Positions 1 through 35,511 of a stretch of 35,511 nt of DNA are shown here, piece after piece. How positions within the stretch are numbered: position 1 is the first letter of the stretch; every line of letters starts with the position of its first letter. The notes beneath the pieces are model-generated. The model was given only the letters and a program-made list of their open reading frames with translations. It ran no database searches and was not told the DNA's origin. The position numbers were made by a program, and so were the translations under genes. Origin of the DNA: an uncultured Deferribacteres bacterium (GTDB taxonomy: Bacteria > Zhuqueibacterota > Zhuqueibacteria > Zhuqueibacterales > Geothermadaptataceae). The stretch covers positions 1 to 35,511 of the forward strand of contig CAXHAT010000074.1 of NCBI GenBank assembly GCA_964014485.1, read 5' to 3'.

Positions 1-50
1 TACGAGATGCAATGGAGTCTCGTGGGCTCGGAGATGTGTATAAGAGCCAG
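1..50 (+). other. Illumina Nextera adapter remnant (sequencing artefact)
   Basis: TACGAGAT (end of P7), an 8-nt index GCAATGGA, GTCTCGTGGGCTCGG, then the Tn5 mosaic end AGATGTGTATAAGAG[C]CAG (1 mismatch to ...GAGACAG). Confidence 0.97.
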
Positions 51-304
51 GTTCTTGATGAGCGGACTCGGCTTTTTTCAAGCAAAGGAAAAAACCTGAG
101 TCCGCCTGGCCGCGCAGGGTCTGCGCAACTTAGACGACGGCAACGAAAAAATCACTGATCACCTCGAACGAACGGCGGTAAAGCGACAGGCTCGAAAAGT
201 CTGGATTCAAACACTCACTTTCGCACTCGCTTGCACGGCGTTTTCTTTGACAATTCATGCCATTTTTTGAAAACTATGTCAGTTTCCGACCGCTTGGCAA
301 AATC

Positions 305-1921
305 TTATTTTTGCTCTGTCAAAATCGGATCATTCGCTAAAATTTTTTGCAGTTTTTCCACATCAATTTCCTGCACAGAGCTGTTTCGGTCAATGGCCAA
401 ACTGGCGGCCATGGCGGCGGATTGGCCGAGCACCATAAAAACTGGCTCCATTCGGATAGAGCCGAAAGCAATGTGGGAAGCGGAAAGACAAACCGGTACA
501 AGCACGTTTTCCGCTTCTTCGCGTTTGGGCGTCAGAGCGCGATAGGAAATTGGGTAAGGCGGAAATCCTCCGATTTGCACGTCGCCTTCGTTCTTGACCA
601 TGCCGTCGACCACGAGACGCTGGCAATTGTGCGAATCCATCGTGTATGCCGCCATGCCAACCGCGTCGCTCACCGTTGTTTCGCCGGTGCAATTCGCCTG
701 CGTCATCACATACTCGCCGATCATCCTTCGCGCTTCGCGCACATAAAGCTGGTGCGAAAAATTCCCGTTATCGACAAACTCATCTTTCGGGTAGCCCCAC
801 TTTTGCATTTCCGTCCGAATATTTTCCGGAACACGCGCATCGTTGGCAAGAAAATATAAGAAACCTTTGGTATAGTCCTCGTGCTCTTTAATAATCTCAG
901 CACGTGTGTCGTAGCTCGCCTCAGGATAGTCGCTGCTCCAGCCAATCATGTCCGTTGAAAAAGCGCCGTTGTTGTTGATGTCGGTCTTGCGGTTGGGCAT
1001 GTCCTGCAAGTGGAAATAACGATCTAAAGAATTTTCATCATCATCGCCGGGAACGTAATACCCGGGACGATAAGAACCGTCCGCCTGCGCCGCGATCAGG
1101 CGCGCCAACAATTCATACTTTGTTGAATCATAATTTTCCGGACGACTCAATGAAATCCTGTTTTCCGCGCTGTCGGTCAGGCAAATGCGAAAATTGTAAG
1201 CTTGAATATTTTCATCGCCGGAACCCGCATCCTGGAGTTGTGCTGCGGAGACGCCCCAAATAAGTCCGCTCGCCGAGTCTCCCTTTGTTTTGTAGGGATC
1301 GACGCCGTCTGGAAACTGGTGTTTTTCACGCATTTGCACGCCGTTGTAGGTCTCATTGTACACAGCGTTCGATTCACGCCCGATGGCATAGCTAATTCCG
1401 GTGCGCGCCATCAAATCGCCTTCATACGAGCAGTCAATAAAAACTTTTGCTTTGATAACTGTCTGAGGATCGGTCTTTTTCGCAGCGTCTTCAAGCACAA
1501 TGCGCTCGACCTGCGCGCCATCCTTTTTAGCAGAAACGATCCGATGCTCGAACAAAACCTCGATCTGCTCCTCGCGGACATAATCGCCGTATACTTTTTC
1601 CGCGACATGCGGCTCAAAAATCCACTGTTCGCCTTGACCGTAATGCTGACCAATTCGCTTATAAAAGTCTCTTGAAAGTCCCGTAATCGCGTGTTTATTT
1701 CCAATATCGGTCTGGCCCAAACCGCCCGCCGTCATGCCGCCCAAATGCTTGCCCGGCTCGATGAGAAGCACCGATTTGCCCATTCTCTTCGCGGCGACGG
1801 CGGCGATGACTCCGGCTGACGTACCGCCATAAATACAAATATCCGTTTCCATATTTTCTTGCGTTTGCGAGCATTGCAAAAAAAGCAGCGCCGTAAAAAA
1901 TTGCGTGAAGCGTCTTACCAT
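305..1921 (-). CDS. FAD-dependent oxidoreductase (FAD_oxidored / xanthan-lyase-associated family), probable lipoprotein
   Basis: IYGGTSAGVIAA dinucleotide-binding motif; FIDCSYEGDL, YVREARR and SIRMEPVFM family motifs; N-terminal LLFLQC lipobox-like signal. Confidence 0.85.
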   Translation of the reverse strand: MVRRFTQFFTALLFLQCSQTQENMETDICIYGGTSAGVIAAVAAKRMGKSVLLIEPGKHLGGMTAGGLGQTDIGNKHAITGLSRDFYKRIGQHYGQGEQWIFEPHVAEKVYGDYVREEQIEVLFEHRIVSAKKDGAQVERIVLEDAAKKTDPQTVIKAKVFIDCSYEGDLMARTGISYAIGRESNAVYNETYNGVQMREKHQFPDGVDPYKTKGDSASGLIWGVSAAQLQDAGSGDENIQAYNFRICLTDSAENRISLSRPENYDSTKYELLARLIAAQADGSYRPGYYVPGDDDENSLDRYFHLQDMPNRKTDINNNGAFSTDMIGWSSDYPEASYDTRAEIIKEHEDYTKGFLYFLANDARVPENIRTEMQKWGYPKDEFVDNGNFSHQLYVREARRMIGEYVMTQANCTGETTVSDAVGMAAYTMDSHNCQRLVVDGMVKNEGDVQIGGFPPYPISYRALTPKREEAENVLVPVCLSASHIAFGSIRMEPVFMVLGQSAAMAASLAIDRNSSVQEIDVEKLQKILANDPILTEQK

Positions 1922-2129
1922 TTTTATCTCAAATCAATTCTGGCGGTCGTAATGCCGTCATGGTCGGAGCCCCCAAAATTATTCCGGCCAATAAAACCTT
2001 TCTCAACGCCATTTACAATCCGAATCGACTCGAATTAAAAACGCTTGTCTCATCTTTCTAAAAGTGGCTTTTTGGCAAAATCGTTTAACACACAAACGGT
2101 GTGTTTTAAACATCTTGTTTGGAGGAAAA

Positions 2130-3626
2130 ATGCAAAAAAGCTATGATTTTGTGATTATCGGAACCGGAGCGGGCGGCGGGACTTTGGCCTACGCACTGCG
2201 CAACAGCGGGGCTAAAATTCTCCTTCTCGAGCGCGGCGATTTCTTACCGCAAGAACCTGAAAACTGGGATCACGAAGCGGTATTTCATCGCAAAAGATAC
2301 AAGCCGGCTGAAAAATGGCTCGATGCGGCAGGCGGCGATTTTCCGCCAGGCGTGCATTACTTCGTCGGCGGCAACACCAAAGTTTACGGCGCGGCGCTGC
2401 CCAGATTACGGCGCGAAGACTTTGAAGCGCTGGAACACGAAGGCGGCGTTTCTCCGGCTTGGCCGATTTCATACGATGATCTTGAGCCGTTTTACGCGGA
2501 AGCGGAAAAAACCTATCGCGTCCACGGTAACGGCGGCGAAGATCCAAGCGAACCGATTCGTTCCGACGCTCCCCCCTTCCCCGCCCTGCCGCACGAGCCG
2601 CAAATCGCTGAATTGACGGAAAAAATTCGTTCTCAAGGCTTGCATCCGTTTTCGCTTCCCATGGGCATAGATTTGGAAGGCGCCTGTATTCGCTGCAAAA
2701 CCTGCGACGGCTTCCCTTGCCGAGTCCTTGCGAAGAGCGACGCGGAAGTTTGCTGCGTTCGCCCGGCGTTGGAATCACCGAATGTTTCGTTGCAAAAAAA
2801 CTCCTTCGCGCGCCGGTTGCTGACCGACGGATCAGGCAAAAAAGTAATCGCCGTTGAAGTTGAAAAAGACGGGGAAATCCATAAAATCAAAGCCGGGACA
2901 TTCATCGTTTCTTGCGGGGCCGTCAACTCAACAGCATTGCTTTTTCGATCTGAAAACGGCAATCAAAAACACAATCTGGCCAATAGCTCCGGACTTCTCG
3001 GGCGAAATTATATGGCGCACAATAATACCGCGCTTATGGCGATCAATCCGCGTCAGAAAAACACGACTGTCTTTCAAAAAACCGTCGCGGTAAACGATTT
3101 TTATCTCAGCGGGCCGGATTTTCCTTATCCGATGGGAAATTTGCAGTTGATTGGAAAATTGCAAGCCGGCATGTTGGCGGCGGCAAAACCATACTTGCCG
3201 AAATCGTTTTTACAAGCACTGGCCAACCGCAGCGTGGACTGGTGGGTGATGTCGGAGGATCTACCTGATCCTGAGAATTGCGTCACGCTGAAAAGTTCAG
3301 GTAAAATTTGTGTGCGTTATCAGCCGAATAATCGTTTAGCGCACCAAAAACTCATTGCAGCGGCGCGGCGGATGATGAAGCGGGCGGGCTACCCGATTGT
3401 CCTGACGCAAACGATGGGGATCGAGACCAACTCGCACCAATGCGGCACGATGCGTTTCGGACACAATCCGGAAACTTCCGTTCTCGATCCGTTTTGCAAA
3501 GCGCACGATCTTGAAAATCTGTATGTCGTAGATGCGTCGTTTTTCCCGTCTTCAACGGCTGTCAACCCGGCGCTAACCATTGCGGCGCAGGCGTTGCGGG
3601 TCGGGAAAAAACTATTGGCAGGCTGA
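2130..3626 (+). CDS. GMC family oxidoreductase
   Basis: VIIGTGAGGGT FAD motif, VGGNTKVYG, C-terminal HQCGT...NLYVVDASFFPS...NPALT; start placed at ATG 2130 after a GGAGG RBS. Confidence 0.9.
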   Translation: MQKSYDFVIIGTGAGGGTLAYALRNSGAKILLLERGDFLPQEPENWDHEAVFHRKRYKPAEKWLDAAGGDFPPGVHYFVGGNTKVYGAALPRLRREDFEALEHEGGVSPAWPISYDDLEPFYAEAEKTYRVHGNGGEDPSEPIRSDAPPFPALPHEPQIAELTEKIRSQGLHPFSLPMGIDLEGACIRCKTCDGFPCRVLAKSDAEVCCVRPALESPNVSLQKNSFARRLLTDGSGKKVIAVEVEKDGEIHKIKAGTFIVSCGAVNSTALLFRSENGNQKHNLANSSGLLGRNYMAHNNTALMAINPRQKNTTVFQKTVAVNDFYLSGPDFPYPMGNLQLIGKLQAGMLAAAKPYLPKSFLQALANRSVDWWVMSEDLPDPENCVTLKSSGKICVRYQPNNRLAHQKLIAAARRMMKRAGYPIVLTQTMGIETNSHQCGTMRFGHNPETSVLDPFCKAHDLENLYVVDASFFPSSTAVNPALTIAAQALRVGKKLLAG

Positions 3627-3635
3627 ATAGACGAG

Positions 3636-5075
3636 CTATAATTTCGAGGCCAGAATTTCATTCACCAGCTTCGGGTTTGCCTTACCCCGGCTGGCGCGCA
3701 TGACCTGTCCGACGAAGAAGCCGATCAACTTTTGCTCCCCATTTTTGTAACGCTCAACTTCAGAGGAATGATTTGCCAAAACTTCGTCGACAATTTTTTC
3801 AATTTCGCCGGTATTTGAAATCTGCGAAAGCCCTTTCTCTTCCACAATTTCTTGCGGCGATTTGCGGCTGACCAACATCTCGTCGAAAACGCGCTTTGCG
3901 ATTTTGCCGTTGACGGCGCCGGTCGCCAGTAACTTGAGCAACTTCCCCAGACGCTCAGGCGAAATCGGAAAATCCCGAATCGTCGTTTTTGATTCGTTGA
4001 CGACGCGCATGACCTTTCCCATCACCCAATTGCTCGCCGTTTTCGGGTCTTTAATTTCATTATTGACAGCTTCAAAATAGTCGGCGATTTCTTTTTCCGC
4101 CGTAAGCACCCCGGCGTCATATTCAGGAAGCTCCAACTCATTGACGAATCTGTCACGGCGCGCTCTTGGCAGTTCAGGCAATTCGCGTTTTATCAGCGCG
4201 CGCCATTCGTCATCAATCACGAGCGGCACAAGGTCAGGATCGGGAAAATAGCGATAATCGTGCGCATATTCTTTGGTTCGCATTGGCCGCACAACGTTTG
4301 CGTCAGCATCCCAAAGCAAGGTTTGCTGAGTTATTTGTTCGCCGCTTTTAACCATGCGAATCTGGCGTTGGATTTCATATTCCAAAGCCTTTTCGACGCC
4401 GCTGATCGAATTCATATTTTTAAGCTCAGTCTTGACGCCAAGCTCATCTTGTCCGACCGGGCGAACCGAAACATTGGCGTCACAGCGCAGGCTGCCCTCG
4501 GACATGTTGCCGTCCGAAACGCCCACATAACGAACAATTTGCCGCATTTGCTCCAAATATGATCCAGCCTCCTTCGGAGACCGCATGTCCGGCGCAGAAA
4601 CAATCTCGATCAACGGCACGCCGCAGCGATTCACGTCGATCAGCGTCTCGTCATCCGCAACAAAATCTTCGTTATGGACGGATTTCCCGGCGTCTTCCTC
4701 AAGATGGATACTAATTATGTTGATTGTCTTTTTTACTCCGCCGTCTAATTCAACATCAAGGTAACCATGCTCACAAATCGGTTTTTCATACTGGGAAATT
4801 TGGTAGCCTTTGGGCAGGTCGGGGTAAAAATAATGCTTGCGCGCAAAGATCGATTCGTCGGCAATGGTACAATTTGTCGCGAAACCCATACGCATGGCAT
4901 AATCAACGACCTTTCTGTTCAAAACAGGCAAAACGCCGGGCAAGCCAAGCGTGACCGGTTCAACGTGCGTATTCGGCGCTCCGCCAAAAGACGCGCTGCT
5001 GTTTGAAAAAATCTTGCTCTCGGTTTGCAGTTGAACGTGAACTTCGAGACCGATAACTGCTTCAAATTCTTTCAT
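3636..5075 (-). CDS. gatB: Asp-tRNA(Asn)/Glu-tRNA(Gln) amidotransferase subunit B
   Basis: VIGLEVHVQL, RKHYFYPDLPKGYQISQ, HLEEDAGKS, GSLRCDANVS, YRYFPDPDL, C-terminal YqeY-like FFVGQVMR. Confidence 0.97.
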   Translation of the reverse strand: MKEFEAVIGLEVHVQLQTESKIFSNSSASFGGAPNTHVEPVTLGLPGVLPVLNRKVVDYAMRMGFATNCTIADESIFARKHYFYPDLPKGYQISQYEKPICEHGYLDVELDGGVKKTINIISIHLEEDAGKSVHNEDFVADDETLIDVNRCGVPLIEIVSAPDMRSPKEAGSYLEQMRQIVRYVGVSDGNMSEGSLRCDANVSVRPVGQDELGVKTELKNMNSISGVEKALEYEIQRQIRMVKSGEQITQQTLLWDADANVVRPMRTKEYAHDYRYFPDPDLVPLVIDDEWRALIKRELPELPRARRDRFVNELELPEYDAGVLTAEKEIADYFEAVNNEIKDPKTASNWVMGKVMRVVNESKTTIRDFPISPERLGKLLKLLATGAVNGKIAKRVFDEMLVSRKSPQEIVEEKGLSQISNTGEIEKIVDEVLANHSSEVERYKNGEQKLIGFFVGQVMRASRGKANPKLVNEILASKL

Positions 5076-5223
5076 GCGTTTTCTTTATTTTCCGTGTCGC
5101 TCGTTGTAGTATTCGATATAAGCATTTACGCGCTGCGGCGGCTTTTACCCGACTTCCAAACCGTGCCAGTGATCCGGTCGCCAATGGAAAAAACGTTCTG
5201 GAAAAGCCATTGCATCACTCGTC

Positions 5224-5529
5224 TTAATTCAACTGCTCCCAGATTTCTTTAACAGGCAGAATCTGTTTGCCATGACGTACAGTAAGAACTTCAATTTGGT
5301 TATTTTTCAAACGGTAGATGATTCTGTATTGGCCAAACAAAAGCTCGCGAACATCATCCCTTTCAAGCTCAGGAACCATTCTCCCGCTCTTCGGAAAATC
5401 TTCAATGATTTTGACCTGATCAAAAATTCTCGCGACCCATTTTCTGGCCGCACCGGGCTTATCTGCAGCAATGTAACGCGCAATTTCTTCAACTCGGTTC
5501 AACGCCAAGAGAGACCACTTGATTTTCAT
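5224..5529 (-). CDS. Type II toxin, RelE/ParE family
   Basis: 101 aa with FPKSGRMVPE...RELLFGQYRIIYR...VLTVRHG pattern; start overlaps the antitoxin stop (TAATG). Confidence 0.88.
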   Translation of the reverse strand: MKIKWSLLALNRVEEIARYIAADKPGAARKWVARIFDQVKIIEDFPKSGRMVPELERDDVRELLFGQYRIIYRLKNNQIEVLTVRHGKQILPVKEIWEQLN

Positions 5530-5813
5530 TAGCTGATTTGCAAGCTTTCAAGAACTCGCTTTTTCGCTTCATCATGGGCCAAGCCAAGTCCAGCGTCCAA
5601 TTCTTTTTCCGCTGTACGGACTTCTTGAAGAAGTTCGAGCTTATCCATTAGAGCTTCATATTCTTTAACGTCAAGAAGTACTGCAGCGCTTTTCCCGTGC
5701 TGTGTTATTACAAGAGGCCTTTTGGTATCGCGAACTTGCTGAATAAAAACAGTTGCGTTGGCGCGGAAGGCGGACAACGGTTGAATATCATCGTCAAGCA
5801 CTAGTCTTTTCAT
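5529..5813 (-). CDS. Type II antitoxin, Phd/YefM family
   Basis: DIQPLSAFRAN...RPLVITQHGKSAAVLLDVKEYE Phd/YefM signature; directly upstream of the toxin. Confidence 0.9.
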   Translation of the reverse strand: MKRLVLDDDIQPLSAFRANATVFIQQVRDTKRPLVITQHGKSAAVLLDVKEYEALMDKLELLQEVRTAEKELDAGLGLAHDEAKKRVLESLQIS

Positions 5814-5968
5814 AAGTCACCCTTTTAATCGTACCATCTATGCACCCAAAAAAGATACAATACCAAGGCTTTCATACAAGACCTTTTATTATTCCATTTG
5901 CAAAGGAATCAAATACAACCAGTGCGGCCTACCTGTAAGACTGCGTATGAACTGAAGCCTTCGAGTAC

Positions 5969-7402
5969 CTAAAAAGCTTTTCCGAGAAAATCCGCCGCTT
6001 TTAAAATGCCTTGCTCATCAAAAGGCCGTCCGATCAATTGCAGGCCGATGGGAAGGTTTTTGTTATCAAATCCGGCGGGGAAGGAAAGCGCGGGAAGGCC
6101 GGCCAAATTGACCGAAGCCGTAAAAATATCAGCGAGATACATTTCCAGCGGGTCGTCAATTTTTTCGCCTATTTTGAACGCCGTTGAGGGCGTGGTTGGA
6201 GTCAGCAGGTAATCACATTTCTCAAACGCGGCTTCAAAATCGCGCCGGATCAACGTTCGCGCTTGCATGGCTTTGCGGTAATACGCGTCATAATATCCGG
6301 AACTCAGGACGTACGTCCCTAACATGATGCGTCGTTTCACCTCGTCGCCAAAGCCCTCACTTCGGGAGTTGACGTACATTTCTTCGAGGCTCGCCGCATT
6401 TGAGCTGCGATAACCGTAGCGCGCACCATCGTACCTGGCAAGATTGGATGACGCTTCCGCCGTGCAAATAACGTAATATGCAGCGATGCAATACTCCGTC
6501 ATCGGTAAAGAAACGTCTATGAGTTCCGCCCCAGCCGCTGTCGCGGCTTTCTTGATTTTTTCAATGGCTTGTAAAATTTCAGGCTGGACGTCCTTAGTTA
6601 AATACTCTTGCGGCAAACCGATCTTTTTGCCTCGAATCGAGGCCCCAAGTTGTTGAGCCGTTTTCCCGTCAGGAGCATTCGAACTTGTGCTGTCGCGCAT
6701 ATCTTGGCCGGAAATTGTATCCAGAACAAGCGCCAGATCAGTAGCATTAGTTGCAAAAGGGCCGATTTGGTCGAGGGATGAGGCAAAGGCGGCGAGACCG
6801 TATCGTGAGACGCGACCGTAGGTTGGCTTCAGCCCGTACACGCCGCAAAAAGCGGCTGGTTGGCGAATCGAACCGCCAGTATCCGAACCCAAGGCAGCAT
6901 GACAAAAACCGGAGGCGACCGCCGCCGCCGAGCCGCCGGATGAACCGCCGGCAACCCGTGTCGAATCGTGCGGGTTTTCCACCACGCCAAATGCGGAATT
7001 CTCCGTTGAGCTTCCCATGGCAAATTCGTCCAGGTTGGTCTTGCCGATAATAATTGCGTCAGCGGCGCGCAGTTTTTCCACGACGTGCGCGTCGAAGGGA
7101 GAAGTGTAATTGGAGAGAATTTTTGAACCGCAGGAGAGCACGCGGTTTTTGACCGCAATATTGTCTTTTAAAGCAACAACGGCTCCCGCCAACGGCCCGG
7201 CGGAACCATTATTAATTTTTGTTTGAATACTTCTTGCGGATTCGAGGGCTTCTTCTTCAAATACTTGAAGAAAAGCGTTCTGATTGTTTTGGGCTTTAAT
7301 TTTCGCAAGGAAAGCTGCGACGACTTCTTGCAGTTTTATGTCACCTTTTCGAAGTCGTCGCTGTAAACTGGGGATGTCTGAGCGGGGATCATCCATGCTC
7401 AA
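5969..7402 (-). CDS. gatA: Asp-tRNA(Asn)/Glu-tRNA(Gln) amidotransferase subunit A
   Basis: Amidase signature GKTNLDEFAMGSSTENS, GGSSGGSAAAV, GSDTGGSIRQPA, EVKRRIMLGTYVLSSGYYDAYY; start may be ATG 7396. Confidence 0.96.
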   Translation of the reverse strand: MSMDDPRSDIPSLQRRLRKGDIKLQEVVAAFLAKIKAQNNQNAFLQVFEEEALESARSIQTKINNGSAGPLAGAVVALKDNIAVKNRVLSCGSKILSNYTSPFDAHVVEKLRAADAIIIGKTNLDEFAMGSSTENSAFGVVENPHDSTRVAGGSSGGSAAAVASGFCHAALGSDTGGSIRQPAAFCGVYGLKPTYGRVSRYGLAAFASSLDQIGPFATNATDLALVLDTISGQDMRDSTSSNAPDGKTAQQLGASIRGKKIGLPQEYLTKDVQPEILQAIEKIKKAATAAGAELIDVSLPMTEYCIAAYYVICTAEASSNLARYDGARYGYRSSNAASLEEMYVNSRSEGFGDEVKRRIMLGTYVLSSGYYDAYYRKAMQARTLIRRDFEAAFEKCDYLLTPTTPSTAFKIGEKIDDPLEMYLADIFTASVNLAGLPALSFPAGFDNKNLPIGLQLIGRPFDEQGILKAADFLGKAF

Positions 7403-7404
7403 TA

Positions 7405-7593
7405 TCAGGCTTGGTCTTTTTTCGTGGTCGTTGTCGAATCGTCAATCTTGGTGACTTCTTCAACTTCGTTTGCAGCAGATTTAAACTCTTTAATACCTTT
7501 TCCAAGCCCTTTGGCCAACTCCGGCAATTTCTTGGCGCCAAAGAGAAGAACGATAATGAAGAGAATGATGATCATTTCCGTTGTGCCGGGCAT
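7405..7593 (-). CDS. tatA: Twin-arginine translocase TatA/TatE subunit
   Basis: One TM helix, FG hinge, amphipathic [18 protein letters not shown]. Confidence 0.92.
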
Positions 7594-7623
7594 GATGCGC
7601 CTCCTTCAAATATGAATGATGAT

Positions 7624-7869
7624 TTATTTTAAATCTTTATCGTCAGAGCCGTGAAAATCGTAGGTGTTATTCTGCTTTTTGTAATCGATTTTCGGCTGGT
7701 CAAAATTATCTATGTCAAGCTCTTGCTTAACGTCTTCCGCTGCACGGCGAAGCTCGGACAAGCCTTTGCCCAATCCCCGCGCCAGCTCAGGAATTTTTTT
7801 AGGGCCGAAAAAAATAAGCACGACCAGCATGATGATCATCAACTCGGCCATGCCAATACCGCCGAACAT
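7624..7869 (-). CDS. Twin-arginine translocase TatA/TatB family subunit
   Basis: MFGGIGMAELMII...FFGPKKIPELARGLGKGLSELRRA; GGAG RBS upstream. Confidence 0.88.
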   Translation of the reverse strand: MFGGIGMAELMIIMLVVLIFFGPKKIPELARGLGKGLSELRRAAEDVKQELDIDNFDQPKIDYKKQNNTYDFHGSDDKDLK

Positions 7870-7982
7870 CTCGAATTCTCCTTAAGTCAATCTTGAAATC
7901 TGTTCTCAACGCCGCCGTTTCCGCGCCTGTGAAGATAAATAACTTACGGGAAACATCCATAAATATTTTTATCCCGCCCTCT

Positions 7983-8178
7983 CTACCTGACACTTTTTTG
8001 TAGACTGCATTTTTGAGTCGTCGAAAGGCCTCGTTTTGTCATTCTGTAGGAATCTTTGTTATCGCCCAGTCCAGCTCATGCCCAAAAGTTCAAGGCTCGC
8101 ATCAAAAAAGATGCTTACGGTATAACAATTCCGGCCTTTTTCGCCAGCTTTAGAAGCTTACCAAAAAGTGTCAGATAG
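7983..8178. repeat. MITE-like nested inverted-repeat element
   Basis: Imperfect 21-bp terminal inverted repeats (7983-8003 and 8158-8178) and inner inverted repeats (8036-8057 and 8107-8128, 17/22 match); no ORF. Confidence 0.6.
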
Positions 8179-8198
8179 TGAATCCCGGCGGCAAAAAC

Positions 8199-8465
8199 TC
8201 AGTACCACCGCAGCATATAAATCGCAACGAGAACTCCGATAAATCCAACGAGGTTTATCTTTAGCGTCAATCCAAGCGTGATTGAAAAAACGATCACGTT
8301 GAGCGTTGTCGGCCCAAAAGAAGGCTCCCAAAGCGGCTTGACAAAAAACTGTTTTACAACGCCCTCAGGCAAAACAAAAATAATCAGCTCGCCCAGCAAG
8401 CTTCCAACCATGGCGCCAATCAAAATAACCAGAACAATTTTTCCCAAAGAATATTTCGAACGCAA
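8199..8465 (-). CDS. Small membrane protein (DUF4321-like)
   Basis: 88 aa with hydrophobic N- and C-terminal helices; ILIGAMVGSLLGE...TLGLTLKINLVG pattern. Confidence 0.7.
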   Translation of the reverse strand: MRSKYSLGKIVLVILIGAMVGSLLGELIIFVLPEGVVKQFFVKPLWEPSFGPTTLNVIVFSITLGLTLKINLVGFIGVLVAIYMLRWY

Positions 8466-8518
8466 TCAGAACTCCTGCACGAATTTTTCTTTCAGCTTTG
8501 TTTTCATGGTAGAGTCCT

Positions 8519-9217
8519 TTAAGCGGCGAGGCGCGTTTTAATCAAGGAAGAAAAAATATGAATCCCGTCTGCTGAACCCAGACTACTTTCGCAGGCGCGC
8601 TCAGGGTGCGGCATCATGCCCAATACGTTTCCGGTTTTGTTGGTAATCCCTGCGATATTTCGAAGAGAGCCGTTCGGGTTCGCGTTTTTAGCGGTCTCGC
8701 CCTCGGCTGAGCTATAACGGAATAATACCTGATTGTTCGCTTCAAGCTCGTCAATTACGTCGTTTTCAGCGTAATAATTGCCCTCGCCGTGCGCGATCGG
8801 CATTTTCAGGACTTGCCCTTTTTGGCAGGCTCCGGTAAACGCCGAGTTCGTATGTTCGACACGGATATTGATCTGGCGACAGATAAAATCGAGGTTCTGA
8901 TTTCTCATCAATGAGCCGGGCAATAGACCGCTTTCGCACAAAACCTGAAATCCATTGCAAACGCCGACGACCGTGCCGCCCTTTTGGGCAAATCCGAGCA
9001 CTTCGCGCATGACCGGAGAAAAACGCGCGATGGCGCCGCCGCGCAGATAATCGCCGTAAGAAAATCCGCCCGGCAAAAAGACGGCGCTCAAATCCGAAAT
9101 ATCCGTTTCCTTATGCCAGACGAATCGCACATTCTGGCGCAACACATGCTTGAGCGCATGATAAAGATCATGATCACAATTCGACCCTGGAAAAACAACA
9201 ACGCCTAATTTATCCAT
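8519..9217 (-). CDS. purQ: Phosphoribosylformylglycinamidine synthase glutaminase subunit
   Basis: [27 protein letters not shown] (catalytic Cys), [15 protein letters not shown]. Confidence 0.97.
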
Positions 9218-9479
9218 TGCCGTTTTCCCGTTTTGTCAGCTCAAAAGAAAAATCTTCGATGACAGGGTTTGCGAGCAGTTGTCGGCAAGCTTTGTCGATT
9301 TGCGCATTGGCGCTCTCATCATCTTCCGCACGAATTTCAAATTCGATCAATTTGCCGGTTCTGACGTCTCCCACGCTTGAAAAGCCTAGCGCCTCGAGAG
9401 CGTGTTGTATGGCTTTGCCCTGCGGATCTAGGATGCCGCTTTTTAAGCGAACGTTGACTTCAGCTTTATAGTCGTTCAT
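9210..9479 (-). CDS. purS: Phosphoribosylformylglycinamidine synthase subunit PurS
   Basis: [13 protein letters not shown]...[10 protein letters not shown]; overlaps the purQ start. Confidence 0.95.
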
Positions 9480-9489
9480 ATCTTACTCT

Positions 9490-10263
9490 TTATTCCTCAC
9501 CATTCTCTTCATCAGCATCTTGCGTTGCTCCACGATCAGTTTTTCGTCGCTTGGGCAATCCGCCTTCCCGTCCGACGCGATAAAGCGCTCGTCCGGCGGA
9601 GTAAACGATGTAAATAATGACCATCGGGAATATGGCGCTTTGCGGAAAAAACACAACGATAATCAGACTGATCAGAACGGCGGCGAGGTGCAAACTGTTC
9701 TTCCTGCCCGAACGCAAACTAAAGCGCGGCATCGCGTCGAATTCAATCGTGCTTACCATGAGAATGGAAGCGAGAAATGTCAGCGGCAGCATGAAAGACG
9801 ACAGACGGAGCTCGCTCCAGTAATAAAAATTGAAAATAATGAATGATGCGAGCAGAGCCGAAGCCGCAGGCGTCGGGAGCCCTTTAAAATTGACTTTCTC
9901 CGCCCCGGAGACTTGCGTGTTAAATCTGGCGAGTCTTATTGCGCCGAACATCAGAGGGAAAAAGCTGATAATTAAGCCGACCGGCGGCGACATGGTTTTG
10001 AGATAAACTTCGTAAATAAGAAAGGAGGGCGCTACGCCAAACGAAGTAATGTCGGCGAGAGAATCGAACTCGACGCCGAATTTGCTGGAACTTTTGGTCG
10101 CGCGAGCCACTTTCCCGTCAACAGCGTCGAAAACAGCGGCGATAATGATAATCCATGAGGCGGCGGGCAAATCGCCCTTGGCGCTGAGAATAATCGCGTA
10201 GAAGCCGAGAAAAAGGTTCATCACCGTAAGAAAGCCGGGAGCAAGCAGTCGTTTAGGAAACAT
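9490..10263 (-). CDS. pssA: CDP-diacylglycerol--serine O-phosphatidyltransferase
   Basis: CDP-alcohol phosphotransferase motif DAVDGKVAR...FGVEFDSLADITSFGVAP, RLARFN, FKGLPTP; adjacent to psd; start placed at ATG 10263 (alternative 10278). Confidence 0.9.
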   Translation of the reverse strand: MFPKRLLAPGFLTVMNLFLGFYAIILSAKGDLPAASWIIIIAAVFDAVDGKVARATKSSSKFGVEFDSLADITSFGVAPSFLIYEVYLKTMSPPVGLIISFFPLMFGAIRLARFNTQVSGAEKVNFKGLPTPAASALLASFIIFNFYYWSELRLSSFMLPLTFLASILMVSTIEFDAMPRFSLRSGRKNSLHLAAVLISLIIVVFFPQSAIFPMVIIYIVYSAGRALYRVGREGGLPKRRKTDRGATQDADEENGEE

Positions 10264-10927
10264 TTTTAAACGCTCCAATGACGCTCTCGCCGCCTTTAAC
10301 TTTGTCGCCGAGCTTCACGAAAACTTCTGCATCCAACGGCAGAAAAACGTCAACACGCGAGCCGAATTTGATAATTCCCATGCGTTCTCCACGCTGAACT
10401 TTGTGGCCTTCTCTCAAATCACAGCAAATGCGCCGAGCGATCAAACCGGCAATTTGTTTAAAAACCAGTTTCTCTTCTCCATTTTGAACGCCGATCACGG
10501 TCTGTTCATTTTCTGTGGACGCATCCGCGAGATTAGCGCGAACGAAACGACCGGTTTTGTATTTAAAATAATTCACGACGCCGTCAGTCGGGCAACGGTT
10601 GACGTGGACATTGAAAACATTTAAAAAAATGCTGATTTTCTGCGTTTTCGCCTTGAAGAATTCGGGTTCAAACGCTTGAGATATCTCAATAACCTTGCCG
10701 TCGCCTGGAGAAACGATTTCTCTGGATTCACCGTTCGCCGTTCTTTCCGGGTCACGAAAAAAATACAGCGCGAAAAGCGTGAGGCTCCAGAGCGACACGC
10801 TCAAAATTTTCATTACGAGACCGTCTTCGCTGCTCACAGCAAAAACGGTCATCAAAACGGCAGCAGCCGCAAATGCGAAGATGCTGCCGTAGCCTTCTCT
10901 GTGTATCACTTTTTTTCCAATCTTCAA
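10253..10927 (-). CDS. psd: Phosphatidylserine decarboxylase proenzyme
   Basis: FFRDPER, SPGDGKV, SIFLNVFNVHVNR, QIAGLIARRI, KFGSRVD self-cleavage motif. Confidence 0.93.
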   Translation of the reverse strand: MKIGKKVIHREGYGSIFAFAAAAVLMTVFAVSSEDGLVMKILSVSLWSLTLFALYFFRDPERTANGESREIVSPGDGKVIEISQAFEPEFFKAKTQKISIFLNVFNVHVNRCPTDGVVNYFKYKTGRFVRANLADASTENEQTVIGVQNGEEKLVFKQIAGLIARRICCDLREGHKVQRGERMGIIKFGSRVDVFLPLDAEVFVKLGDKVKGGESVIGAFKNVS

Positions 10928-10936
10928 AATGACTGA

Positions 10937-11656
10937 TCAGGCAAGCTCTTTGAAGACGCGCCTACGCATTTCTTCGTAAGCTTCTTCAACGTTGCCAAGG
11001 TCTAAACGGAAGCGGTCTTTGTCGAGCTTTTCATCTGTTTCCATATCCCAGAAACGGCAAGTGTCCGGCGAAATCTCGTCGGCAAGAATGATTTTGCCGT
11101 CCTTGCCGCGTCCAAACTCAAGCTTGTAGTCGACCAAACGGATTTGGCGGCGCTCAAAAAAGGCGCGCAAAATAGCGTTCACTTTAAAAGCGGCCCGCCT
11201 AATGACGCGAAGCTCGTCCTCGGTGCACAGCTTTTGCGAAATGGCTTCTTCATCCGTAATCAGCGGATCGCCCTTGGCGTCATCTTTTAGAAAGAGTTCC
11301 AAAAGCGGCGGATCGAGCTTATCGCCTTCCTTCACGCCGTCCATGCGCTTCAGAAGAGAGCCGGCGGCGTAATTTCGCACGACCACTTCAATCGCCAGCA
11401 TGTCCAAATTGGATACGATCATGGCGTTATCAGCAAAAACTTCAACAAAATGCGTGGGCAAGTTGTAGCTGTCTATAACACGAAAAAGTTGCGCCGACAT
11501 CTGGTTGTTGACATAACCTTTATTGGCGATTTTTCCTGATTTCTTACCGTTAAACGCAGTTGCGTCATCTTTGAATTCTTGAATGAGAAGGTTTTCATTG
11601 TCCGTCTCAAATAGAATTTTCGCTTTACCTTCGTAAAGTTGCTTTTTCTTTTTCAC
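10937..11656 (-). CDS. purC: SAICAR synthetase
   Basis: LYEGKAK, FKDDATAFNG, LVDYKLEFG, LADEISPDTCRFWD, LDKDRFR. Confidence 0.97.
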   Translation of the reverse strand: MKKKKQLYEGKAKILFETDNENLLIQEFKDDATAFNGKKSGKIANKGYVNNQMSAQLFRVIDSYNLPTHFVEVFADNAMIVSNLDMLAIEVVVRNYAAGSLLKRMDGVKEGDKLDPPLLELFLKDDAKGDPLITDEEAISQKLCTEDELRVIRRAAFKVNAILRAFFERRQIRLVDYKLEFGRGKDGKIILADEISPDTCRFWDMETDEKLDKDRFRLDLGNVEEAYEEMRRRVFKELA

Positions 11657-11714
11657 AGTTTCCTCTCAGCTAGTTAAGAGTCGTTTTTATGGTCAACTAT
11701 TCTATTGTCACGAT

Positions 11715-13013
11715 TTAGTCAAGCAAGCCGACGCGCTTAAATATCGCGTTGACCTTGCTCAAGTTTTTTGAAAGATCAAAGCATTCCATCACGCCGTCGC
11801 GGCCAATCGCTTTGATAATTTCAGCGTCATTTTCAACAAATTCTCGGAACGGCTTGCGTGATTCCCAAGAAGCCATGGCGTTCTTTTGCACCAGAGCATA
11901 ACTTTGCTCGCGCGTCAGGCCGCTTTGGGCGAGCGCAAGCAAAACGGATTGCGAGAAAATCAAACCGTTCGTCGCGTCTAAATTCCGCTTCATATTTTCC
12001 GGGTAGACAACAAGATTCTCAATGATGTTTGTGAATTTATGAAGCAAATAATCCAGCGTAATTGTACTGTCGGGGATAATAACGCGCTCAACGCTGCTGT
12101 GCGTAATATCGCGCTCGTGCCACAGCGGCACGTTTTCCATCGCGACATGCGCATTGCCGCGCAGCAACCTGGCCATGCCTGAAATGCGTTCGCACGTAAT
12201 CGGGTTTTTCTTATGCGGCATAGCCGACGAGCCTTTTTGGCCTTTGCTGAAATATTCTTCGGCTTCCAGAATGTCCGTTCTCTGGAAATTGCGGATTTCG
12301 GTGGCGAATTTATCGAGCGACGAACCGATAAGCGCGATCGTCGTCAAGAACTCGGCGTGGCGGTCGCGCTGCACAATTTGCGTAGAAACCGGTGCGGGGC
12401 TAAGTCCAAGCTTTTCACAAACGTAGGCTTCCACGGAGGGGTCAATGTGCGCGAACGTGCCAACGGCGCCGGAAATTTTCCCGACGGAAACCACGTCGAC
12501 GGCGCGCTGCAATCTTTCCTGACATCGCCGCAATTCATCGTACCACAGCGCGAGTTTCAAGCCAAAAGTCATCGGTTCCGCGTGAATGCCGTGCGTACGC
12601 CCGACGCAAACAGTGTTTTTAAATTCCAGGGCGCGCTTCCCGACCGCTTCTCGGCTGCGCTGCAAACCTTTTACAAGCAGCAAACCCGCCGAACGCATCT
12701 GAAAAGCCAATGAAGTGTCCAGCAAATCCGACGAAGTCATGCCGAGGTGAATGTAGCGGCTGGCCGGGCCAACGTATTCGGCAACGTTGGTTAAAAAAGC
12801 GATGACGTCGTGCTGTGTCTCTTCTTCAATTTCAAGCACGCGCTTGCGTTCGAATTGCGCTTTCGCCTTGATTTCTTTGAGTGCGTCTTCGGGAACGATT
12901 CCAAGCTTTGCCTGCGCTTCACAGGCAAGCACTTCGACCTTGAGCCAAGTCGCGAGCTTATTTTCTTCACTCCAGATTTTCCCCATTTCCGGTCGGGTAT
13001 ATCGTTCAATCAT
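11715..13013 (-). CDS. purB: Adenylosuccinate lyase
   Basis: MIERYTRPEM, HLGMTSSD, GRTHGIHAEP, GSSAMPHKKNP, LWHERDITHSSVER. Confidence 0.97.
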   Translation of the reverse strand: MIERYTRPEMGKIWSEENKLATWLKVEVLACEAQAKLGIVPEDALKEIKAKAQFERKRVLEIEEETQHDVIAFLTNVAEYVGPASRYIHLGMTSSDLLDTSLAFQMRSAGLLLVKGLQRSREAVGKRALEFKNTVCVGRTHGIHAEPMTFGLKLALWYDELRRCQERLQRAVDVVSVGKISGAVGTFAHIDPSVEAYVCEKLGLSPAPVSTQIVQRDRHAEFLTTIALIGSSLDKFATEIRNFQRTDILEAEEYFSKGQKGSSAMPHKKNPITCERISGMARLLRGNAHVAMENVPLWHERDITHSSVERVIIPDSTITLDYLLHKFTNIIENLVVYPENMKRNLDATNGLIFSQSVLLALAQSGLTREQSYALVQKNAMASWESRKPFREFVENDAEIIKAIGRDGVMECFDLSKNLSKVNAIFKRVGLLD

Positions 13014-13016
13014 GGT

Positions 13017-14180
13017 CTAAAGCCTGAGTTTTGTTGAAAATATCTGTTTGTTGCGATAGACGGTGAGCTCAAGAAGTTCTCCAGGGCGGGCGTCACGCTC
13101 CTCAATGATGGCGTCGACGTCGCTGACTTTTGAAATTGCTTTTCCTTCTATCTGTAAAATAACGTCAGCGACTTTGAGTCCGGCTCTCTCGCCCGAGCTG
13201 TTTTTCTGGATGTTGGTGATTACCGCGCCCTGCGTTGAACGCAACCCAAGAAACCAGGCGACGCGCCGAGTCAAGTTCTCAATTTCGATGCCGGTGTTAA
13301 ACGTCCGATTGACTTTTCCAAAACGTTTGATCTCATCAATGATGACCAGCAAGCGATCTGCGGGAATGGCGAACCCAAGCCCGATTGAACCGCCTCCGTT
13401 GCCGCTAAAAATGAAAGTGTTCATTCCGATTACTTGCCCAAGCGCATTCACCAGCGGACCGCCGCTGTTGCCTTGGTTAATCGAAGCGTCGGTTTGAATC
13501 ATATCCTTGTAAACATGGTCGTCGAGCTTGCCGAAATCTTGATCGAGCGCTGAAATCACCCCGACCGTCACCGTAGGTTTCGCGTTTAAGTCAAACAATC
13601 CAAACGGATTGCCGAAAGCAATGACCCATTCACCGATCAGCAAATCGTTTGAAGCGCCAAAACTCACCGGCTTCAAAACGCCGGGGTCGCGCATTTTTAG
13701 CAAAGCGATATCCGAAATATCGTCATCTCCAACAACGTCGGCGATGTGCTGTGATCCGTCCGTTAGGGTCACCGTGATTTCAGCGGCGTCACGCACGACA
13801 TGCTGATTGGTGACCACGTGACCTTCCCTATCGACTATGAAACCCGAGCCGAGACTTTCCACTTTTTCTCGTCGGGGAACGGAAGGAAAAAAATAGCTAA
13901 AAAACGGATCGTCATTGAAAATATTGCGCCGATTTCGGATACGGATGACATTGATGCCGACGACGGAATCATTTACCCGCTGCACAGCGCGCGTGATTGC
14001 CGTGCGGCGACTGTTTGCAATGCTTTGCTGCTGGGCGTTGAAGTTCTCCGCAGAATTCAAGCGTTTTTCCCTGGCCGCTTTTCCCGAACGTTTTTCAGAC
14101 GAACGGGGCTCGCTTCCTACAACTGAAGCCGCCAGTAAAAAGACGATAAAGAATGCTTGAAAGATTGTTCTTACCATCAA
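13017..14180 (-). CDS. HtrA/DegP-family serine protease with one PDZ domain
   Basis: Signal peptide; LGSGFIV, VTNQHVV, DIALL, IQTDASINQGNSGGPL catalytic triad motifs; C-terminal PDZ. Confidence 0.92.
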   Translation of the reverse strand: MMVRTIFQAFFIVFLLAASVVGSEPRSSEKRSGKAAREKRLNSAENFNAQQQSIANSRRTAITRAVQRVNDSVVGINVIRIRNRRNIFNDDPFFSYFFPSVPRREKVESLGSGFIVDREGHVVTNQHVVRDAAEITVTLTDGSQHIADVVGDDDISDIALLKMRDPGVLKPVSFGASNDLLIGEWVIAFGNPFGLFDLNAKPTVTVGVISALDQDFGKLDDHVYKDMIQTDASINQGNSGGPLVNALGQVIGMNTFIFSGNGGGSIGLGFAIPADRLLVIIDEIKRFGKVNRTFNTGIEIENLTRRVAWFLGLRSTQGAVITNIQKNSSGERAGLKVADVILQIEGKAISKVSDVDAIIEERDARPGELLELTVYRNKQIFSTKLRL

Positions 14181-14207
14181 TTTCTATTCAAATTCTTAAT
14201 GACTGAT

Positions 14208-14434
14208 GTTACGCAGCTGGCCAATGATACGGCATTTGACAAACAATTTTGCTCTACGCGTCATGCCTGCGGAGGCAGGAATCCAGTGGCCGTGCACCAT
14301 TTTCTGGATTCCTGCCTCCGCAGGAATGACGTTGAAAACGCTTTTGAGGGCTAAAGAGCTCTATTCTCAATTGCAATATTAGACTCGGCCGAAAACCAAT
14401 CTACAACAGCAGGCATTATTGGCAAGCGCGTAAC
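14208..14434. repeat. MITE-like element copy A with central REP-like palindrome
   Basis: About 20-bp imperfect TIRs (GTTACGC...GCGTAAC); 27-bp inverted arms at 14260-14286 and 14304-14330; homologous in inverted orientation to 25775-25997. Confidence 0.85.
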
Positions 14435-14439
14435 GTTAG

Positions 14440-15168
14440 TTAATAATAGACTTTTTCCAAAAACAAGCCTTTTGCCGGCGCTTTATAAACGCTTCTGCTC
14501 TTCTCCTGGCTGTAGAGCATCGAGGAGAACTCGTCCATTGAAATCTTGCGTCGTCCAACGTTCAGCATTGTGCCGACCAGCAAACGAACCATGCTGTGAA
14601 GAAAACGATTGGCTTTTATCCGAAACGCCAGCAAGTGGTTTTCTTTCGTCCAATGCGCAAACTCAATTCGGCACATGTAATGCTTTTCAGTAGGTATATC
14701 CTTGCTAAACGCCCTGAAAACATGTTCGCCGACAACCAACGCCGCCGCTTTGTTGAGCAACGAAAAATCAAGAAAATATTTGCAAACCAAAGCGTAATCT
14801 CTTCCGATTGACAAGGGCTCTGGACTGATAAAATAGGCGTACTCACGAGCTTTCGCACTGAATCTCGCATGAAAATTATCCGGCGCTTGCGAGACCGTCT
14901 TGATCGTCAAATCGTGACTTGTTACCGCATTGAGTGAGGCGCAAAGTTTATCACAATTGAGCGGTTTATCCGATGAAAAATTTGCAACTTGCCCGCGCGC
15001 ATGCACGCCAGAGTCCGTCCTGCCGGCGCTGTGCAACGTTTTCTCTTCTTTTAACAAAAGAAAAAGCGCTTTTTCAATTTCGCCCTGTACGGTTCGCAGC
15101 TTCACTTGTCGCTGCCAGCCGTGGTAAGCCGTGCCGTCGTATTCAACCAATAATTTATAGTTCGCCAT
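14440..15168 (-). CDS. truA: tRNA pseudouridine(38-40) synthase
   Basis: EYDGTAYHGWQRQ, AGRTDSGVHARGQV, FHARFSA, FLHSMVRLLVGT, APAKGLFLEKVYY. Confidence 0.96.
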   Translation of the reverse strand: MANYKLLVEYDGTAYHGWQRQVKLRTVQGEIEKALFLLLKEEKTLHSAGRTDSGVHARGQVANFSSDKPLNCDKLCASLNAVTSHDLTIKTVSQAPDNFHARFSAKAREYAYFISPEPLSIGRDYALVCKYFLDFSLLNKAAALVVGEHVFRAFSKDIPTEKHYMCRIEFAHWTKENHLLAFRIKANRFLHSMVRLLVGTMLNVGRRKISMDEFSSMLYSQEKSRSVYKAPAKGLFLEKVYY

Positions 15169-15186
15169 GTCAGGCGCTGGCGGCGT

Positions 15187-15957
15187 TTAAAAATTCAATA
15201 GCGAAAAAACGACCGTAACAATGCCCAGAGCCGCTATTTCCTTGAGGTTCCATTTGTATTTTTTCAGTCGCAATCGAAGTGACTCATTGGCGAAACACCT
15301 TGCGCTCATCGCCTCGCTGATTTCCTCAGCTCGCTGAAATAATGACAGCAGCAGCGGCGCCACCAACGGCTTTAGCAACTGAACCTTCCGTCTTATCGTC
15401 CCGGAAAAATTCGCGCCGCGAGCCGATTGCGCTTTTTTTAGGCGTTCCACATCATCCCGGATGATGGCAATAAATCGCATCGTCAGCGTCAGAATAAAAG
15501 CAAATTGCATAACCGGGAATTTTAGAACAGCGGTCGGCCTTATCCCCCAAATAATCGCGTCAGTGATTTCGAGATGTGACGTCGTGAGCGTGAACAATGT
15601 GACGAGCAGAATCAGTAAAATCACACGCACGCAAAGCAAACCTGCATAAATCAAGTTTTCCGAATAGATTGAGACGTTGAACAAGCGAAACAATTCAGTT
15701 TGACCGGCCGACCCAACGAGCGCGTTAATGCAAAATGTAATCAGGAGAAGAAAGGACATAAACTTCAAATTCTGAAAAACAACATTGTACGGCACGTTGG
15801 AAACTGAGACGCCGACCGCAATAATTGCAGCCCAACATGCCAGCGCTATTGGCGCCTTGTTCAAAAAGAGTGACAGGGAAACGACAGACACGATGAAGAG
15901 CTTGGTTCGGGCGTCCAGTTTATGAATCAGGGAGTTGGTGGAATAATAACTTCCCAA
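15187..15957 (-). CDS. ecfT: Energy-coupling factor transporter transmembrane component T
   Basis: IHKLDARTKL N-terminus, several TM helices, and the two coupling-helix Arg motifs (AQSARG, AMSARC). Confidence 0.85.
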   Translation of the reverse strand: MGSYYSTNSLIHKLDARTKLFIVSVVSLSLFLNKAPIALACWAAIIAVGVSVSNVPYNVVFQNLKFMSFLLLITFCINALVGSAGQTELFRLFNVSIYSENLIYAGLLCVRVILLILLVTLFTLTTSHLEITDAIIWGIRPTAVLKFPVMQFAFILTLTMRFIAIIRDDVERLKKAQSARGANFSGTIRRKVQLLKPLVAPLLLSLFQRAEEISEAMSARCFANESLRLRLKKYKWNLKEIAALGIVTVVFSLLNF

Positions 15958-16113
15958 AATCGATCCAGCGTTAGCAATTTACCGCAAAAAAAGTCGCAAA
16001 ATATAAACGAATTCTCCAAAAAAACAAAGTATTTCTCCTAGCCGGATTTGCTTGACATCCGGTCGTGTGCGCCATAAGTTTAGCGCACGAAACTCATCAA
16101 ACCGGCAGCAAAA

Positions 16114-17067
16114 ATGAACAGACAAACTCTTTCTCGCGTCGAGTCCGCCGTGAGGGAAACAATGCAGCATTGCGCGTCAATCCAACCGGAAAGCGCTGTT
16201 ATGATCGTCTGTTCGAAACCTTCACAAAATCTTGCGGAAATCTTTCGCGCCATTGCCGAAGAGACTTGCACGGAAGCGTTTCTTATTTGCAGCCAAGGCC
16301 AAATTTGGCGGCACAGCGCGCTGGGGAAATCATTTCGCCACATTCTTCCCAATGTTGACACGACGTTTTTTGTTCACTCAGAAATTTCACCGGCCGTTTT
16401 GCCTCTCAAAGAAACCGCCTTTCGCGGAGGCCGGTTTATCTGCATCCCGGCAAACCGCCCGGAGACCTTTTTGAGGTGGGCGCGGCTCAAGGTCAATCGT
16501 ATCGCCGAAAAAACCATAAAGATTTCCGAAATTTTATCCATTGGGCGAGAATTGGAGATTGGCTCTGCAGACAAAGCCAGCCTAAAAATGTCGATTCAAA
16601 GAAAGCGCGGACTGCCTGACGTTGGGCGGCTATTGGAAAATACAAGCTTTTGTTCGCTCCCGGCCGGCGAGGTGAGAATACAGCCCGTACAGTCTTCAAT
16701 TCACGGGCAGATTTTTGTCGATAAAATTGCCGGGACTGCCTGCCCAAACAATGAAGGGACGACATTATTTGTAAAAGAAGGGAAGATTTCCCGCATTAAA
16801 GGCCAGGGCGCCGTCGCCAATATGCTGCGCCGCCGCTTTCGGAATGCTGACAAGGAAATTCTTGAGTTTAGCATCGGCGTCAACGAACACTTTTCATTTG
16901 GCAAAAATTATTATGAGGACAAGAGAGTGTTGGGCGCTGTAAGTCTTTCTTTCAAGAAAACGACAAATGACAGGCCGTCTGCTCCGCTAAGCGCGATTTC
17001 GAGCTCCCCAAACGTTTTCATCGATGGTCGCAAGATCATGAACGACGGCGCTTCCATCCTCGTATAA
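16114..17067 (+). CDS. Aminopeptidase-like protein (M29/leucyl-aminopeptidase-like), probably degenerate
   Basis: SLPAGEV, IHGQIFVD, EFSIGVN and EDKRVLG resemble family motifs, but the His ligands are not evident. Confidence 0.55.
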   Translation: MNRQTLSRVESAVRETMQHCASIQPESAVMIVCSKPSQNLAEIFRAIAEETCTEAFLICSQGQIWRHSALGKSFRHILPNVDTTFFVHSEISPAVLPLKETAFRGGRFICIPANRPETFLRWARLKVNRIAEKTIKISEILSIGRELEIGSADKASLKMSIQRKRGLPDVGRLLENTSFCSLPAGEVRIQPVQSSIHGQIFVDKIAGTACPNNEGTTLFVKEGKISRIKGQGAVANMLRRRFRNADKEILEFSIGVNEHFSFGKNYYEDKRVLGAVSLSFKKTTNDRPSAPLSAISSSPNVFIDGRKIMNDGASILV

Positions 17068-17070
17068 TTT

Positions 17071-17895
17071 TCAAGCCAGCGACCATCTCAAGTAAAAATA
17101 AATGACCGGTGCGACGAGCAATTCGCTGTCAAATCGGTCCAAGACCCCGCCGTGCCCCGGCAGTATTGCCGAAGCGTCTTTCACGCCTGCATCGCGTTTA
17201 AAAAGTGACTCCAGCAAATCGCTCATCTGCCCCAAAAGTCCAATGATAATCCCAAGCGTAATCGCCTGCTCCCACCCCAAATGCTCAGGGAAAAGATAAC
17301 GCACGCCAACCGTTGTCAGCAAGCTGCCGAATAAACCGCCAACGGCGCCCTCAATCGTTTTATTCGGGCTGATATTCGGCGACAGTTTTCGCTTGCCAAA
17401 CCGGCTGCCGACAAAATAGGCCGCGCTGTCACAAATCCAGGTCGCCAGAAAAATCGTTAGAATCCATACGCCGCCCGCTTGATAATCGATGTTCGCAATC
17501 GTAGGCAATTCGCGAATGGCAACCATGAAAACGCCGAGAACGCCGACATAAAAAAAAGTTAATAACGCTGTTGATGCATTCATGATGACGTTGTTCGCGT
17601 CTCGAAAAAGCTCGGTTATAAACAGCACAAGAATATAAGCTGTCAAAAATGTCAGCAGGAACTCCAGACTGCCCCAATAAACTCCGGCGAACAAAACAAC
17701 GACAGCGACGAGCGTTAGAAAATGGGACGGGATTTCAATTTTTTTCTGAAGAATTTTTACAAATTCAAACGCGGACGTCATCGTAATGACAAGAGCCGCT
17801 CCCCAAAAAAATACGCCGCCATACCAAGCGGCAAGCAAAACAATTGGGCCGCCGACAAGCGCAACAGATATACGTCGGCCAAGTTGTGCGTACAC
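17071..17895 (-). CDS. cdsA: Phosphatidate cytidylyltransferase
   Basis: WICDSAAYFVGSRFGKRKLSPNISPNKTIEG; DLLESLFKRDAGVKDAS..LPGHGGVLDRFDS. Confidence 0.95.
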   Translation of the reverse strand: MYAQLGRRISVALVGGPIVLLAAWYGGVFFWGAALVITMTSAFEFVKILQKKIEIPSHFLTLVAVVVLFAGVYWGSLEFLLTFLTAYILVLFITELFRDANNVIMNASTALLTFFYVGVLGVFMVAIRELPTIANIDYQAGGVWILTIFLATWICDSAAYFVGSRFGKRKLSPNISPNKTIEGAVGGLFGSLLTTVGVRYLFPEHLGWEQAITLGIIIGLLGQMSDLLESLFKRDAGVKDASAILPGHGGVLDRFDSELLVAPVIYFYLRWSLA

Positions 17896-18003
17896 GTTTT
17901 TCCTCCTCTCCGAAATTGTCTCAGGTAATTTTTTTGACAGGTCAGCAACTGGAGCCGAACAGGAGCATTACCTCGTGCTCCTGAAAAAGAGAGCCGTTAG
18001 CAT

Positions 18004-20502
18004 TTAGGATTTTTTCTCAGCCTTTTCCTTCTCGGCGGGTTTTCTGTCAGGTTTTGTCTTGGTAGAATCAGATTTGGTAGAATCAGCCTTGGTTCCTCGC
18101 CCCCGCTCTCCACCAGAAGACCGCTTTAGGGCCCGGTTTTTCAAACTGTCAAAACGCGATGTTTTGGAATTTCTCTCAAGTAGCTGTTGGATTCGCGCCG
18201 CTTGTTCTTCTTCTTCCACATCTAAAGGTCGCGTCATTCCCGCGTCGCCCCCCAAGCTATCGCTTTGAACTTCAGACGCCTCAATTGCGGCGCTGTCCGC
18301 AAGAGCAGGGTTGGCCGCCGCCAGACTATCGGCTTTTGCCGCAGCTTCCAATTTCGCAAGAGAATCGGCGACCGCTTTTCTTTGCTGCTTCACATACTCT
18401 ACTTTGGATTTGATCTCGCCGGCGTATTGGGATCGTGGAAAATCTTGGGCGAGGCGCTCATAATAATCGAACGCCTTTTCGTTATCCTTAAGTTTGTTTT
18501 CATGAATCCAACCCAGCGTGTACAACAGTCGCTGATTCACGGAATCCGGCTGCGGAGATTCCAAGGCGTTTTCAAAGCGCGTGATAGCAGTTTCCGGCTG
18601 CTCTTCAGAAAAAAGCGCATCGTAAGCCGATTGCAGAGCGCCGTCGATGCGAGGCGAAGTTTTTACCAGTGTATCGCTTTCGCTTTCAACAAGCCCAAGC
18701 TTGACCGCCGCTTTTCTTCCATGTTCAGTGTCCGGGTAATTCAGCGTCAGAATCTGGTAAATGCTGTCGCGAACGGCTTCATTTGGAAATTCGTGCTCAT
18801 AAATATATGCGAGCGAATAGAACGAAAAAGCGCGTTCTTCCGCAACTTCACTTGTTGTCAGGACGTCCAGGTAGAGGTTTAAGGCTGAGTCGGGAATTTC
18901 AAATTCAAACAAAAACAACTCCGCCATCTCAAAATTTTTCTGTGAAATCAAGGCATGAAGACTGTCCGAATCTCCAGGGCGTACTTTGATTGTTTTTTTT
19001 CTGGGCTTGGTGCGCCGGTCTCGAGAATTCGGAGAGTTTCTTCTATTATTCTCATTCGCCAGTCGATTCTGTTCCGCCTGCCCCAAATTTCTTTGCGAAC
19101 GCGGGTCTTGGCGATTATTAAAATTTCTCTGATTATTTGCTGTGCTTGAATTTCGATTCTTTTGATCGCGCTGGGAAGCTCTGGCAGTTTTGAAACGAGG
19201 TTCTCTCTTCGTCTCATTCTCAAATTCGGCTATTTCTTCTTCGTTTAACACGACCTCTATCATTTCCGTTTTTTTCGGGGGGCGCGCCGCGCTCTTGGCG
19301 GTATCTTCAACAGCCGTTGTATTCTCTTCCGCCACGTCAGGGTTTGCGGCGTTTTCATGCCACTCTTCCAACTTTGTCAAAGCCTTTCGAAAATTCACCA
19401 CTTCTTCTTGCAGCCCGACGAGCATTTTCAGATGTTCTGCGCGTTTGTCCGCTTCTTCAACGAGCTCGTGTTTCGCGAATTGCCGTTTTACATGGCGATA
19501 GTTTTCTTCCGCGGCTTTATAATTTGAGAACATCGTCTCGTCGTATTTTGCCAGTGCGAAATAAGCGCCGGCGGCGCCTTCAGTCCTCGGATGGTCGTCA
19601 ATAATATCGTTGTAAAGTTCAAGCGCCTTGCCATCTTCGCCAGTCGCAAGATATACGTGGGCCAATTCCAATTTTGCATGATAGATTTCTTTATTCTGGA
19701 AATCTTTGTCGACAAGGTCTTTTAAGATTTTCTTTGCTCGGAACTGTTCTCCCGAAGCTGCGACAGCCACGCCGTAGGCTAAAGTAGATTGAAATCTCGT
19801 GTCCTGCTTTTTAGCGCGCTTGCTCGCTCTGGCCAAATATTCAGCGGCTTTTGAGTAGTCGTCCAATTCCGAATAGCATCGTCCGAGGCGCATCAAGGAT
19901 TGAACTTCCAACTCGTTATTATCGACGCTGCCAAGCGCTTGCTCGTACTGCACAACAGCTTCGTCGTACTTCTCTTGCTTAAATCTGGACTCGCCAATCC
20001 AAAAGCTGGCTTGTTTGCGAAAGCGCTTTTGCTGGCCCGCGACCTGTTCGACCAAAATCGTCTCCGCTTCGCGATATTCTTCAAGATTGATTTTTGATTT
20101 TGCCAGCCACAACTTTGCTTCAGGTGCATGCACGCTATTCGGGAAATATTCCTCCAGTTCTTCAAATTTCCGCTCGGCTTTACGGTATTCTTCGATGTAA
20201 TAATAACTTCTGCCGATAATCATGATGGAGTCGTCGACATACTTGCTTTCCGGAAATAGTTGGACAACTTTGCTGGCTTGATTGATAGCCTTGTCAAACT
20301 TCTGTTTTTCTTGTGACGACGGTTGTTCCGTCACCCTGTTCTTATATTCCTTGAGCGCTTCGTTATAATATTTTTTGGTGTTGTAGAAAGTGTTAAAATA
20401 TGCGCAAGAACTTGTAAAAAGTGCGCCTGTCGCCAATAACACCGAAACGCCTCGTTTCAGCAAGATCATGTTTTTTGTGGAAGGGCTATTTTTATCGGTC
20501 AT
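18004..20502 (-). CDS. Large TPR-repeat lipoprotein
   Basis: Lipobox-like FTSSC followed by AYFNTFYN; many TPR-like helical repeats; low-complexity N/R/Q insert and charged tail; start uncertain (20502 or 20469). Confidence 0.75.
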   Translation of the reverse strand: MTDKNSPSTKNMILLKRGVSVLLATGALFTSSCAYFNTFYNTKKYYNEALKEYKNRVTEQPSSQEKQKFDKAINQASKVVQLFPESKYVDDSIMIIGRSYYYIEEYRKAERKFEELEEYFPNSVHAPEAKLWLAKSKINLEEYREAETILVEQVAGQQKRFRKQASFWIGESRFKQEKYDEAVVQYEQALGSVDNNELEVQSLMRLGRCYSELDDYSKAAEYLARASKRAKKQDTRFQSTLAYGVAVAASGEQFRAKKILKDLVDKDFQNKEIYHAKLELAHVYLATGEDGKALELYNDIIDDHPRTEGAAGAYFALAKYDETMFSNYKAAEENYRHVKRQFAKHELVEEADKRAEHLKMLVGLQEEVVNFRKALTKLEEWHENAANPDVAEENTTAVEDTAKSAARPPKKTEMIEVVLNEEEIAEFENETKREPRFKTARASQRDQKNRNSSTANNQRNFNNRQDPRSQRNLGQAEQNRLANENNRRNSPNSRDRRTKPRKKTIKVRPGDSDSLHALISQKNFEMAELFLFEFEIPDSALNLYLDVLTTSEVAEERAFSFYSLAYIYEHEFPNEAVRDSIYQILTLNYPDTEHGRKAAVKLGLVESESDTLVKTSPRIDGALQSAYDALFSEEQPETAITRFENALESPQPDSVNQRLLYTLGWIHENKLKDNEKAFDYYERLAQDFPRSQYAGEIKSKVEYVKQQRKAVADSLAKLEAAAKADSLAAANPALADSAAIEASEVQSDSLGGDAGMTRPLDVEEEEQAARIQQLLERNSKTSRFDSLKNRALKRSSGGERGRGTKADSTKSDSTKTKPDRKPAEKEKAEKKS

Positions 20503-20661
20503 TTTTAAAGCTCGTTTTGAAAATCTGCATTGTGAACCAAGCGCATTGGCGGTCTTAACATAGAGATAACCGACGTAACTCTGACAGGGTTCCAAACCCC
20601 GTCAGCGTCAGAAGATTTCCAGAAGCCAATCTCTTAACGCTGAAATGGGAATATTGATCCT

Positions 20662-23034
20662 TTACTCGGAATCGATTAATCCGAGCAATTTGTCTCTCGC
20701 AGCTTTGTCGCGGATTGCACGTTCTCGATAATCCTGGGCTTGAGAATGCTGAGAATCGATTTCTAGAATTCGATCAAAAAGCGCGATGGCTCTTTCATAT
20801 CGCCCTTCGGTGTATTCAGTCACGCCCGTGTTGAAGAATTGTTCGACTTGAATCGTCAAGATTCGGTTACACTCAGCGATTCTTTGATGACATCGCGTTG
20901 ACTCCGGGGCGCGATTACAAATATCTCTGTAGTATTCCAGCGCAAGCAGATAATTTCCAGCAATAAACGCTCTATCGGCGTTTCTATATCTCGATTCGAC
21001 GTCCAGGTTATTGAGCGCGTCTTCTTTTCTCGAATGCACGTCTTTATAGCTTTTATCGTCGATCAAAATTGAGTCAAAATGGGCTATGGCCGCCGTCCAG
21101 TTTCCAGCATTAAATTGATTCAAACCGCGAACATAAATTGCATTAACAAAGGCAGCCTTCGCTCTTGCCACGCGTCTTAAAAGGTTACTGGCTAAATCTC
21201 GCCTCGGCGGATATTTTTTCAATTGCTCAAATCGTTGTTTAGCGCGTTCGAAATCGCTCCGTTCAAGCAACCTTCTCCCCGAGTCCACCAAGCTCTGCAC
21301 TTCCCTCGCGAGTTTCCGTTCGATAGCCTTTCGTTTTTGCTTCGCCTGATACAAATCAGGGTCGGCTTCCAGCGCGCCTACCAGCATATTGTCTGCGTCA
21401 ATATACTCCGCTCTCCGGATGTGATCGTCAGCCCACTGCAGCATTTTTTTCGTTCGTTGAGCTTGGTCTTCGGCTTCTTTGCTCGCTTTTTCAAAATACT
21501 CTTTTGCGGCAAGATTATCAGTGTCATAGTTAACCGCAAGTTCAAAATTTTCAGCGGCCTGCCGATATTTTTTCTGTTGAAAAAAGCCAACGCCTCGCTC
21601 GTAATGCTTGCGCGATTCCTCTCGGTACCTCTCATTGAGTTTCAAGCGCACCGTATTGCCGGCAACATGCGACTTGTCGAGTTCCAAAACATAGGAAATC
21701 GCCGTTTCGGCGTCCTTCAATGAATCTCTCGACAAAGAATATTCCGCCGTAGCCAAGAGATCTTCTATATTCTGATCGACTTTCAATTGAATCGCCGTGA
21801 GACGTCTGGGAGCTTCGGGATTTTCACGATCCAACGAAATAATTTTTTGATAATTCAAAGCGGCGCCGATGTACCAGCCCTTTTCCTCATATCCGGCGGC
21901 TTCAACAAAAAGATTGTCAATCTTCTGCGTCGTCAGATTCAGTCTCTCATTTATTCTGGCCATCAGGGCAATTGAAAGCGAGTCGTTGGGCACAAAGCTC
22001 AGCGCATTCTGCAATGACTTCAAAGCGCGTCTCGGCATTTTATTGCGATAAAGACGCACGCCTTTCGCACGAGCGTCGCGGGCGCGCATCGAAGGCGACT
22101 TTCCCAATCTTACCGCAAAATCAGCCAAAATCGTCTGTTTTTCAAATGAGTAGGTCACGTCGATGCTGTAGTGGCGTGAAAGAAAACTCGCTCCCAATGC
22201 GGTGCGGTCAAAATCAAAATCTTCGATTCCCCCCACCACGTTCAAAAAGCCGCGAATCGGAACGGCAACGCCAAATCTTGGCAAAAACATTTCATCGTCA
22301 AAACGAAAAGAAGAAAAGAGCGTCGTTCCGCTGTTGAGCAATCTATAAAATGCTGAAACGTCGCCGTACGCTCTCAGTTCGCTGGGCCCAATCGGAATAT
22401 CCTGGACGGTCAGCGCCAGCGCAAACTTTTGCGGCAAAATAACATTGTTAAACCATTTAGATTCATTGATGCGCAAGGCGTTCAGCTCTGAGCTTTTTGA
22501 AAACGGAAACGCATACAACCCGAAAGAGAGATTGCTGTCAAAAGCCGATTCTCCTGAAAATCTGTTAAAATTAACCGCTCCTCCAGCATAAAAATAGCGC
22601 GTAACTTCCCGGCCAAATCCAAATATGACGCGACGTAAATAATGATTTTCTGAATTCAGCGAGTCTGGGCTTAAACGAGGCGAAGGGAATTCGGTTAAAG
22701 CAAACGCCAAGCTGCCGACATTGGGAAAGAAATAGGAAAGCCCCAGAAAACTGAGGCTAAAAGGATCGCTGGCAGAGGCGCGGAATTGAGCGTCCTTGAT
22801 TAAACCGAGACTGGCGGGATTCCAAAAAGCCGCGGCAGGATCGTGAATGGCGGCGGTCAGCGCGTTGCCCAGTCCGGCGGCGCGCGCACTCGGATTGGCG
22901 AACTCAATCAAAGACTGCGGCGTTAGTTTCGCTGGAGCCAACAAAACCAGCGCCAAAAACAGGAGTTTATACTTCTGAATATGCTGTTTTATTTCCAGTT
23001 GACGGGTATTAAGCGACTCAACAATAGCGGTCAT
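20662..23034 (-). CDS. PorV/PorQ-like outer-membrane barrel fused to TPR repeats
   Basis: SARAAGLGNA...DPAAAFWNPASLG N-terminal motif, beta-rich first ~310 aa, then TPR repeats (HYERGVGFFQQKKYRQAAENF, FFNTGVTEYTEGRYERAI). Confidence 0.65.
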   Translation of the reverse strand: MTAIVESLNTRQLEIKQHIQKYKLLFLALVLLAPAKLTPQSLIEFANPSARAAGLGNALTAAIHDPAAAFWNPASLGLIKDAQFRASASDPFSLSFLGLSYFFPNVGSLAFALTEFPSPRLSPDSLNSENHYLRRVIFGFGREVTRYFYAGGAVNFNRFSGESAFDSNLSFGLYAFPFSKSSELNALRINESKWFNNVILPQKFALALTVQDIPIGPSELRAYGDVSAFYRLLNSGTTLFSSFRFDDEMFLPRFGVAVPIRGFLNVVGGIEDFDFDRTALGASFLSRHYSIDVTYSFEKQTILADFAVRLGKSPSMRARDARAKGVRLYRNKMPRRALKSLQNALSFVPNDSLSIALMARINERLNLTTQKIDNLFVEAAGYEEKGWYIGAALNYQKIISLDRENPEAPRRLTAIQLKVDQNIEDLLATAEYSLSRDSLKDAETAISYVLELDKSHVAGNTVRLKLNERYREESRKHYERGVGFFQQKKYRQAAENFELAVNYDTDNLAAKEYFEKASKEAEDQAQRTKKMLQWADDHIRRAEYIDADNMLVGALEADPDLYQAKQKRKAIERKLAREVQSLVDSGRRLLERSDFERAKQRFEQLKKYPPRRDLASNLLRRVARAKAAFVNAIYVRGLNQFNAGNWTAAIAHFDSILIDDKSYKDVHSRKEDALNNLDVESRYRNADRAFIAGNYLLALEYYRDICNRAPESTRCHQRIAECNRILTIQVEQFFNTGVTEYTEGRYERAIALFDRILEIDSQHSQAQDYRERAIRDKAARDKLLGLIDSE

Positions 23035-24503
23035 TAGTCAACGGTATCTTCAAATTGGTAGTTGATTTCGCAAATCTGAATAGGTCGGGTCCGTCCCTTG
23101 ACAATAATTGGCTGCAGCATATTCTTGGGGTATTTTCCGTTCAGTGCGCCGTCATCGCCGATTGTTGAAATAATTTGTCCCGCCTTGGCAATCGAGCACA
23201 AGCGAGAGGCGATATTGACGACGTCCCCGATCACCGTGTAGTCCATCCGATGCTTTGATCCCATATTTCCTAAAATTGCTGCGCCGCAATTCACTCCGAT
23301 GCCGACTTCAACAACCGGCTGTTTGGCGCCGTTGCGGCGGCGGTTAAGCTCGCGAATATCACGTTGAATTGCGACGGCGGCGGAAACGGCGTTGTCCAAC
23401 ATCCGTTTTGCCGGGAAAATTGCCATGATCGAATCGCCCATAAACTTGTCGACAATGCCGCCGTGAGTTTCGATATGCACGGTCTGCAGATGAAAGTAAT
23501 CGTTGATCAATTGGACGACGTCTTCAGCACTGAGCGTTTCTGTAATGCGGGTAAAATTTCGAATATCTGAAAAAAGTATGGCGATTTGTTGCTTTTGCCC
23601 GTGGCGCGTCGGCTGCAAACGTCCCCCGTTTCTCTCGCGAATCATCTGAACCGTGAGCTTTGAAACGAATTTTTGCATATGCAATTTTTCACGAATATGG
23701 CTGACCATACGATTGAATTCGCGCGCCAACTGTCCCAATTCATCCCGGCTGCGTCCGTCGACCTCAACCTGCAAATTCCCCAGCCCAACCTGCCTGGCCG
23801 CAGAGCTCAGTTCGGTGATCCTTGTTACAAGTCTTCCGGCGAGCATTAGAATTCCCCACACCGCCACAATAATCACCAGCGCGCCAACCAGGTAAATAAT
23901 TGACCTTGCCGCATCAATCGGAGCGTCCACCGCATCTTTCGAAAGGCCGACGCCAACGACGCCCAAGATCGCCTGTCTTCCCTCGCTGTTGGGCTTTGTC
24001 ATCACCGGGTGATAATATTCGATGGTCTCACTTAAAACCAGACTCGTCGGCGATGTGACGCTCAACAATTTGAGATACGTTTCCCGCCTCGCTTGCACCT
24101 CCTGAGTCGCCGATTCCGGCCTCACCAGGGACAGCGAGTCCCTGTCTAAAACAAAAGCGTAGGAAAATTCTTTATAATTGCCGTTGAGCATGAGCTCAAG
24201 CTGCTCCTGAACAGAGCCGGTCGGCATGCATTCATCGGTGACTTTGCACAGCAAAATATTTTTGACGTCTTGCACCAAATGCCCGGCCAGCATATGGCCG
24301 ATTTCATTCACTTTTTCGGTGTAAATTTGCTTTTGGCGAATTAAAATAGGAATGCTAAACGCGCCCACAACCGCAATCACGATAAGGACGATCACAGCGC
24401 TCAGCTTGTATTTGATCGCGAGGGATTGGACGAACCGCCTCGAAGCGATCAAGCTGGACAGGTAAAGACTTTTAAATTTCTCGATTCGCATATTTTTCGA
24501 CAC
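23034..24503 (-). CDS. Membrane-bound class III adenylate/guanylate cyclase with HAMP domain
   Basis: Two TM helices; HAMP (SRDELGQLAREFNRM); LFSDIRNFT, VDKFMGD, DYTVIGDVVNIASRL, VKGR. Confidence 0.92.
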   Translation of the reverse strand: MSKNMRIEKFKSLYLSSLIASRRFVQSLAIKYKLSAVIVLIVIAVVGAFSIPILIRQKQIYTEKVNEIGHMLAGHLVQDVKNILLCKVTDECMPTGSVQEQLELMLNGNYKEFSYAFVLDRDSLSLVRPESATQEVQARRETYLKLLSVTSPTSLVLSETIEYYHPVMTKPNSEGRQAILGVVGVGLSKDAVDAPIDAARSIIYLVGALVIIVAVWGILMLAGRLVTRITELSSAARQVGLGNLQVEVDGRSRDELGQLAREFNRMVSHIREKLHMQKFVSKLTVQMIRERNGGRLQPTRHGQKQQIAILFSDIRNFTRITETLSAEDVVQLINDYFHLQTVHIETHGGIVDKFMGDSIMAIFPAKRMLDNAVSAAVAIQRDIRELNRRRNGAKQPVVEVGIGVNCGAAILGNMGSKHRMDYTVIGDVVNIASRLCSIAKAGQIISTIGDDGALNGKYPKNMLQPIIVKGRTRPIQICEINYQFEDTVD

Positions 24504-24519
24504 AGGAACTTAACCGGCT

Positions 24520-24789
24520 TTATTTTGTCGGATCGGGTGAAACGTCCTCAACGCTTATGTTCTCAAGCCGAATTTCTAACGGCGCACGCGTTCCAAGATC
24601 GTTCAAATACCAGACGAAGAAGGCGATGATTATGGTGAGCAGCAAATACTTCCGAAGCGGTTTTTTGGCAGGTTTCGGGGACTTCAAGATGCGTTTGAAC
24701 TTAATGCGTTTCTCGTCATCATCCTTGTTCGGATCATAGTAGTAAGTGTGAAAGCCGAATTTCCGCGAAGAGTATCTCGGCGAAATCAT
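24520..24789 (-). CDS. Hypothetical small membrane protein
   Basis: 89-aa ORF in the same orientation as the operon, with one TM segment (YLLLTIIIAFFVWYL). Confidence 0.6.
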   Translation of the reverse strand: MISPRYSSRKFGFHTYYYDPNKDDDEKRIKFKRILKSPKPAKKPLRKYLLLTIIIAFFVWYLNDLGTRAPLEIRLENISVEDVSPDPTK

Positions 24790-24952
24790 GACTCAACCTT
24801 TTTGTCAATAAAACAGGTTTTTAGGCAAAGGGTTCAGGCATAAACCCATATTGCAATTCGATAATAATCTAATAATTTATCCAGTCTTCAACAAAAGAAA
24901 AGTTTATCAGGAAATAAAGCAAAATTTTTCGAAATCAAAGCAGGGCAAAAGA

Positions 24953-25747
24953 ATGCGCACAGGAGATCGATTCAATAATCTTGTAGAAATCATGGCGACC
25001 TTAAGATCAAAAAACGGCTGCCCGTGGGACAAAGAACAGACGCACCAAACGCTGCGACAATACTTGCTGGAAGAGACTTATGAAGTGATCGAATGTCTGG
25101 ATGAAAACAACCTGGGCGAACTGCCAAAAGAACTCGGCGATTTGCTTTTGCAAGTCATCTTCCACGCACAGATTGCAACGGAAGGCAACCATTTCACCAT
25201 CGATGACGTCGTCGAGCAGATCACGACCAAACTCATTGACAGACACCCGCATGTTTTCGGCGACGACGTCATCGACTCCGTTGAAGCGCAGGAAAAAAAC
25301 TGGGAGCGGCTTAAAAAACGCGAGGGTAAAAAATCGGCGGTTGACGGCGTGCCGAAAATTCTGCCTTCGTTGGCGCGGGCGAGCCGCATCCAACAAAAAG
25401 CGGCTGCGGTCGGGTTCGATTGGGATGATCAAAACGGCGTTTTTGAGAAATTAGACGAAGAAATCGCCGAGCTTAAGTCAGCCATTGCCGAAGGTAAAAA
25501 AGACGCCGTTGCGGATGAATTTGGAGACGTTCTATTTTCGTTTGTGAATATAAGCCGCTTCATCGAAGTCAACCCGGAAGACGCCATGCGACGGGCCATT
25601 GATAAATTCCTGTTTCGATTCCGTTTCATGGAACGGCGTATCAAGGAAGACGGTAAAGAGCTGCACGAAGCGACAATCGATGAAATGGAGGACGCCTGGC
25701 AATTGGCTAAAGCTAACCAAGCCAATTTGAACGGCGGCCCCGCCTAG
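24953..25747 (+). CDS. mazG: Nucleoside triphosphate pyrophosphohydrolase MazG
   Basis: LRSKNGCPWDKEQT, LLEETYEV, ELGDLLLQVIFHAQI, RHPHVFG, GFDW, EFGDVLF; start placed at ATG 24953. Confidence 0.95.
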   Translation: MRTGDRFNNLVEIMATLRSKNGCPWDKEQTHQTLRQYLLEETYEVIECLDENNLGELPKELGDLLLQVIFHAQIATEGNHFTIDDVVEQITTKLIDRHPHVFGDDVIDSVEAQEKNWERLKKREGKKSAVDGVPKILPSLARASRIQQKAAAVGFDWDDQNGVFEKLDEEIAELKSAIAEGKKDAVADEFGDVLFSFVNISRFIEVNPEDAMRRAIDKFLFRFRFMERRIKEDGKELHEATIDEMEDAWQLAKANQANLNGGPA

Positions 25748-25774
25748 CTTAACGTTTTTGAATAAGGAACTGCT

Positions 25775-25997
25775 GTTACGCGCTTGTCAATAATGCATGC
25801 TTTAAATTGGTTTTTAGCCGAATCGAATATTGCAATTGAGAATGAAGCTTTCTGACCCCAAAACGTTTTTCAAGGTCATTCCTGCGGAGGCAGGAATCCA
25901 GGGGCAGTGCACTATTTTCTGGATTCCTGCCTCCGCAGGAATGACGCGTAGAGCAAAGTTTTTAGTCAAATGCCATATCATTCGTTAGCCGCGCACC
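25775..25997. repeat. MITE-like element copy B with central REP-like palindrome
   Basis: Perfect 27-bp inverted arms at 25875-25901 and 25919-25945; flanks are the reverse complement of the copy A flanks. Confidence 0.85.
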
Positions 25998-26009
25998 AGT
26001 AAGGATGAA

Positions 26010-28070
26010 TCATTCAAAATTTGCATACGCACTGGCAAGCCGCTCCGTCTCGGATTTGGCGCGTTCCAGTGCGAGCAAAATTTTCTCAATTTCCGCCTCA
26101 ACCGAAGCCCACGCCCGGCGTTTCAGAAAATAACGCACGCCAGGAAACGCTTGCGGCGCGTAGCCAGTATCCAGACCGGGTGCGAACAGCAAATGCTTGT
26201 ACCAGTCCCTCCCCGGCAGGCCTTTTTCAGTCAAAAAGCTCTTCTCAAAATCGATCAGTTGCCGGTTCAAATCCGTCGTGTTGAAATCCCGCAGAGATTC
26301 CGGCTCAATTTTCGGAATTGTCGCGGCGACGCGGAGCCATTCGCGGCATTTTTCAATGATTGGCGTTGCGTCCGCATTATCCGGCGCACTTGCACGTCTC
26401 AGGTCGCTTTTTAATTCGTGCGCCAGTTGCAGAATTTCGCTGGCATAGGCTGAAATGGAAAACGGAATCACCGGATCGTCAGCCAGGCGCAAAATTGTGG
26501 CGGCGGTCAACTTGGTCATGGTTTTATGATAGAGAAAACCGGGATCGCCGAACATCGTCATCCAGTGAAAATTATCGTACGCCGAATGGTACACGCCGTA
26601 ATCCCCGGCGTACCAATACATCAGCGAAGGCACGCCGGCGAAATGAAAAAACGCCGTGTAATCCGTCCCCGCGCCAAGGTCGCCGACCTTGAAAACATTG
26701 CTCGGAGTATCTTGTTGCGACTGGTTCTGCCGAGCCGTCACCTTCCGGCCGCTTAACGGGTCTTGCAGCGACTCGGCGATTTCCTGAACCAGCGGTTTGA
26801 GGCCGGGTGAGGCAATCGCGTGAAAATTTCTGCCGGAAACCGTCGCGTCCAGGTTAAAATACGCGACGCAATTTTTCGCAAGATCTGCGCGGCGGTCTTC
26901 CACCCACTCCGTGCTGCCCAAAAGCCCAAATTCTTCCGCGTCCCAACTGGCAAAAACCAGCGTTCTTCGCGATTTAAACCCGCGACGGGACAATTCGCCG
27001 AAAGCTCGCGCCGTCTCCAGCAAAACGCTCGTTCCCGATCCCGGATCGACGGCGCCGTACGTCCAGGCGTCGCGGTGGCTGCCCAGAATCACCGTCTGTT
27101 CGGCTTCTTCCGCACCCGGCATGCGGCCAATCACATTCCAGACCGGGCGGATTTCGTAGTCCATTTCCACCGTCAGCATAATTTCCACCGCCCCGGCGCC
27201 AACGTGGTAAGCGAACGGCAAACCGCCCTGCCAGCCTTGCGGCACGTTTGGGCCGTCGAGTTCTTTTAAAATCTTGGCGGCGTCATTGTAACTCACCGGC
27301 AGCGTTAAAATGCGCGGCAGGTTTTCGGCTTCGTCTTCGGCAAGACGGCGGGCGTCGCTGGTCGCGGCGTAGCCCTTGGTCAGTGGATCGCCGGGGTGCA
27401 AAAACATGTACTGGATGGTGCCGCGCTGCACGGCGGAGCCGGGACGGAACGGGCCGTCCGGATAAATGTCGCCGCGCATGTAGCCGTCGTTGGCGGGGTC
27501 GGAATAAAGAATCAAGCCGATGGCGCCGTGCTCTTCCGCCTGCCGCGCCTTGACCCCGCGATAGACGCCGCCATAGCGCGCAATGACAATCTTGCCGTCC
27601 ACGCCGATTCCCATGTCCGCCAGCGTTTCGTAATCCTCGGCGCGGCCGTAGTTGGCGTAAACAACCTTGCCGTAAACCTCGCCGGACGGGCTGTAGGCGT
27701 TGTACCCGGCGATGATTTCGTCAAAATGCTTGCTCTCTCCGCCAATGACGCGCTCCGGAGTTGGGCCGGAAAAAGCGTGCGGCTTAATTATGCGCAGTTC
27801 AATTTTTTGCGGATAAGGCAGATAAACGTCGTAGGATTGCATCTCCGCTTGCAGGCCAAAATCGCGGAATTTTTGCAGGACATACTCGGCGGTTTCATAA
27901 TCCTGCAGCGTTCCCGCGACATGCGGCTTTTCCGTAAGTCTCGCCAAATAAGCGCGACAGCTATCCGCCGAAGGAATGGCCAACAGCGTCTCCTGCCAGC
28001 CTTGCGCCGAGACGCTGCACAGCGGAAGGAACAAAAGCGCAAAAAGAATTTGCCTGATTTTATTTTTCAA
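26010..28070 (-). CDS. M28 metallopeptidase, glutamate carboxypeptidase II / transferrin-receptor-like
   Basis: Signal peptide; PA domain (YANYG...RYG..YRGVK); GSHRDAW, GAVDPGSGT, SWDAEEFGLLGSTEW, YHSAYD; C-terminal dimerisation region (WYKHLLFAPG). Confidence 0.93.
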   Translation of the reverse strand: MKNKIRQILFALLFLPLCSVSAQGWQETLLAIPSADSCRAYLARLTEKPHVAGTLQDYETAEYVLQKFRDFGLQAEMQSYDVYLPYPQKIELRIIKPHAFSGPTPERVIGGESKHFDEIIAGYNAYSPSGEVYGKVVYANYGRAEDYETLADMGIGVDGKIVIARYGGVYRGVKARQAEEHGAIGLILYSDPANDGYMRGDIYPDGPFRPGSAVQRGTIQYMFLHPGDPLTKGYAATSDARRLAEDEAENLPRILTLPVSYNDAAKILKELDGPNVPQGWQGGLPFAYHVGAGAVEIMLTVEMDYEIRPVWNVIGRMPGAEEAEQTVILGSHRDAWTYGAVDPGSGTSVLLETARAFGELSRRGFKSRRTLVFASWDAEEFGLLGSTEWVEDRRADLAKNCVAYFNLDATVSGRNFHAIASPGLKPLVQEIAESLQDPLSGRKVTARQNQSQQDTPSNVFKVGDLGAGTDYTAFFHFAGVPSLMYWYAGDYGVYHSAYDNFHWMTMFGDPGFLYHKTMTKLTAATILRLADDPVIPFSISAYASEILQLAHELKSDLRRASAPDNADATPIIEKCREWLRVAATIPKIEPESLRDFNTTDLNRQLIDFEKSFLTEKGLPGRDWYKHLLFAPGLDTGYAPQAFPGVRYFLKRRAWASVEAEIEKILLALERAKSETERLASAYANFE

Positions 28071-28246
28071 ACAAGCGCCCGCTCAATTTCTTTGATGATC
28101 GCATTTCTATCATACGGAACGCCCTCGCCGCGATCCAGTTCATTAATGCCTTTTTCCAATTCTTTTCTGAGGCGCTCGAGCTTGAGCACGTCTTTTTTAT
28201 TGATGCTTTGCTTCAGCGCATCTTTCGCGGAGAGTTCTGCTTGCAC
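28067..28246 (-). CDS. Small ORF missing from the ORF track; ParD-like antitoxin fragment or pseudogene
   Basis: GTG start, 59 aa VQAELSAKDALKQ...KLERLRKELEKGINELDRGEGVPYDRNAIIKEIERALV; stop overlaps the peptidase start (TTGA). Confidence 0.5.
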   Translation of the reverse strand: MQAELSAKDALKQSINKKDVLKLERLRKELEKGINELDRGEGVPYDRNAIIKEIERALV

Positions 28247-28287
28247 AGAGATATTCCATTTTTGAGTTTAACCCGACATTCCGCACG

Positions 28288-28409
28288 TCATTAGCCCCGG
28301 CTTTCAAGCCGGAATTTTGGTAAAATCACACTTTTCTTCTCCCGCCGCGCAAGCGCGGCGGGGAGGGGAAGGACGCTCTCGTCACCGCCCTGAAGGACGG
28401 CGCTAATGA
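28288..28409. repeat. REPIN-like composite palindrome with strong central hairpin (possible terminator for the DGR operon)
   Basis: Inverted 25-nt ends TCATTAGCCCCGGCTTTCAAGCCGG and CCGCCCTGAAGGACGGCGCTAATGA; central CCCGCCGCGC-AA-GCGCGGCGGG at 28341-28362. Confidence 0.65.
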
Positions 28410-28533
28410 GAGAAAGAAATCATTTCCATCTCTAATTTTTGTGTGCGGAATGTCGGTTTAACGGCTTTCGCGCCCGAATACAGGATTTTAGCAATAATGC
28501 CAGGTTTGTTTTCCCGCCCCCTAAATTGCCAAG

Positions 28534-28589
28534 CCCGCTGCGCGGGAAAAATAACCAAATGACTCAAATGATCAAATAGCCAATGATTG
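28534..28589 (-). promoter_or_regulatory. DGR IMH-like tract and hairpin downstream of VR2
   Basis: 25 nt (28565-28589) identical to 32286-32310 and absent from the TR; hairpin CCCGC-GCA-GCGGG at 28534-28546. Confidence 0.75.
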
Positions 28590-30023
28590 TCCGGAACGAA
28601 CAGCGCGGACGAAGACGCTGAAGTCGACAAGATCGCTGCCGCAATAACCGAGGTCGAAACCGACAACCCAGACGTCCGACGCGGCGCGCTTGTCCGCAGT
28701 CCAAATCCACGATTGCGCTTGTTCGAACAGTGGATTGATGTATAAGCCGTGTTCATTCGGCTCCGGTTCCATCAATGACATGGCTTCTTCTAGCGTGGGC
28801 AAGCGCCAGTCGTCGAATCCGGCGAATTCGGCCTGATTCAGGCTGTCGATGTATGCCTGCGCCTGAACAAAAGTCATCCTTTCAGTCGATCCGCCTTGCT
28901 GCCAGGTCAGATTGACGGCTTCGTCAACAATAAGCTGCGCACCCTCGCGCTCGATGAACTTGAATTTGTTCTCGACTCCGGCGCCGCGCGGGTTCCACAA
29001 TCTGTCATAAAAGCCTTTGTTTCGCAGCATCTCCGTAAAAGCGGAAACTTCGGAAATTGTTGTCGGTTCGGATCGCAGCAAAGGTACGCTTGCGTGCGGC
29101 GTTTTATCCTCGGCTTTTCCAAAATCCGGCATGATCGCCACGGCAAGATAAAAAATCGTTACCAGCATCATCGCCATGAAACCGAGCGTGCTCACCGGCT
29201 TTTCGTCAACGTTAAAACGTTTGCGAATAAACCTGAAGGTAAAATTGAGCTTGAGCAATAACTTGACCGCGAGACCAGACACGGCGTAGAGCCAAATCCA
29301 GACCGAGGTAAAAAAAGCCGTGTAAAAGGAAATCGAGAAAAACGGAAACGGCTCGGAGCGGAAGACGTCCACCCAAATGAGAGATTGGCTGGTGAGCGGC
29401 AGCACTTCTTCGAAGTAGACGGAGATCAACGACACGAACGATTGATCCGGCACGAAAAGCATGTCCCAAATCGATCCGTACAAGCCGGTCTTGATAAAAA
29501 TCGGTATGATCACAATCGCGATTAAGCCGGTTATGACGGCGTCGGTGAGAAGAAGAAGCACATGCTTGAAAAAAGACTGCGTGGAGGACATCCACTTGAT
29601 GACGAGACGGGTTTCAAGGAGGGAGAGGTAGTCCGGGATCAGGTTGAGCAGAAGGAGCACAAGCAGCGCGTTGAAAAGATAGCGCGCTTCAAATTCAAAA
29701 GCGCTCAATTCACTCCAACGTACAGCGGCCCAGATGAGAAACATGAGCGTAAAGGAAATTGCCGAGGCCAGACAAGAGCGCCAGAAACATTTCCAGGCGA
29801 GGTGTTTTTTGCCGAACACGGCGTCGAAGGTCTCAGCAAAAGTGCGCGGCCATCCGCCGAGGCTCTCGGGCGTTTTCAGATTTTTGAGCCACCGCGTCAC
29901 AGACTGCTTTGTCTCGGCGTTAAGCACGTCCTCGGCTTTTTCAAAAATACGGTGTATGCCGTAAGAAACGCCCAGCCAGGAGCCGAGGGCGATCAAAAAG
30001 GAAGAATTCAGGAAACCGTCCAT
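28572..30023 (-). CDS. DGR target 2: multi-pass membrane protein with C-terminal DUF1566/Lcl (CLec-fold) domain
   Basis: About 6 hydrophobic segments in the first 300 aa; C-terminal LTWQQGGS...AGFDDWRLPTLEE...WIWTAD...VRAVRSG; 3' end carries VR2. Confidence 0.88.
   Translation of the reverse strand: MDGFLNSSFLIALGSWLGVSYGIHRIFEKAEDVLNAETKQSVTRWLKNLKTPESLGGWPRTFAETFDAVFGKKHLAWKCFWRSCLASAISFTLMFLIWAAVRWSELSAFEFEARYLFNALLVLLLLNLIPDYLSLLETRLVIKWMSSTQSFFKHVLLLLTDAVITGLIAIVIIPIFIKTGLYGSIWDMLFVPDQSFVSLISVYFEEVLPLTSQSLIWVDVFRSEPFPFFSISFYTAFFTSVWIWLYAVSGLAVKLLLKLNFTFRFIRKRFNVDEKPVSTLGFMAMMLVTIFYLAVAIMPDFGKAEDKTPHASVPLLRSEPTTISEVSAFTEMLRNKGFYDRLWNPRGAGVENKFKFIEREGAQLIVDEAVNLTWQQGGSTERMTFVQAQAYIDSLNQAEFAGFDDWRLPTLEEAMSLMEPEPNEHGLYINPLFEQAQSWIWTADKRAASDVWVVGFDLGYCGSDLVDFSVFVRAVRSGQSLAI
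28590..28682 (-). repeat. DGR variable repeat VR2
   Basis: 93-nt ungapped match to the TR (31528-31620) with 18 mismatches, all at TR adenines on the coding strand. Confidence 0.96.
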
Positions 30024-30032
30024 TTATTCGCC

Positions 30033-31568
30033 TTATGGCAAGTCGTCCCAGGGATATTCTACGATCAAATACAGCACCCGTTCTTTTGTTTTGTACCGCT
30101 CGCGTCCGGTTTGGCGGACAATGACTAATGGAACGCGCGATTTCCGCAAACGCTCGGCGATTTTGTCTAAACAACGGGCGGGAAAGCCACAGCCGTATTG
30201 ATAACCGCGCCATTTGGCGTGTAACACAAGCCCCGCCGTTTGCGCCAAAATTTTTGCATCCCGGCCAAACGCTTCATAATAACACCCGATTTCAATAAGC
30301 CGGAGATGTTGGGGAAATTCCTTGCGCAGCCAGGTGATTTGCTGTTTCAATGTTTGTTTTTTGCGCAAGCCCCGGTCGCGGCGAACGAGCCTGCGCGAAG
30401 ATAATCGGTAGAATTTTTCCAGAAAATTGAATTCGCCCCAGAGTTTTTCGAGTAGTTTATGCGTTTGGGCATGTTTGAAATGGCCGAGGTAAGAATTCAT
30501 CGCGGCAAGAAGCGTTGCGAGCGTTTTTTCATGAAAATGATAAACGATGTAATGGCCGCGATTCGCTGCAAGTTTGTCTCGCACTTTTCTCAAACGCGCT
30601 GTTACATGTCCAACTACTCTGCGACGCACCAATAGATAGTGTGACCGAACTATAAACCCTGCAAAATCAACACCGCCTGAGACAGGCGCAATGCGAGAAG
30701 CTTGCTCTCGTAAACTCAACTGGAGGCGCTCTGCAAGGAATGCCGCGATCTTTTCTTTCCAGTCTCGCAATCTCGAAGGATCGAGATCAAGAAGAATGAA
30801 ATCATCAACGTAGCGGAGATAATAGCGGCATTTGAGCTCGTGTTTGACAAATTGATCCAGCGCGTCCAGGTAGACGTTGGCGAAGAATTGACTGGTGAGA
30901 TTACCGATGGGCAGGCCGCATCCCGGTTTTGCATGGAAAAGCGACTTATGCGGCGGCAATTTGAAACGCAGATTTTCACGATCCATCATGCAATAGTCCG
31001 CTGTTGGATCGTGAAAAACGACGATGCGCAGCAACCAGAGCAACTCCGGCGCTAAGGAACGCTGCGTCAGGCGCTCGAACAGCCGCCGCCGGTCGACGGA
31101 CATGAAAAAATTGAGAATGTCGAGCTTAAGATAGAAGGCGCGGCGGGAGCCGTTGCGGGTAATTTTGCGCAAGAAGCCTTGCAATGCAAATGCGGCGGCG
31201 TGCGTTCCCTTGCCGGGGCGGCAGGCGTAGGAGTGGTGAACAAATCTTTTCTCCCAGACCGGTGAGAGTGCATTATAAATCAGGTGGTGGACGATGCGAT
31301 CCCGAAACGCAGCCGCGAAGATTTCCCGGCACTTGGGCTTTTCGGTATAAAAACAGATCGAAGTTGACGGCTTGTAACGACGTTCTCGCAGTTCGTTGAC
31401 GAGCGTGAGCAGGTTCGCTTCCGCATCGATCTCAAACGCCAGCGCGCTTACCGAATTGCGCTTGGTTCTCCGGCAAGCCAGCCAGGCGCGGTACATCCGC
31501 GGGAAAGTAAACAGCGACGGACGATTATCCGGAACGAACAGCGCGGACGTAGTTGTTGTTGTCGACAT
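30033..31568 (-). CDS. DGR reverse transcriptase with C-terminal MutS-domain-I-like fusion
   Basis: FRDRIVHH, YLKLDI..FF.S, GLPIGNLTSQFFAN (DGR-type SQ motif), YLRYVDDF (YVDD at 30801-30812); start uncertain (31697, 31568 or 31496). Confidence 0.95.
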   Translation of the reverse strand: MSTTTTTSALFVPDNRPSLFTFPRMYRAWLACRRTKRNSVSALAFEIDAEANLLTLVNELRERRYKPSTSICFYTEKPKCREIFAAAFRDRIVHHLIYNALSPVWEKRFVHHSYACRPGKGTHAAAFALQGFLRKITRNGSRRAFYLKLDILNFFMSVDRRRLFERLTQRSLAPELLWLLRIVVFHDPTADYCMMDRENLRFKLPPHKSLFHAKPGCGLPIGNLTSQFFANVYLDALDQFVKHELKCRYYLRYVDDFILLDLDPSRLRDWKEKIAAFLAERLQLSLREQASRIAPVSGGVDFAGFIVRSHYLLVRRRVVGHVTARLRKVRDKLAANRGHYIVYHFHEKTLATLLAAMNSYLGHFKHAQTHKLLEKLWGEFNFLEKFYRLSSRRLVRRDRGLRKKQTLKQQITWLRKEFPQHLRLIEIGCYYEAFGRDAKILAQTAGLVLHAKWRGYQYGCGFPARCLDKIAERLRKSRVPLVIVRQTGRERYKTKERVLYLIVEYPWDDLP

Positions 31569-31620
31569 GATTGTTGTTGCAATTACCGTTGTTGAAATTG
31601 ACAACCCAGACGTCCGACGT
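31528..31620 (-). ncRNA. DGR template repeat (TR)
   Basis: AAC/AAT-rich, reads SDVWVVNFNNGNCNNNHVDNNNYVRAVRSG-stop in the VR frame; lies between avd and the RT core; differs from both VRs only at adenines. Confidence 0.96.
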
Positions 31621-31660
31621 TCTTGTCCCGATACTTGTTGGAGCTGTTCCAGCACGTTTG

Positions 31661-31687
31661 CTGGATTCCCGCCTGCGCGAGAATGAC
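31661..31687. repeat. Single REP-like arm inside the avd-TR spacer
   Basis: Minus strand GTCATTCTCGCGCAGGCGGGAATCCAG, same family as the arms at 14260, 25875 and 35443. Confidence 0.75.
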
Positions 31688-31811
31688 ATGGAAGCAACGA
31701 TTTGGAACGGCTCCGCTCGACTGCACCACTCGCGCTTTACGGCAACAGGCGCGTCGGATCAAAGATACCCTGTTTGCAATTGCAACAGGGTGACCGGGAT
31801 GCACAATCATC

Positions 31812-32213
31812 TTATCGGCGCGCTCTCGTTTCCGGCTGAGCGCCGGAAAAAGATTCTGGCCGGTCGCGTTTTTTCATCGTTTTTAGCCAGCCTTCGTTCT
31901 GTTTGCACAGCTCCGCCACCTGATTGATGCTGTGTTGAAAGGAATTGAAGTTGGCAAACGCTTTCAAATCTTTGCACAGGCGGATCGTTATTTTCAAATC
32001 TTCCAGCCTGTCCCGGCAAAGCAGCAGACCGGGCGCCTTGTCTTCGGCGTCATTGGCTTGCCGGATTAGGCGCAAAATTTCACGCGAGATTTGGCGCAAT
32101 TCCGCGCCAACGGTGTATTTGTGATAACGGCTGAAATTGCGCACGATTTTTTCAAAGTAAAGGGTCAGATCATAGGCTTGTTTGTAGATGGGCAAATGTT
32201 CGTACCTTGCCAT
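31812..32213 (-). CDS. avd: DGR accessory variability determinant (four-helix bundle)
   Basis: Basic 133-aa helical protein MARYEHLPIYKQAYDL...FSRYHKYTVGAELR...LCKQNEGWLK; immediately upstream of TR-RT; GGAGAG RBS before ATG 32213. Confidence 0.88.
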   Translation of the reverse strand: MARYEHLPIYKQAYDLTLYFEKIVRNFSRYHKYTVGAELRQISREILRLIRQANDAEDKAPGLLLCRDRLEDLKITIRLCKDLKAFANFNSFQHSINQVAELCKQNEGWLKTMKKRDRPESFSGAQPETRARR

Positions 32214-32252
32214 TGCTCTCTCCGGTTTTGCGCCATATTTCAAATTTTCAAA

Positions 32253-32310
32253 CCCGCTGCGCGGGAATTAAAGAATCAAATAACCCAAATGATCAAATAG
32301 CCAATGATTG
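32253..32310 (-). promoter_or_regulatory. DGR IMH-like tract and hairpin downstream of VR1
   Basis: 25 nt (32286-32310) identical to the tract after VR2; hairpin CCCGC-GCA-GCGGG at 32253-32265. Confidence 0.75.
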
Positions 32311-35300
32311 TCCGGAACGAACAGCGCGGACGTAGTAGTCGCTGACGACACGAACGTAGCTGCAAACACCGAAGTCGAAAAAGACAACCCAGACGACCGA
32401 CGCGTCGCGCTTGTCCGCAGTCCAGATCCAGCTCTGCTTTTGGTCGAATGCCGGATCGATGTACAGATCGCCGTTCTTCTTTTCCGGCTCCATTAGTGTC
32501 ATCGCTTCTTCTAGTGTCGGGAGACGCCAGTCATCAAAACCGGCGACTTTGTCCCGGTTCAGCTTTTCCACATACTCCTCGGCGTTCGTATAATTCATCG
32601 TATCCGATGATCCGCCCTGCTGCCAGGTCAGCCCGCTCGCTAAATCCGACGCCAATTTTTCGCCGTTCGCTTCGAGAGGCATGAGCGCGGTGCTCACACC
32701 TCGCCCTTTCTTGTTCCAGTCCGAGTCGAATAGCCCGACCTCCGCCAACATCGTTTTAACCTGATCAACTGAAAGCGTTTGCGGCTCACTGCGCAGTTTT
32801 GGCGGCTCAACCCCCAACGCCGCCAGCACTTTCGGCAGGCCGTCTGGATTCTTCAACCCGGTACAGCGGTTCAGCTTGAGTTGTTTTAATTTCGGCGTTT
32901 TGGGCAAACTTGCGAGGTCTTTTAACCCGGTAAAGCCGCTCAGGTTCAAGCGTTCGAGCGCAGGCAGTTCGGGCGGCAGGAAGCTTACATCTTTCAAATT
33001 GGCGCATTCACTGAAATCCAACGATGCGAGAGCGCCGAACTGTCGGGCAAAATACGGGAAGACTTCGCGGTGAAAATCCGAATCATCGAGAGAGTCCTTG
33101 AGAATTTCGTCAAAAACCGACGTGCGGGAATCACCGGCGTAGCTTGCCAGAACCGTGCGCGCCGCTTCATCGCCAATCAATTTGAGAGCGTGTACGCAGG
33201 CCGCAGCTTCAGGAATCGTGAGCTGTTCCCGCCAACCCAAATGCGTCGCAGCCAGCGTTCCCGCCGCCGCAATCGCCTTGGCGTCTTCCTTGTTTTTCGG
33301 CGGAATCAGCGTCGTCAAACTTTCGTCCACCGTACCCCGTAGCTCCCGGTCAACAACCACTGCCGTTTCCAGACAGGCGACGGCGAGCAAGTGAAAGTAG
33401 TGTCGCCTCTCGGCGTCCCGGTCTCCAGCTTCTACAAGATTACGAATGATTTTGTCGGCGGCTTTGGGCGCGGCGTGCCCGGCGGCGAGAATCACGACTT
33501 CGCGCCACTGGTCGTCATGCGCATTCTGATGCAAAAAACCCAGGTCGCCTTCGTCAATAATCGCCTTCGCGGCCAAAAACTCCTGAAACGTGCGGTGGGC
33601 GAAATCCATCTCTCCTTCCACTGGCGATTGCAACAGCCCGCTGCGCTCCACCAAAAAAGCGCGAATGTTCTTCGCTTCGTCTTGAATTCCGAGATTCGGG
33701 AGTTGCTTTTCAAAACGCTCATCGGCCTCTTCAAATGAAATCCGCGACCAGCCGTTGCGCATCATCCAAAGCGCCAAATCTTCCAGCAAGGCCCGTTTTC
33801 GGGTGTAGTTGAGTTCAGTGGGCGCGTGCGTCGTGTCCACGCCCACGCTCTGTTCCCTGCCCCGGCGCTCCAGAATCATCTCGCAGCAGGCTTCATAAAG
33901 ACGCAGGCGCTCTGACGGAACATCCTTTTTTCGCTCGCGATGCAAGGCGCAAACGGCGGAGCAGAGCAGCGGATTGGCGGTCAGATTGCGCAATGCCAAT
34001 TTGGTTCTGATTTCGCTTTTCAAGCTTGCTTCCAGATCATCAAGTTCGGCCTTTTCGTCGTCGCGGAACAACTCCTTCTTCACCGCGCGATGCCAGTGCT
34101 CGATGAATCGGGTAATTTGCGTCAAGCCCATCGATTCAAAGGTGAATTCATTGAATCCTTCGCGGGCAAGACGGCCTTCTTCCATGGCGCTGGGTCGCGT
34201 CGTCACCACGAATTTTGTCTTTTGAAATTTCTTATTGCCGACAAGCTCTCTGAGCCATTCATAAACGCGCTCTCTTTGGTCGGGCGGCGTTTCATCCACG
34301 CCATCGATCAGAATGATCGCGCGTCCGGCGGCAAGCAATTCGCGCACCCAGCCTTTCGGCGTCTCTTCAGCGATAGTAGGTAGCAAATGTTCCACAAATT
34401 CCTGAGGCGCGGGCAAGTCGCGGTCGACGAATTTGCGCAAGTAAATGATGAAAGGCACTCTGTCGTTCAACGCGGCAAGCTCGCCCTGAAAGCGGTGCCC
34501 AGCGCACTGCACGGCGACCCATTTCACAAAAGTGGTTTTACCGCTGCCCGCCAATCCGCGCACTACTAAGCGGTCGCCGTAGTTCAAAACGCCGTCCGCG
34601 GCAACGACGAGATTTTCATCGGCTTCTTTTCTTGCGCCGCTTGACATGGAGAGACTAATGTACGCCACCGTCAAGCTGTGACGGCGGCTCCCCTGGCGCG
34701 TGACATCCAGGCCGACGAGCTTGATCTCGTCCAACGTTTCCACCAAGGTCTTACGGTAGTCTTCCTCAAACTGTGCGGCGGCGACTTCAGGATTAACCGC
34801 CTGGCTGCTTTCGCGAATTTTTCGCAGTTCATTGAGAACGCCGTCAACCTTGTGGAGCAGTCGATCTTCGCGCTTCAGCACTTCGGCGAACATATTCTCA
34901 TGAAAACTCGGCAGGCGCGAGGCGATCCCGACAACGTAATGGGCGCATTCCTTGAGCACGCGGTCGCAGAACGATTGCTCGGCTTCGGAAAAAGCGCGCA
35001 TTTTGTCGGCGCTTTCCTGTTGCAGCAAACGGTAAAGCTTGATTGGATCGAGATTGATTTCGGCGAGTTTCGCGGCGTCGATTTTGAGTTGATTCAAGAT
35101 ACCGGCGGCGGTTTCGGCGAGCAGCTTTCTCGTGTCGTCGTCCAGCGCTTGCTGCCGGAACACATGCTCAAGGTTTTTCGCCACTTTTATTGCGACGGCT
35201 TCAAACTGGCTGCGCCCCTGCCGCGCCGCCATGTCGCTGGAAACACGAGATTTCAGCAGATCAATAATTTCTCCGCCGAGTTCTTGTGGTAAACCAGGAT

Positions 35301-35376
35301 CGGGAAGCCAGAATTTCAGGATGGTTTTGGCGACCGCCGAGCCGAGGGTTGTGAAAAGAATGTCTAAAAGAGCCAT
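32293..35376 (-). CDS. DGR target 1: NLR-like protein (helical N-terminus, NACHT NTPase, LRR, DUF1566/Lcl CLec domain)
   Basis: Walker A GLAGSGKTT (34531-34557), Walker B IILIDGVDE, VVTTRP, NPLL, FAHRTFQEFLAA, WREV; about 3 LRRs (LASLDFSEC, LERLNLSGF, LKQLKLNRC); WRLPT domain ending in VR1. Confidence 0.92.
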   Translation of the reverse strand: MALLDILFTTLGSAVAKTILKFWLPDPGLPQELGGEIIDLLKSRVSSDMAARQGRSQFEAVAIKVAKNLEHVFRQQALDDDTRKLLAETAAGILNQLKIDAAKLAEINLDPIKLYRLLQQESADKMRAFSEAEQSFCDRVLKECAHYVVGIASRLPSFHENMFAEVLKREDRLLHKVDGVLNELRKIRESSQAVNPEVAAAQFEEDYRKTLVETLDEIKLVGLDVTRQGSRRHSLTVAYISLSMSSGARKEADENLVVAADGVLNYGDRLVVRGLAGSGKTTFVKWVAVQCAGHRFQGELAALNDRVPFIIYLRKFVDRDLPAPQEFVEHLLPTIAEETPKGWVRELLAAGRAIILIDGVDETPPDQRERVYEWLRELVGNKKFQKTKFVVTTRPSAMEEGRLAREGFNEFTFESMGLTQITRFIEHWHRAVKKELFRDDEKAELDDLEASLKSEIRTKLALRNLTANPLLCSAVCALHRERKKDVPSERLRLYEACCEMILERRGREQSVGVDTTHAPTELNYTRKRALLEDLALWMMRNGWSRISFEEADERFEKQLPNLGIQDEAKNIRAFLVERSGLLQSPVEGEMDFAHRTFQEFLAAKAIIDEGDLGFLHQNAHDDQWREVVILAAGHAAPKAADKIIRNLVEAGDRDAERRHYFHLLAVACLETAVVVDRELRGTVDESLTTLIPPKNKEDAKAIAAAGTLAATHLGWREQLTIPEAAACVHALKLIGDEAARTVLASYAGDSRTSVFDEILKDSLDDSDFHREVFPYFARQFGALASLDFSECANLKDVSFLPPELPALERLNLSGFTGLKDLASLPKTPKLKQLKLNRCTGLKNPDGLPKVLAALGVEPPKLRSEPQTLSVDQVKTMLAEVGLFDSDWNKKGRGVSTALMPLEANGEKLASDLASGLTWQQGGSSDTMNYTNAEEYVEKLNRDKVAGFDDWRLPTLEEAMTLMEPEKKNGDLYIDPAFDQKQSWIWTADKRDASVVWVVFFDFGVCSYVRVVSDYYVRAVRSGQSLAI
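32311..32403 (-). repeat. DGR variable repeat VR1
   Basis: 93-nt ungapped match to the TR with 18 mismatches, all at TR adenines on the coding strand. Confidence 0.96.
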
Positions 35377-35402
35377 TTCAATTACCGGGGTTAGTACCTG
35401 AC

Positions 35403-35511
35403 GTTACGCGACAACTCGAAAATACAAAAACAGTTTCTCAACGTCATACCCGCGGAGGCGGGTATCCAGCGGTTGGCGCCATTTTCTGGATACCCGCCTC
35501 CGCGGGTATGA
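35403..35511. repeat. MITE/REP-like element copy C (truncated by the contig end)
   Basis: Begins with GTTACGCG like copy B and the reverse complement of copy A's right end; inverted arms at 35443-35469 and 35486-35511 with compensatory base changes. Confidence 0.8.

Follow-up and report, generated by a model that had tools for sequence, protein, structure and literature searches.

Adenine-specific transfer of sequence from a template repeat (TR) to a variable repeat (VR) by a reverse transcriptase (RT) together with Avd is the established mechanism of diversity-generating retroelements (DGRs), known as mutagenic retrohoming. The prototype is carried by Bordetella phage BPP-1 and is arranged as mtd-avd-TR-brt. 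A spacer separates its TR from brt, and its RT, whose structure has been solved (8ub7), is 328 amino acids long and has no C-terminal extension. TR and VR share an A-free, GC-rich end, beyond which come sequence specific to the VR and a GC inverted repeat. The element serves a single target of the Mtd tail-fibre type.

Two other groups of DGRs lie closer to the locus described here. In Legionella pneumophila (Architecture D, target category 'd' of Wu et al. 2018, PMC5758913), the target LdtA is a surface lipoprotein whose VR lies in a C-terminal DUF1566 domain, a class that Wu et al. count as CLec2; the element has avd and a MutS-related component, encoded by a separate small gene, MSL. Doré et al. 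(2024, PMC10907252) describe clade-5 cellular DGRs of multicellular bacteria, for example DGR 3 and DGR 6 of Thiohalocapsa sp. PB-PSB1. These are chromosomal and occupy several loci per genome, typically with two targets per cassette. The targets join NACHT/STAND, TIR or membrane parts to a C-terminal lectin-type VR domain, and further targets are served in trans, as judged by perfect identity at non-A positions. How do the densely mismatched intermediates of such systems survive? The question is raised by a preprint on Bacteroides in which knockout of the host mutS increased VR mutagenesis 5-10 fold (bioRxiv 10.1101/2024.11.15.621889).

Here we analyse a 35,511-nt stretch of DNA (the window) from an uncultured marine bacterium, probably of the candidate phylum KSB1/Zhuqueibacterota, a phylum not mentioned in the accessible text of Doré et al. 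2024 (PMC10907252). A sequence-only reading had claimed that target 1, avd, TR, RT and target 2 lie on one strand with open frames, and this is the layout we find: T1-avd-TR-RT-T2, all on the minus strand, every frame open (Table 1). The remaining window genes covered by our scan belong to housekeeping or ordinary cell functions, and none is a phage gene, in keeping with the chromosomal setting proposed earlier. We conclude that the element is very probably an intact chromosomal DGR in which one TR serves at least four VRs. It matches an already described kind, the multi-locus DGRs to which Doré et al. (2024, PMC10907252) ascribe the diversification of putative antigen sensors.

Table 1. Positions of the DGR features in the window
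Feature	Positions	Strand	Description
T1	32293..35376	-	1027 aa; NNH1, NACHT (STAND NTPase), weak LRR and C-terminal Lcl_C/DUF1566 with VR1
VR1	32311..32403	-	last 31 codons of T1 variable tract; 18/18 mismatches to TR at TR adenines
Tandem octamer array 3' of VR1	32269..32301	-	three clear RTNATTTG units and one degenerate; first unit overlaps T1 stop codon
GC hairpin 3' of VR1	32253..32265	-	CCCGC-GCA-GCGGG; at the place expected for a BPP-1-type GC inverted repeat
avd	31812..32213	-	133 aa from ATG 32213; longer TTG frame to 32243
TR	31528..31620	-	93 nt; 26 A, 25 C, 22 T, 20 G; 10 AAY codons in VR frame
RT	30033..31568	-	511 aa from ATG 31568 inside TR; alternative start ATG 31496 (487 aa)
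MutS domain I, RT C-terminus	30090..30347	-	PF01624, 6.7e-9, 36.4 bits, cut-off 20.6; RT ORF residues 451-536
T2	28572..30023	-	483 aa; N-terminal polytopic membrane module and C-terminal Lcl_C with VR2
VR2	28590..28682	-	in T2; 18/18 mismatches to TR at TR adenines
Tandem octamer array 3' of VR2	28548..28580	-	RTNATTTG units
GC hairpin 3' of VR2	28534..28546	-	CCCGC-GCA-GCGGG

The repeats carry the main argument. On the coding (minus) strand, TR (31620 to 31528) aligns without gaps to VR1 (32403 to 32311) and to VR2 (28682 to 28590). VR1 differs by ten A-to-T and eight A-to-G changes; VR2 by ten A-to-G, seven A-to-T and a single A-to-C. Each of the 36 mismatches thus involves one of the 26 TR adenines, and the 67 non-A positions are unchanged, so that realignment bears out the earlier claim of adenine-only divergence at 18 positions in each VR. 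We calculate that 18 mismatches placed at random would all hit an A with a probability of (26/93)^18, or about 1e-10 per VR. Reading TR in the VR frame yields the ten AAY codons that had been counted before, and ends in TAA, a stop codon. The figure of 15^10 variants per target given in the sequence-only reading takes in the AAY codons alone.

That reading also spoke of two targets and proposed a search of the genome for remote ones. A whole-genome scan that allowed up to eight non-A changes returned only TR and four VRs, with 18, 18, 16 and 12 changes at A sites and none elsewhere. The count of two targets has to be revised to at least four VRs: the two further ones, served remotely by the same TR and free of non-A differences, lie on contigs C30 (44987-45079) and C135 (21523-21615). 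Because the first TR base has become G and the last A is kept in all four VRs, about 24 TR adenines are effectively variable. Identity among the four target genes is 58-60% at positions -300 to -151 and 68-80% at -150 to -1; among the VRs themselves it is 100% at the 67 non-A positions and 27-54% at the A positions. Diverged flanks, perfect non-A identity and variable A sites together make up the pattern that would be expected of repeated retrohoming.

The two proteins that retrohoming calls for are encoded between the targets. The RT reading frame is open over 30033-31697 and so runs through TR, within which the recorded gene call (P0005) begins; where BPP-1 has a spacer, the RT frame here abuts or overlaps TR. 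The RT domain (about 30654-31334; Pfam RVT_1, 1.6e-14) contains both motifs named in the sequence-only reading, GNLTSQ (as IGNLTSQ, 30888-30908) and YVDD (30801-30812), and its catalytic motifs are intact. In a phmmer search of the PDB the best match was 8ub7_A (E 3e-41; a group II maturase reached 1.5e-12). Structure prediction gave a confident RT model (pLDDT 90.4); its top five Foldseek matches are all DGR RT entries, and it superposes on the BPP-1 RT core (8ub7_A) with E 2.6e-25 and a target-normalised TM of 0.89, the next match being the group II RT 6ar3_A (2e-17). An NCBIfam scan gave the RT only sub-threshold matches, none of them to a DGR RT model. Judged by sequence and predicted fold, the RT is of the DGR type, with the Bordetella DGR RT as its nearest solved relative. 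The avd gene reported earlier between the targets is confirmed by the bAvd profile (PF22296, 3.9e-13, 50.3 bits, above its cut-off of 40); the NCBIfam model DivGenRetAVD scores 1.9e-12 and 47.4 bits, below its cut-off of 80. GGAGAG precedes the avd ATG. The element thus shares with BPP-1 the Avd and RT core and adenine-specific transfer from TR to VR, and differs from it in being chromosomal rather than phage-borne and in having at least four targets rather than one.

What does the element diversify? T1 matches the Pfam families NNH1 (2e-31), NACHT (5.2e-22) and Lcl_C (1.1e-19), together with LRR_4 (3.1e-5, below its cut-off), and its hydropathy profile has no real transmembrane segment. T2 matches Lcl_C (4.9e-18) behind a module with about five transmembrane segments predicted from hydropathy, which resembles only clusters of unnamed hypothetical proteins. 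All four targets in fact end in Lcl_C/DUF1566, which follows a NACHT, multi-pass membrane, TIR or STAND-like module; matches across the window and remote targets include NACHT, TIR_2 (3e-29) and a weak nSTAND, each with Lcl_C. Thirteen Lcl_C genes are present in the genome, and a search of seven other paralogues for a TR of their own found no adenine-specific partner in the assembly. Modelled with AF2 from the 13 paralogues, the T1 Lcl_C domain reached a pLDDT of 39.9, and a PDB profile search with their alignment gave 8q4e_A as its best match (E 0.092); neither result confirms a lectin fold. The NACHT and TIR targets look cytoplasmic, as no membrane segment is predicted in them. The Legionella element shares the C-terminal DUF1566/CLec2-type VR domain, yet its target is a surface lipoprotein, in contrast to these at least two targets without a predicted membrane segment (PMC5758913). 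By analogy with the systems of Doré et al. (2024, PMC10907252), whose published hypothesis this is, the most likely role of the targets is that of diversified ligand sensors in conflict or immune-type systems.

The likeness to the clade-5 DGRs of Doré et al. (PMC10907252; clade numbering of Roux et al. 2021) lies in loci, targets and relatives. Like them, this element is chromosomal and one of several in its genome, which holds three RT loci, one of them a DGR paralogue on C135; its cassette has two targets; in the targets as a whole, NACHT, TIR or membrane parts are joined to a C-terminal VR domain of putative lectin type; and perfect non-A identity points to targets served in trans. The VR domain is of the Lcl_C/DUF1566 (CLec2) type here and of the FGE-sulfatase type in DGR 6. 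Relatives recovered with this RT include loci of Thiohalocapsa, Chromatiaceae, magnetotactic Nitrospirota and Thiomargarita, and some of these taxa are named in Doré et al. 2024. The closest named relative is a locus of Candidatus Zhuqueibacter pondensis (L064), whose RT is 55% identical and in a quick tree shares a clade (SH-aLRT 99) with both RTs of the genome studied here. It has the same order of target, avd-like gene, TR, RT and target; an octamer array follows each of its two VRs, and the targets again contain Lcl_C. Where the window targets have NACHT and membrane modules, those of L064 have caspase (Peptidase_C14) and TIR modules. Between the two loci, then, N-terminal modules have been exchanged and the variable domain retained.

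Is the element still active? We infer that it is or was recently active, from the identity of non-A positions despite diverged flanks. The alternative that survives best is a frozen relic: a cassette that once wrote four VRs and, silenced or carrying an unseen regulatory defect, no longer retrohomes. We consider this unlikely. Against it stand five open genes, intact RT motifs and a confident RT model. A relic would also have to leave no change at 4 x 67 non-A positions while adjacent coding sequence has drifted to 58-80% identity; because the non-A sites stayed unchanged as that sequence diverged, the last homing events must be recent relative to the divergence of the targets. A relic does fit the independent Logan contigs of three samples (three runs of one study, about 2-8x depth), in which the dominant alleles of VR1 and VR2 match the window exactly, and all the remaining evidence is compatible with past activity alone. 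Contigs, however, drop minor variants, and these three runs of a single study lack the power to reveal VR polymorphism, so identical dominant alleles say little.

The same contigs bear on a second and far less probable alternative, that the repeats led the assembler to join non-adjacent pieces, making the cassette or the assignment of its targets chimeric. Such an error is conceivable in a 465-contig metagenome assembly of 8.4 Mb that is rich in dispersed repeats, and the Logan contigs do break near VR and TR copies. Nevertheless, without a single difference, one of them (29479-30637) connects the stop of the RT gene with the start of T2, another (32157-32458) runs from avd through hairpin, array and VR1 into T1, and two more (28523-28749 and 28565-29084) cover VR2. 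The order target-avd-TR-RT-target moreover recurs in the C135 paralogue and in two relatives, L018 and L064. Letters in these contigs that differ from TR at 31578, 31583 and 31584 match the remote VR on C135 and so come from that copy aligned to TR, not from variation of TR itself. A third alternative is that lectin-domain genes became alike through ordinary paralogy or gene conversion and that the RT close by is unrelated to them. The 13 Lcl_C genes do lead one to expect similar 3' ends, but gene conversion would not confine 64 of 64 differences to the adenines of one non-coding copy, which is moreover flanked by avd and a DGR-type RT and, in the VR frame, terminates in a stop; the adenine-only pattern refutes this alternative for practical purposes.

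TR and the VRs share a 21-nt A-free, GC-rich tail, GTCCGCGCTGTTCGTTCCGGA; the next base is C in the VRs and T in TR. The 13-nt hairpin follows three of the four VRs (VR1, VR2 and the one on C30), and the fourth has a longer inverted repeat. Like BPP-1, then, the element appears to possess an IMH/IMH*-like A-free GC-rich 3' end, VR-specific sequence and a downstream inverted repeat. Between VR and hairpin lies a further element, the tandem octamer array. The pattern ATTTG-N3-ATTTG-N3-4-ATTTG occurs six times in the 8.4-Mb genome, each time at a VR 3' flank, and an RTNATTTG array follows every VR of this DGR and its paralogue and is absent from both TRs. Among relatives, the array was found in 27/68 VR 3' flanks, as compared with 0/61 TR flanks, 0/68 VR 5' flanks and 33/11466 background windows. 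Two or more chained units occur in 36/68 VR flanks versus 2/61 TR flanks, so the octamers are present at only about half of the relatives' VR flanks; they are also found at CPR loci whose RT lacks the MutS tail. A scan for promoters and terminators gave sites no commoner than in shuffled sequence. We found no description of a tandem octamer array after VRs in the literature, nor any report of one in BPP-1, including in the IMH section of the accessible text of Wu et al. 2018 (PMC5758913); the supplementary tables of Wu 2018 and Doré 2024 may list more.

The second unusual feature is the C-terminal tail of the RT, absent from the BPP-1 enzyme, which matches MutS domain I. It aligns to residues 16-97 of Thermus MutS (1ewq, E 2.3e-9). 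The GDFYE motif of MutS, its mismatch-contact motif (Phe-x-Glu), reads GCYYE in the RT tail (30273-30287), with Phe replaced by Tyr and Glu kept. The tail is matched in 110 of the 120 best RT homologues, and 95 of the 120 keep the motif G-x-[FYWH]-[YFH]-E-x-[FYWL]. When the 46 relatives' ORFs with a tail of at least 95 aa were scanned with Pfam MutS_I (33 with shorter, cut or interrupted tails were set aside), 37 matched at E<=0.01; this supersedes a tblastn search with the tail, which had found it in 20 of 79 relatives' loci. The genome itself holds the canonical mutS and exactly two RT-borne copies of the domain. The Legionella element has its MutS-like part in a separate gene (PMC5758913); in this cassette it is fused to the RT C-terminus, no ORFs other than avd and RT lie between the targets, and there is no separate MSL gene. 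MutS domain I at the RT C-terminus is common across this RT clade and little described. The sole account of such fusions that we found is that of Wu et al. 2018 (PMC5758913), who mention 'three related RTs' with weak MutS_I identity, and here too the supplementary tables of Wu 2018 and Doré 2024 may list more; the accessible text of Doré et al. 2024 (PMC10907252) makes no mention of MutS.

How might the parts work together? If the element follows the known DGR mechanism, the avd-TR-RT region would be transcribed, and the RT with Avd would copy TR RNA into cDNA, misincorporating opposite adenines. In each target gene the cDNA would then take the place of the 3'-terminal VR, recoding about 14 codons of the Lcl_C/DUF1566 ligand-binding domain; the AAY sites cannot yield stop codons. 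The direction from TR to VR may be set by sequences found only at the VRs: C rather than T after the GC-rich A-free end, the RTNATTTG array and, in three of four VRs, the hairpin. Tentatively, the RT-fused MutS domain I might bind the densely mismatched cDNA:VR heteroduplex and could stop the host's own genome-encoded MutS from reverting it. These roles of the array and of MutS domain I we infer from sequence. A broader proposal is that the clade has its own solution to target choice and mismatch-repair escape, marking the targets of its cellular DGRs with the octamer array beyond IMH and hairpin while the fused domain, with its conserved aromatic-x-Glu motif, acts on the heteroduplex, perhaps protecting it from host MutS; we offer it as a speculation that could well prove wrong.

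As a DGR, the element is an intact addition with several targets, from a phylum that has hardly been studied. It agrees with the published view that certain bacteria hypermutate the tips of sensors, namely NLR-like, TIR and membrane proteins. If the octamer array is a true target mark, remote DGR targets could be located in genomes by a simple sequence rule, and there would be a handle for reprogramming such elements. If the RT-borne MutS domain I truly counters host mismatch repair, it would explain the survival of densely mismatched intermediates. These two features, the MutS domain I and the octamer array, could matter more than the DGR itself.

Realignment of the template repeat (TR) of DGR1, the diversity-generating retroelement (DGR) in the window, with its two variable repeats (VRs) agrees with the coordinates and ungapped alignments of the sequence-only reading. 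All 36 differences fall at TR adenines, as had been claimed, and none of the 67 other bases is changed. By our own arithmetic, the chance of this adenine-only pattern is about (26/93)^18, or roughly 1e-10, for a single VR. Read in the VR frame, the TR gives TSDVWVVNFNNGNCNNNHVDNNNYVRAVRSG followed by a stop, with the same ten AAY codons counted earlier. Every gene of DGR1 in the window lies on the minus strand.

Both genes of the enzyme cassette bear out their earlier assignments. The avd product matches Pfam bAvd above the cut-off, and its start is most likely ATG 32213, which is preceded by GGAGAG. The reverse transcriptase (RT) carries the motifs IGNLTSQ and YVDD; the solved structure closest to it in sequence is the DGR RT 8ub7_A (3e-41, versus 1.5e-12 for a group II maturase). 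When an AlphaFold model of the RT (34 homologues; pLDDT 90.4, pTM 0.81) was searched with Foldseek, the top five entries were RTs of DGR ribonucleoproteins (8ub7_A, E 2.6e-25, TM-score 0.89 by target), and group II intron RTs ranked below them. The identification of the element as a DGR is supported, with corrections.

One such correction concerns the start of the RT, which can be given only as a candidate because its frame is open through the whole TR (window 31496-31697), gene calls differ, and the model shows residues 1-15 of the 511-aa form as disordered. The recorded call (P0005, 511 aa) begins at ATG 31568, inside the TR; gene calls for many homologues start at the position equivalent to ATG 31496. 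The TR may also serve to encode an RT N-terminus that is disordered. Several homologues open with a Thr-rich stretch, which corresponds to the TR in a different frame.

The host genome is 97% complete (8.4 Mb, 465 contigs), and the window is one of its contigs in full (C74, 35.5 kb). The chromosomal, phage-free setting proposed earlier fits its neighbours: the products of the other ORFs scanned in the window have housekeeping or ordinary cellular roles, among them GatB, an amidase, SAICAR synthetase, adenylosuccinate lyase, phosphatidylserine decarboxylase, CDP-diglyceride synthetase and a pseudouridine synthase, and include no phage genes. Could the arrangement be a chimeric assembly? Independent public contigs bridge the junction of the RT and the second target (T2) with 0 differences, and others span avd, hairpin, array and VR1 or cover VR2, which argues against it. 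The contig ends in a perfect 26-nt inverted repeat (window 35444-35511; arms 35444-35469 and 35486-35511), each arm of which is itself palindromic. The genome abounds in dispersed short repeats (about 70-190 nt), which probably cause contig breaks.

Features of DGR1 and of other DGRs in the same genome (C, contig; L, locus; Lcl_C, VR-bearing domain; TM, transmembrane)
Feature	Position	Strand	Description	Differences from TR
TR	31620->31528	minus	93 nt; 26 adenines, 67 other bases	
VR1	32403->32311	minus	ungapped alignment to TR	18
VR2	28682->28590	minus	ungapped alignment to TR	18
T1 (first target)	32293-35376	minus	1027 aa; NNH1, NACHT, weak LRR, Lcl_C	
T2 (second target)	28572-30023	minus	483 aa; about five TM segments, Lcl_C	
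Remote VR	C30:44987-45079			16 at A sites, 0 non-A
Remote target on C30			622 aa; one N-terminal TM segment, weak nSTAND-type P-loop, Lcl_C	
Remote VR	C135:21523-21615			12 at A sites, 0 non-A
Remote target on C135			312 aa; TIR_2 (3e-29), Lcl_C	
DGR2	C135:5253-10704 (L088:2263-7639)		target-avd-TR-RT-target, as DGR1	
DGR2 TR (TR2)	about C135:8116-8226			
DGR2 VRs	C135:8833-8942, C135:5253-5363			19/22 and 18/20 at adenines
DGR3	C94:21500-28400 (L090:3554-10400), also C428:1921-2045		unrelated to DGR1	
DGR3 TR	C94:28232-28356			

How many genes does this template serve? VR1 and VR2 are real, but the earlier total of two targets is too low. A genome-wide search with the TR, in which any base was accepted at adenines and up to 8 other changes were tolerated, gave exactly five sites: the TR itself, VR1, VR2 and two remote VRs, so that the search for remote targets proposed earlier found one on contig C30 and one on C135. 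Both remote targets are surrounded by ordinary metabolic genes. The TIR target on C135 lies 12 kb from DGR2, the paralogous cassette on that contig, yet matches the TR of DGR1 and not TR2.

Compared in pairs at the nucleotide level, the four target genes are 58-60% identical from -300 to -151 relative to the VR and 68-80% from -150 to -1; within the VRs their identity is 100% at the 67 non-A positions and 27-54% at the 26 A positions. This profile points to repeated overwriting from a single template. Perfect non-A identity amid diverged target genes also argues that the last homing events were recent relative to the divergence of those genes.

In T2, the positive-inside rule weakly suggests an outward-facing variable domain. 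Its residues 1-310 (window 29100-30023) form a polytopic membrane module that matched no Pfam family and is similar to free-standing clusters annotated 'hypothetical protein', about 290-350 aa long and chiefly from Pseudomonadota, with one cluster fused to Sel1 repeats (TM-score 0.57-0.64). It is possibly an unnamed module paired with different sensor domains.

The RT of DGR2 is 56% identical to that of DGR1, and its avd 64%. DGR3 combines a 337-aa RT and an HRDC accessory gene with a MoxR-like AAA ATPase and a target of 1182 aa that contains two FGE-sulfatase domains; the three VRs of DGR3 have 13/15, 16/18 and 13/15 differences at adenines. DGR1 and DGR2 account for six of the 13 Lcl_C genes in the genome. 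Three more have VR-type 3' flanks (C5:6435-6815, C34:23256-23628 and C34:25858-26227), with TIR-like or unknown N-termini and degenerate octamer arrays at their ends. No adenine-specific template for these three occurs in the assembly; they are therefore orphaned or fossil targets, unless they belong to a DGR that the assembly lacks. The Lcl_C genes on C45, C128, C130 and C322 lack the octamer array.

What is this array? All six VRs of DGR1 and DGR2 are followed directly by three or four tandem 8-nt RTNATTTG units, the first overlapping the target stop codon. The pattern ATTTG-N3-ATTTG-N3-4-ATTTG occurs six times in the 8.4-Mb genome, each time at one of these flanks. Among relatives, a two-unit pattern lies within 80 nt 3' of the VR in 27/68 cases, versus 0/61 3' of the TR, 0/68 5' of the VR and 33/11466 background 80-nt windows. 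Lag-8 self-identity is 0.435 in their VR flanks versus 0.249 in TR flanks, and at least two chained units occur in 36/68 versus 2/61. Downstream of the VR, the four DGR1 targets share 64-100% identity over the initial 55 nt and 40-62% over the following 55 nt; the three flanks most alike are paralogous copies and hence not independent. The array is missing from about half of the VRs in relatives, and several of these VRs have flanks that appear to continue as coding sequence. We found no description of the array in the IMH section of Wu et al. 2018 (PMC5758913) or by literature text search. We take the array to be a putative target mark specific to VRs.

The second unusual feature is the tail of the RT. 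Over residues 451-536 of the RT ORF, Pfam MutS_I scores above its cut-off (6.7e-9, 36.4 bits), and the tail aligns to residues 16-97 of Thermus MutS (2.3e-9). The GDFYE motif of MutS, which contacts the mismatch, reads GCYYE in the window RT. Among the 120 best RT homologues the tail is matched in 110, the aromatic-aromatic-Glu motif is kept in 95, and 55, by our own count, carry a precomputed PF01624 label. RTs from 46 of 79 relatives' loci extend at least 95 aa beyond the thumb; MutS_I matches 37 of these 46 at E<=0.01, with 33 exceeding the cut-off. RTs of CPR and Omnitrophota lack the tail, and octamer arrays are also present in such tail-less CPR loci. The genome encodes a canonical mutS as well, and its only other MutS_I matches are on the RTs of DGR1 and DGR2, that on C135 being marginal (19.7-22.7 bits, cut-off 20.6). 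In the Thiobacillus sp. MAG locus L010 (6025-8556), no stop codon separates the frame of the RT and its MutS_I tail from a complete aspartate-semialdehyde dehydrogenase, so that one frame spans 844 aa; this reflects a genuine fusion, a lost stop codon or a sequencing error.

In the searchable literature, the only mention of an RT-MutS_I fusion that we found is a remark by Wu et al. on 'three related RTs' with weak MutS_I identity. A preprint on Bacteroides (bioRxiv 10.1101/2024.11.15.621889) reports a stand-alone Msl protein and a 5-10-fold rise in VR mutagenesis on mutS knockout. We infer that the RT-borne MutS domain I may handle or shield mismatched heteroduplex.

The nearest named homologues of the window RT are from KSB1/Zhuqueibacterota, and in a quick tree it clusters with Candidatus Zhuqueibacter pondensis (SH-aLRT 99). 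The host thus probably belongs to this candidate phylum, although an RT is weak evidence for taxonomy. Relatives recovered with the window RT include Thiohalocapsa, Chromatiaceae, magnetotactic Nitrospirota, Desulfobacterota and Thiomargarita. The closest named relative shares the cassette order of DGR1, but its targets bear caspase and TIR modules. Doré et al. 2024 (PMC10907252) describe a major cellular RT lineage with several DGR loci per genome, usually with two targets per cassette; a lectin-type VR domain fused to NACHT/nSTAND, TIR, peptidase or membrane modules; targets in the periplasm and also in the cytoplasm; and remote targets identified by their perfect identity at non-A positions. 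Wu et al. 2018 (PMC5758913) also document remote targets and class DUF1566 VRs as CLec2 (Legionella type). Given this match and the cassette order shared with relatives, DGR1 belongs to an already described kind. Its RT-borne MutS tail and octamer array are clade-wide features, barely or not described in print, and raise its interest somewhat.

Follow-up and report, generated by a model that had tools for sequence, protein, structure and literature searches.

A lectin-tipped six-helix membrane protein among the targets of a DGR in an uncultured Deferribacteres bacterium

Closely comparable to the locus reported here are the putative DGR antigen sensors of Thiohalocapsa PB-PSB1, which include NACHT-lectin targets, targets diversified in trans, shuffled domains and multi-pass targets with periplasmic lectins, and for which the parts of the report drawn on here put forward, as a proposal only, sensing in all compartments (Dore 2024, PMC10907252). 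Multiple and remote targets, a DUF1566 class of targets and RTs with a MutS_I tail (the last noted for three RTs) were described by Wu 2018 (PMC5758913), and NTPase-FGS and ternary conflict systems with DGRs by Kaur 2020 (PMC7159879) and 2021 (PMC8195603); the comparisons below draw on parts of these papers.

Like the Thiohalocapsa system (PMC10907252), the locus is a chromosomal multi-target DGR with NACHT/STAND-lectin targets, in-trans action and chassis shuffled under one lectin module, in a genome with several DGRs and with a multi-pass target whose lectin is predicted to be periplasmic (DGR 9 target 1 in Thiohalocapsa). Of the features of Dore-type clade-5 sensors, we found STAND NTPase/TIR targets, several loci and trans targets (the NACHT target 1, a remote TIR and a remote NTPase gene, and a second DGR on contig C135). 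Unlike in Thiohalocapsa, the module is Lcl_C and not FGE-type, and the window (the whole 35,511-nt stretch of DNA that was analyzed, to which coordinates refer) contains no MoxR/vWA genes. The domains of the DGR 9 membrane region are not defined in the parts of PMC10907252 drawn on, and the likeness of our second target to it is one of description; the motif of the six-helix (6-TM) family described below does not occur in the text of that paper's supplement, which may omit protein sequences. With CLec2/DUF1566 targets such as Legionella LdtA (PMC5758913), the locus shares the Pfam module, multiple and remote targets and MutS_I-tailed RTs, but the targets covered in the parts of that paper drawn on are short or surface/lipoprotein proteins, unlike ours, and five 6-TM family motifs gave 0 matches in 1.15 M characters of its supplement. 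As in the Kaur systems (PMC7159879, PMC8195603), the lectin fold is always C-terminal on diverse effectors or NTPases, Sel1 follows TM segments and there is a link to DGRs, whereas no adaptor (EAD) or vWA-MoxR parts were detected here; the multi-TM domains in the parts of those papers drawn on belong to another system, and no match between them and the 6-TM family was made. A design in which one template serves both membrane and cytoplasmic targets has been published before; what is new here is the domain family.

The cassette and its diversified targets

The cassette lies on the minus strand in the order target 1 (T1), avd, TR, RT with a MutS_I-like tail and target 2 (T2), with the following features:

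32293..35376, minus strand: target 1, with NNH1, NACHT, LRR and Lcl_C; no transmembrane helix seen
32306..32402, minus strand: VR1, with 17/27 template adenines changed and 1 non-adenine difference
31812..32243, minus strand: Avd accessory gene, likely start ATG 32213
31523..31619, minus strand: TR, AAC/AAT-rich, fitting VR1, VR2 and two remote VRs at 69/70 non-adenine positions
30033..31496, minus strand: DGR reverse transcriptase with a MutS_I-like tail at its C terminus, likely start ATG 31496
28572..30023, minus strand: target 2 gene, 483 aa, with six-helix membrane domain, linker and Lcl_C C-type-lectin-fold module
29130..30023, minus strand: unnamed 6-TM domain of T2 (aa 1-298), predicted N-out/C-out
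28572..29078, minus strand: Lcl_C (DUF1566) module of T2 (aa 316-483), predicted periplasmic
28585..28681, minus strand: VR2, with 14 template codons containing adenine
28520..28584, minus strand: 3' tail after VR2, 86% against the VR1 tail and 95% against that of the remote C30 target

T2 is a true DGR target gene. VR2 (28681-28585) differs from TR (31619-31523) at 17 of 27 adenines and at only 1 of the 70 other positions (Fisher p 3.5e-11), the sole non-adenine change being a T/C difference at the 3' end that is common to all four VRs, and VR2 lies at the end of a C-type-lectin-fold domain, as expected of a DGR target. Together with the Lcl_C module and the six helices, this bears out the original prediction, made from the letters alone, of a polytopic DGR target with a paralogous variable module. 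Its 14 mutable codons allow VR2 to reach about 1.5e14 peptides, and a stop codon is impossible at any of them; no VR2 variants were listed among the assembled contigs of a single study, for which depth was low. The T2 ATG (30023) does begin directly past the RT stop (30033), with nine bases in between. RT and Avd occupy adjacent intact ORFs with matches to RVT_1, the PADLOC RT model and bAvd, the Avd score lying under the NCBIfam curated cut-off and over that of Pfam; the MutS_I-like domain that ends the RT spans 30033-30350 (E 6.7e-9).

Multi-copy inverted-repeat elements flank the cassette (35444-35511, 25875-25945, 31651-31693 and 28268-28461, with 64, 103, 180 and 20 genome matches, respectively), and a half copy sits between avd and TR; by analogy with the MITE-like repeats in Dore 2024 (PMC10907252), they are possible recombination handles. 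Two long TPR genes and a HAMP-class III cyclase gene at 18004-24503 are located upstream of mazG, and nothing ties them to the DGR. A promoter scan stayed at chance level. The sequencing runs that contain the stretch are marine, and no RNA run is listed among them.

The module at 28572-29078 has the predicted length of 168 aa, is 56% identical to that of T1 over 170 aa and matches Pfam Lcl_C over aa 364-476 with a score over the gathering threshold (E 4.9e-18); in the full-length T2 model, the lectin part shows the expected mixed strands and helices, at low confidence. The genome encodes 13 paralogous modules on NACHT, NTPase, TIR-like, CHAT-like and single-helix chassis. The LRSEP start that had been singled out as common to T1 and T2 is present in both but is not special, as several of the 13 paralogues begin with a similar motif of the (L/F)R(S/T)xP type and as the T2 module minus its VR is about as close to a module on C135 (57% identity) as to that of T1 (55%); a tree of the lectin modules is mostly without resolution (14/18 branches open). 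At the DNA level, T1 and T2 are highly identical only in the VR, the last 20 to 30 bases upstream and about 60 bases downstream, and thus the portable unit common to both is the 3' VR cassette. The 3' ends of all four VRs are alike and distinct from TR. A 5-bp hairpin, CCCGC-GCA-GCGGG, lies at 28546-28534 inside the 3' tail of VR2 and recurs in three VRs; the hairpin region as a whole folds no better than shuffles. The hairpin-bearing tail is, we infer, likely a homing signal.

When the whole assembly (465 contigs) was scanned, two more VRs matched TR at 69/70 non-adenine positions, with the next best at 48/70. One is in a gene for a membrane-tethered NTPase-Lcl_C protein with weak nSTAND matches (G000 C30:43229-45097, or L133:7230-9098) and the other in a TIR-like-Lcl_C gene (C135:22452-21514; TIR label by eye). 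The anticipated sharing of one TR between a soluble NACHT protein and a membrane protein therefore stands, but judging from these matches TR serves at least four chassis (T1, T2, the C30 gene and the C135 gene) and not two. Contig C135 also carries a second complete DGR (C135:10638-5262; L134) with its own RT (57% identical to that of the window), Avd, TR and two targets, one of them having a single helix and a long outer region and the other being soluble, with a coiled coil.

The membrane domain and its relatives

The expected six or so transmembrane segments are seen in T2 both by hydropathy and in an AlphaFold2 model (all-helical, pLDDT 83.7, pTM 0.81), and both polar motifs noted at the outset are present: NLIPDYLSLLETR at aa 127-139 and YTAFFTSVWIWLY at aa 234-246. 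Conserved loops on the predicted cytoplasmic side span aa 28-83 (FDxxFGxxHLSWxCFxRS), 134-153 and 254-277, and conserved polar residues within the membrane comprise N127, D131, S134, R139, D161, T239 and S240. Near-invariant residues, about 25 in all and mostly on the cytoplasmic side, include H74, C79, D67, D131, D161, R139, S83 and S87; nearly all family-conserved residues are kept in T2.

As in the original reading, which could assign it to no family, the membrane domain fits no named family. Pfam returned no family for T2 aa 1-315 at E 0.01 and, among 24 homologues at E 0.1, nothing over the cut-off in the membrane domain; NCBIfam gave no match to it at E 1, the 2023 PADLOC library 0 families at E up to 1 and a PDB sequence profile search 0 matches at E 1, and no profile match to named membrane sensor domains (MASE, MHYT, 5TM-LYT, 7TMR-DISM) was found. 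Foldseek against the PDB gave 0 matches at E 0.001, and BFVD (viral folds) gave 0 matches to the membrane-domain model. The best VIA-align result was a partial match to RND/sterol-sensing helix bundles (Z 7.0, rmsd 4.4, 132 residues aligned, identity 5-9%), with a Z that does not rise above the background given by the tool for bundles of helices. None of the fold searches thus yielded a usable match, absences that are no proof of a new fold. Close matches in the ESM Atlas were "hypothetical protein" clusters only. No description of the domain was found in the literature searched, which lay outside subscription papers and PDF supplement figures. Two candidate assignments were dropped: the lipocone superfamily, for which the portion of PMC12419801 drawn on gives no link, and connexin-like domains, which in the part of the source drawn on are animal proteins.

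The family is large, without a name and mostly stand-alone. A profile search returned 4,828 clusters at 50% identity, 1,549 of them at E 1e-30. Among the 150 top-ranking profile matches, 140 are no longer than 360 aa, i.e., stand-alone. Named loci belong to KSB1, Acidobacteriota, Gemmatimonadota, Proteobacteria, Planctomycetota and archaea. For both T2 and Avd the best named locus comes from candidate division KSB1, to which the host therefore probably belongs. The distribution is patchy (7/167, 3/401 and 4/380 genomes in three groups searched), with several copies broken or cut. Tandem or near-tandem paralogues were found in 4/126 loci; arrays of two to three divergent stand-alone paralogues occur at L091:3113-5803 and in L083, L093 and L121, the named members of their clade being Acidobacteriota.

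Which side of the membrane the lectin faces had been posed as a question at the outset. In 148 aligned sequences, the loops after TM1, TM3 and TM5 (28-83, 134-153 and 254-277) combine a K+R density of 0.16-0.21 and a length sd of 0.8-1.9 with the highest conservation of all loops (0.50-0.55), against 0.07-0.09, 5.5-10.4 and 0.12-0.18, respectively, for those after TM2 and TM4 (102-115 and 179-227). Because the K/R-rich, fixed and conserved loops are those after TM1, TM3 and TM5, both termini are placed outside (N-out/C-out), and the T2 lectin is predicted to face the periplasm. One extra hydrophobic helix precedes TM1 in 7/7 examined members with an N-terminal TIR, kinase or cyclase domain, as an N-out topology would require when the effector sits inside. 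The modules joined at the C terminus agree with this topology too, as they are binders or extracytoplasmic domains (Lcl_C, FGE-type lectin, Sel1, TPR and STN/Secretin_N), Sel1 repeats and STN/Secretin_N domains being extracytoplasmic. In T1 no transmembrane helix is seen, and its lectin is therefore predicted to be cytoplasmic, which would put the T1 and T2 lectin tips on opposite sides of the membrane.

The fusions counted are few, and the searches behind them were ranked by similarity. Among the matches listed, N-terminal (inside) partners were TIR (L010), Ser/Thr kinase (P0075, L080, P0195 and P0196) and class III cyclase (P0141 and P0173). Outside partners, likewise among the matches listed, were Lcl_C, detected by Pfam in T2, L001, L047, L049, L053, L054, L055 and P0138 and by tblastn in L051 and L058, along with FGE-type lectin (L010 and L028), Sel1 (many alphaproteobacteria) and TPR (L125). 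In two proteins the domain stands between an inner effector and an outer binder, as TIR-TM-6TM-FGE (L010) and kinase-TM-6TM-STN (P0195). Seven longer homologues were found with P0007 as the query and none with the alignment as the query in the 917-2615 aa range searched. The domain resembles MASE1, MHYT, 5TM-5TMR_LYT and 7TMR-DISM, polytopic sensor modules found alone or joined to varied cytoplasmic signaling domains, in that it too occurs alone or joined to such domains; its partners, however, are TIR, Ser/Thr kinase, class III cyclase and hypervariable lectins and not histidine kinase/GGDEF, as in MASE1-type sensors.

A tree from a quick search (121 rows, with 16 duplicate or fragmentary loci left out and 59/115 branches open) places T2 within a 10-row clade of Lcl_C fusions (SH-aLRT 98), with the Lcl_C fusion P0138 apart from it and the FGE fusions in a separate clade (SH-aLRT 100). 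Lectin tips thus appear to have been gained by the 6-TM domain about three times, at least two captures being certain because the lectin subtypes differ. The clade also speaks against the proposal that a whole module was grafted onto two chassis: with the membrane-lectin fusion older than the locus, and with only the VR cassette shared by T1 and T2, an existing gene was likely re-targeted.

Members with 2 to 20 Sel1-type repeats form a clade of their own (SH-aLRT 100; L016, L020, L024-L026, L029, L031-L036 and L040), mostly from marine alphaproteobacteria, including cultured Roseobacteraceae. At L054:2749-4593, an ATP-grasp (succinyl-CoA ligase-like) N terminus runs in frame into a 6TM-Lcl_C gene, probably through misassembly or chance fusion. 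One FGE-tipped member is present in a cultured halomonad. With the query used, no DGR-like RT was found in the genome of the L028 FGE fusion, which we therefore do not count as DGR-linked.

Unrelated DGRs, among them a gammaproteobacterial one, have by their sequences recruited the 6-TM domain more than once. The independent DGR of L010 (Sedimenticolaceae) comprises TIR-TM-6TM-FGE, DUF4062-nSTAND1-FGE, an avd-like gene, RT, TR and TIR-FGE; over its two gapless halves, the VR of the 6-TM target departs from TR at 12 adenines and 2 other positions. All three VRs of this DGR exceed its TR in length by 18 bases, which suggests a deletion in the AAC-rich tract of TR. This three-target DGR (L010:7389-15701) adjoins genes resembling an integrative element (labels by eye). 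L001, with Avd, TR and a frameshifted 6TM-Lcl_C gene (14 adenine and 5 other differences) but no RT in the locus, reads as a decayed DGR; past its TR, at L001:11351-11700, there are duplicates of the VR tail and of the beginning of avd, interrupted by a repeat and a transposase-like gene. In L053 and L055, Avd-like sequence lies downstream.

A proposed transducer and its alternatives

On the reading that we tentatively favor, at somewhat less than even confidence, T2 is a DGR target whose rewritten lectin tip, in the periplasm by prediction, sits on a six-pass domain acting as a receptor or transducer toward the cytoplasm. Being conserved on the inner side and variable on the outer, and occurring between inner effectors and outer binders, the domain most likely passes on a signal, and the TIR, kinase and cyclase fusions make it probable that it is not a plain anchor. 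Engagement of the lectin tip or, in stand-alone members, of the variable outer loops would shift the helix bundle together with its conserved cytoplasmic face, and in fused relatives this movement would switch the TIR, kinase or cyclase domain; T2 carries no such domain and would need a separate partner for its output. One template likely feeds the same variant surfaces to the periplasmic receptor T2, the cytoplasmic NACHT protein T1, the remote TIR protein and the remote membrane-tethered NTPase, and these four targets would act in parallel, not as one complex. That what they sense is an invader would be an extrapolation from published proposals.

Several observations count against a receptor. 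Most members have no attached effector or binder, and no neighbor gene is conserved across 46 genome loci. PADLOC matches were not more common near the 6-TM gene (14/139 ORFs) than at 4.5-8 kb (12/131; p 0.84), although this is a weak test, the near set being 139 of 191 ORFs scanned, with loci of fused members omitted, and the far set all 131 ORFs, some of them from other loci and at distances that may still fall inside an island. DGR modules, moreover, are known to have been added to genes of many kinds, so that a signaling link does not follow from a lectin tip by itself. The check proposed at the outset, on the domains and defense loci with which homologues associate, thus turned up TIR, Ser/Thr kinase and class III cyclase fusions but no enrichment for defense.

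The absence of a catalytic partner in most members would suit a different reading, in which the 6-TM domain serves as the effector in its own right, as a gated channel or membrane-depolarizing protein that opens when a ligand binds the periplasmic lectin. It would agree with the polar residues conserved within the helices, with the TIR-like, CHAT-like or NTPase domains that fill the N-terminal slot of other lectin modules in the genome, with the rarity of copies, several of them broken, and with the stand-alone members that adjoin Abi_alpha, Schlafen, RES, TIR or restriction genes (seen after the fact). We nonetheless think a channel rather unlikely, as the kinase and cyclase fusions place the domain in the sensor slot and as neither a PADLOC family at E up to 1 nor defense enrichment in near over far ORFs was found; the original suggestion of a pore or membrane effector finds no support as stated, nothing here showing a pore. 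Separately, at L120:5455-9588, a stand-alone 6-TM gene is flanked by TIR genes on both sides, downstream of a type I restriction-modification locus. H74, C79, D67, D131, D161 and R139 could equally well mark an ion path or a catalytic site, and together with S83 and S87 they are what a membrane enzyme or small transporter (acting on a lipid, for example) that is regulated or aimed by the outer binder would have to offer, along with the partial RND/sterol-sensing matches. Those matches are at background for helical bundles, at the low identity given above, and no metabolic operon context recurs, which leaves an enzyme or transporter distinctly improbable.

A little less improbable is a scaffold or passenger role for the membrane domain, in which case the DGR cassette would have landed on an accessory membrane gene that displays a variable adhesin-like lectin and sends no signal inward. 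The 13 paralogous modules on many chassis, single-helix anchors included, would fit, as would the weak resemblance to adhesin models in Lcl_C searches, the frameshift in the related L001 gene and the largely surface-protein character of DUF1566-class targets in the part of Wu 2018 (PMC5758913) drawn on. A plain anchor, however, needs neither six helices nor some 25 near-invariant, mostly cytoplasmic-side residues, and this same domain acquired a lectin tip on about three occasions and also became fused to TIR, kinase and cyclase domains. Finally, a complex in which T2 would serve the NACHT target as its dedicated membrane partner seems very unlikely to us. The two genes share strand and cassette, and an NTPase-lectin neighbor occurs in 3/5 DGR-type loci with a visible second target (the window, L010 and L055), but the NTPase partners in these three differ in type or architecture, the 6-TM genes of L001 and L053 are paired with non-NTPase targets, and tblastn found a T1-like NACHT in 0/126 loci. 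The early idea that T2 works with the NLR therefore loses ground, all the more with the lectins predicted on opposite sides.

What the diversified proteins do is an open question for cellular DGRs. Periplasm-facing targets need an inward signal route, for which the 6-TM domain is a candidate, and the TIR, kinase and cyclase fusions offer natural readouts in the form of NAD loss, phosphorylation and cyclic nucleotide; with these and a member in a cultured halomonad, the receptor idea is directly testable. A bolder version, which we consider doubtful, is that 6-TM proteins are new, widespread bacterial and archaeal membrane immune receptors with self-sufficient output, to which DGRs in unrelated phyla have repeatedly added a hypermutating periplasmic tip. 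If so, they would amount to Toll-like receptors whose ectodomain is adaptive (L010 being quite literally TIR-membrane-lectin), and one template would survey both sides of the inner membrane.

Follow-up and report, generated by a model that had tools for sequence, protein, structure and literature searches.

What is a mismatch-recognition domain doing at the C-terminus of a reverse transcriptase (RT)? The question is raised by a diversity-generating retroelement (DGR) in a 35,511-nt stretch of DNA from an uncultured bacterium of the Zhuqueibacterota (contig CAXHAT010000074.1 of assembly GCA_964014485.1, analysed at its full length and called the window here). The cDNA that a DGR must install differs from its target at many positions, all of them adenines in the template, and mismatch repair by the host cuts DGR output 5- to 10-fold, according to the accessible part of a preprint (10.1101/2024.11.15.621889). 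For how some DGRs handle this repair barrier, an obvious candidate is a mismatch-recognition domain carried by the RT itself. An earlier note on this DNA had proposed such a fusion, with a MutS domain I-like module following the RT thumb. The features of the locus are collected in Table 1.

Table 1. Features of the DGR locus, in positions of the window.
Feature	Positions	Strand	Details
DGR reverse transcriptase with MutS_I-like domain	30033..31496	minus	487 aa from MYRAW, plus stop at 30033-30035
RT fingers/palm, Pfam RVT_1	30654..31334	minus	Residues 55-281; E = 1.2e-14, 55 bits, cut-off 29.6
MutS domain I-like module	30057..30350	minus	Model residues 383-480 (helix 383-393 through strand 470-480)
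G404-C405-Y406-Y407-E408, counterpart of the MutS G-D-F-Y-E mismatch-contact hairpin	30273..30287	minus	Alignments to Thermus aquaticus (Taq) MutS and host MutS
Template repeat (TR)	31523..31621	minus	29 of the 104 nt examined are adenines
avd gene, bAvd-like, 143 aa	31812..32243	minus	PF22296 (bAvd), 50.3 bits, cut-off 40
Target gene 1, 1027 aa, NNH1-NACHT-LRR plus C-terminal Lcl_C (C-type lectin-like)	32293..35376	minus	Lcl_C carries VR2
VR2, 3' end of upstream target gene	32306..32404	minus	TR comparison
Target gene 2, 483 aa, hydrophobic N-terminal part plus C-terminal Lcl_C	28572..30023	minus	Lcl_C carries VR1
VR1, 3' end of downstream target gene	28585..28683	minus	TR comparison

The minus-strand frame from 31496 to 30036 translates into 487 residues without a stop, and runs from the thumb straight into a tail of about 105 residues; the residues quoted for this extension in the earlier note are present where it placed them. 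The fingers/palm region contains LPIGNLTSQFFANVYLD and YVDD. An alternative RT start upstream, at about 31568 and within the TR, is possible, and is the one called for the database protein P0002 (511 aa). A 1159-nt contig from public run X1 (29479-30637) covers the thumb/MutS_I junction and the stop with 0 differences. Since this run may be the window's own source, its contig does not count as independent support. The runs listed comprise three DNA runs of one study and no RNA run; for their low-depth contigs, which carry no information on expression or on VR variation in the population, no differences, joints or indels are listed.

The last ~105 residues of this RT are a MutS domain I homologue by profile, by pairwise sequence and by fold. 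The Pfam MutS_I profile (PF01624; gathering cut-off 20.6) matches RT residues 384-469 (window 30090-30347); the score is 36.6 bits (E = 5.6e-9) for the full-length RT, 40.3 bits with the last 125 aa alone, and 39.9 bits in the genome scan. With the final 113 residues as phmmer query against all PDB sequences, the sole matches are T. aquaticus MutS (1ewq/1nne, 1fw6; E = 2.5e-9), with IGCYYEAFG paired opposite VGDFYECFG. The other MutS domains did not accompany this one: a Pfam scan of the 487-aa RT for MutS_II, III, IV, and V gave no match at E<=10, whereas the true MutS proteins found with the tail (P0054, P0080, and P0082) do have MutS-type domains II-V. In an alignment with the host MutS and three others, the tail shares with them a Q helix, a G-x-aromatic-aromatic-E motif, G-F-P, and a later Arg, and ends before the TPGT linker into domain II.

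In an AlphaFold2 model of the C-terminal 113 residues (alignment of 103 sequences; mean pLDDT 92.3), three successive helices are each predicted to be followed by two strands, and GCYYE lies at the first hairpin. Foldseek comparison of this model with the PDB gave 59 matches at E<=0.001, and those listed are all MutS, MSH3, or MSH6, with TM scores normalised to the query of 0.69-0.78 (1ewq_B at E = 8.2e-8; E. coli 1e3m_A at TM 0.78). The fusion proposed at the outset is thus borne out by the Pfam match, the Taq MutS match and the predicted fold. A full-length AlphaFold2 model (92-sequence alignment) has a pLDDT of 93.9 and a pTM of 0.87, with linker blocks at pLDDT 90-95, and the domain is therefore predicted to be confidently placed relative to the RT.

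When the 113-residue tail was searched exhaustively with HMMER against 1.84 billion representative proteins, 104 of them matched at E<=0.001; the rarity suggested by a word-indexed search with the C-terminal region alone, which returned 3 proteins, was an effect of the index and was discarded. RVT_1 is found in 9 of the 104 (7 of them above cut-off), and by sequence P0003 and P0004 are RT remnants as well; the rest are 4 full MutS proteins, 2 Prim-Pol fusions, 4 giant ArdC-N/DarA/methylase proteins, and others that are mostly short. Starting from the whole RT, 7476 proteins were found at E<=1e-20. Among the best 120 of these 7476, 52 carry a precomputed PF01624 label, and a phmmer search with the present tail finds the domain in 109; 5 of the 11 that it misses have the Pfam label, and others are truncated proteins.

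In a further survey, the tail HMM was applied to 79 loci from species-representative genomes, found by their RT motifs. The domain lies within the RT ORF in 43 loci (four of them weak), in a separate ORF in 3, and is absent from 33, mostly in small candidate-phyla genomes. One of the separate ORFs overlaps the RT end (L057), one lies 1.2 kb downstream of the RT (L059), and one is the host's real mutS (L081). Going by record titles, the hosts of the fusion belong to many phyla, with Desulfobacterota, Nitrospirota, Gammaproteobacteria, Acidobacteria, Verrucomicrobia, Caldithrix, and KSB1-type MAGs among them. On these counts, the RT-MutS_I fusion is common in public data and is present in a large share of environmental DGRs. 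The survey of DGR RTs that the earlier note had recommended therefore finds the fusion readily, in 109 of the best 120 RT relatives and 43 of 79 loci, and the novelty that the note implied is not supported: RTs with a C-terminal MutS_I motif had already been reported, and on the accessible text of that paper the fusion design itself has been known since then (Wu et al., 2018; PMC5758913).

The 109 related RT-fused tails were aligned for conservation counts. Glu408 is found in all 105 ungapped rows and Gly404 in 105 (4 gaps). At position 406 there are 66 Tyr and 38 Phe (4 gaps), and at position 407 there are 60 Tyr, 33 Phe, and 6 Cys (4 gaps). Elsewhere, Gln386 is present in 108 of the 109, Gly437 in 106, and Arg473 in 105. 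By the Taq MutS alignment, Tyr406 occupies the Phe position and Glu408 the Glu position of the Phe-X-Glu that contacts the mismatch in MutS, so that the GCYYE motif, with Tyr replacing Phe, was correctly recognised from the start. It follows from the counts that the residues contacting the mismatch in MutS are the best conserved of the tail, and the DNA-contact motif of the fused tail is, on this alignment, under clear purifying selection.

These residues bear on one quite different role, in which the MutS_I fold would be reused for docking or oligomerisation, with Avd, another RT, or a host factor as partner, and the motif kept because the fold needs it. In favour of this, the predicted full-length structure has the domain packed with confidence, and in four loci (L014, L017, L021, and L037) a free MutS_I-like ORF co-occurs with the fused domain, which could mean that the two pair. 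One argument against such a role is that the invariant Glu and the strictly aromatic position correspond to DNA-contact residues of MutS and not to its core; another is that the PDB holds E38 mutants of E. coli MutS that are folded. A docking or structural role for the tail seems very unlikely.

A role in polymerisation itself is suggested by the position of the domain directly after the thumb. Fused in cis, and placed with confidence relative to the RT in the AlphaFold2 prediction, the domain might grip the nascent RNA:cDNA hybrid with its A:N mispairs and steady mispaired primer ends, favouring extension past misincorporations and processivity; the conserved mismatch-contacting motif would fit this as well. 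Against it, the RT of Bordetella phage (bRT) carries out adenine mutagenesis without such a domain (the 328-aa chain 8ub7_A), and the solved MutS domain I complexes among the structural matches listed hold DNA, not an RNA:DNA hybrid. Free-standing forms are known too, both here (the L059 ORF) and as the MSL genes described in the accessible text of Wu et al. (PMC5758913), and a fixed geometry on the RT is therefore not obligatory. Help at the polymerase step is unlikely to be what the tail is for.

The cassette in which the RT sits is read entirely from the minus strand, in the order target gene 1, bAvd, TR, RT, target gene 2, the last beginning 10 nt past the RT stop. The reading of its sequence suggests that the target gene 2 product is a membrane protein. 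The avd gene called in the earlier note, separate from the fused domain, is present, with a profile score above cut-off (Table 1). VR1 and VR2 differ from each other, and each has 19 differences from the TR core (31528-31621), of which 19 out of 19 fall at TR adenines; non-adenine differences between TR and VRs are confined to the repeat ends. The best PDB match to the RT part is the Bordetella phage DGR RT, 8ub7_A (E = 1e-23, TM 0.87 normalised to the target). With two targets, bAvd, a TR, and adenine-specific TR/VR differences, the element is a complete DGR of active type.

Each VR in the genome is followed by conserved phased ATTTG repeats, which do not follow the TRs. The VR flank in the window also has a CCCGC-GCA-GCGGG hairpin. 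Recognition of this repeat or hairpin by the MutS_I domain was considered and dropped, since the ATTTG element also occurs in loci whose RT is without the domain. It was found in 22 of the 79 loci, spread over those with and without the fusion; it is therefore not tied to the fusion and does not discriminate between the possible roles of the tail.

The same element bears on a helper function in integration or targeting, in which the domain would recognise or stabilise a distorted pairing intermediate of cDNA and VR, or alternatively a 3'-terminal structure of the target or one at the replication fork, and so promote installation of the cDNA, not its later protection. A conserved element that follows each VR and is absent after the TRs, with the added hairpin in the window, counts in favour of such a function, and both heteroduplex intermediates and effects of replication orientation on retrohoming have been described (PMC12875486; preprint 10.1101/2024.11.15.621889, in its accessible part). 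Its presence in both classes of loci speaks against this, and binding to a hairpin or fork is purely conjectural. Promotion of installation by the domain is, in our estimate, distinctly unlikely.

If the tail instead meets its mismatches after the cDNA has paired with its target, host mismatch repair becomes the relevant partner. The host genome (8.4 Mb in 465 contigs) encodes a canonical MutS on contig C18, matching MutS_I with 150 bits in the genome Pfam scan, and a MutL_C domain on contig C208. The genome-wide scan gave only three MutS_I matches, the host MutS and two DGR RTs, and none on the window's own contig (C74) besides the RT. The second RT belongs to a DGR of the same layout on contig C135; it is 57% identical to the first and has the same tail, with the motif G-N-Y-Y-E.

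Across genomes, MutS_II, taken as a sign of host MutS, was found in 39 of 42 with the fusion vs 8 of 33 that have related DGR RTs without it. The three fusion-bearing genomes without a MutS_II match are all MAGs, for which completeness is not given. Among genomes of at least 2 Mb, the figures are 38 of 41 and 6 of 8. Because the gap is nearly gone at this size, the association of the fusion with host MutS mainly reflects phylogeny and genome reduction (small CPR-type genomes). The co-occurrence with host MutS is taken as no more than consistent with shielding of the cDNA from repair.

Such shielding is the function preferred here: the tail may bind the heteroduplex of cDNA and target, with its many mismatches, and, having no MutS ATPase, hinder its reversal by host MutS/MutL. 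The idea in the earlier note, that the domain may bind the mismatched heteroduplex and either shield it from repair or help integration, is plausible in the light of the conserved motif, the host repair genes and the Bacteroides result below. During mutagenic retrohoming, adenine-mutagenised cDNA would pair with the variable repeat, giving a heteroduplex of ~95 bp in which about 19 or more mismatches are possible. The RT-tethered domain would arrive together with the cDNA and bind the mismatched or distorted duplex. As it could form no ATP-driven sliding clamp and recruit no MutL, it would compete with the host MutS, and more heteroduplexes might be spared an all-or-nothing return to the parental sequence. 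The domain would act alongside Avd, not instead of it. Counted for this proposal are the MutS_I identity, the conserved [Y/F]-x-E, retention throughout the clade, the lack of MutS domains II-V, the adenine-specific TR/VR differences of an active-type DGR, and the presence of MutS and MutL in the host, together with the effect of mutS in Bacteroides and the constant company of MSL genes with avd in the literature.

The magnitude of the barrier comes from Bacteroides, where VR mutagenesis rose by a factor of about 5 to 10 on deletion of mutS while the substitution pattern stayed the same, a result that the authors attribute to all-or-nothing repair of the heteroduplex (preprint 10.1101/2024.11.15.621889, accessible part). 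Counting against shielding, deletion of mutS left the reporter unchanged in a reconstituted E. coli system, though that reporter carried an 18-nt insertion, which according to the authors is not a MutS substrate (PMC12875486).

Further points weigh against the proposal. A single tethered domain would face about 19 or more mismatches, and simple occupancy may be insufficient, because one recognised mismatch suffices for all-or-nothing repair. On its own, with no clamp domains, MutS domain I has a weak affinity for DNA. The 328-aa bRT of Bordetella has no such domain, and the Bordetella phage DGR is independent of MutS, as stated in the accessible text of Wu et al. (2018; PMC5758913), citing earlier work. 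A literature search for experiments that test Msl or an RT-fused domain returned surveys and mentions only. On balance, protection of the heteroduplex by the tail stands a little short of an even chance.

It seems conceivable, and is offered more tentatively, that the tail is an element-encoded decoy against mismatch repair: one that acts in cis with the cDNA, is retained for this reason throughout the lineage in hosts proficient for MutS and MutL, and is sometimes joined by a free MutS_I-like protein in a two-part mimic of the DNA-binding end of a MutS dimer. If true, this would explain efficient DGR diversification in repair-proficient hosts. It would also provide a small portable module with which DGR- or retron-based targeted mutagenesis could be made more productive, with no need to delete mutS.

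Among known systems, the closest are three related DGR RTs reported by Wu et al. (2018; NAR 46:11, PMC5758913), with a MutS_I motif at the C-terminus. In the accessible text of that paper they likewise have a MutS_I-matching extension after the thumb and an avd in the cassette. Their match is described there as "weak," whereas in the present RT it is above the Pfam cut-off and accompanied by a match in fold, with Tyr at the stacking position.

The MutS-like (MSL) accessory genes are a second point of comparison. By the account in the accessible text of the same paper, repeated in reviews, they are found in 16 of 372 DGRs, always with avd, and form its Architecture D: free ORFs of 112-283 aa, with avd present and an HRDC gene absent (PMC5758913). 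Msl is also named in three Bacteroides elements, Bfr, Bth, and Bun, in the part of the preprint available (10.1101/2024.11.15.621889). Like the present cassette, these encode a homologue of the MutS mismatch domain alongside avd; unlike it, they do so in a free-standing ORF and not inside the RT ORF. A scan of four neighbouring proteins of this cassette gave no match to HRDC.

The free ORFs of the four loci that also have a fused domain carry the motif F-M-Q and group with canonical MutS, apart from the RT-fused domains, in a small and poorly resolved domain tree, so that the fused domain may be something other than an MSL joined to an RT. This tree of 67 rows and 115 columns, with long branches and 15 of 63 inner branches open, does not decide whether the RT-fused domains have a single origin or what their relation to the free MSL proteins is.

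MutS domain I proper (T. aquaticus 1ewq, E. coli 1e3m) and its counterparts in MSH3 and MSH6 have the fold predicted for the tail, with TM scores of 0.71-0.78; the tail is 32-34% identical to Taq MutS and 22-24% to the E. coli MutS chains. In MutS, the domain is N-terminal; here it is at the C-terminus of a polymerase, without domains II-V or the TPGT linker and with Tyr in place of Phe. Without domains II-V, there would be no ATPase, clamp, or MutL signalling.

Isolated MutS domain I has been described in another mobile setting, the polyvalent proteins, where it is likewise predicted to bind the DNA intermediate of the system; they are called its only place outside MutS in the accessible part of Iyer et al. 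(2017; PMC5512222). The DGR cases contradict this statement, at least as it stands in that part of the paper. Four proteins of the polyvalent type (P0024, P0029, P0066, and P0076) are among the matches to the tail, but in these the domain has other partners (ArdC-N, DarA, methylases), and it falls on a different branch of the poorly resolved domain tree.

The bRT of Bordetella phage BPP-1 (8ub7), finally, is alike in its RT core and thumb (30% identity) and also works with Avd, but at 328 aa it ends after the thumb, where in the present protein ~110 further residues form the MutS_I-like domain. Set beside these systems, the locus is no new kind of element; it is a clean and complete example of a known one, with two such paralogous DGRs in one genome.

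A second DGR is encoded in the host genome, on contig C135, with the same layout as that of the window: a 598-aa Lcl_C target, an avd gene, a TR, an RT gene, and a 410-aa target, the latter combining Lcl_C with a weak nucleoside 2-deoxyribosyltransferase-like N-terminus. The two RTs are 57% identical, and both have a MutS_I tail. The C135 avd product scores slightly below the cut-offs for both bAvd (38.8 bits; cut-off 40) and 23S_rRNA_IVP (33.4 bits; cut-off 33.8). The upstream target of the window DGR, a NACHT (STAND) NTPase, has NNH1 as its N-terminal domain, contains leucine-rich repeats, and ends in a diversified Lcl_C; this DGR therefore varies what is presumed to be the sensor end of a signaling or defense-type ATPase.

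All four VRs of these two DGRs are followed immediately, on the 3′ side, by three to four phased copies of a short unit (ATTTG plus 3–4 nt), and no such repeat is found after either TR. The repeat overlaps the stop codon in one of the DGRs, and the other DGR has it in the 3′ untranslated part; it is thus conserved at the nucleic-acid level. Among 79 other DGR loci, from species-representative genomes, 22 also have the ATTTG pattern on the RT strand (a count that includes three loose T-rich variants), and these include loci both with and without the MutS_I tail. In this lineage of DGRs, the repeat is a candidate for an element that marks targets.

Coordinates of features in the window, in other contigs of the host genome, and in other surveyed DGR loci
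Feature	Location	Coordinates	Strand	Remarks
Upstream DGR target	window	32293-35376		NACHT (STAND) NTPase
Phased ATTTG repeats	window	28548-28577; 32277-32298	minus	directly 3′ of VRs
Phased ATTTG repeats	L083 (C135)	2215-2244; 5803-5824	minus	directly 3′ of VRs
Hairpin CCCGC-GCA-GCGGG, 13 nt	window	28534-28546; 32253-32265	minus	after ATTTG element
REP-like imperfect palindrome GTCATTCTCGCGCAGGCGGGAATCC	window	about 31652-31690	minus	between avd and TR
Second DGR	L083 (C135)	2263-7639		
Free MutS_I-like ORF	L014	4868-5203		RT ORF in same locus
Free MutS_I-like ORF	L017	1-417		RT ORF in same locus
Free MutS_I-like ORF	L021	2176-2496		RT ORF in same locus
Free MutS_I-like ORF	L037	3007-3342		RT ORF in same locus
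Distant RT-like frame	C94	27160-27945		37% and 34% identity, two pieces
Distant RT-like frame	C60	5940-6725		29% identity

MutS_I-like sequences occur in other arrangements as well. In each of four surveyed DGR loci (L014, L017, L021, and L037), an RT that itself has a divergent MutS_I-like tail is accompanied upstream by a free MutS_I-like ORF of ~110 aa. In three of the four free ORFs, those with a listed alignment (L014, L017, and L021), the motif is G-x-F-M-Q, with Gln replacing Glu; the fused tail of L021 has Y-W-E. The four free ORFs cluster with canonical MutS and apart from the fused tails, in a tree that is poorly resolved. The database protein P0003 (446 aa), a relative, has lost the catalytic middle of the RT, so that the fingers region runs directly into the thumb region, but retains the MutS_I-like tail, at 56% identity. 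About 90 unrelated residues come after this tail, and the protein is probably a decayed element. Two distant RT-like frames in the host genome, on contigs C94 and C60, have no match to MutS_I. Two further database proteins, of 544 aa (P0033) and 536 aa (P0081), begin with a pair of MutS_I stretches followed by a Prim-Pol domain, and are another polymerase-type enzyme joined to a MutS mismatch domain; the portions of Iyer et al. (2017; PMC5512222) consulted make no mention of this combination.

A palindrome and a hairpin are also found in the window DGR. The REP-like palindrome, located between the avd gene and the TR, resembles a dispersed repeat, since its summed depth in public contigs is 42, vs. 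about 4–6 in its surroundings, and many of the contigs covering it continue into unrelated sequence. The second element, a short hairpin, is present in identical copies beyond the ATTTG element of both VRs (two matches observed, vs. none expected from 100 shuffles). The Bordetella phage VR likewise has a hairpin after it, and the position of the window hairpin recalls that one.

Follow-up and report, generated by a model that had tools for sequence, protein, structure and literature searches.

The window analysed here, a stretch of 35,511 nucleotides from an uncultured marine bacterium of KSB1-like affiliation (genome of 8.4 Mb in 465 contigs), carries on one strand, and all within 7 kb, a target gene that ends in a first variable region (VR1), an avd gene, a template repeat (TR), a DGR reverse transcriptase (RT) gene and a second target gene bearing VR2, in that order (Table 1). 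Elsewhere, the contig carries gatA/gatB, purB/purC, psd and htrA together with genes for TPR proteins, an adenylate cyclase, MazG and an M28 peptidase; the adenylate cyclase/HAMP gene lies a few kb from the DGR locus. Linkage to a defence island, raised in the initial annotation, was not borne out: the contig neighbours of the first target gene are housekeeping genes. A PADLOC v2.0.0 search returned zero matches for the NACHT protein, for target 2 or for a STAND target encoded elsewhere in the genome.

Table 1. Coordinates of the DGR locus, its two targets and their domains in the 35,511-nt window
Feature	Position	Strand	Basis or detail
Target gene 1 (P0001), 1027-aa NNH1-NACHT-helical-LRR-Lcl_C protein	32293..35376	-	ORF, Pfam, fold model
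NNH1 domain, residues 10-181	34834..35349	-	Pfam PF22733 E 2e-31; helices 2-215 in model
NACHT, residues 269-431, Walker A GLAGSGKTT, Walker B IILIDGVDE	34084..34572	-	Pfam PF05729 E 5.2e-22
Helical and winged-helix region, residues 439-782, containing FAHRTFQEFLAA	33031..34062	-	Model secondary structure; invariant columns
About 3 leucine-rich repeats, residues 785-845	32842..33024	-	Strands in both models
C-type-lectin fold, Lcl_C/DUF1566, residues ~897-1022	32311..32688	-	Pfam PF07603; C-terminal model
VR1, 97 nt, residues 992-1024	32306..32402	-	Repeat family D2 vs TR; 14 variable codons at 994-1015
Post-VR1 cis region: four 8-9-nt units ending TTTG(A/G)-like, then GC-rich hairpin CCCGCGCAGCGGG (32253-32265)	32253..32305	-	
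avd, 143-aa ORF	31812..32243	-	Pfam bAvd E 3.9e-13; likely start ATG 32213
TR, 97 nt, 27 adenines, ten AAY codons in VR frame	31523..31619	-	Repeat comparison
DGR RT, 487 aa from ATG 31496	30033..31496	-	Pfam RVT_1; open frame reaches up to 31697
MutS_I-like domain, RT C-terminus	30090-30347	-	Pfam MutS_I E 6.7e-9
Target gene 2, 483-aa membrane protein, C-terminal Lcl_C	28572..30023	-	ORF; Pfam Lcl_C E 4.9e-18
VR2, within target gene 2	28585-28681	-	Repeat vs TR

The product of the first target gene contains every motif that the initial annotation had quoted (GLAGSGKTT, IILIDGVDE, TTRP, NPLL, FAHRTFQEFLAA and the tail VVFFDFGVCSYVRVVSDYYVRAVR), and the domain anatomy proposed there, an NLR-like body with a lectin tip, was upheld by profile searches and fold models. 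The NACHT module scores 78.9 bits against PF05729, for which the cut-off is 26.7 bits, with the identical span recovered in a separate search of the genome, and G277, G279, K280, D358, D361, E362, R394, P469, F592 and H594 show no variation across 67 relatives, F592 and H594 being the invariant positions of FAHRTFQEFLAA. A comparison of the NNH1 head (residues 1-215) with a protein atlas returned only NNH-family clusters, at scores of no more than 0.89, and a PDB sequence search returned nothing at E <= 0.01. The N-terminal helix belongs to the conserved NNH1 domain, and a Kyte-Doolittle scan found zero transmembrane segments besides the hydrophobic VR itself. The full-length model (pLDDT 79.5) finds its best structural matches by Foldseek in animal NLRs, with NOD2 (4.4e-14) followed by NLRC4 and NLRP3 (E 4e-14 to 1e-13 overall), over alignments of 780-880 columns at a sequence identity of 12-16%. 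With these proteins it shares the succession of NACHT, helical domains and LRRs, whereas its head is NNH1 rather than a CARD or PYD, and only about three LRRs precede a DGR-written lectin domain.

The claim of about three LRRs is sustained by strands at 785-787, 809-811 and 832-834, spaced 23-24 residues apart in two independent models (pLDDT 81-89 in the C-terminal one), and by over-threshold LRR_4 matches recorded in 5 of the 6 closest relatives; in the protein itself the Pfam LRR_4 match at 805-838 reaches 24.5 bits, under the 27-bit cut-off. By a crude motif count the array is short, at 2-3 hits compared with a median of 5 in 60 non-lectin relatives. Beyond it, the proposed C-terminal DUF1566/Lcl domain is established by a PF07603 match at 909-1020 (E 1.1e-19, 71.3 bits vs a cut-off of 34.9 bits) and by a CLec fold in the C-terminal model (pLDDT 91.1). 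VIA-align matched this lectin tip to the C-terminal domain of Legionella Lcl (8q4e_A, Z 12.2, 117 aligned), to 8oks_A (Z 10.1) and to the DGR protein TvpA (2y3c, Z 9.1, 125 aligned), and the variable codons sit in or around strands 994-999 and 1004-1009 of the modelled fold.

A join between a NACHT-LRR body and a lectin tip raises the question of a chimera, in which a NACHT-LRR gene and a separate DGR target would have been fused during assembly. The genome is in 465 contigs and has VR/TR-related repeats elsewhere, and no single contig among the matches listed from three sequencing runs bridges 32700-32870, all of which would suit such an artefact. Against this, six proteins from other, independently assembled genomes (P0002-P0007) are collinear with target 1 over 83-100% of the query, two orthologous loci (L009 and L032) each encode the architecture as a single open frame, and the exact target 1 protein is recorded on 3 contigs, the longest of 54 kb. 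An assembly chimera at the NACHT-LRR/Lcl_C junction is therefore exceedingly improbable, and was rejected on the collinearity of the six other-assembly records.

IGxxxSQ is a hallmark of DGR RTs, and the RT translation contains IGNLTSQ as well as an intact YVDD; it matches Pfam RVT_1 at E 1.6e-14 and the PADLOC RT profile at E 4.8e-38, and its ATG lies 26 nt downstream of the end of the TR. Its C-terminus carries the MutS_I-like domain, and PF01624 occurs in 52 of the 120 RT relatives among the matches listed; the named relatives are KSB1, Syntrophorhabdaceae and Nevskiales MAGs. The avd product scores 50.3 bits against Pfam bAvd, above the 40-bit cut-off, and 47.4 bits (E 1.9e-12) against the NCBIfam model DivGenRetAVD, under its 80-bit cut-off. 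Judging from a paralogous avd on contig C135, translation likely starts at ATG 32213.

The TR matches four VRs genome-wide, two in the window and two remote (on contigs C30 and C135), and the differences fall almost entirely at adenines. For VR1, which the initial annotation had correctly placed in the last ~30 residues of target 1, 17 of 18 differences are at TR adenines, a concentration with P = 4.8e-9 given 27 A in 97 nt; the corresponding counts are 17/18 for VR2, 11/12 for the C135 VR and 15/16 for the C30 VR. Pooled over the four VRs, 60 of 64 differences are at A, vs 27 A in 97 positions (P about 8e-29), and the remaining four are one T>C common to all four VRs at the 3' boundary (TR GGATAATC, VRs GGACAATC). 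Outside this shared site there are zero non-adenine changes over 97 nt in any of the VRs, whereas the coding sequences upstream of them are only 18-82% identical between paralogues (50-nt windows); with no non-adenine change in the VRs and such divergence in the coding sequences before them, the writing of the VRs is recent compared with the age of the paralogues. Each of the 24 mutable adenines occupies codon position 1 or 2. Within the clade of seven proteins described below, the scaffold residues W996, F1000, G1003, C1005, V1016, R1017, V1019 and R1020 are invariant and the intervening positions vary, an alternation that would suit variable residues exposed to solvent on one face of the fold; the current VR1 is strongly hydrophobic (V, F, Y).

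Features in cis also distinguish the VRs from the TR. The IMH-like end is a GC-rich constant stretch with a single TR/VR difference. Hairpin CCCGCGCAGCGGG follows VR1, VR2 and the C30 VR with the same layout of units, and the C135 VR is followed by a longer inverted repeat, GGGGGTGGA...TCCACCCCC; the sequence after the TR has neither the layout of units and hairpin nor a GC-rich inverted repeat. One TR serves four chassis, namely a cytoplasmic NLR, a polytopic membrane protein (target 2, with about 5 hydrophobic segments by hydropathy scan), a TIR protein and a membrane-anchored STAND protein, the last two bearing the remote VRs. Modules found in the co-targets comprise TIR_2, a weak nSTAND-type P-loop and transmembrane segments.

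The combination of NACHT, LRR and DUF1566 had been called unusual, and the relatives agree: NNH1-NACHT-LRR-Lcl_C occurs in 6 of 119 other proteins among the matches listed, giving with target 1 a clade of seven, and in 0 of the 83 nearest Lcl_C representatives. Fusion partners among those 83 domains are TIR_2 (13), caspase (11), nSTAND1 (3), protein kinase (3) and KAP NTPase (1). One relative of the same family, P0020, has an FGE-sulfatase domain instead of Lcl_C and branches elsewhere. DGR linkage is not a fixed trait of the seven-protein clade, since orthologues at the three loci with readable surroundings lie without an adjacent DGR and no cognate TR was found in genome G001. Specifically, L009 has no direct repeat of at least 50 nt within 11 kb of the orthologue and no cognate TR in its genome; L032 and L033 show no avd or RT in the 0.7-1.6 kb readable downstream (only about 0.7 kb for L033); and in genome G001 no cognate TR was found for the orthologous VR, which departs from the nearest TR at 33 positions, with no more than 16 of these changes at A.

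Ongoing variation was sought in contigs from three runs (X1-X3) of one 'marine metagenome' study, at depths of 2-8 and in a form of data that drops rare variants. No adenine-site variants of VR1 or VR2 appeared in these contigs, several bins being uncovered in X2 and X3; X1 and X3 match VR2 exactly, and one 302-nt contig of X2 (depth 4.85) does so for VR1. Single contigs account for each of the T>C substitutions seen at 31578, 31583 and 31584 and for the changes at 32431-32442, which most likely represent paralogous VR or lectin copies aligned on the TR or its flank. Likewise, the 90% protein clusters of targets 1 and 2 and the TIR target held no VR variant, the only extra member being an identical 201-aa fragment. 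The lack of variants in these contigs and clusters, and the drift of the orthologous VR in G001 away from any TR, would be expected if the DGR wrote VR1 formerly and acts on it no longer, leaving the specificity of the NACHT protein fixed. However, the RT, avd, TR, IMH-like end and hairpin all look intact, the four VRs lack non-adenine changes beyond the shared boundary base, a pattern that speaks against a long period of neutral drift after the last homing, and the absence of variation was read from few low-depth contigs. We consider a frozen VR distinctly unlikely.

STAND/NACHT-lectin proteins diversified by DGRs were reportedly described by Kaur in 2020. In the available parts of later sources, NACHT/STAND proteins with a C-terminal lectin-fold domain are associated with a DGR RT and with an accessory four-helix protein, encoded either adjacently or at another genomic site (Kaur 2021, PMC8195603), bacterial NACHT proteins of an 'FGS antigen-receptor type' are DGR-linked (Kibby 2022, bioRxiv 10.1101/2022.07.19.500537), and both sources put forward STAND NTPase-FGS systems explicitly as counterparts of adaptive immune receptors. 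DGR-diversified STAND NTPase-lectin 'putative antigen sensors' are likewise described in the accessible text of Doré 2024 (PMC10907252), among them Thiohalocapsa PB-PSB1 DGR 3 and 6 and those of clade 5D. The novelty claimed in the initial annotation was accordingly overrated by reference to Kaur 2021, Kibby 2022 and Doré 2024: the hypothesis of a DGR-diversified, NLR-like antigen receptor already stands in the published literature, and the locus is a clean, complete example of a published kind of putative bacterial antigen sensor. The systems of Doré 2024, as far as that text describes them, resemble the present one in their cellular avd-TR-RT DGR, commonly with a pair of neighbouring targets that each bear one C-terminal CLec and a central NACHT/nSTAND NTPase, in their further TIR or transmembrane targets, and in their predicted cytoplasmic and membrane localisations. 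They differ in that here the NNH1-NACHT chassis retains a residual array of 3 LRRs ahead of an Lcl_C-type lectin, and the host is KSB1-like; LRR, DUF1566 and Lcl each have zero occurrences in the available text of Doré 2024. In the corresponding portions of Kaur 2021 and Kibby 2022, the FGS (PF03781) lectin and repeat arrays (LRR, TPR) are treated as alternative sensors, whereas target 1 combines a short LRR array with a PF07603-family lectin. What is particular here is the Lcl_C tip on a shortened LRR array, the use of one TR for four chassis and the KSB1-like host.

Two further groups bear comparison, again from the accessible sections of one source (Wu et al. 2018, PMC5758913). In its category d, the Legionella-type DGRs, DUF1566-class targets are surface or lipoprotein, adhesion-type proteins. 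These systems, together with the Lcl C-terminal domain (PDB 8q4e), share with ours the Pfam family and fold of the VR-bearing domain and a VR placed at the very end of the protein chain; the Legionella-type DGRs also have Avd, and a MutS-related accessory function is found within the group. Here, by contrast, the lectin domain sits on a cytoplasmic NLR-like ATPase, and MutS_I is fused to the RT rather than encoded by a separate MSL gene. The prototype, the DGR of Bordetella phage BPP-1 (mtd-avd-TR-brt), agrees with ours in the adenine specificity of its TR-to-VR differences, in a TR rich in AAY, in having the VR at the C-terminus of a CLec fold, in the IMH vs IMH* boundary difference and in a GC-rich inverted repeat after the VR only. 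It is, however, a phage element with a single target, whereas the present element is cellular with four targets, has an RT with a MutS_I tail and places four short TTTG(A/G)-type units between VR end and hairpin.

Taken together, the locus is probably a complete, apparently intact chromosomal DGR with a cytoplasmic NLR-like STAND protein as its first target, one diversified at its lectin tip and most likely recognising invaders or non-self. In the proposed mechanism, the RT (with Avd) would copy TR RNA into adenine-mutagenised cDNA, which would replace the VR and so re-draw the surface with which the lectin binds its ligand, giving about 15^10 x 4^4 (roughly 1e14) possible peptides. The lectin tip would act as the sensor, a role presumably filled by a long LRR array in the parent family; bound ligand may then free the NACHT module for oligomerisation, and the output would come from the NNH1 head. 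Such a protein would most likely recognise invaders or other non-self, in line with what has been suggested for STAND-lectin DGR targets in the literature. The initial annotation had proposed an intracellular immune-type receptor rewritten by retrohoming. The anatomy it described, a cytoplasmic NLR-like STAND protein with a VR-bearing C-type-lectin tip beside its own avd-TR-RT, stands on profiles, repeats and models; the immune-receptor role, ligand-triggered oligomerisation and ongoing rewriting of specificity we infer, and the anti-invader interpretation is plausible.

The same anatomy and the same DGR writing could instead serve kin or self recognition (allorecognition) or the tuning of signalling, with the lectin tip binding a ligand of the cell or of a neighbouring cell. 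Doré 2024 (PMC10907252), in its available text, offers kin recognition as an alternative for such targets, and the housekeeping neighbours, the nearby adenylate cyclase/HAMP gene, the lack of a PADLOC match and the very hydrophobic present VR1 (V, F, Y) are compatible with it. Yet the co-targets bear TIR and STAND modules, the nearest Lcl_C domains are mostly joined to death- or defence-type effectors (caspase, TIR, nSTAND1-CHAT, SduA_C), and Kibby et al. included NNH1-NACHT proteins when they screened bacterial NACHT proteins for defence against phage (bioRxiv 10.1101/2022.07.19.500537). A kin or self role thus seems rather unlikely, and recognition of invaders or other non-self is the reading we retain.

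As to how such a system arose, we offer a tentative scenario in which a small NNH1-NACHT-LRR lineage shortened its germline-encoded LRR array to some three repeats and added a DGR-written lectin at the end, turning an innate sensor into a somatically diversifiable one. One TR feeding four chassis might then constitute a receptor set with a shared reprogrammable scaffold and differing outputs and compartments, and the MutS_I tail of the RT, along with the four TTTG(A/G)-type units behind every VR as a lineage-specific signal marking target sites, may let one element serve dispersed targets.

The locus places a system of this kind in a poorly known KSB1-like phylum and points to a sensor swap, from LRR to lectin, inside a single NLR family. 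It is a compact and complete test case for the hypothesis of DGR-diversified NLRs: its four targets differ in output, and its NLR chassis is a relative of bacterial NACHT proteins of the LRR type. If these proteins work as proposed, nothing else in bacteria would come closer to an antigen receptor, since they would be switches of the NLR type with a binding site rewritten by targeted hypermutation.

In the source assembly (8.40 Mb, 465 contigs, 97% complete, 0.8% contamination), of which the window makes up one entire contig (C74), ORFs, repeats and Pfam domains read on the minus strand of the window place the genes in the order target gene 1, the accessory gene avd, the template repeat (TR), the reverse transcriptase (RT) and target gene 2. 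Target gene 1 encodes P0001, a 1027-aa protein whose translation contains every motif string quoted in the initial annotation, and the central observation of that annotation, a NACHT-LRR-Lcl_C gene with a variable region (VR) beside a diversity-generating retroelement (DGR), is confirmed by ORFs, Pfam, repeats and structural models alike.

Features of the window, of other contigs (C-numbers) of its genome, and of loci of relatives (L-numbers)
Feature	Position	Strand	Basis or description
Target gene 1 ORF, 1027 aa	35376..32293	minus	Pfam NNH1 + NACHT + Lcl_C; LRR_4 sub-threshold
avd ORF, 143 aa	32243..31812	minus	Pfam bAvd
TR	31523-31619	minus	97-nt repeat match
RT ORF	open to 31697, likely ATG 31496, end 30033	minus	RT motifs; Pfam RVT_1 + C-terminal MutS_I
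Target gene 2 ORF, 483 aa	30023..28572	minus	Pfam Lcl_C
VR1	32306-32402	minus	97-nt repeat
VR2	28585-28681	minus	97-nt repeat
Remote VR, TIR target	C135:21518-21614		97-nt repeat, genome search
Remote VR, STAND-like target	C30:44988-45084		97-nt repeat, genome search
Second DGR, RT	C135:6651-7991		56% identical to the window's RT
Second DGR, TR	C135 about 8114-8240		own TR
Second DGR, VRs	C135:5253-5363; 8833-8942		two VRs
Post-VR TTTG units, window	32266-32305; 28545-28584		motif reading
Post-VR TTTG units, same genome	C30:45093-45114; C135:21489-21510, 8801-8822, 5221-5242		motif scan
Post-VR TTTG units, same genome	C5:6795-6816; C34:26206-26227		motif scan
Post-VR TTTG units, relatives	L009 about 10200-10230; L033 about 2990-3030; L021 about 370-425, 3830-3880		motif reading

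The 97-nt repeat is present in three copies in the window and two elsewhere in the genome, and the four VRs depart from the TR almost exclusively at adenines, which occupy 27 of the 97 nt of its coding strand. Adenines account for 17 of the 18 differences in VR1 (P = 4.8e-9), 17 of 18 in VR2, 11 of 12 in the VR on C135 and 15 of 16 in that on C30, or 60 of 64 when pooled (P about 8e-29). What remains is one non-adenine change, a T>C that all four VRs share 8 bases before the repeat end; apart from this shared boundary base, the 97-nt comparison found no non-adenine change. Read in the frame of the VRs, the TR comprises ten AAY codons together with GAC, GAC, CAT and TAC; all 24 mutable adenines lie at codon position 1 or 2, and the three adenines of the constant 3' part are unchanged. 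Because the VRs carry no such non-adenine changes while the coding sequences just upstream of them are only 18-82% identical among the four target genes (50-nt windows), the writing of the VRs is recent when set against the age of the paralogues. Inverted repeats rich in GC lie 3' of the VRs and not of the TR. This set of repeats and RT has the features by which Wu et al. 2018 (PMC5758913), in their summary, define a DGR. Contigs of three marine metagenome runs and protein clusters held no direct evidence of present-day diversification, and these data are too thin to weigh against it.

Structural models support both the NLR-like body of P0001 and its lectin tip. For residues 780-1027, the model rests on an alignment of 38 rows (the query segment, the C-terminal segments of six Lcl_C-bearing relatives, P0002-P0007, three paralogues of this genome and 28 short representatives of 150) and has a mean pLDDT of 91.1. 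Its three strands, spaced 23-24 residues apart, are the LRRs; a helical linker joins them to an alpha/beta domain of compact shape. Foldseek ranked the Legionella Lcl C-terminal domain first for this model (E 1.1e-4), followed by C-type-lectin-like domains, and VIA-align gave Z 12.2 against 8q4e_A (117 aligned, rmsd 4.0), Z 10.1 against Bdellovibrio Bd2740 and Z 9.1 against the solved DGR variable protein TvpA (2y3c; 125 aligned). The variable codons (994, 999, 1001, 1002, 1004, 1006-1009, 1011-1015) fall in and around the last two lectin strands. The full-length model (pLDDT 79.5), built on 67 of the 120 best-listed relatives, is all-helical to about residue 215 and continues with a P-loop domain at 243-435, helical domains at 439-782 and then the LRRs; its lectin part is of low confidence because few alignment rows contain the lectin. 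The best PDB matches of this model are NOD2, NLRC4 and NLRP3 (E 4e-14 to 1e-13), all 67 rows of its alignment agree at the Walker A and Walker B residues and at other conserved positions, and a hydropathy scan found no membrane segment besides the hydrophobic VR itself. Of the earlier reading of P0001 as an immune-type receptor, the anatomy is borne out by these results, while the function is something that we only infer.

Among the relatives listed, the Lcl_C tip is restricted to a small branch of the protein family. Among the best 120 of 431 relatives at E <= 1e-10, only P0002-P0007 (48-50% identity; two of the six named candidate division KSB1) combine Lcl_C with NNH1 and NACHT, and most others are NNH1-NACHT proteins with longer LRR arrays and without a lectin. 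When the seven Lcl_C proteins are aligned, scaffold positions within roughly the last 25 residues are conserved and the residues between them hypervariable. FastTree, run on residues 1-780 of 67 rows with the lectin part excluded and midpoint-rooted for drawing only, unites the seven in a single clade (support 100) in which P0001 is the deepest branch, and a crude count finds 2-3 LRR motifs in these proteins, whereas the 60 remaining ones have a median of 5 (range 0-15). We read this pattern as a lectin domain added to a shortened LRR array within a single LRR-type bacterial NLR family. A further NNH1-NACHT-LRR family member, P0020 (1254 aa), ends in an FGE-sulfatase domain, an FGS-type lectin, and branches outside the Lcl_C clade, from which it is separated by branches of support 81-94. 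Capture of a lectin-fold sensor thus seems to have happened twice in the family, the FGE capture likely being independent.

The initial annotation had considered the NACHT+LRR+DUF1566 combination beside its own cassette unusual, and among the contexts visible this adjacency to the cassette is found only in the window. L009, the only full-length match among 12 loci in the genome collection, has its orthologue flanked by genes for AnmK, AAA_14/DUF4143 and Schlafen-AlbA_2 and, at the opposite end, by one for a sugar nucleotidyltransferase, with no avd or RT nearby; L032, from another relative, has the same neighbours and likewise no adjacent DGR. Both KSB1-type contigs (L009 1-17198, L032 1-7438) keep, in this order, AnmK, a Schlafen-AlbA_2/HATPase_c_4 gene, the NACHT gene and NTP_transf_4. 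An AbiEii-like fragment is also present in L032, and in L009 a pair of TIR_2 genes follows 5-6 kb downstream. The genome of L009 does contain a DGR homologous to that of the window, with an RT-MutS_I gene and a VR on either side; adenines account for 14 of 14 differences in one of these VRs and 16 of 17 in the other. The VR of the L009 NACHT gene differs from the TR of that DGR at 33 positions, 16 of them adenines, and no closer TR was found in that genome.

Within the genome of the window, Lcl_C is matched 13 times and NACHT, over its cut-off, 6 times. The two remote targets are a 312-aa TIR_2 + Lcl_C protein on C135 and, on C30, an open frame of 626 aa that begins with a hydrophobic stretch, continues with a P-loop region weakly matching nSTAND1 and nSTAND3, and carries Lcl_C. 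A single TR serves four chassis here, a particular of this locus. C135 also carries a second DGR of the same type (5253-9189), about 12 kb from the TIR-Lcl_C gene (21518-22452); the VR of that gene corresponds to the TR in the window rather than to the one nearby on C135.

The constant end of each VR (GACAATC) is directly followed by some four units of 8-9 nt, whose ends resemble TTTG(A/G), and these by the GC-rich inverted repeat. A scan of both strands of the 8.4 Mb for triple TTTG[AG] with 3-4-nt spacers returned 24 occurrences, eight of them within 80 nt after Lcl_C gene ends (8 of 13 such ends). The units are absent after TRs, recur in relatives from one other genome and one metagenome, and may represent a lineage-specific target-site element, of which the passages of the DGR literature at hand contain no description. 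The same scan caught tandem arrays of 8-nt units (GAGCCTTT-like) at or near contig ends (C279:6-50, C332:5575-5643, C55:16627-16647), which are unrelated to Lcl_C genes. A long palindrome, TCATACCCGCGGAGGCGGGTATCCAG ... CTGGATACCCGCCTCCGCGGGTATGA, occupies the contig end (35445-35511), immediately upstream of target gene 1; a half-site related to it, CGCGCAGGCGGGAATCCAG, is found upstream of the TR (31655-31690). Metagenome contig depth at these sites is 30-47 versus 2-8, and many contigs break or diverge from the window there, which suggests that the palindrome is a dispersed REP-like repeat fragmenting the assembly.

Beyond this genome, the Lcl_C module is very common: with the last 178 residues as query, 11,652 cluster representatives matched at a threshold of E <= 1e-3, and 584 still did so at <= 1e-30. 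Partner domains in 83 of the 150 best representatives (<=1800 aa, in rank order to a residue limit) were TIR_2 (13), caspase (11), protein kinase (3), nSTAND1 (3, two with CHAT) and, once each, KAP NTPase, trypsin, SduA_C, T5orf172 and FGE; the NACHT family PF05729 occurred in none of the 83. The C-terminal tail of the RT (30090-30347, minus strand) resembles MutS domain I (Pfam E 6.7e-9) and contains GCYYEAF, presumably at the place of the Phe-x-Glu mismatch-binding motif of MutS. Because PF01624 is present in 52 of the 120 best RT relatives and nearly all others are of equal length with 95-100% query coverage, the tail appears to mark a large RT lineage; a weak MutS_I tail is noted in only three RTs in the relevant passage of Wu et al. 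2018 (PMC5758913), where the DUF1566 target category is also defined.

Proteins of this general kind have been described. Kaur et al. 2020 (PMC7159879) connected DGRs with FGS domains, which have a lectin fold, in conflict systems. Kaur et al. 2021 (PMC8195603) found STAND NTPase-FGS proteins to be widespread, the DGR RT and the four-helix accessory protein being encoded alongside or at another site, and saw in them potential counterparts of adaptive immune receptors. Kibby et al. (bioRxiv 10.1101/2022.07.19.500537) listed 'FGS antigen-receptor type' bacterial NACHT proteins and named NNH1; they also hyperactivated bacterial NLRs through a histidine position to which H594 of P0001 is presumably equivalent. 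Doré et al. 2024 (PMC10907252) described DGR clade 5D, in which two targets join CLec to NACHT or nSTAND1 and further variants have TIR or membrane modules, their function being stated there as untested. An NNH1-NACHT-LRR-Lcl_C DGR target was not found in the available passages of the DGR literature on NACHT, DUF1566 or MutS; the SI figures of Doré et al. may show similar proteins. The P0001 locus belongs to this published kind, and its particulars are modest: the lectin is of the Lcl_C type and sits on an LRR-NLR chassis that is truncated, four chassis share one TR, and the host is KSB1-like.
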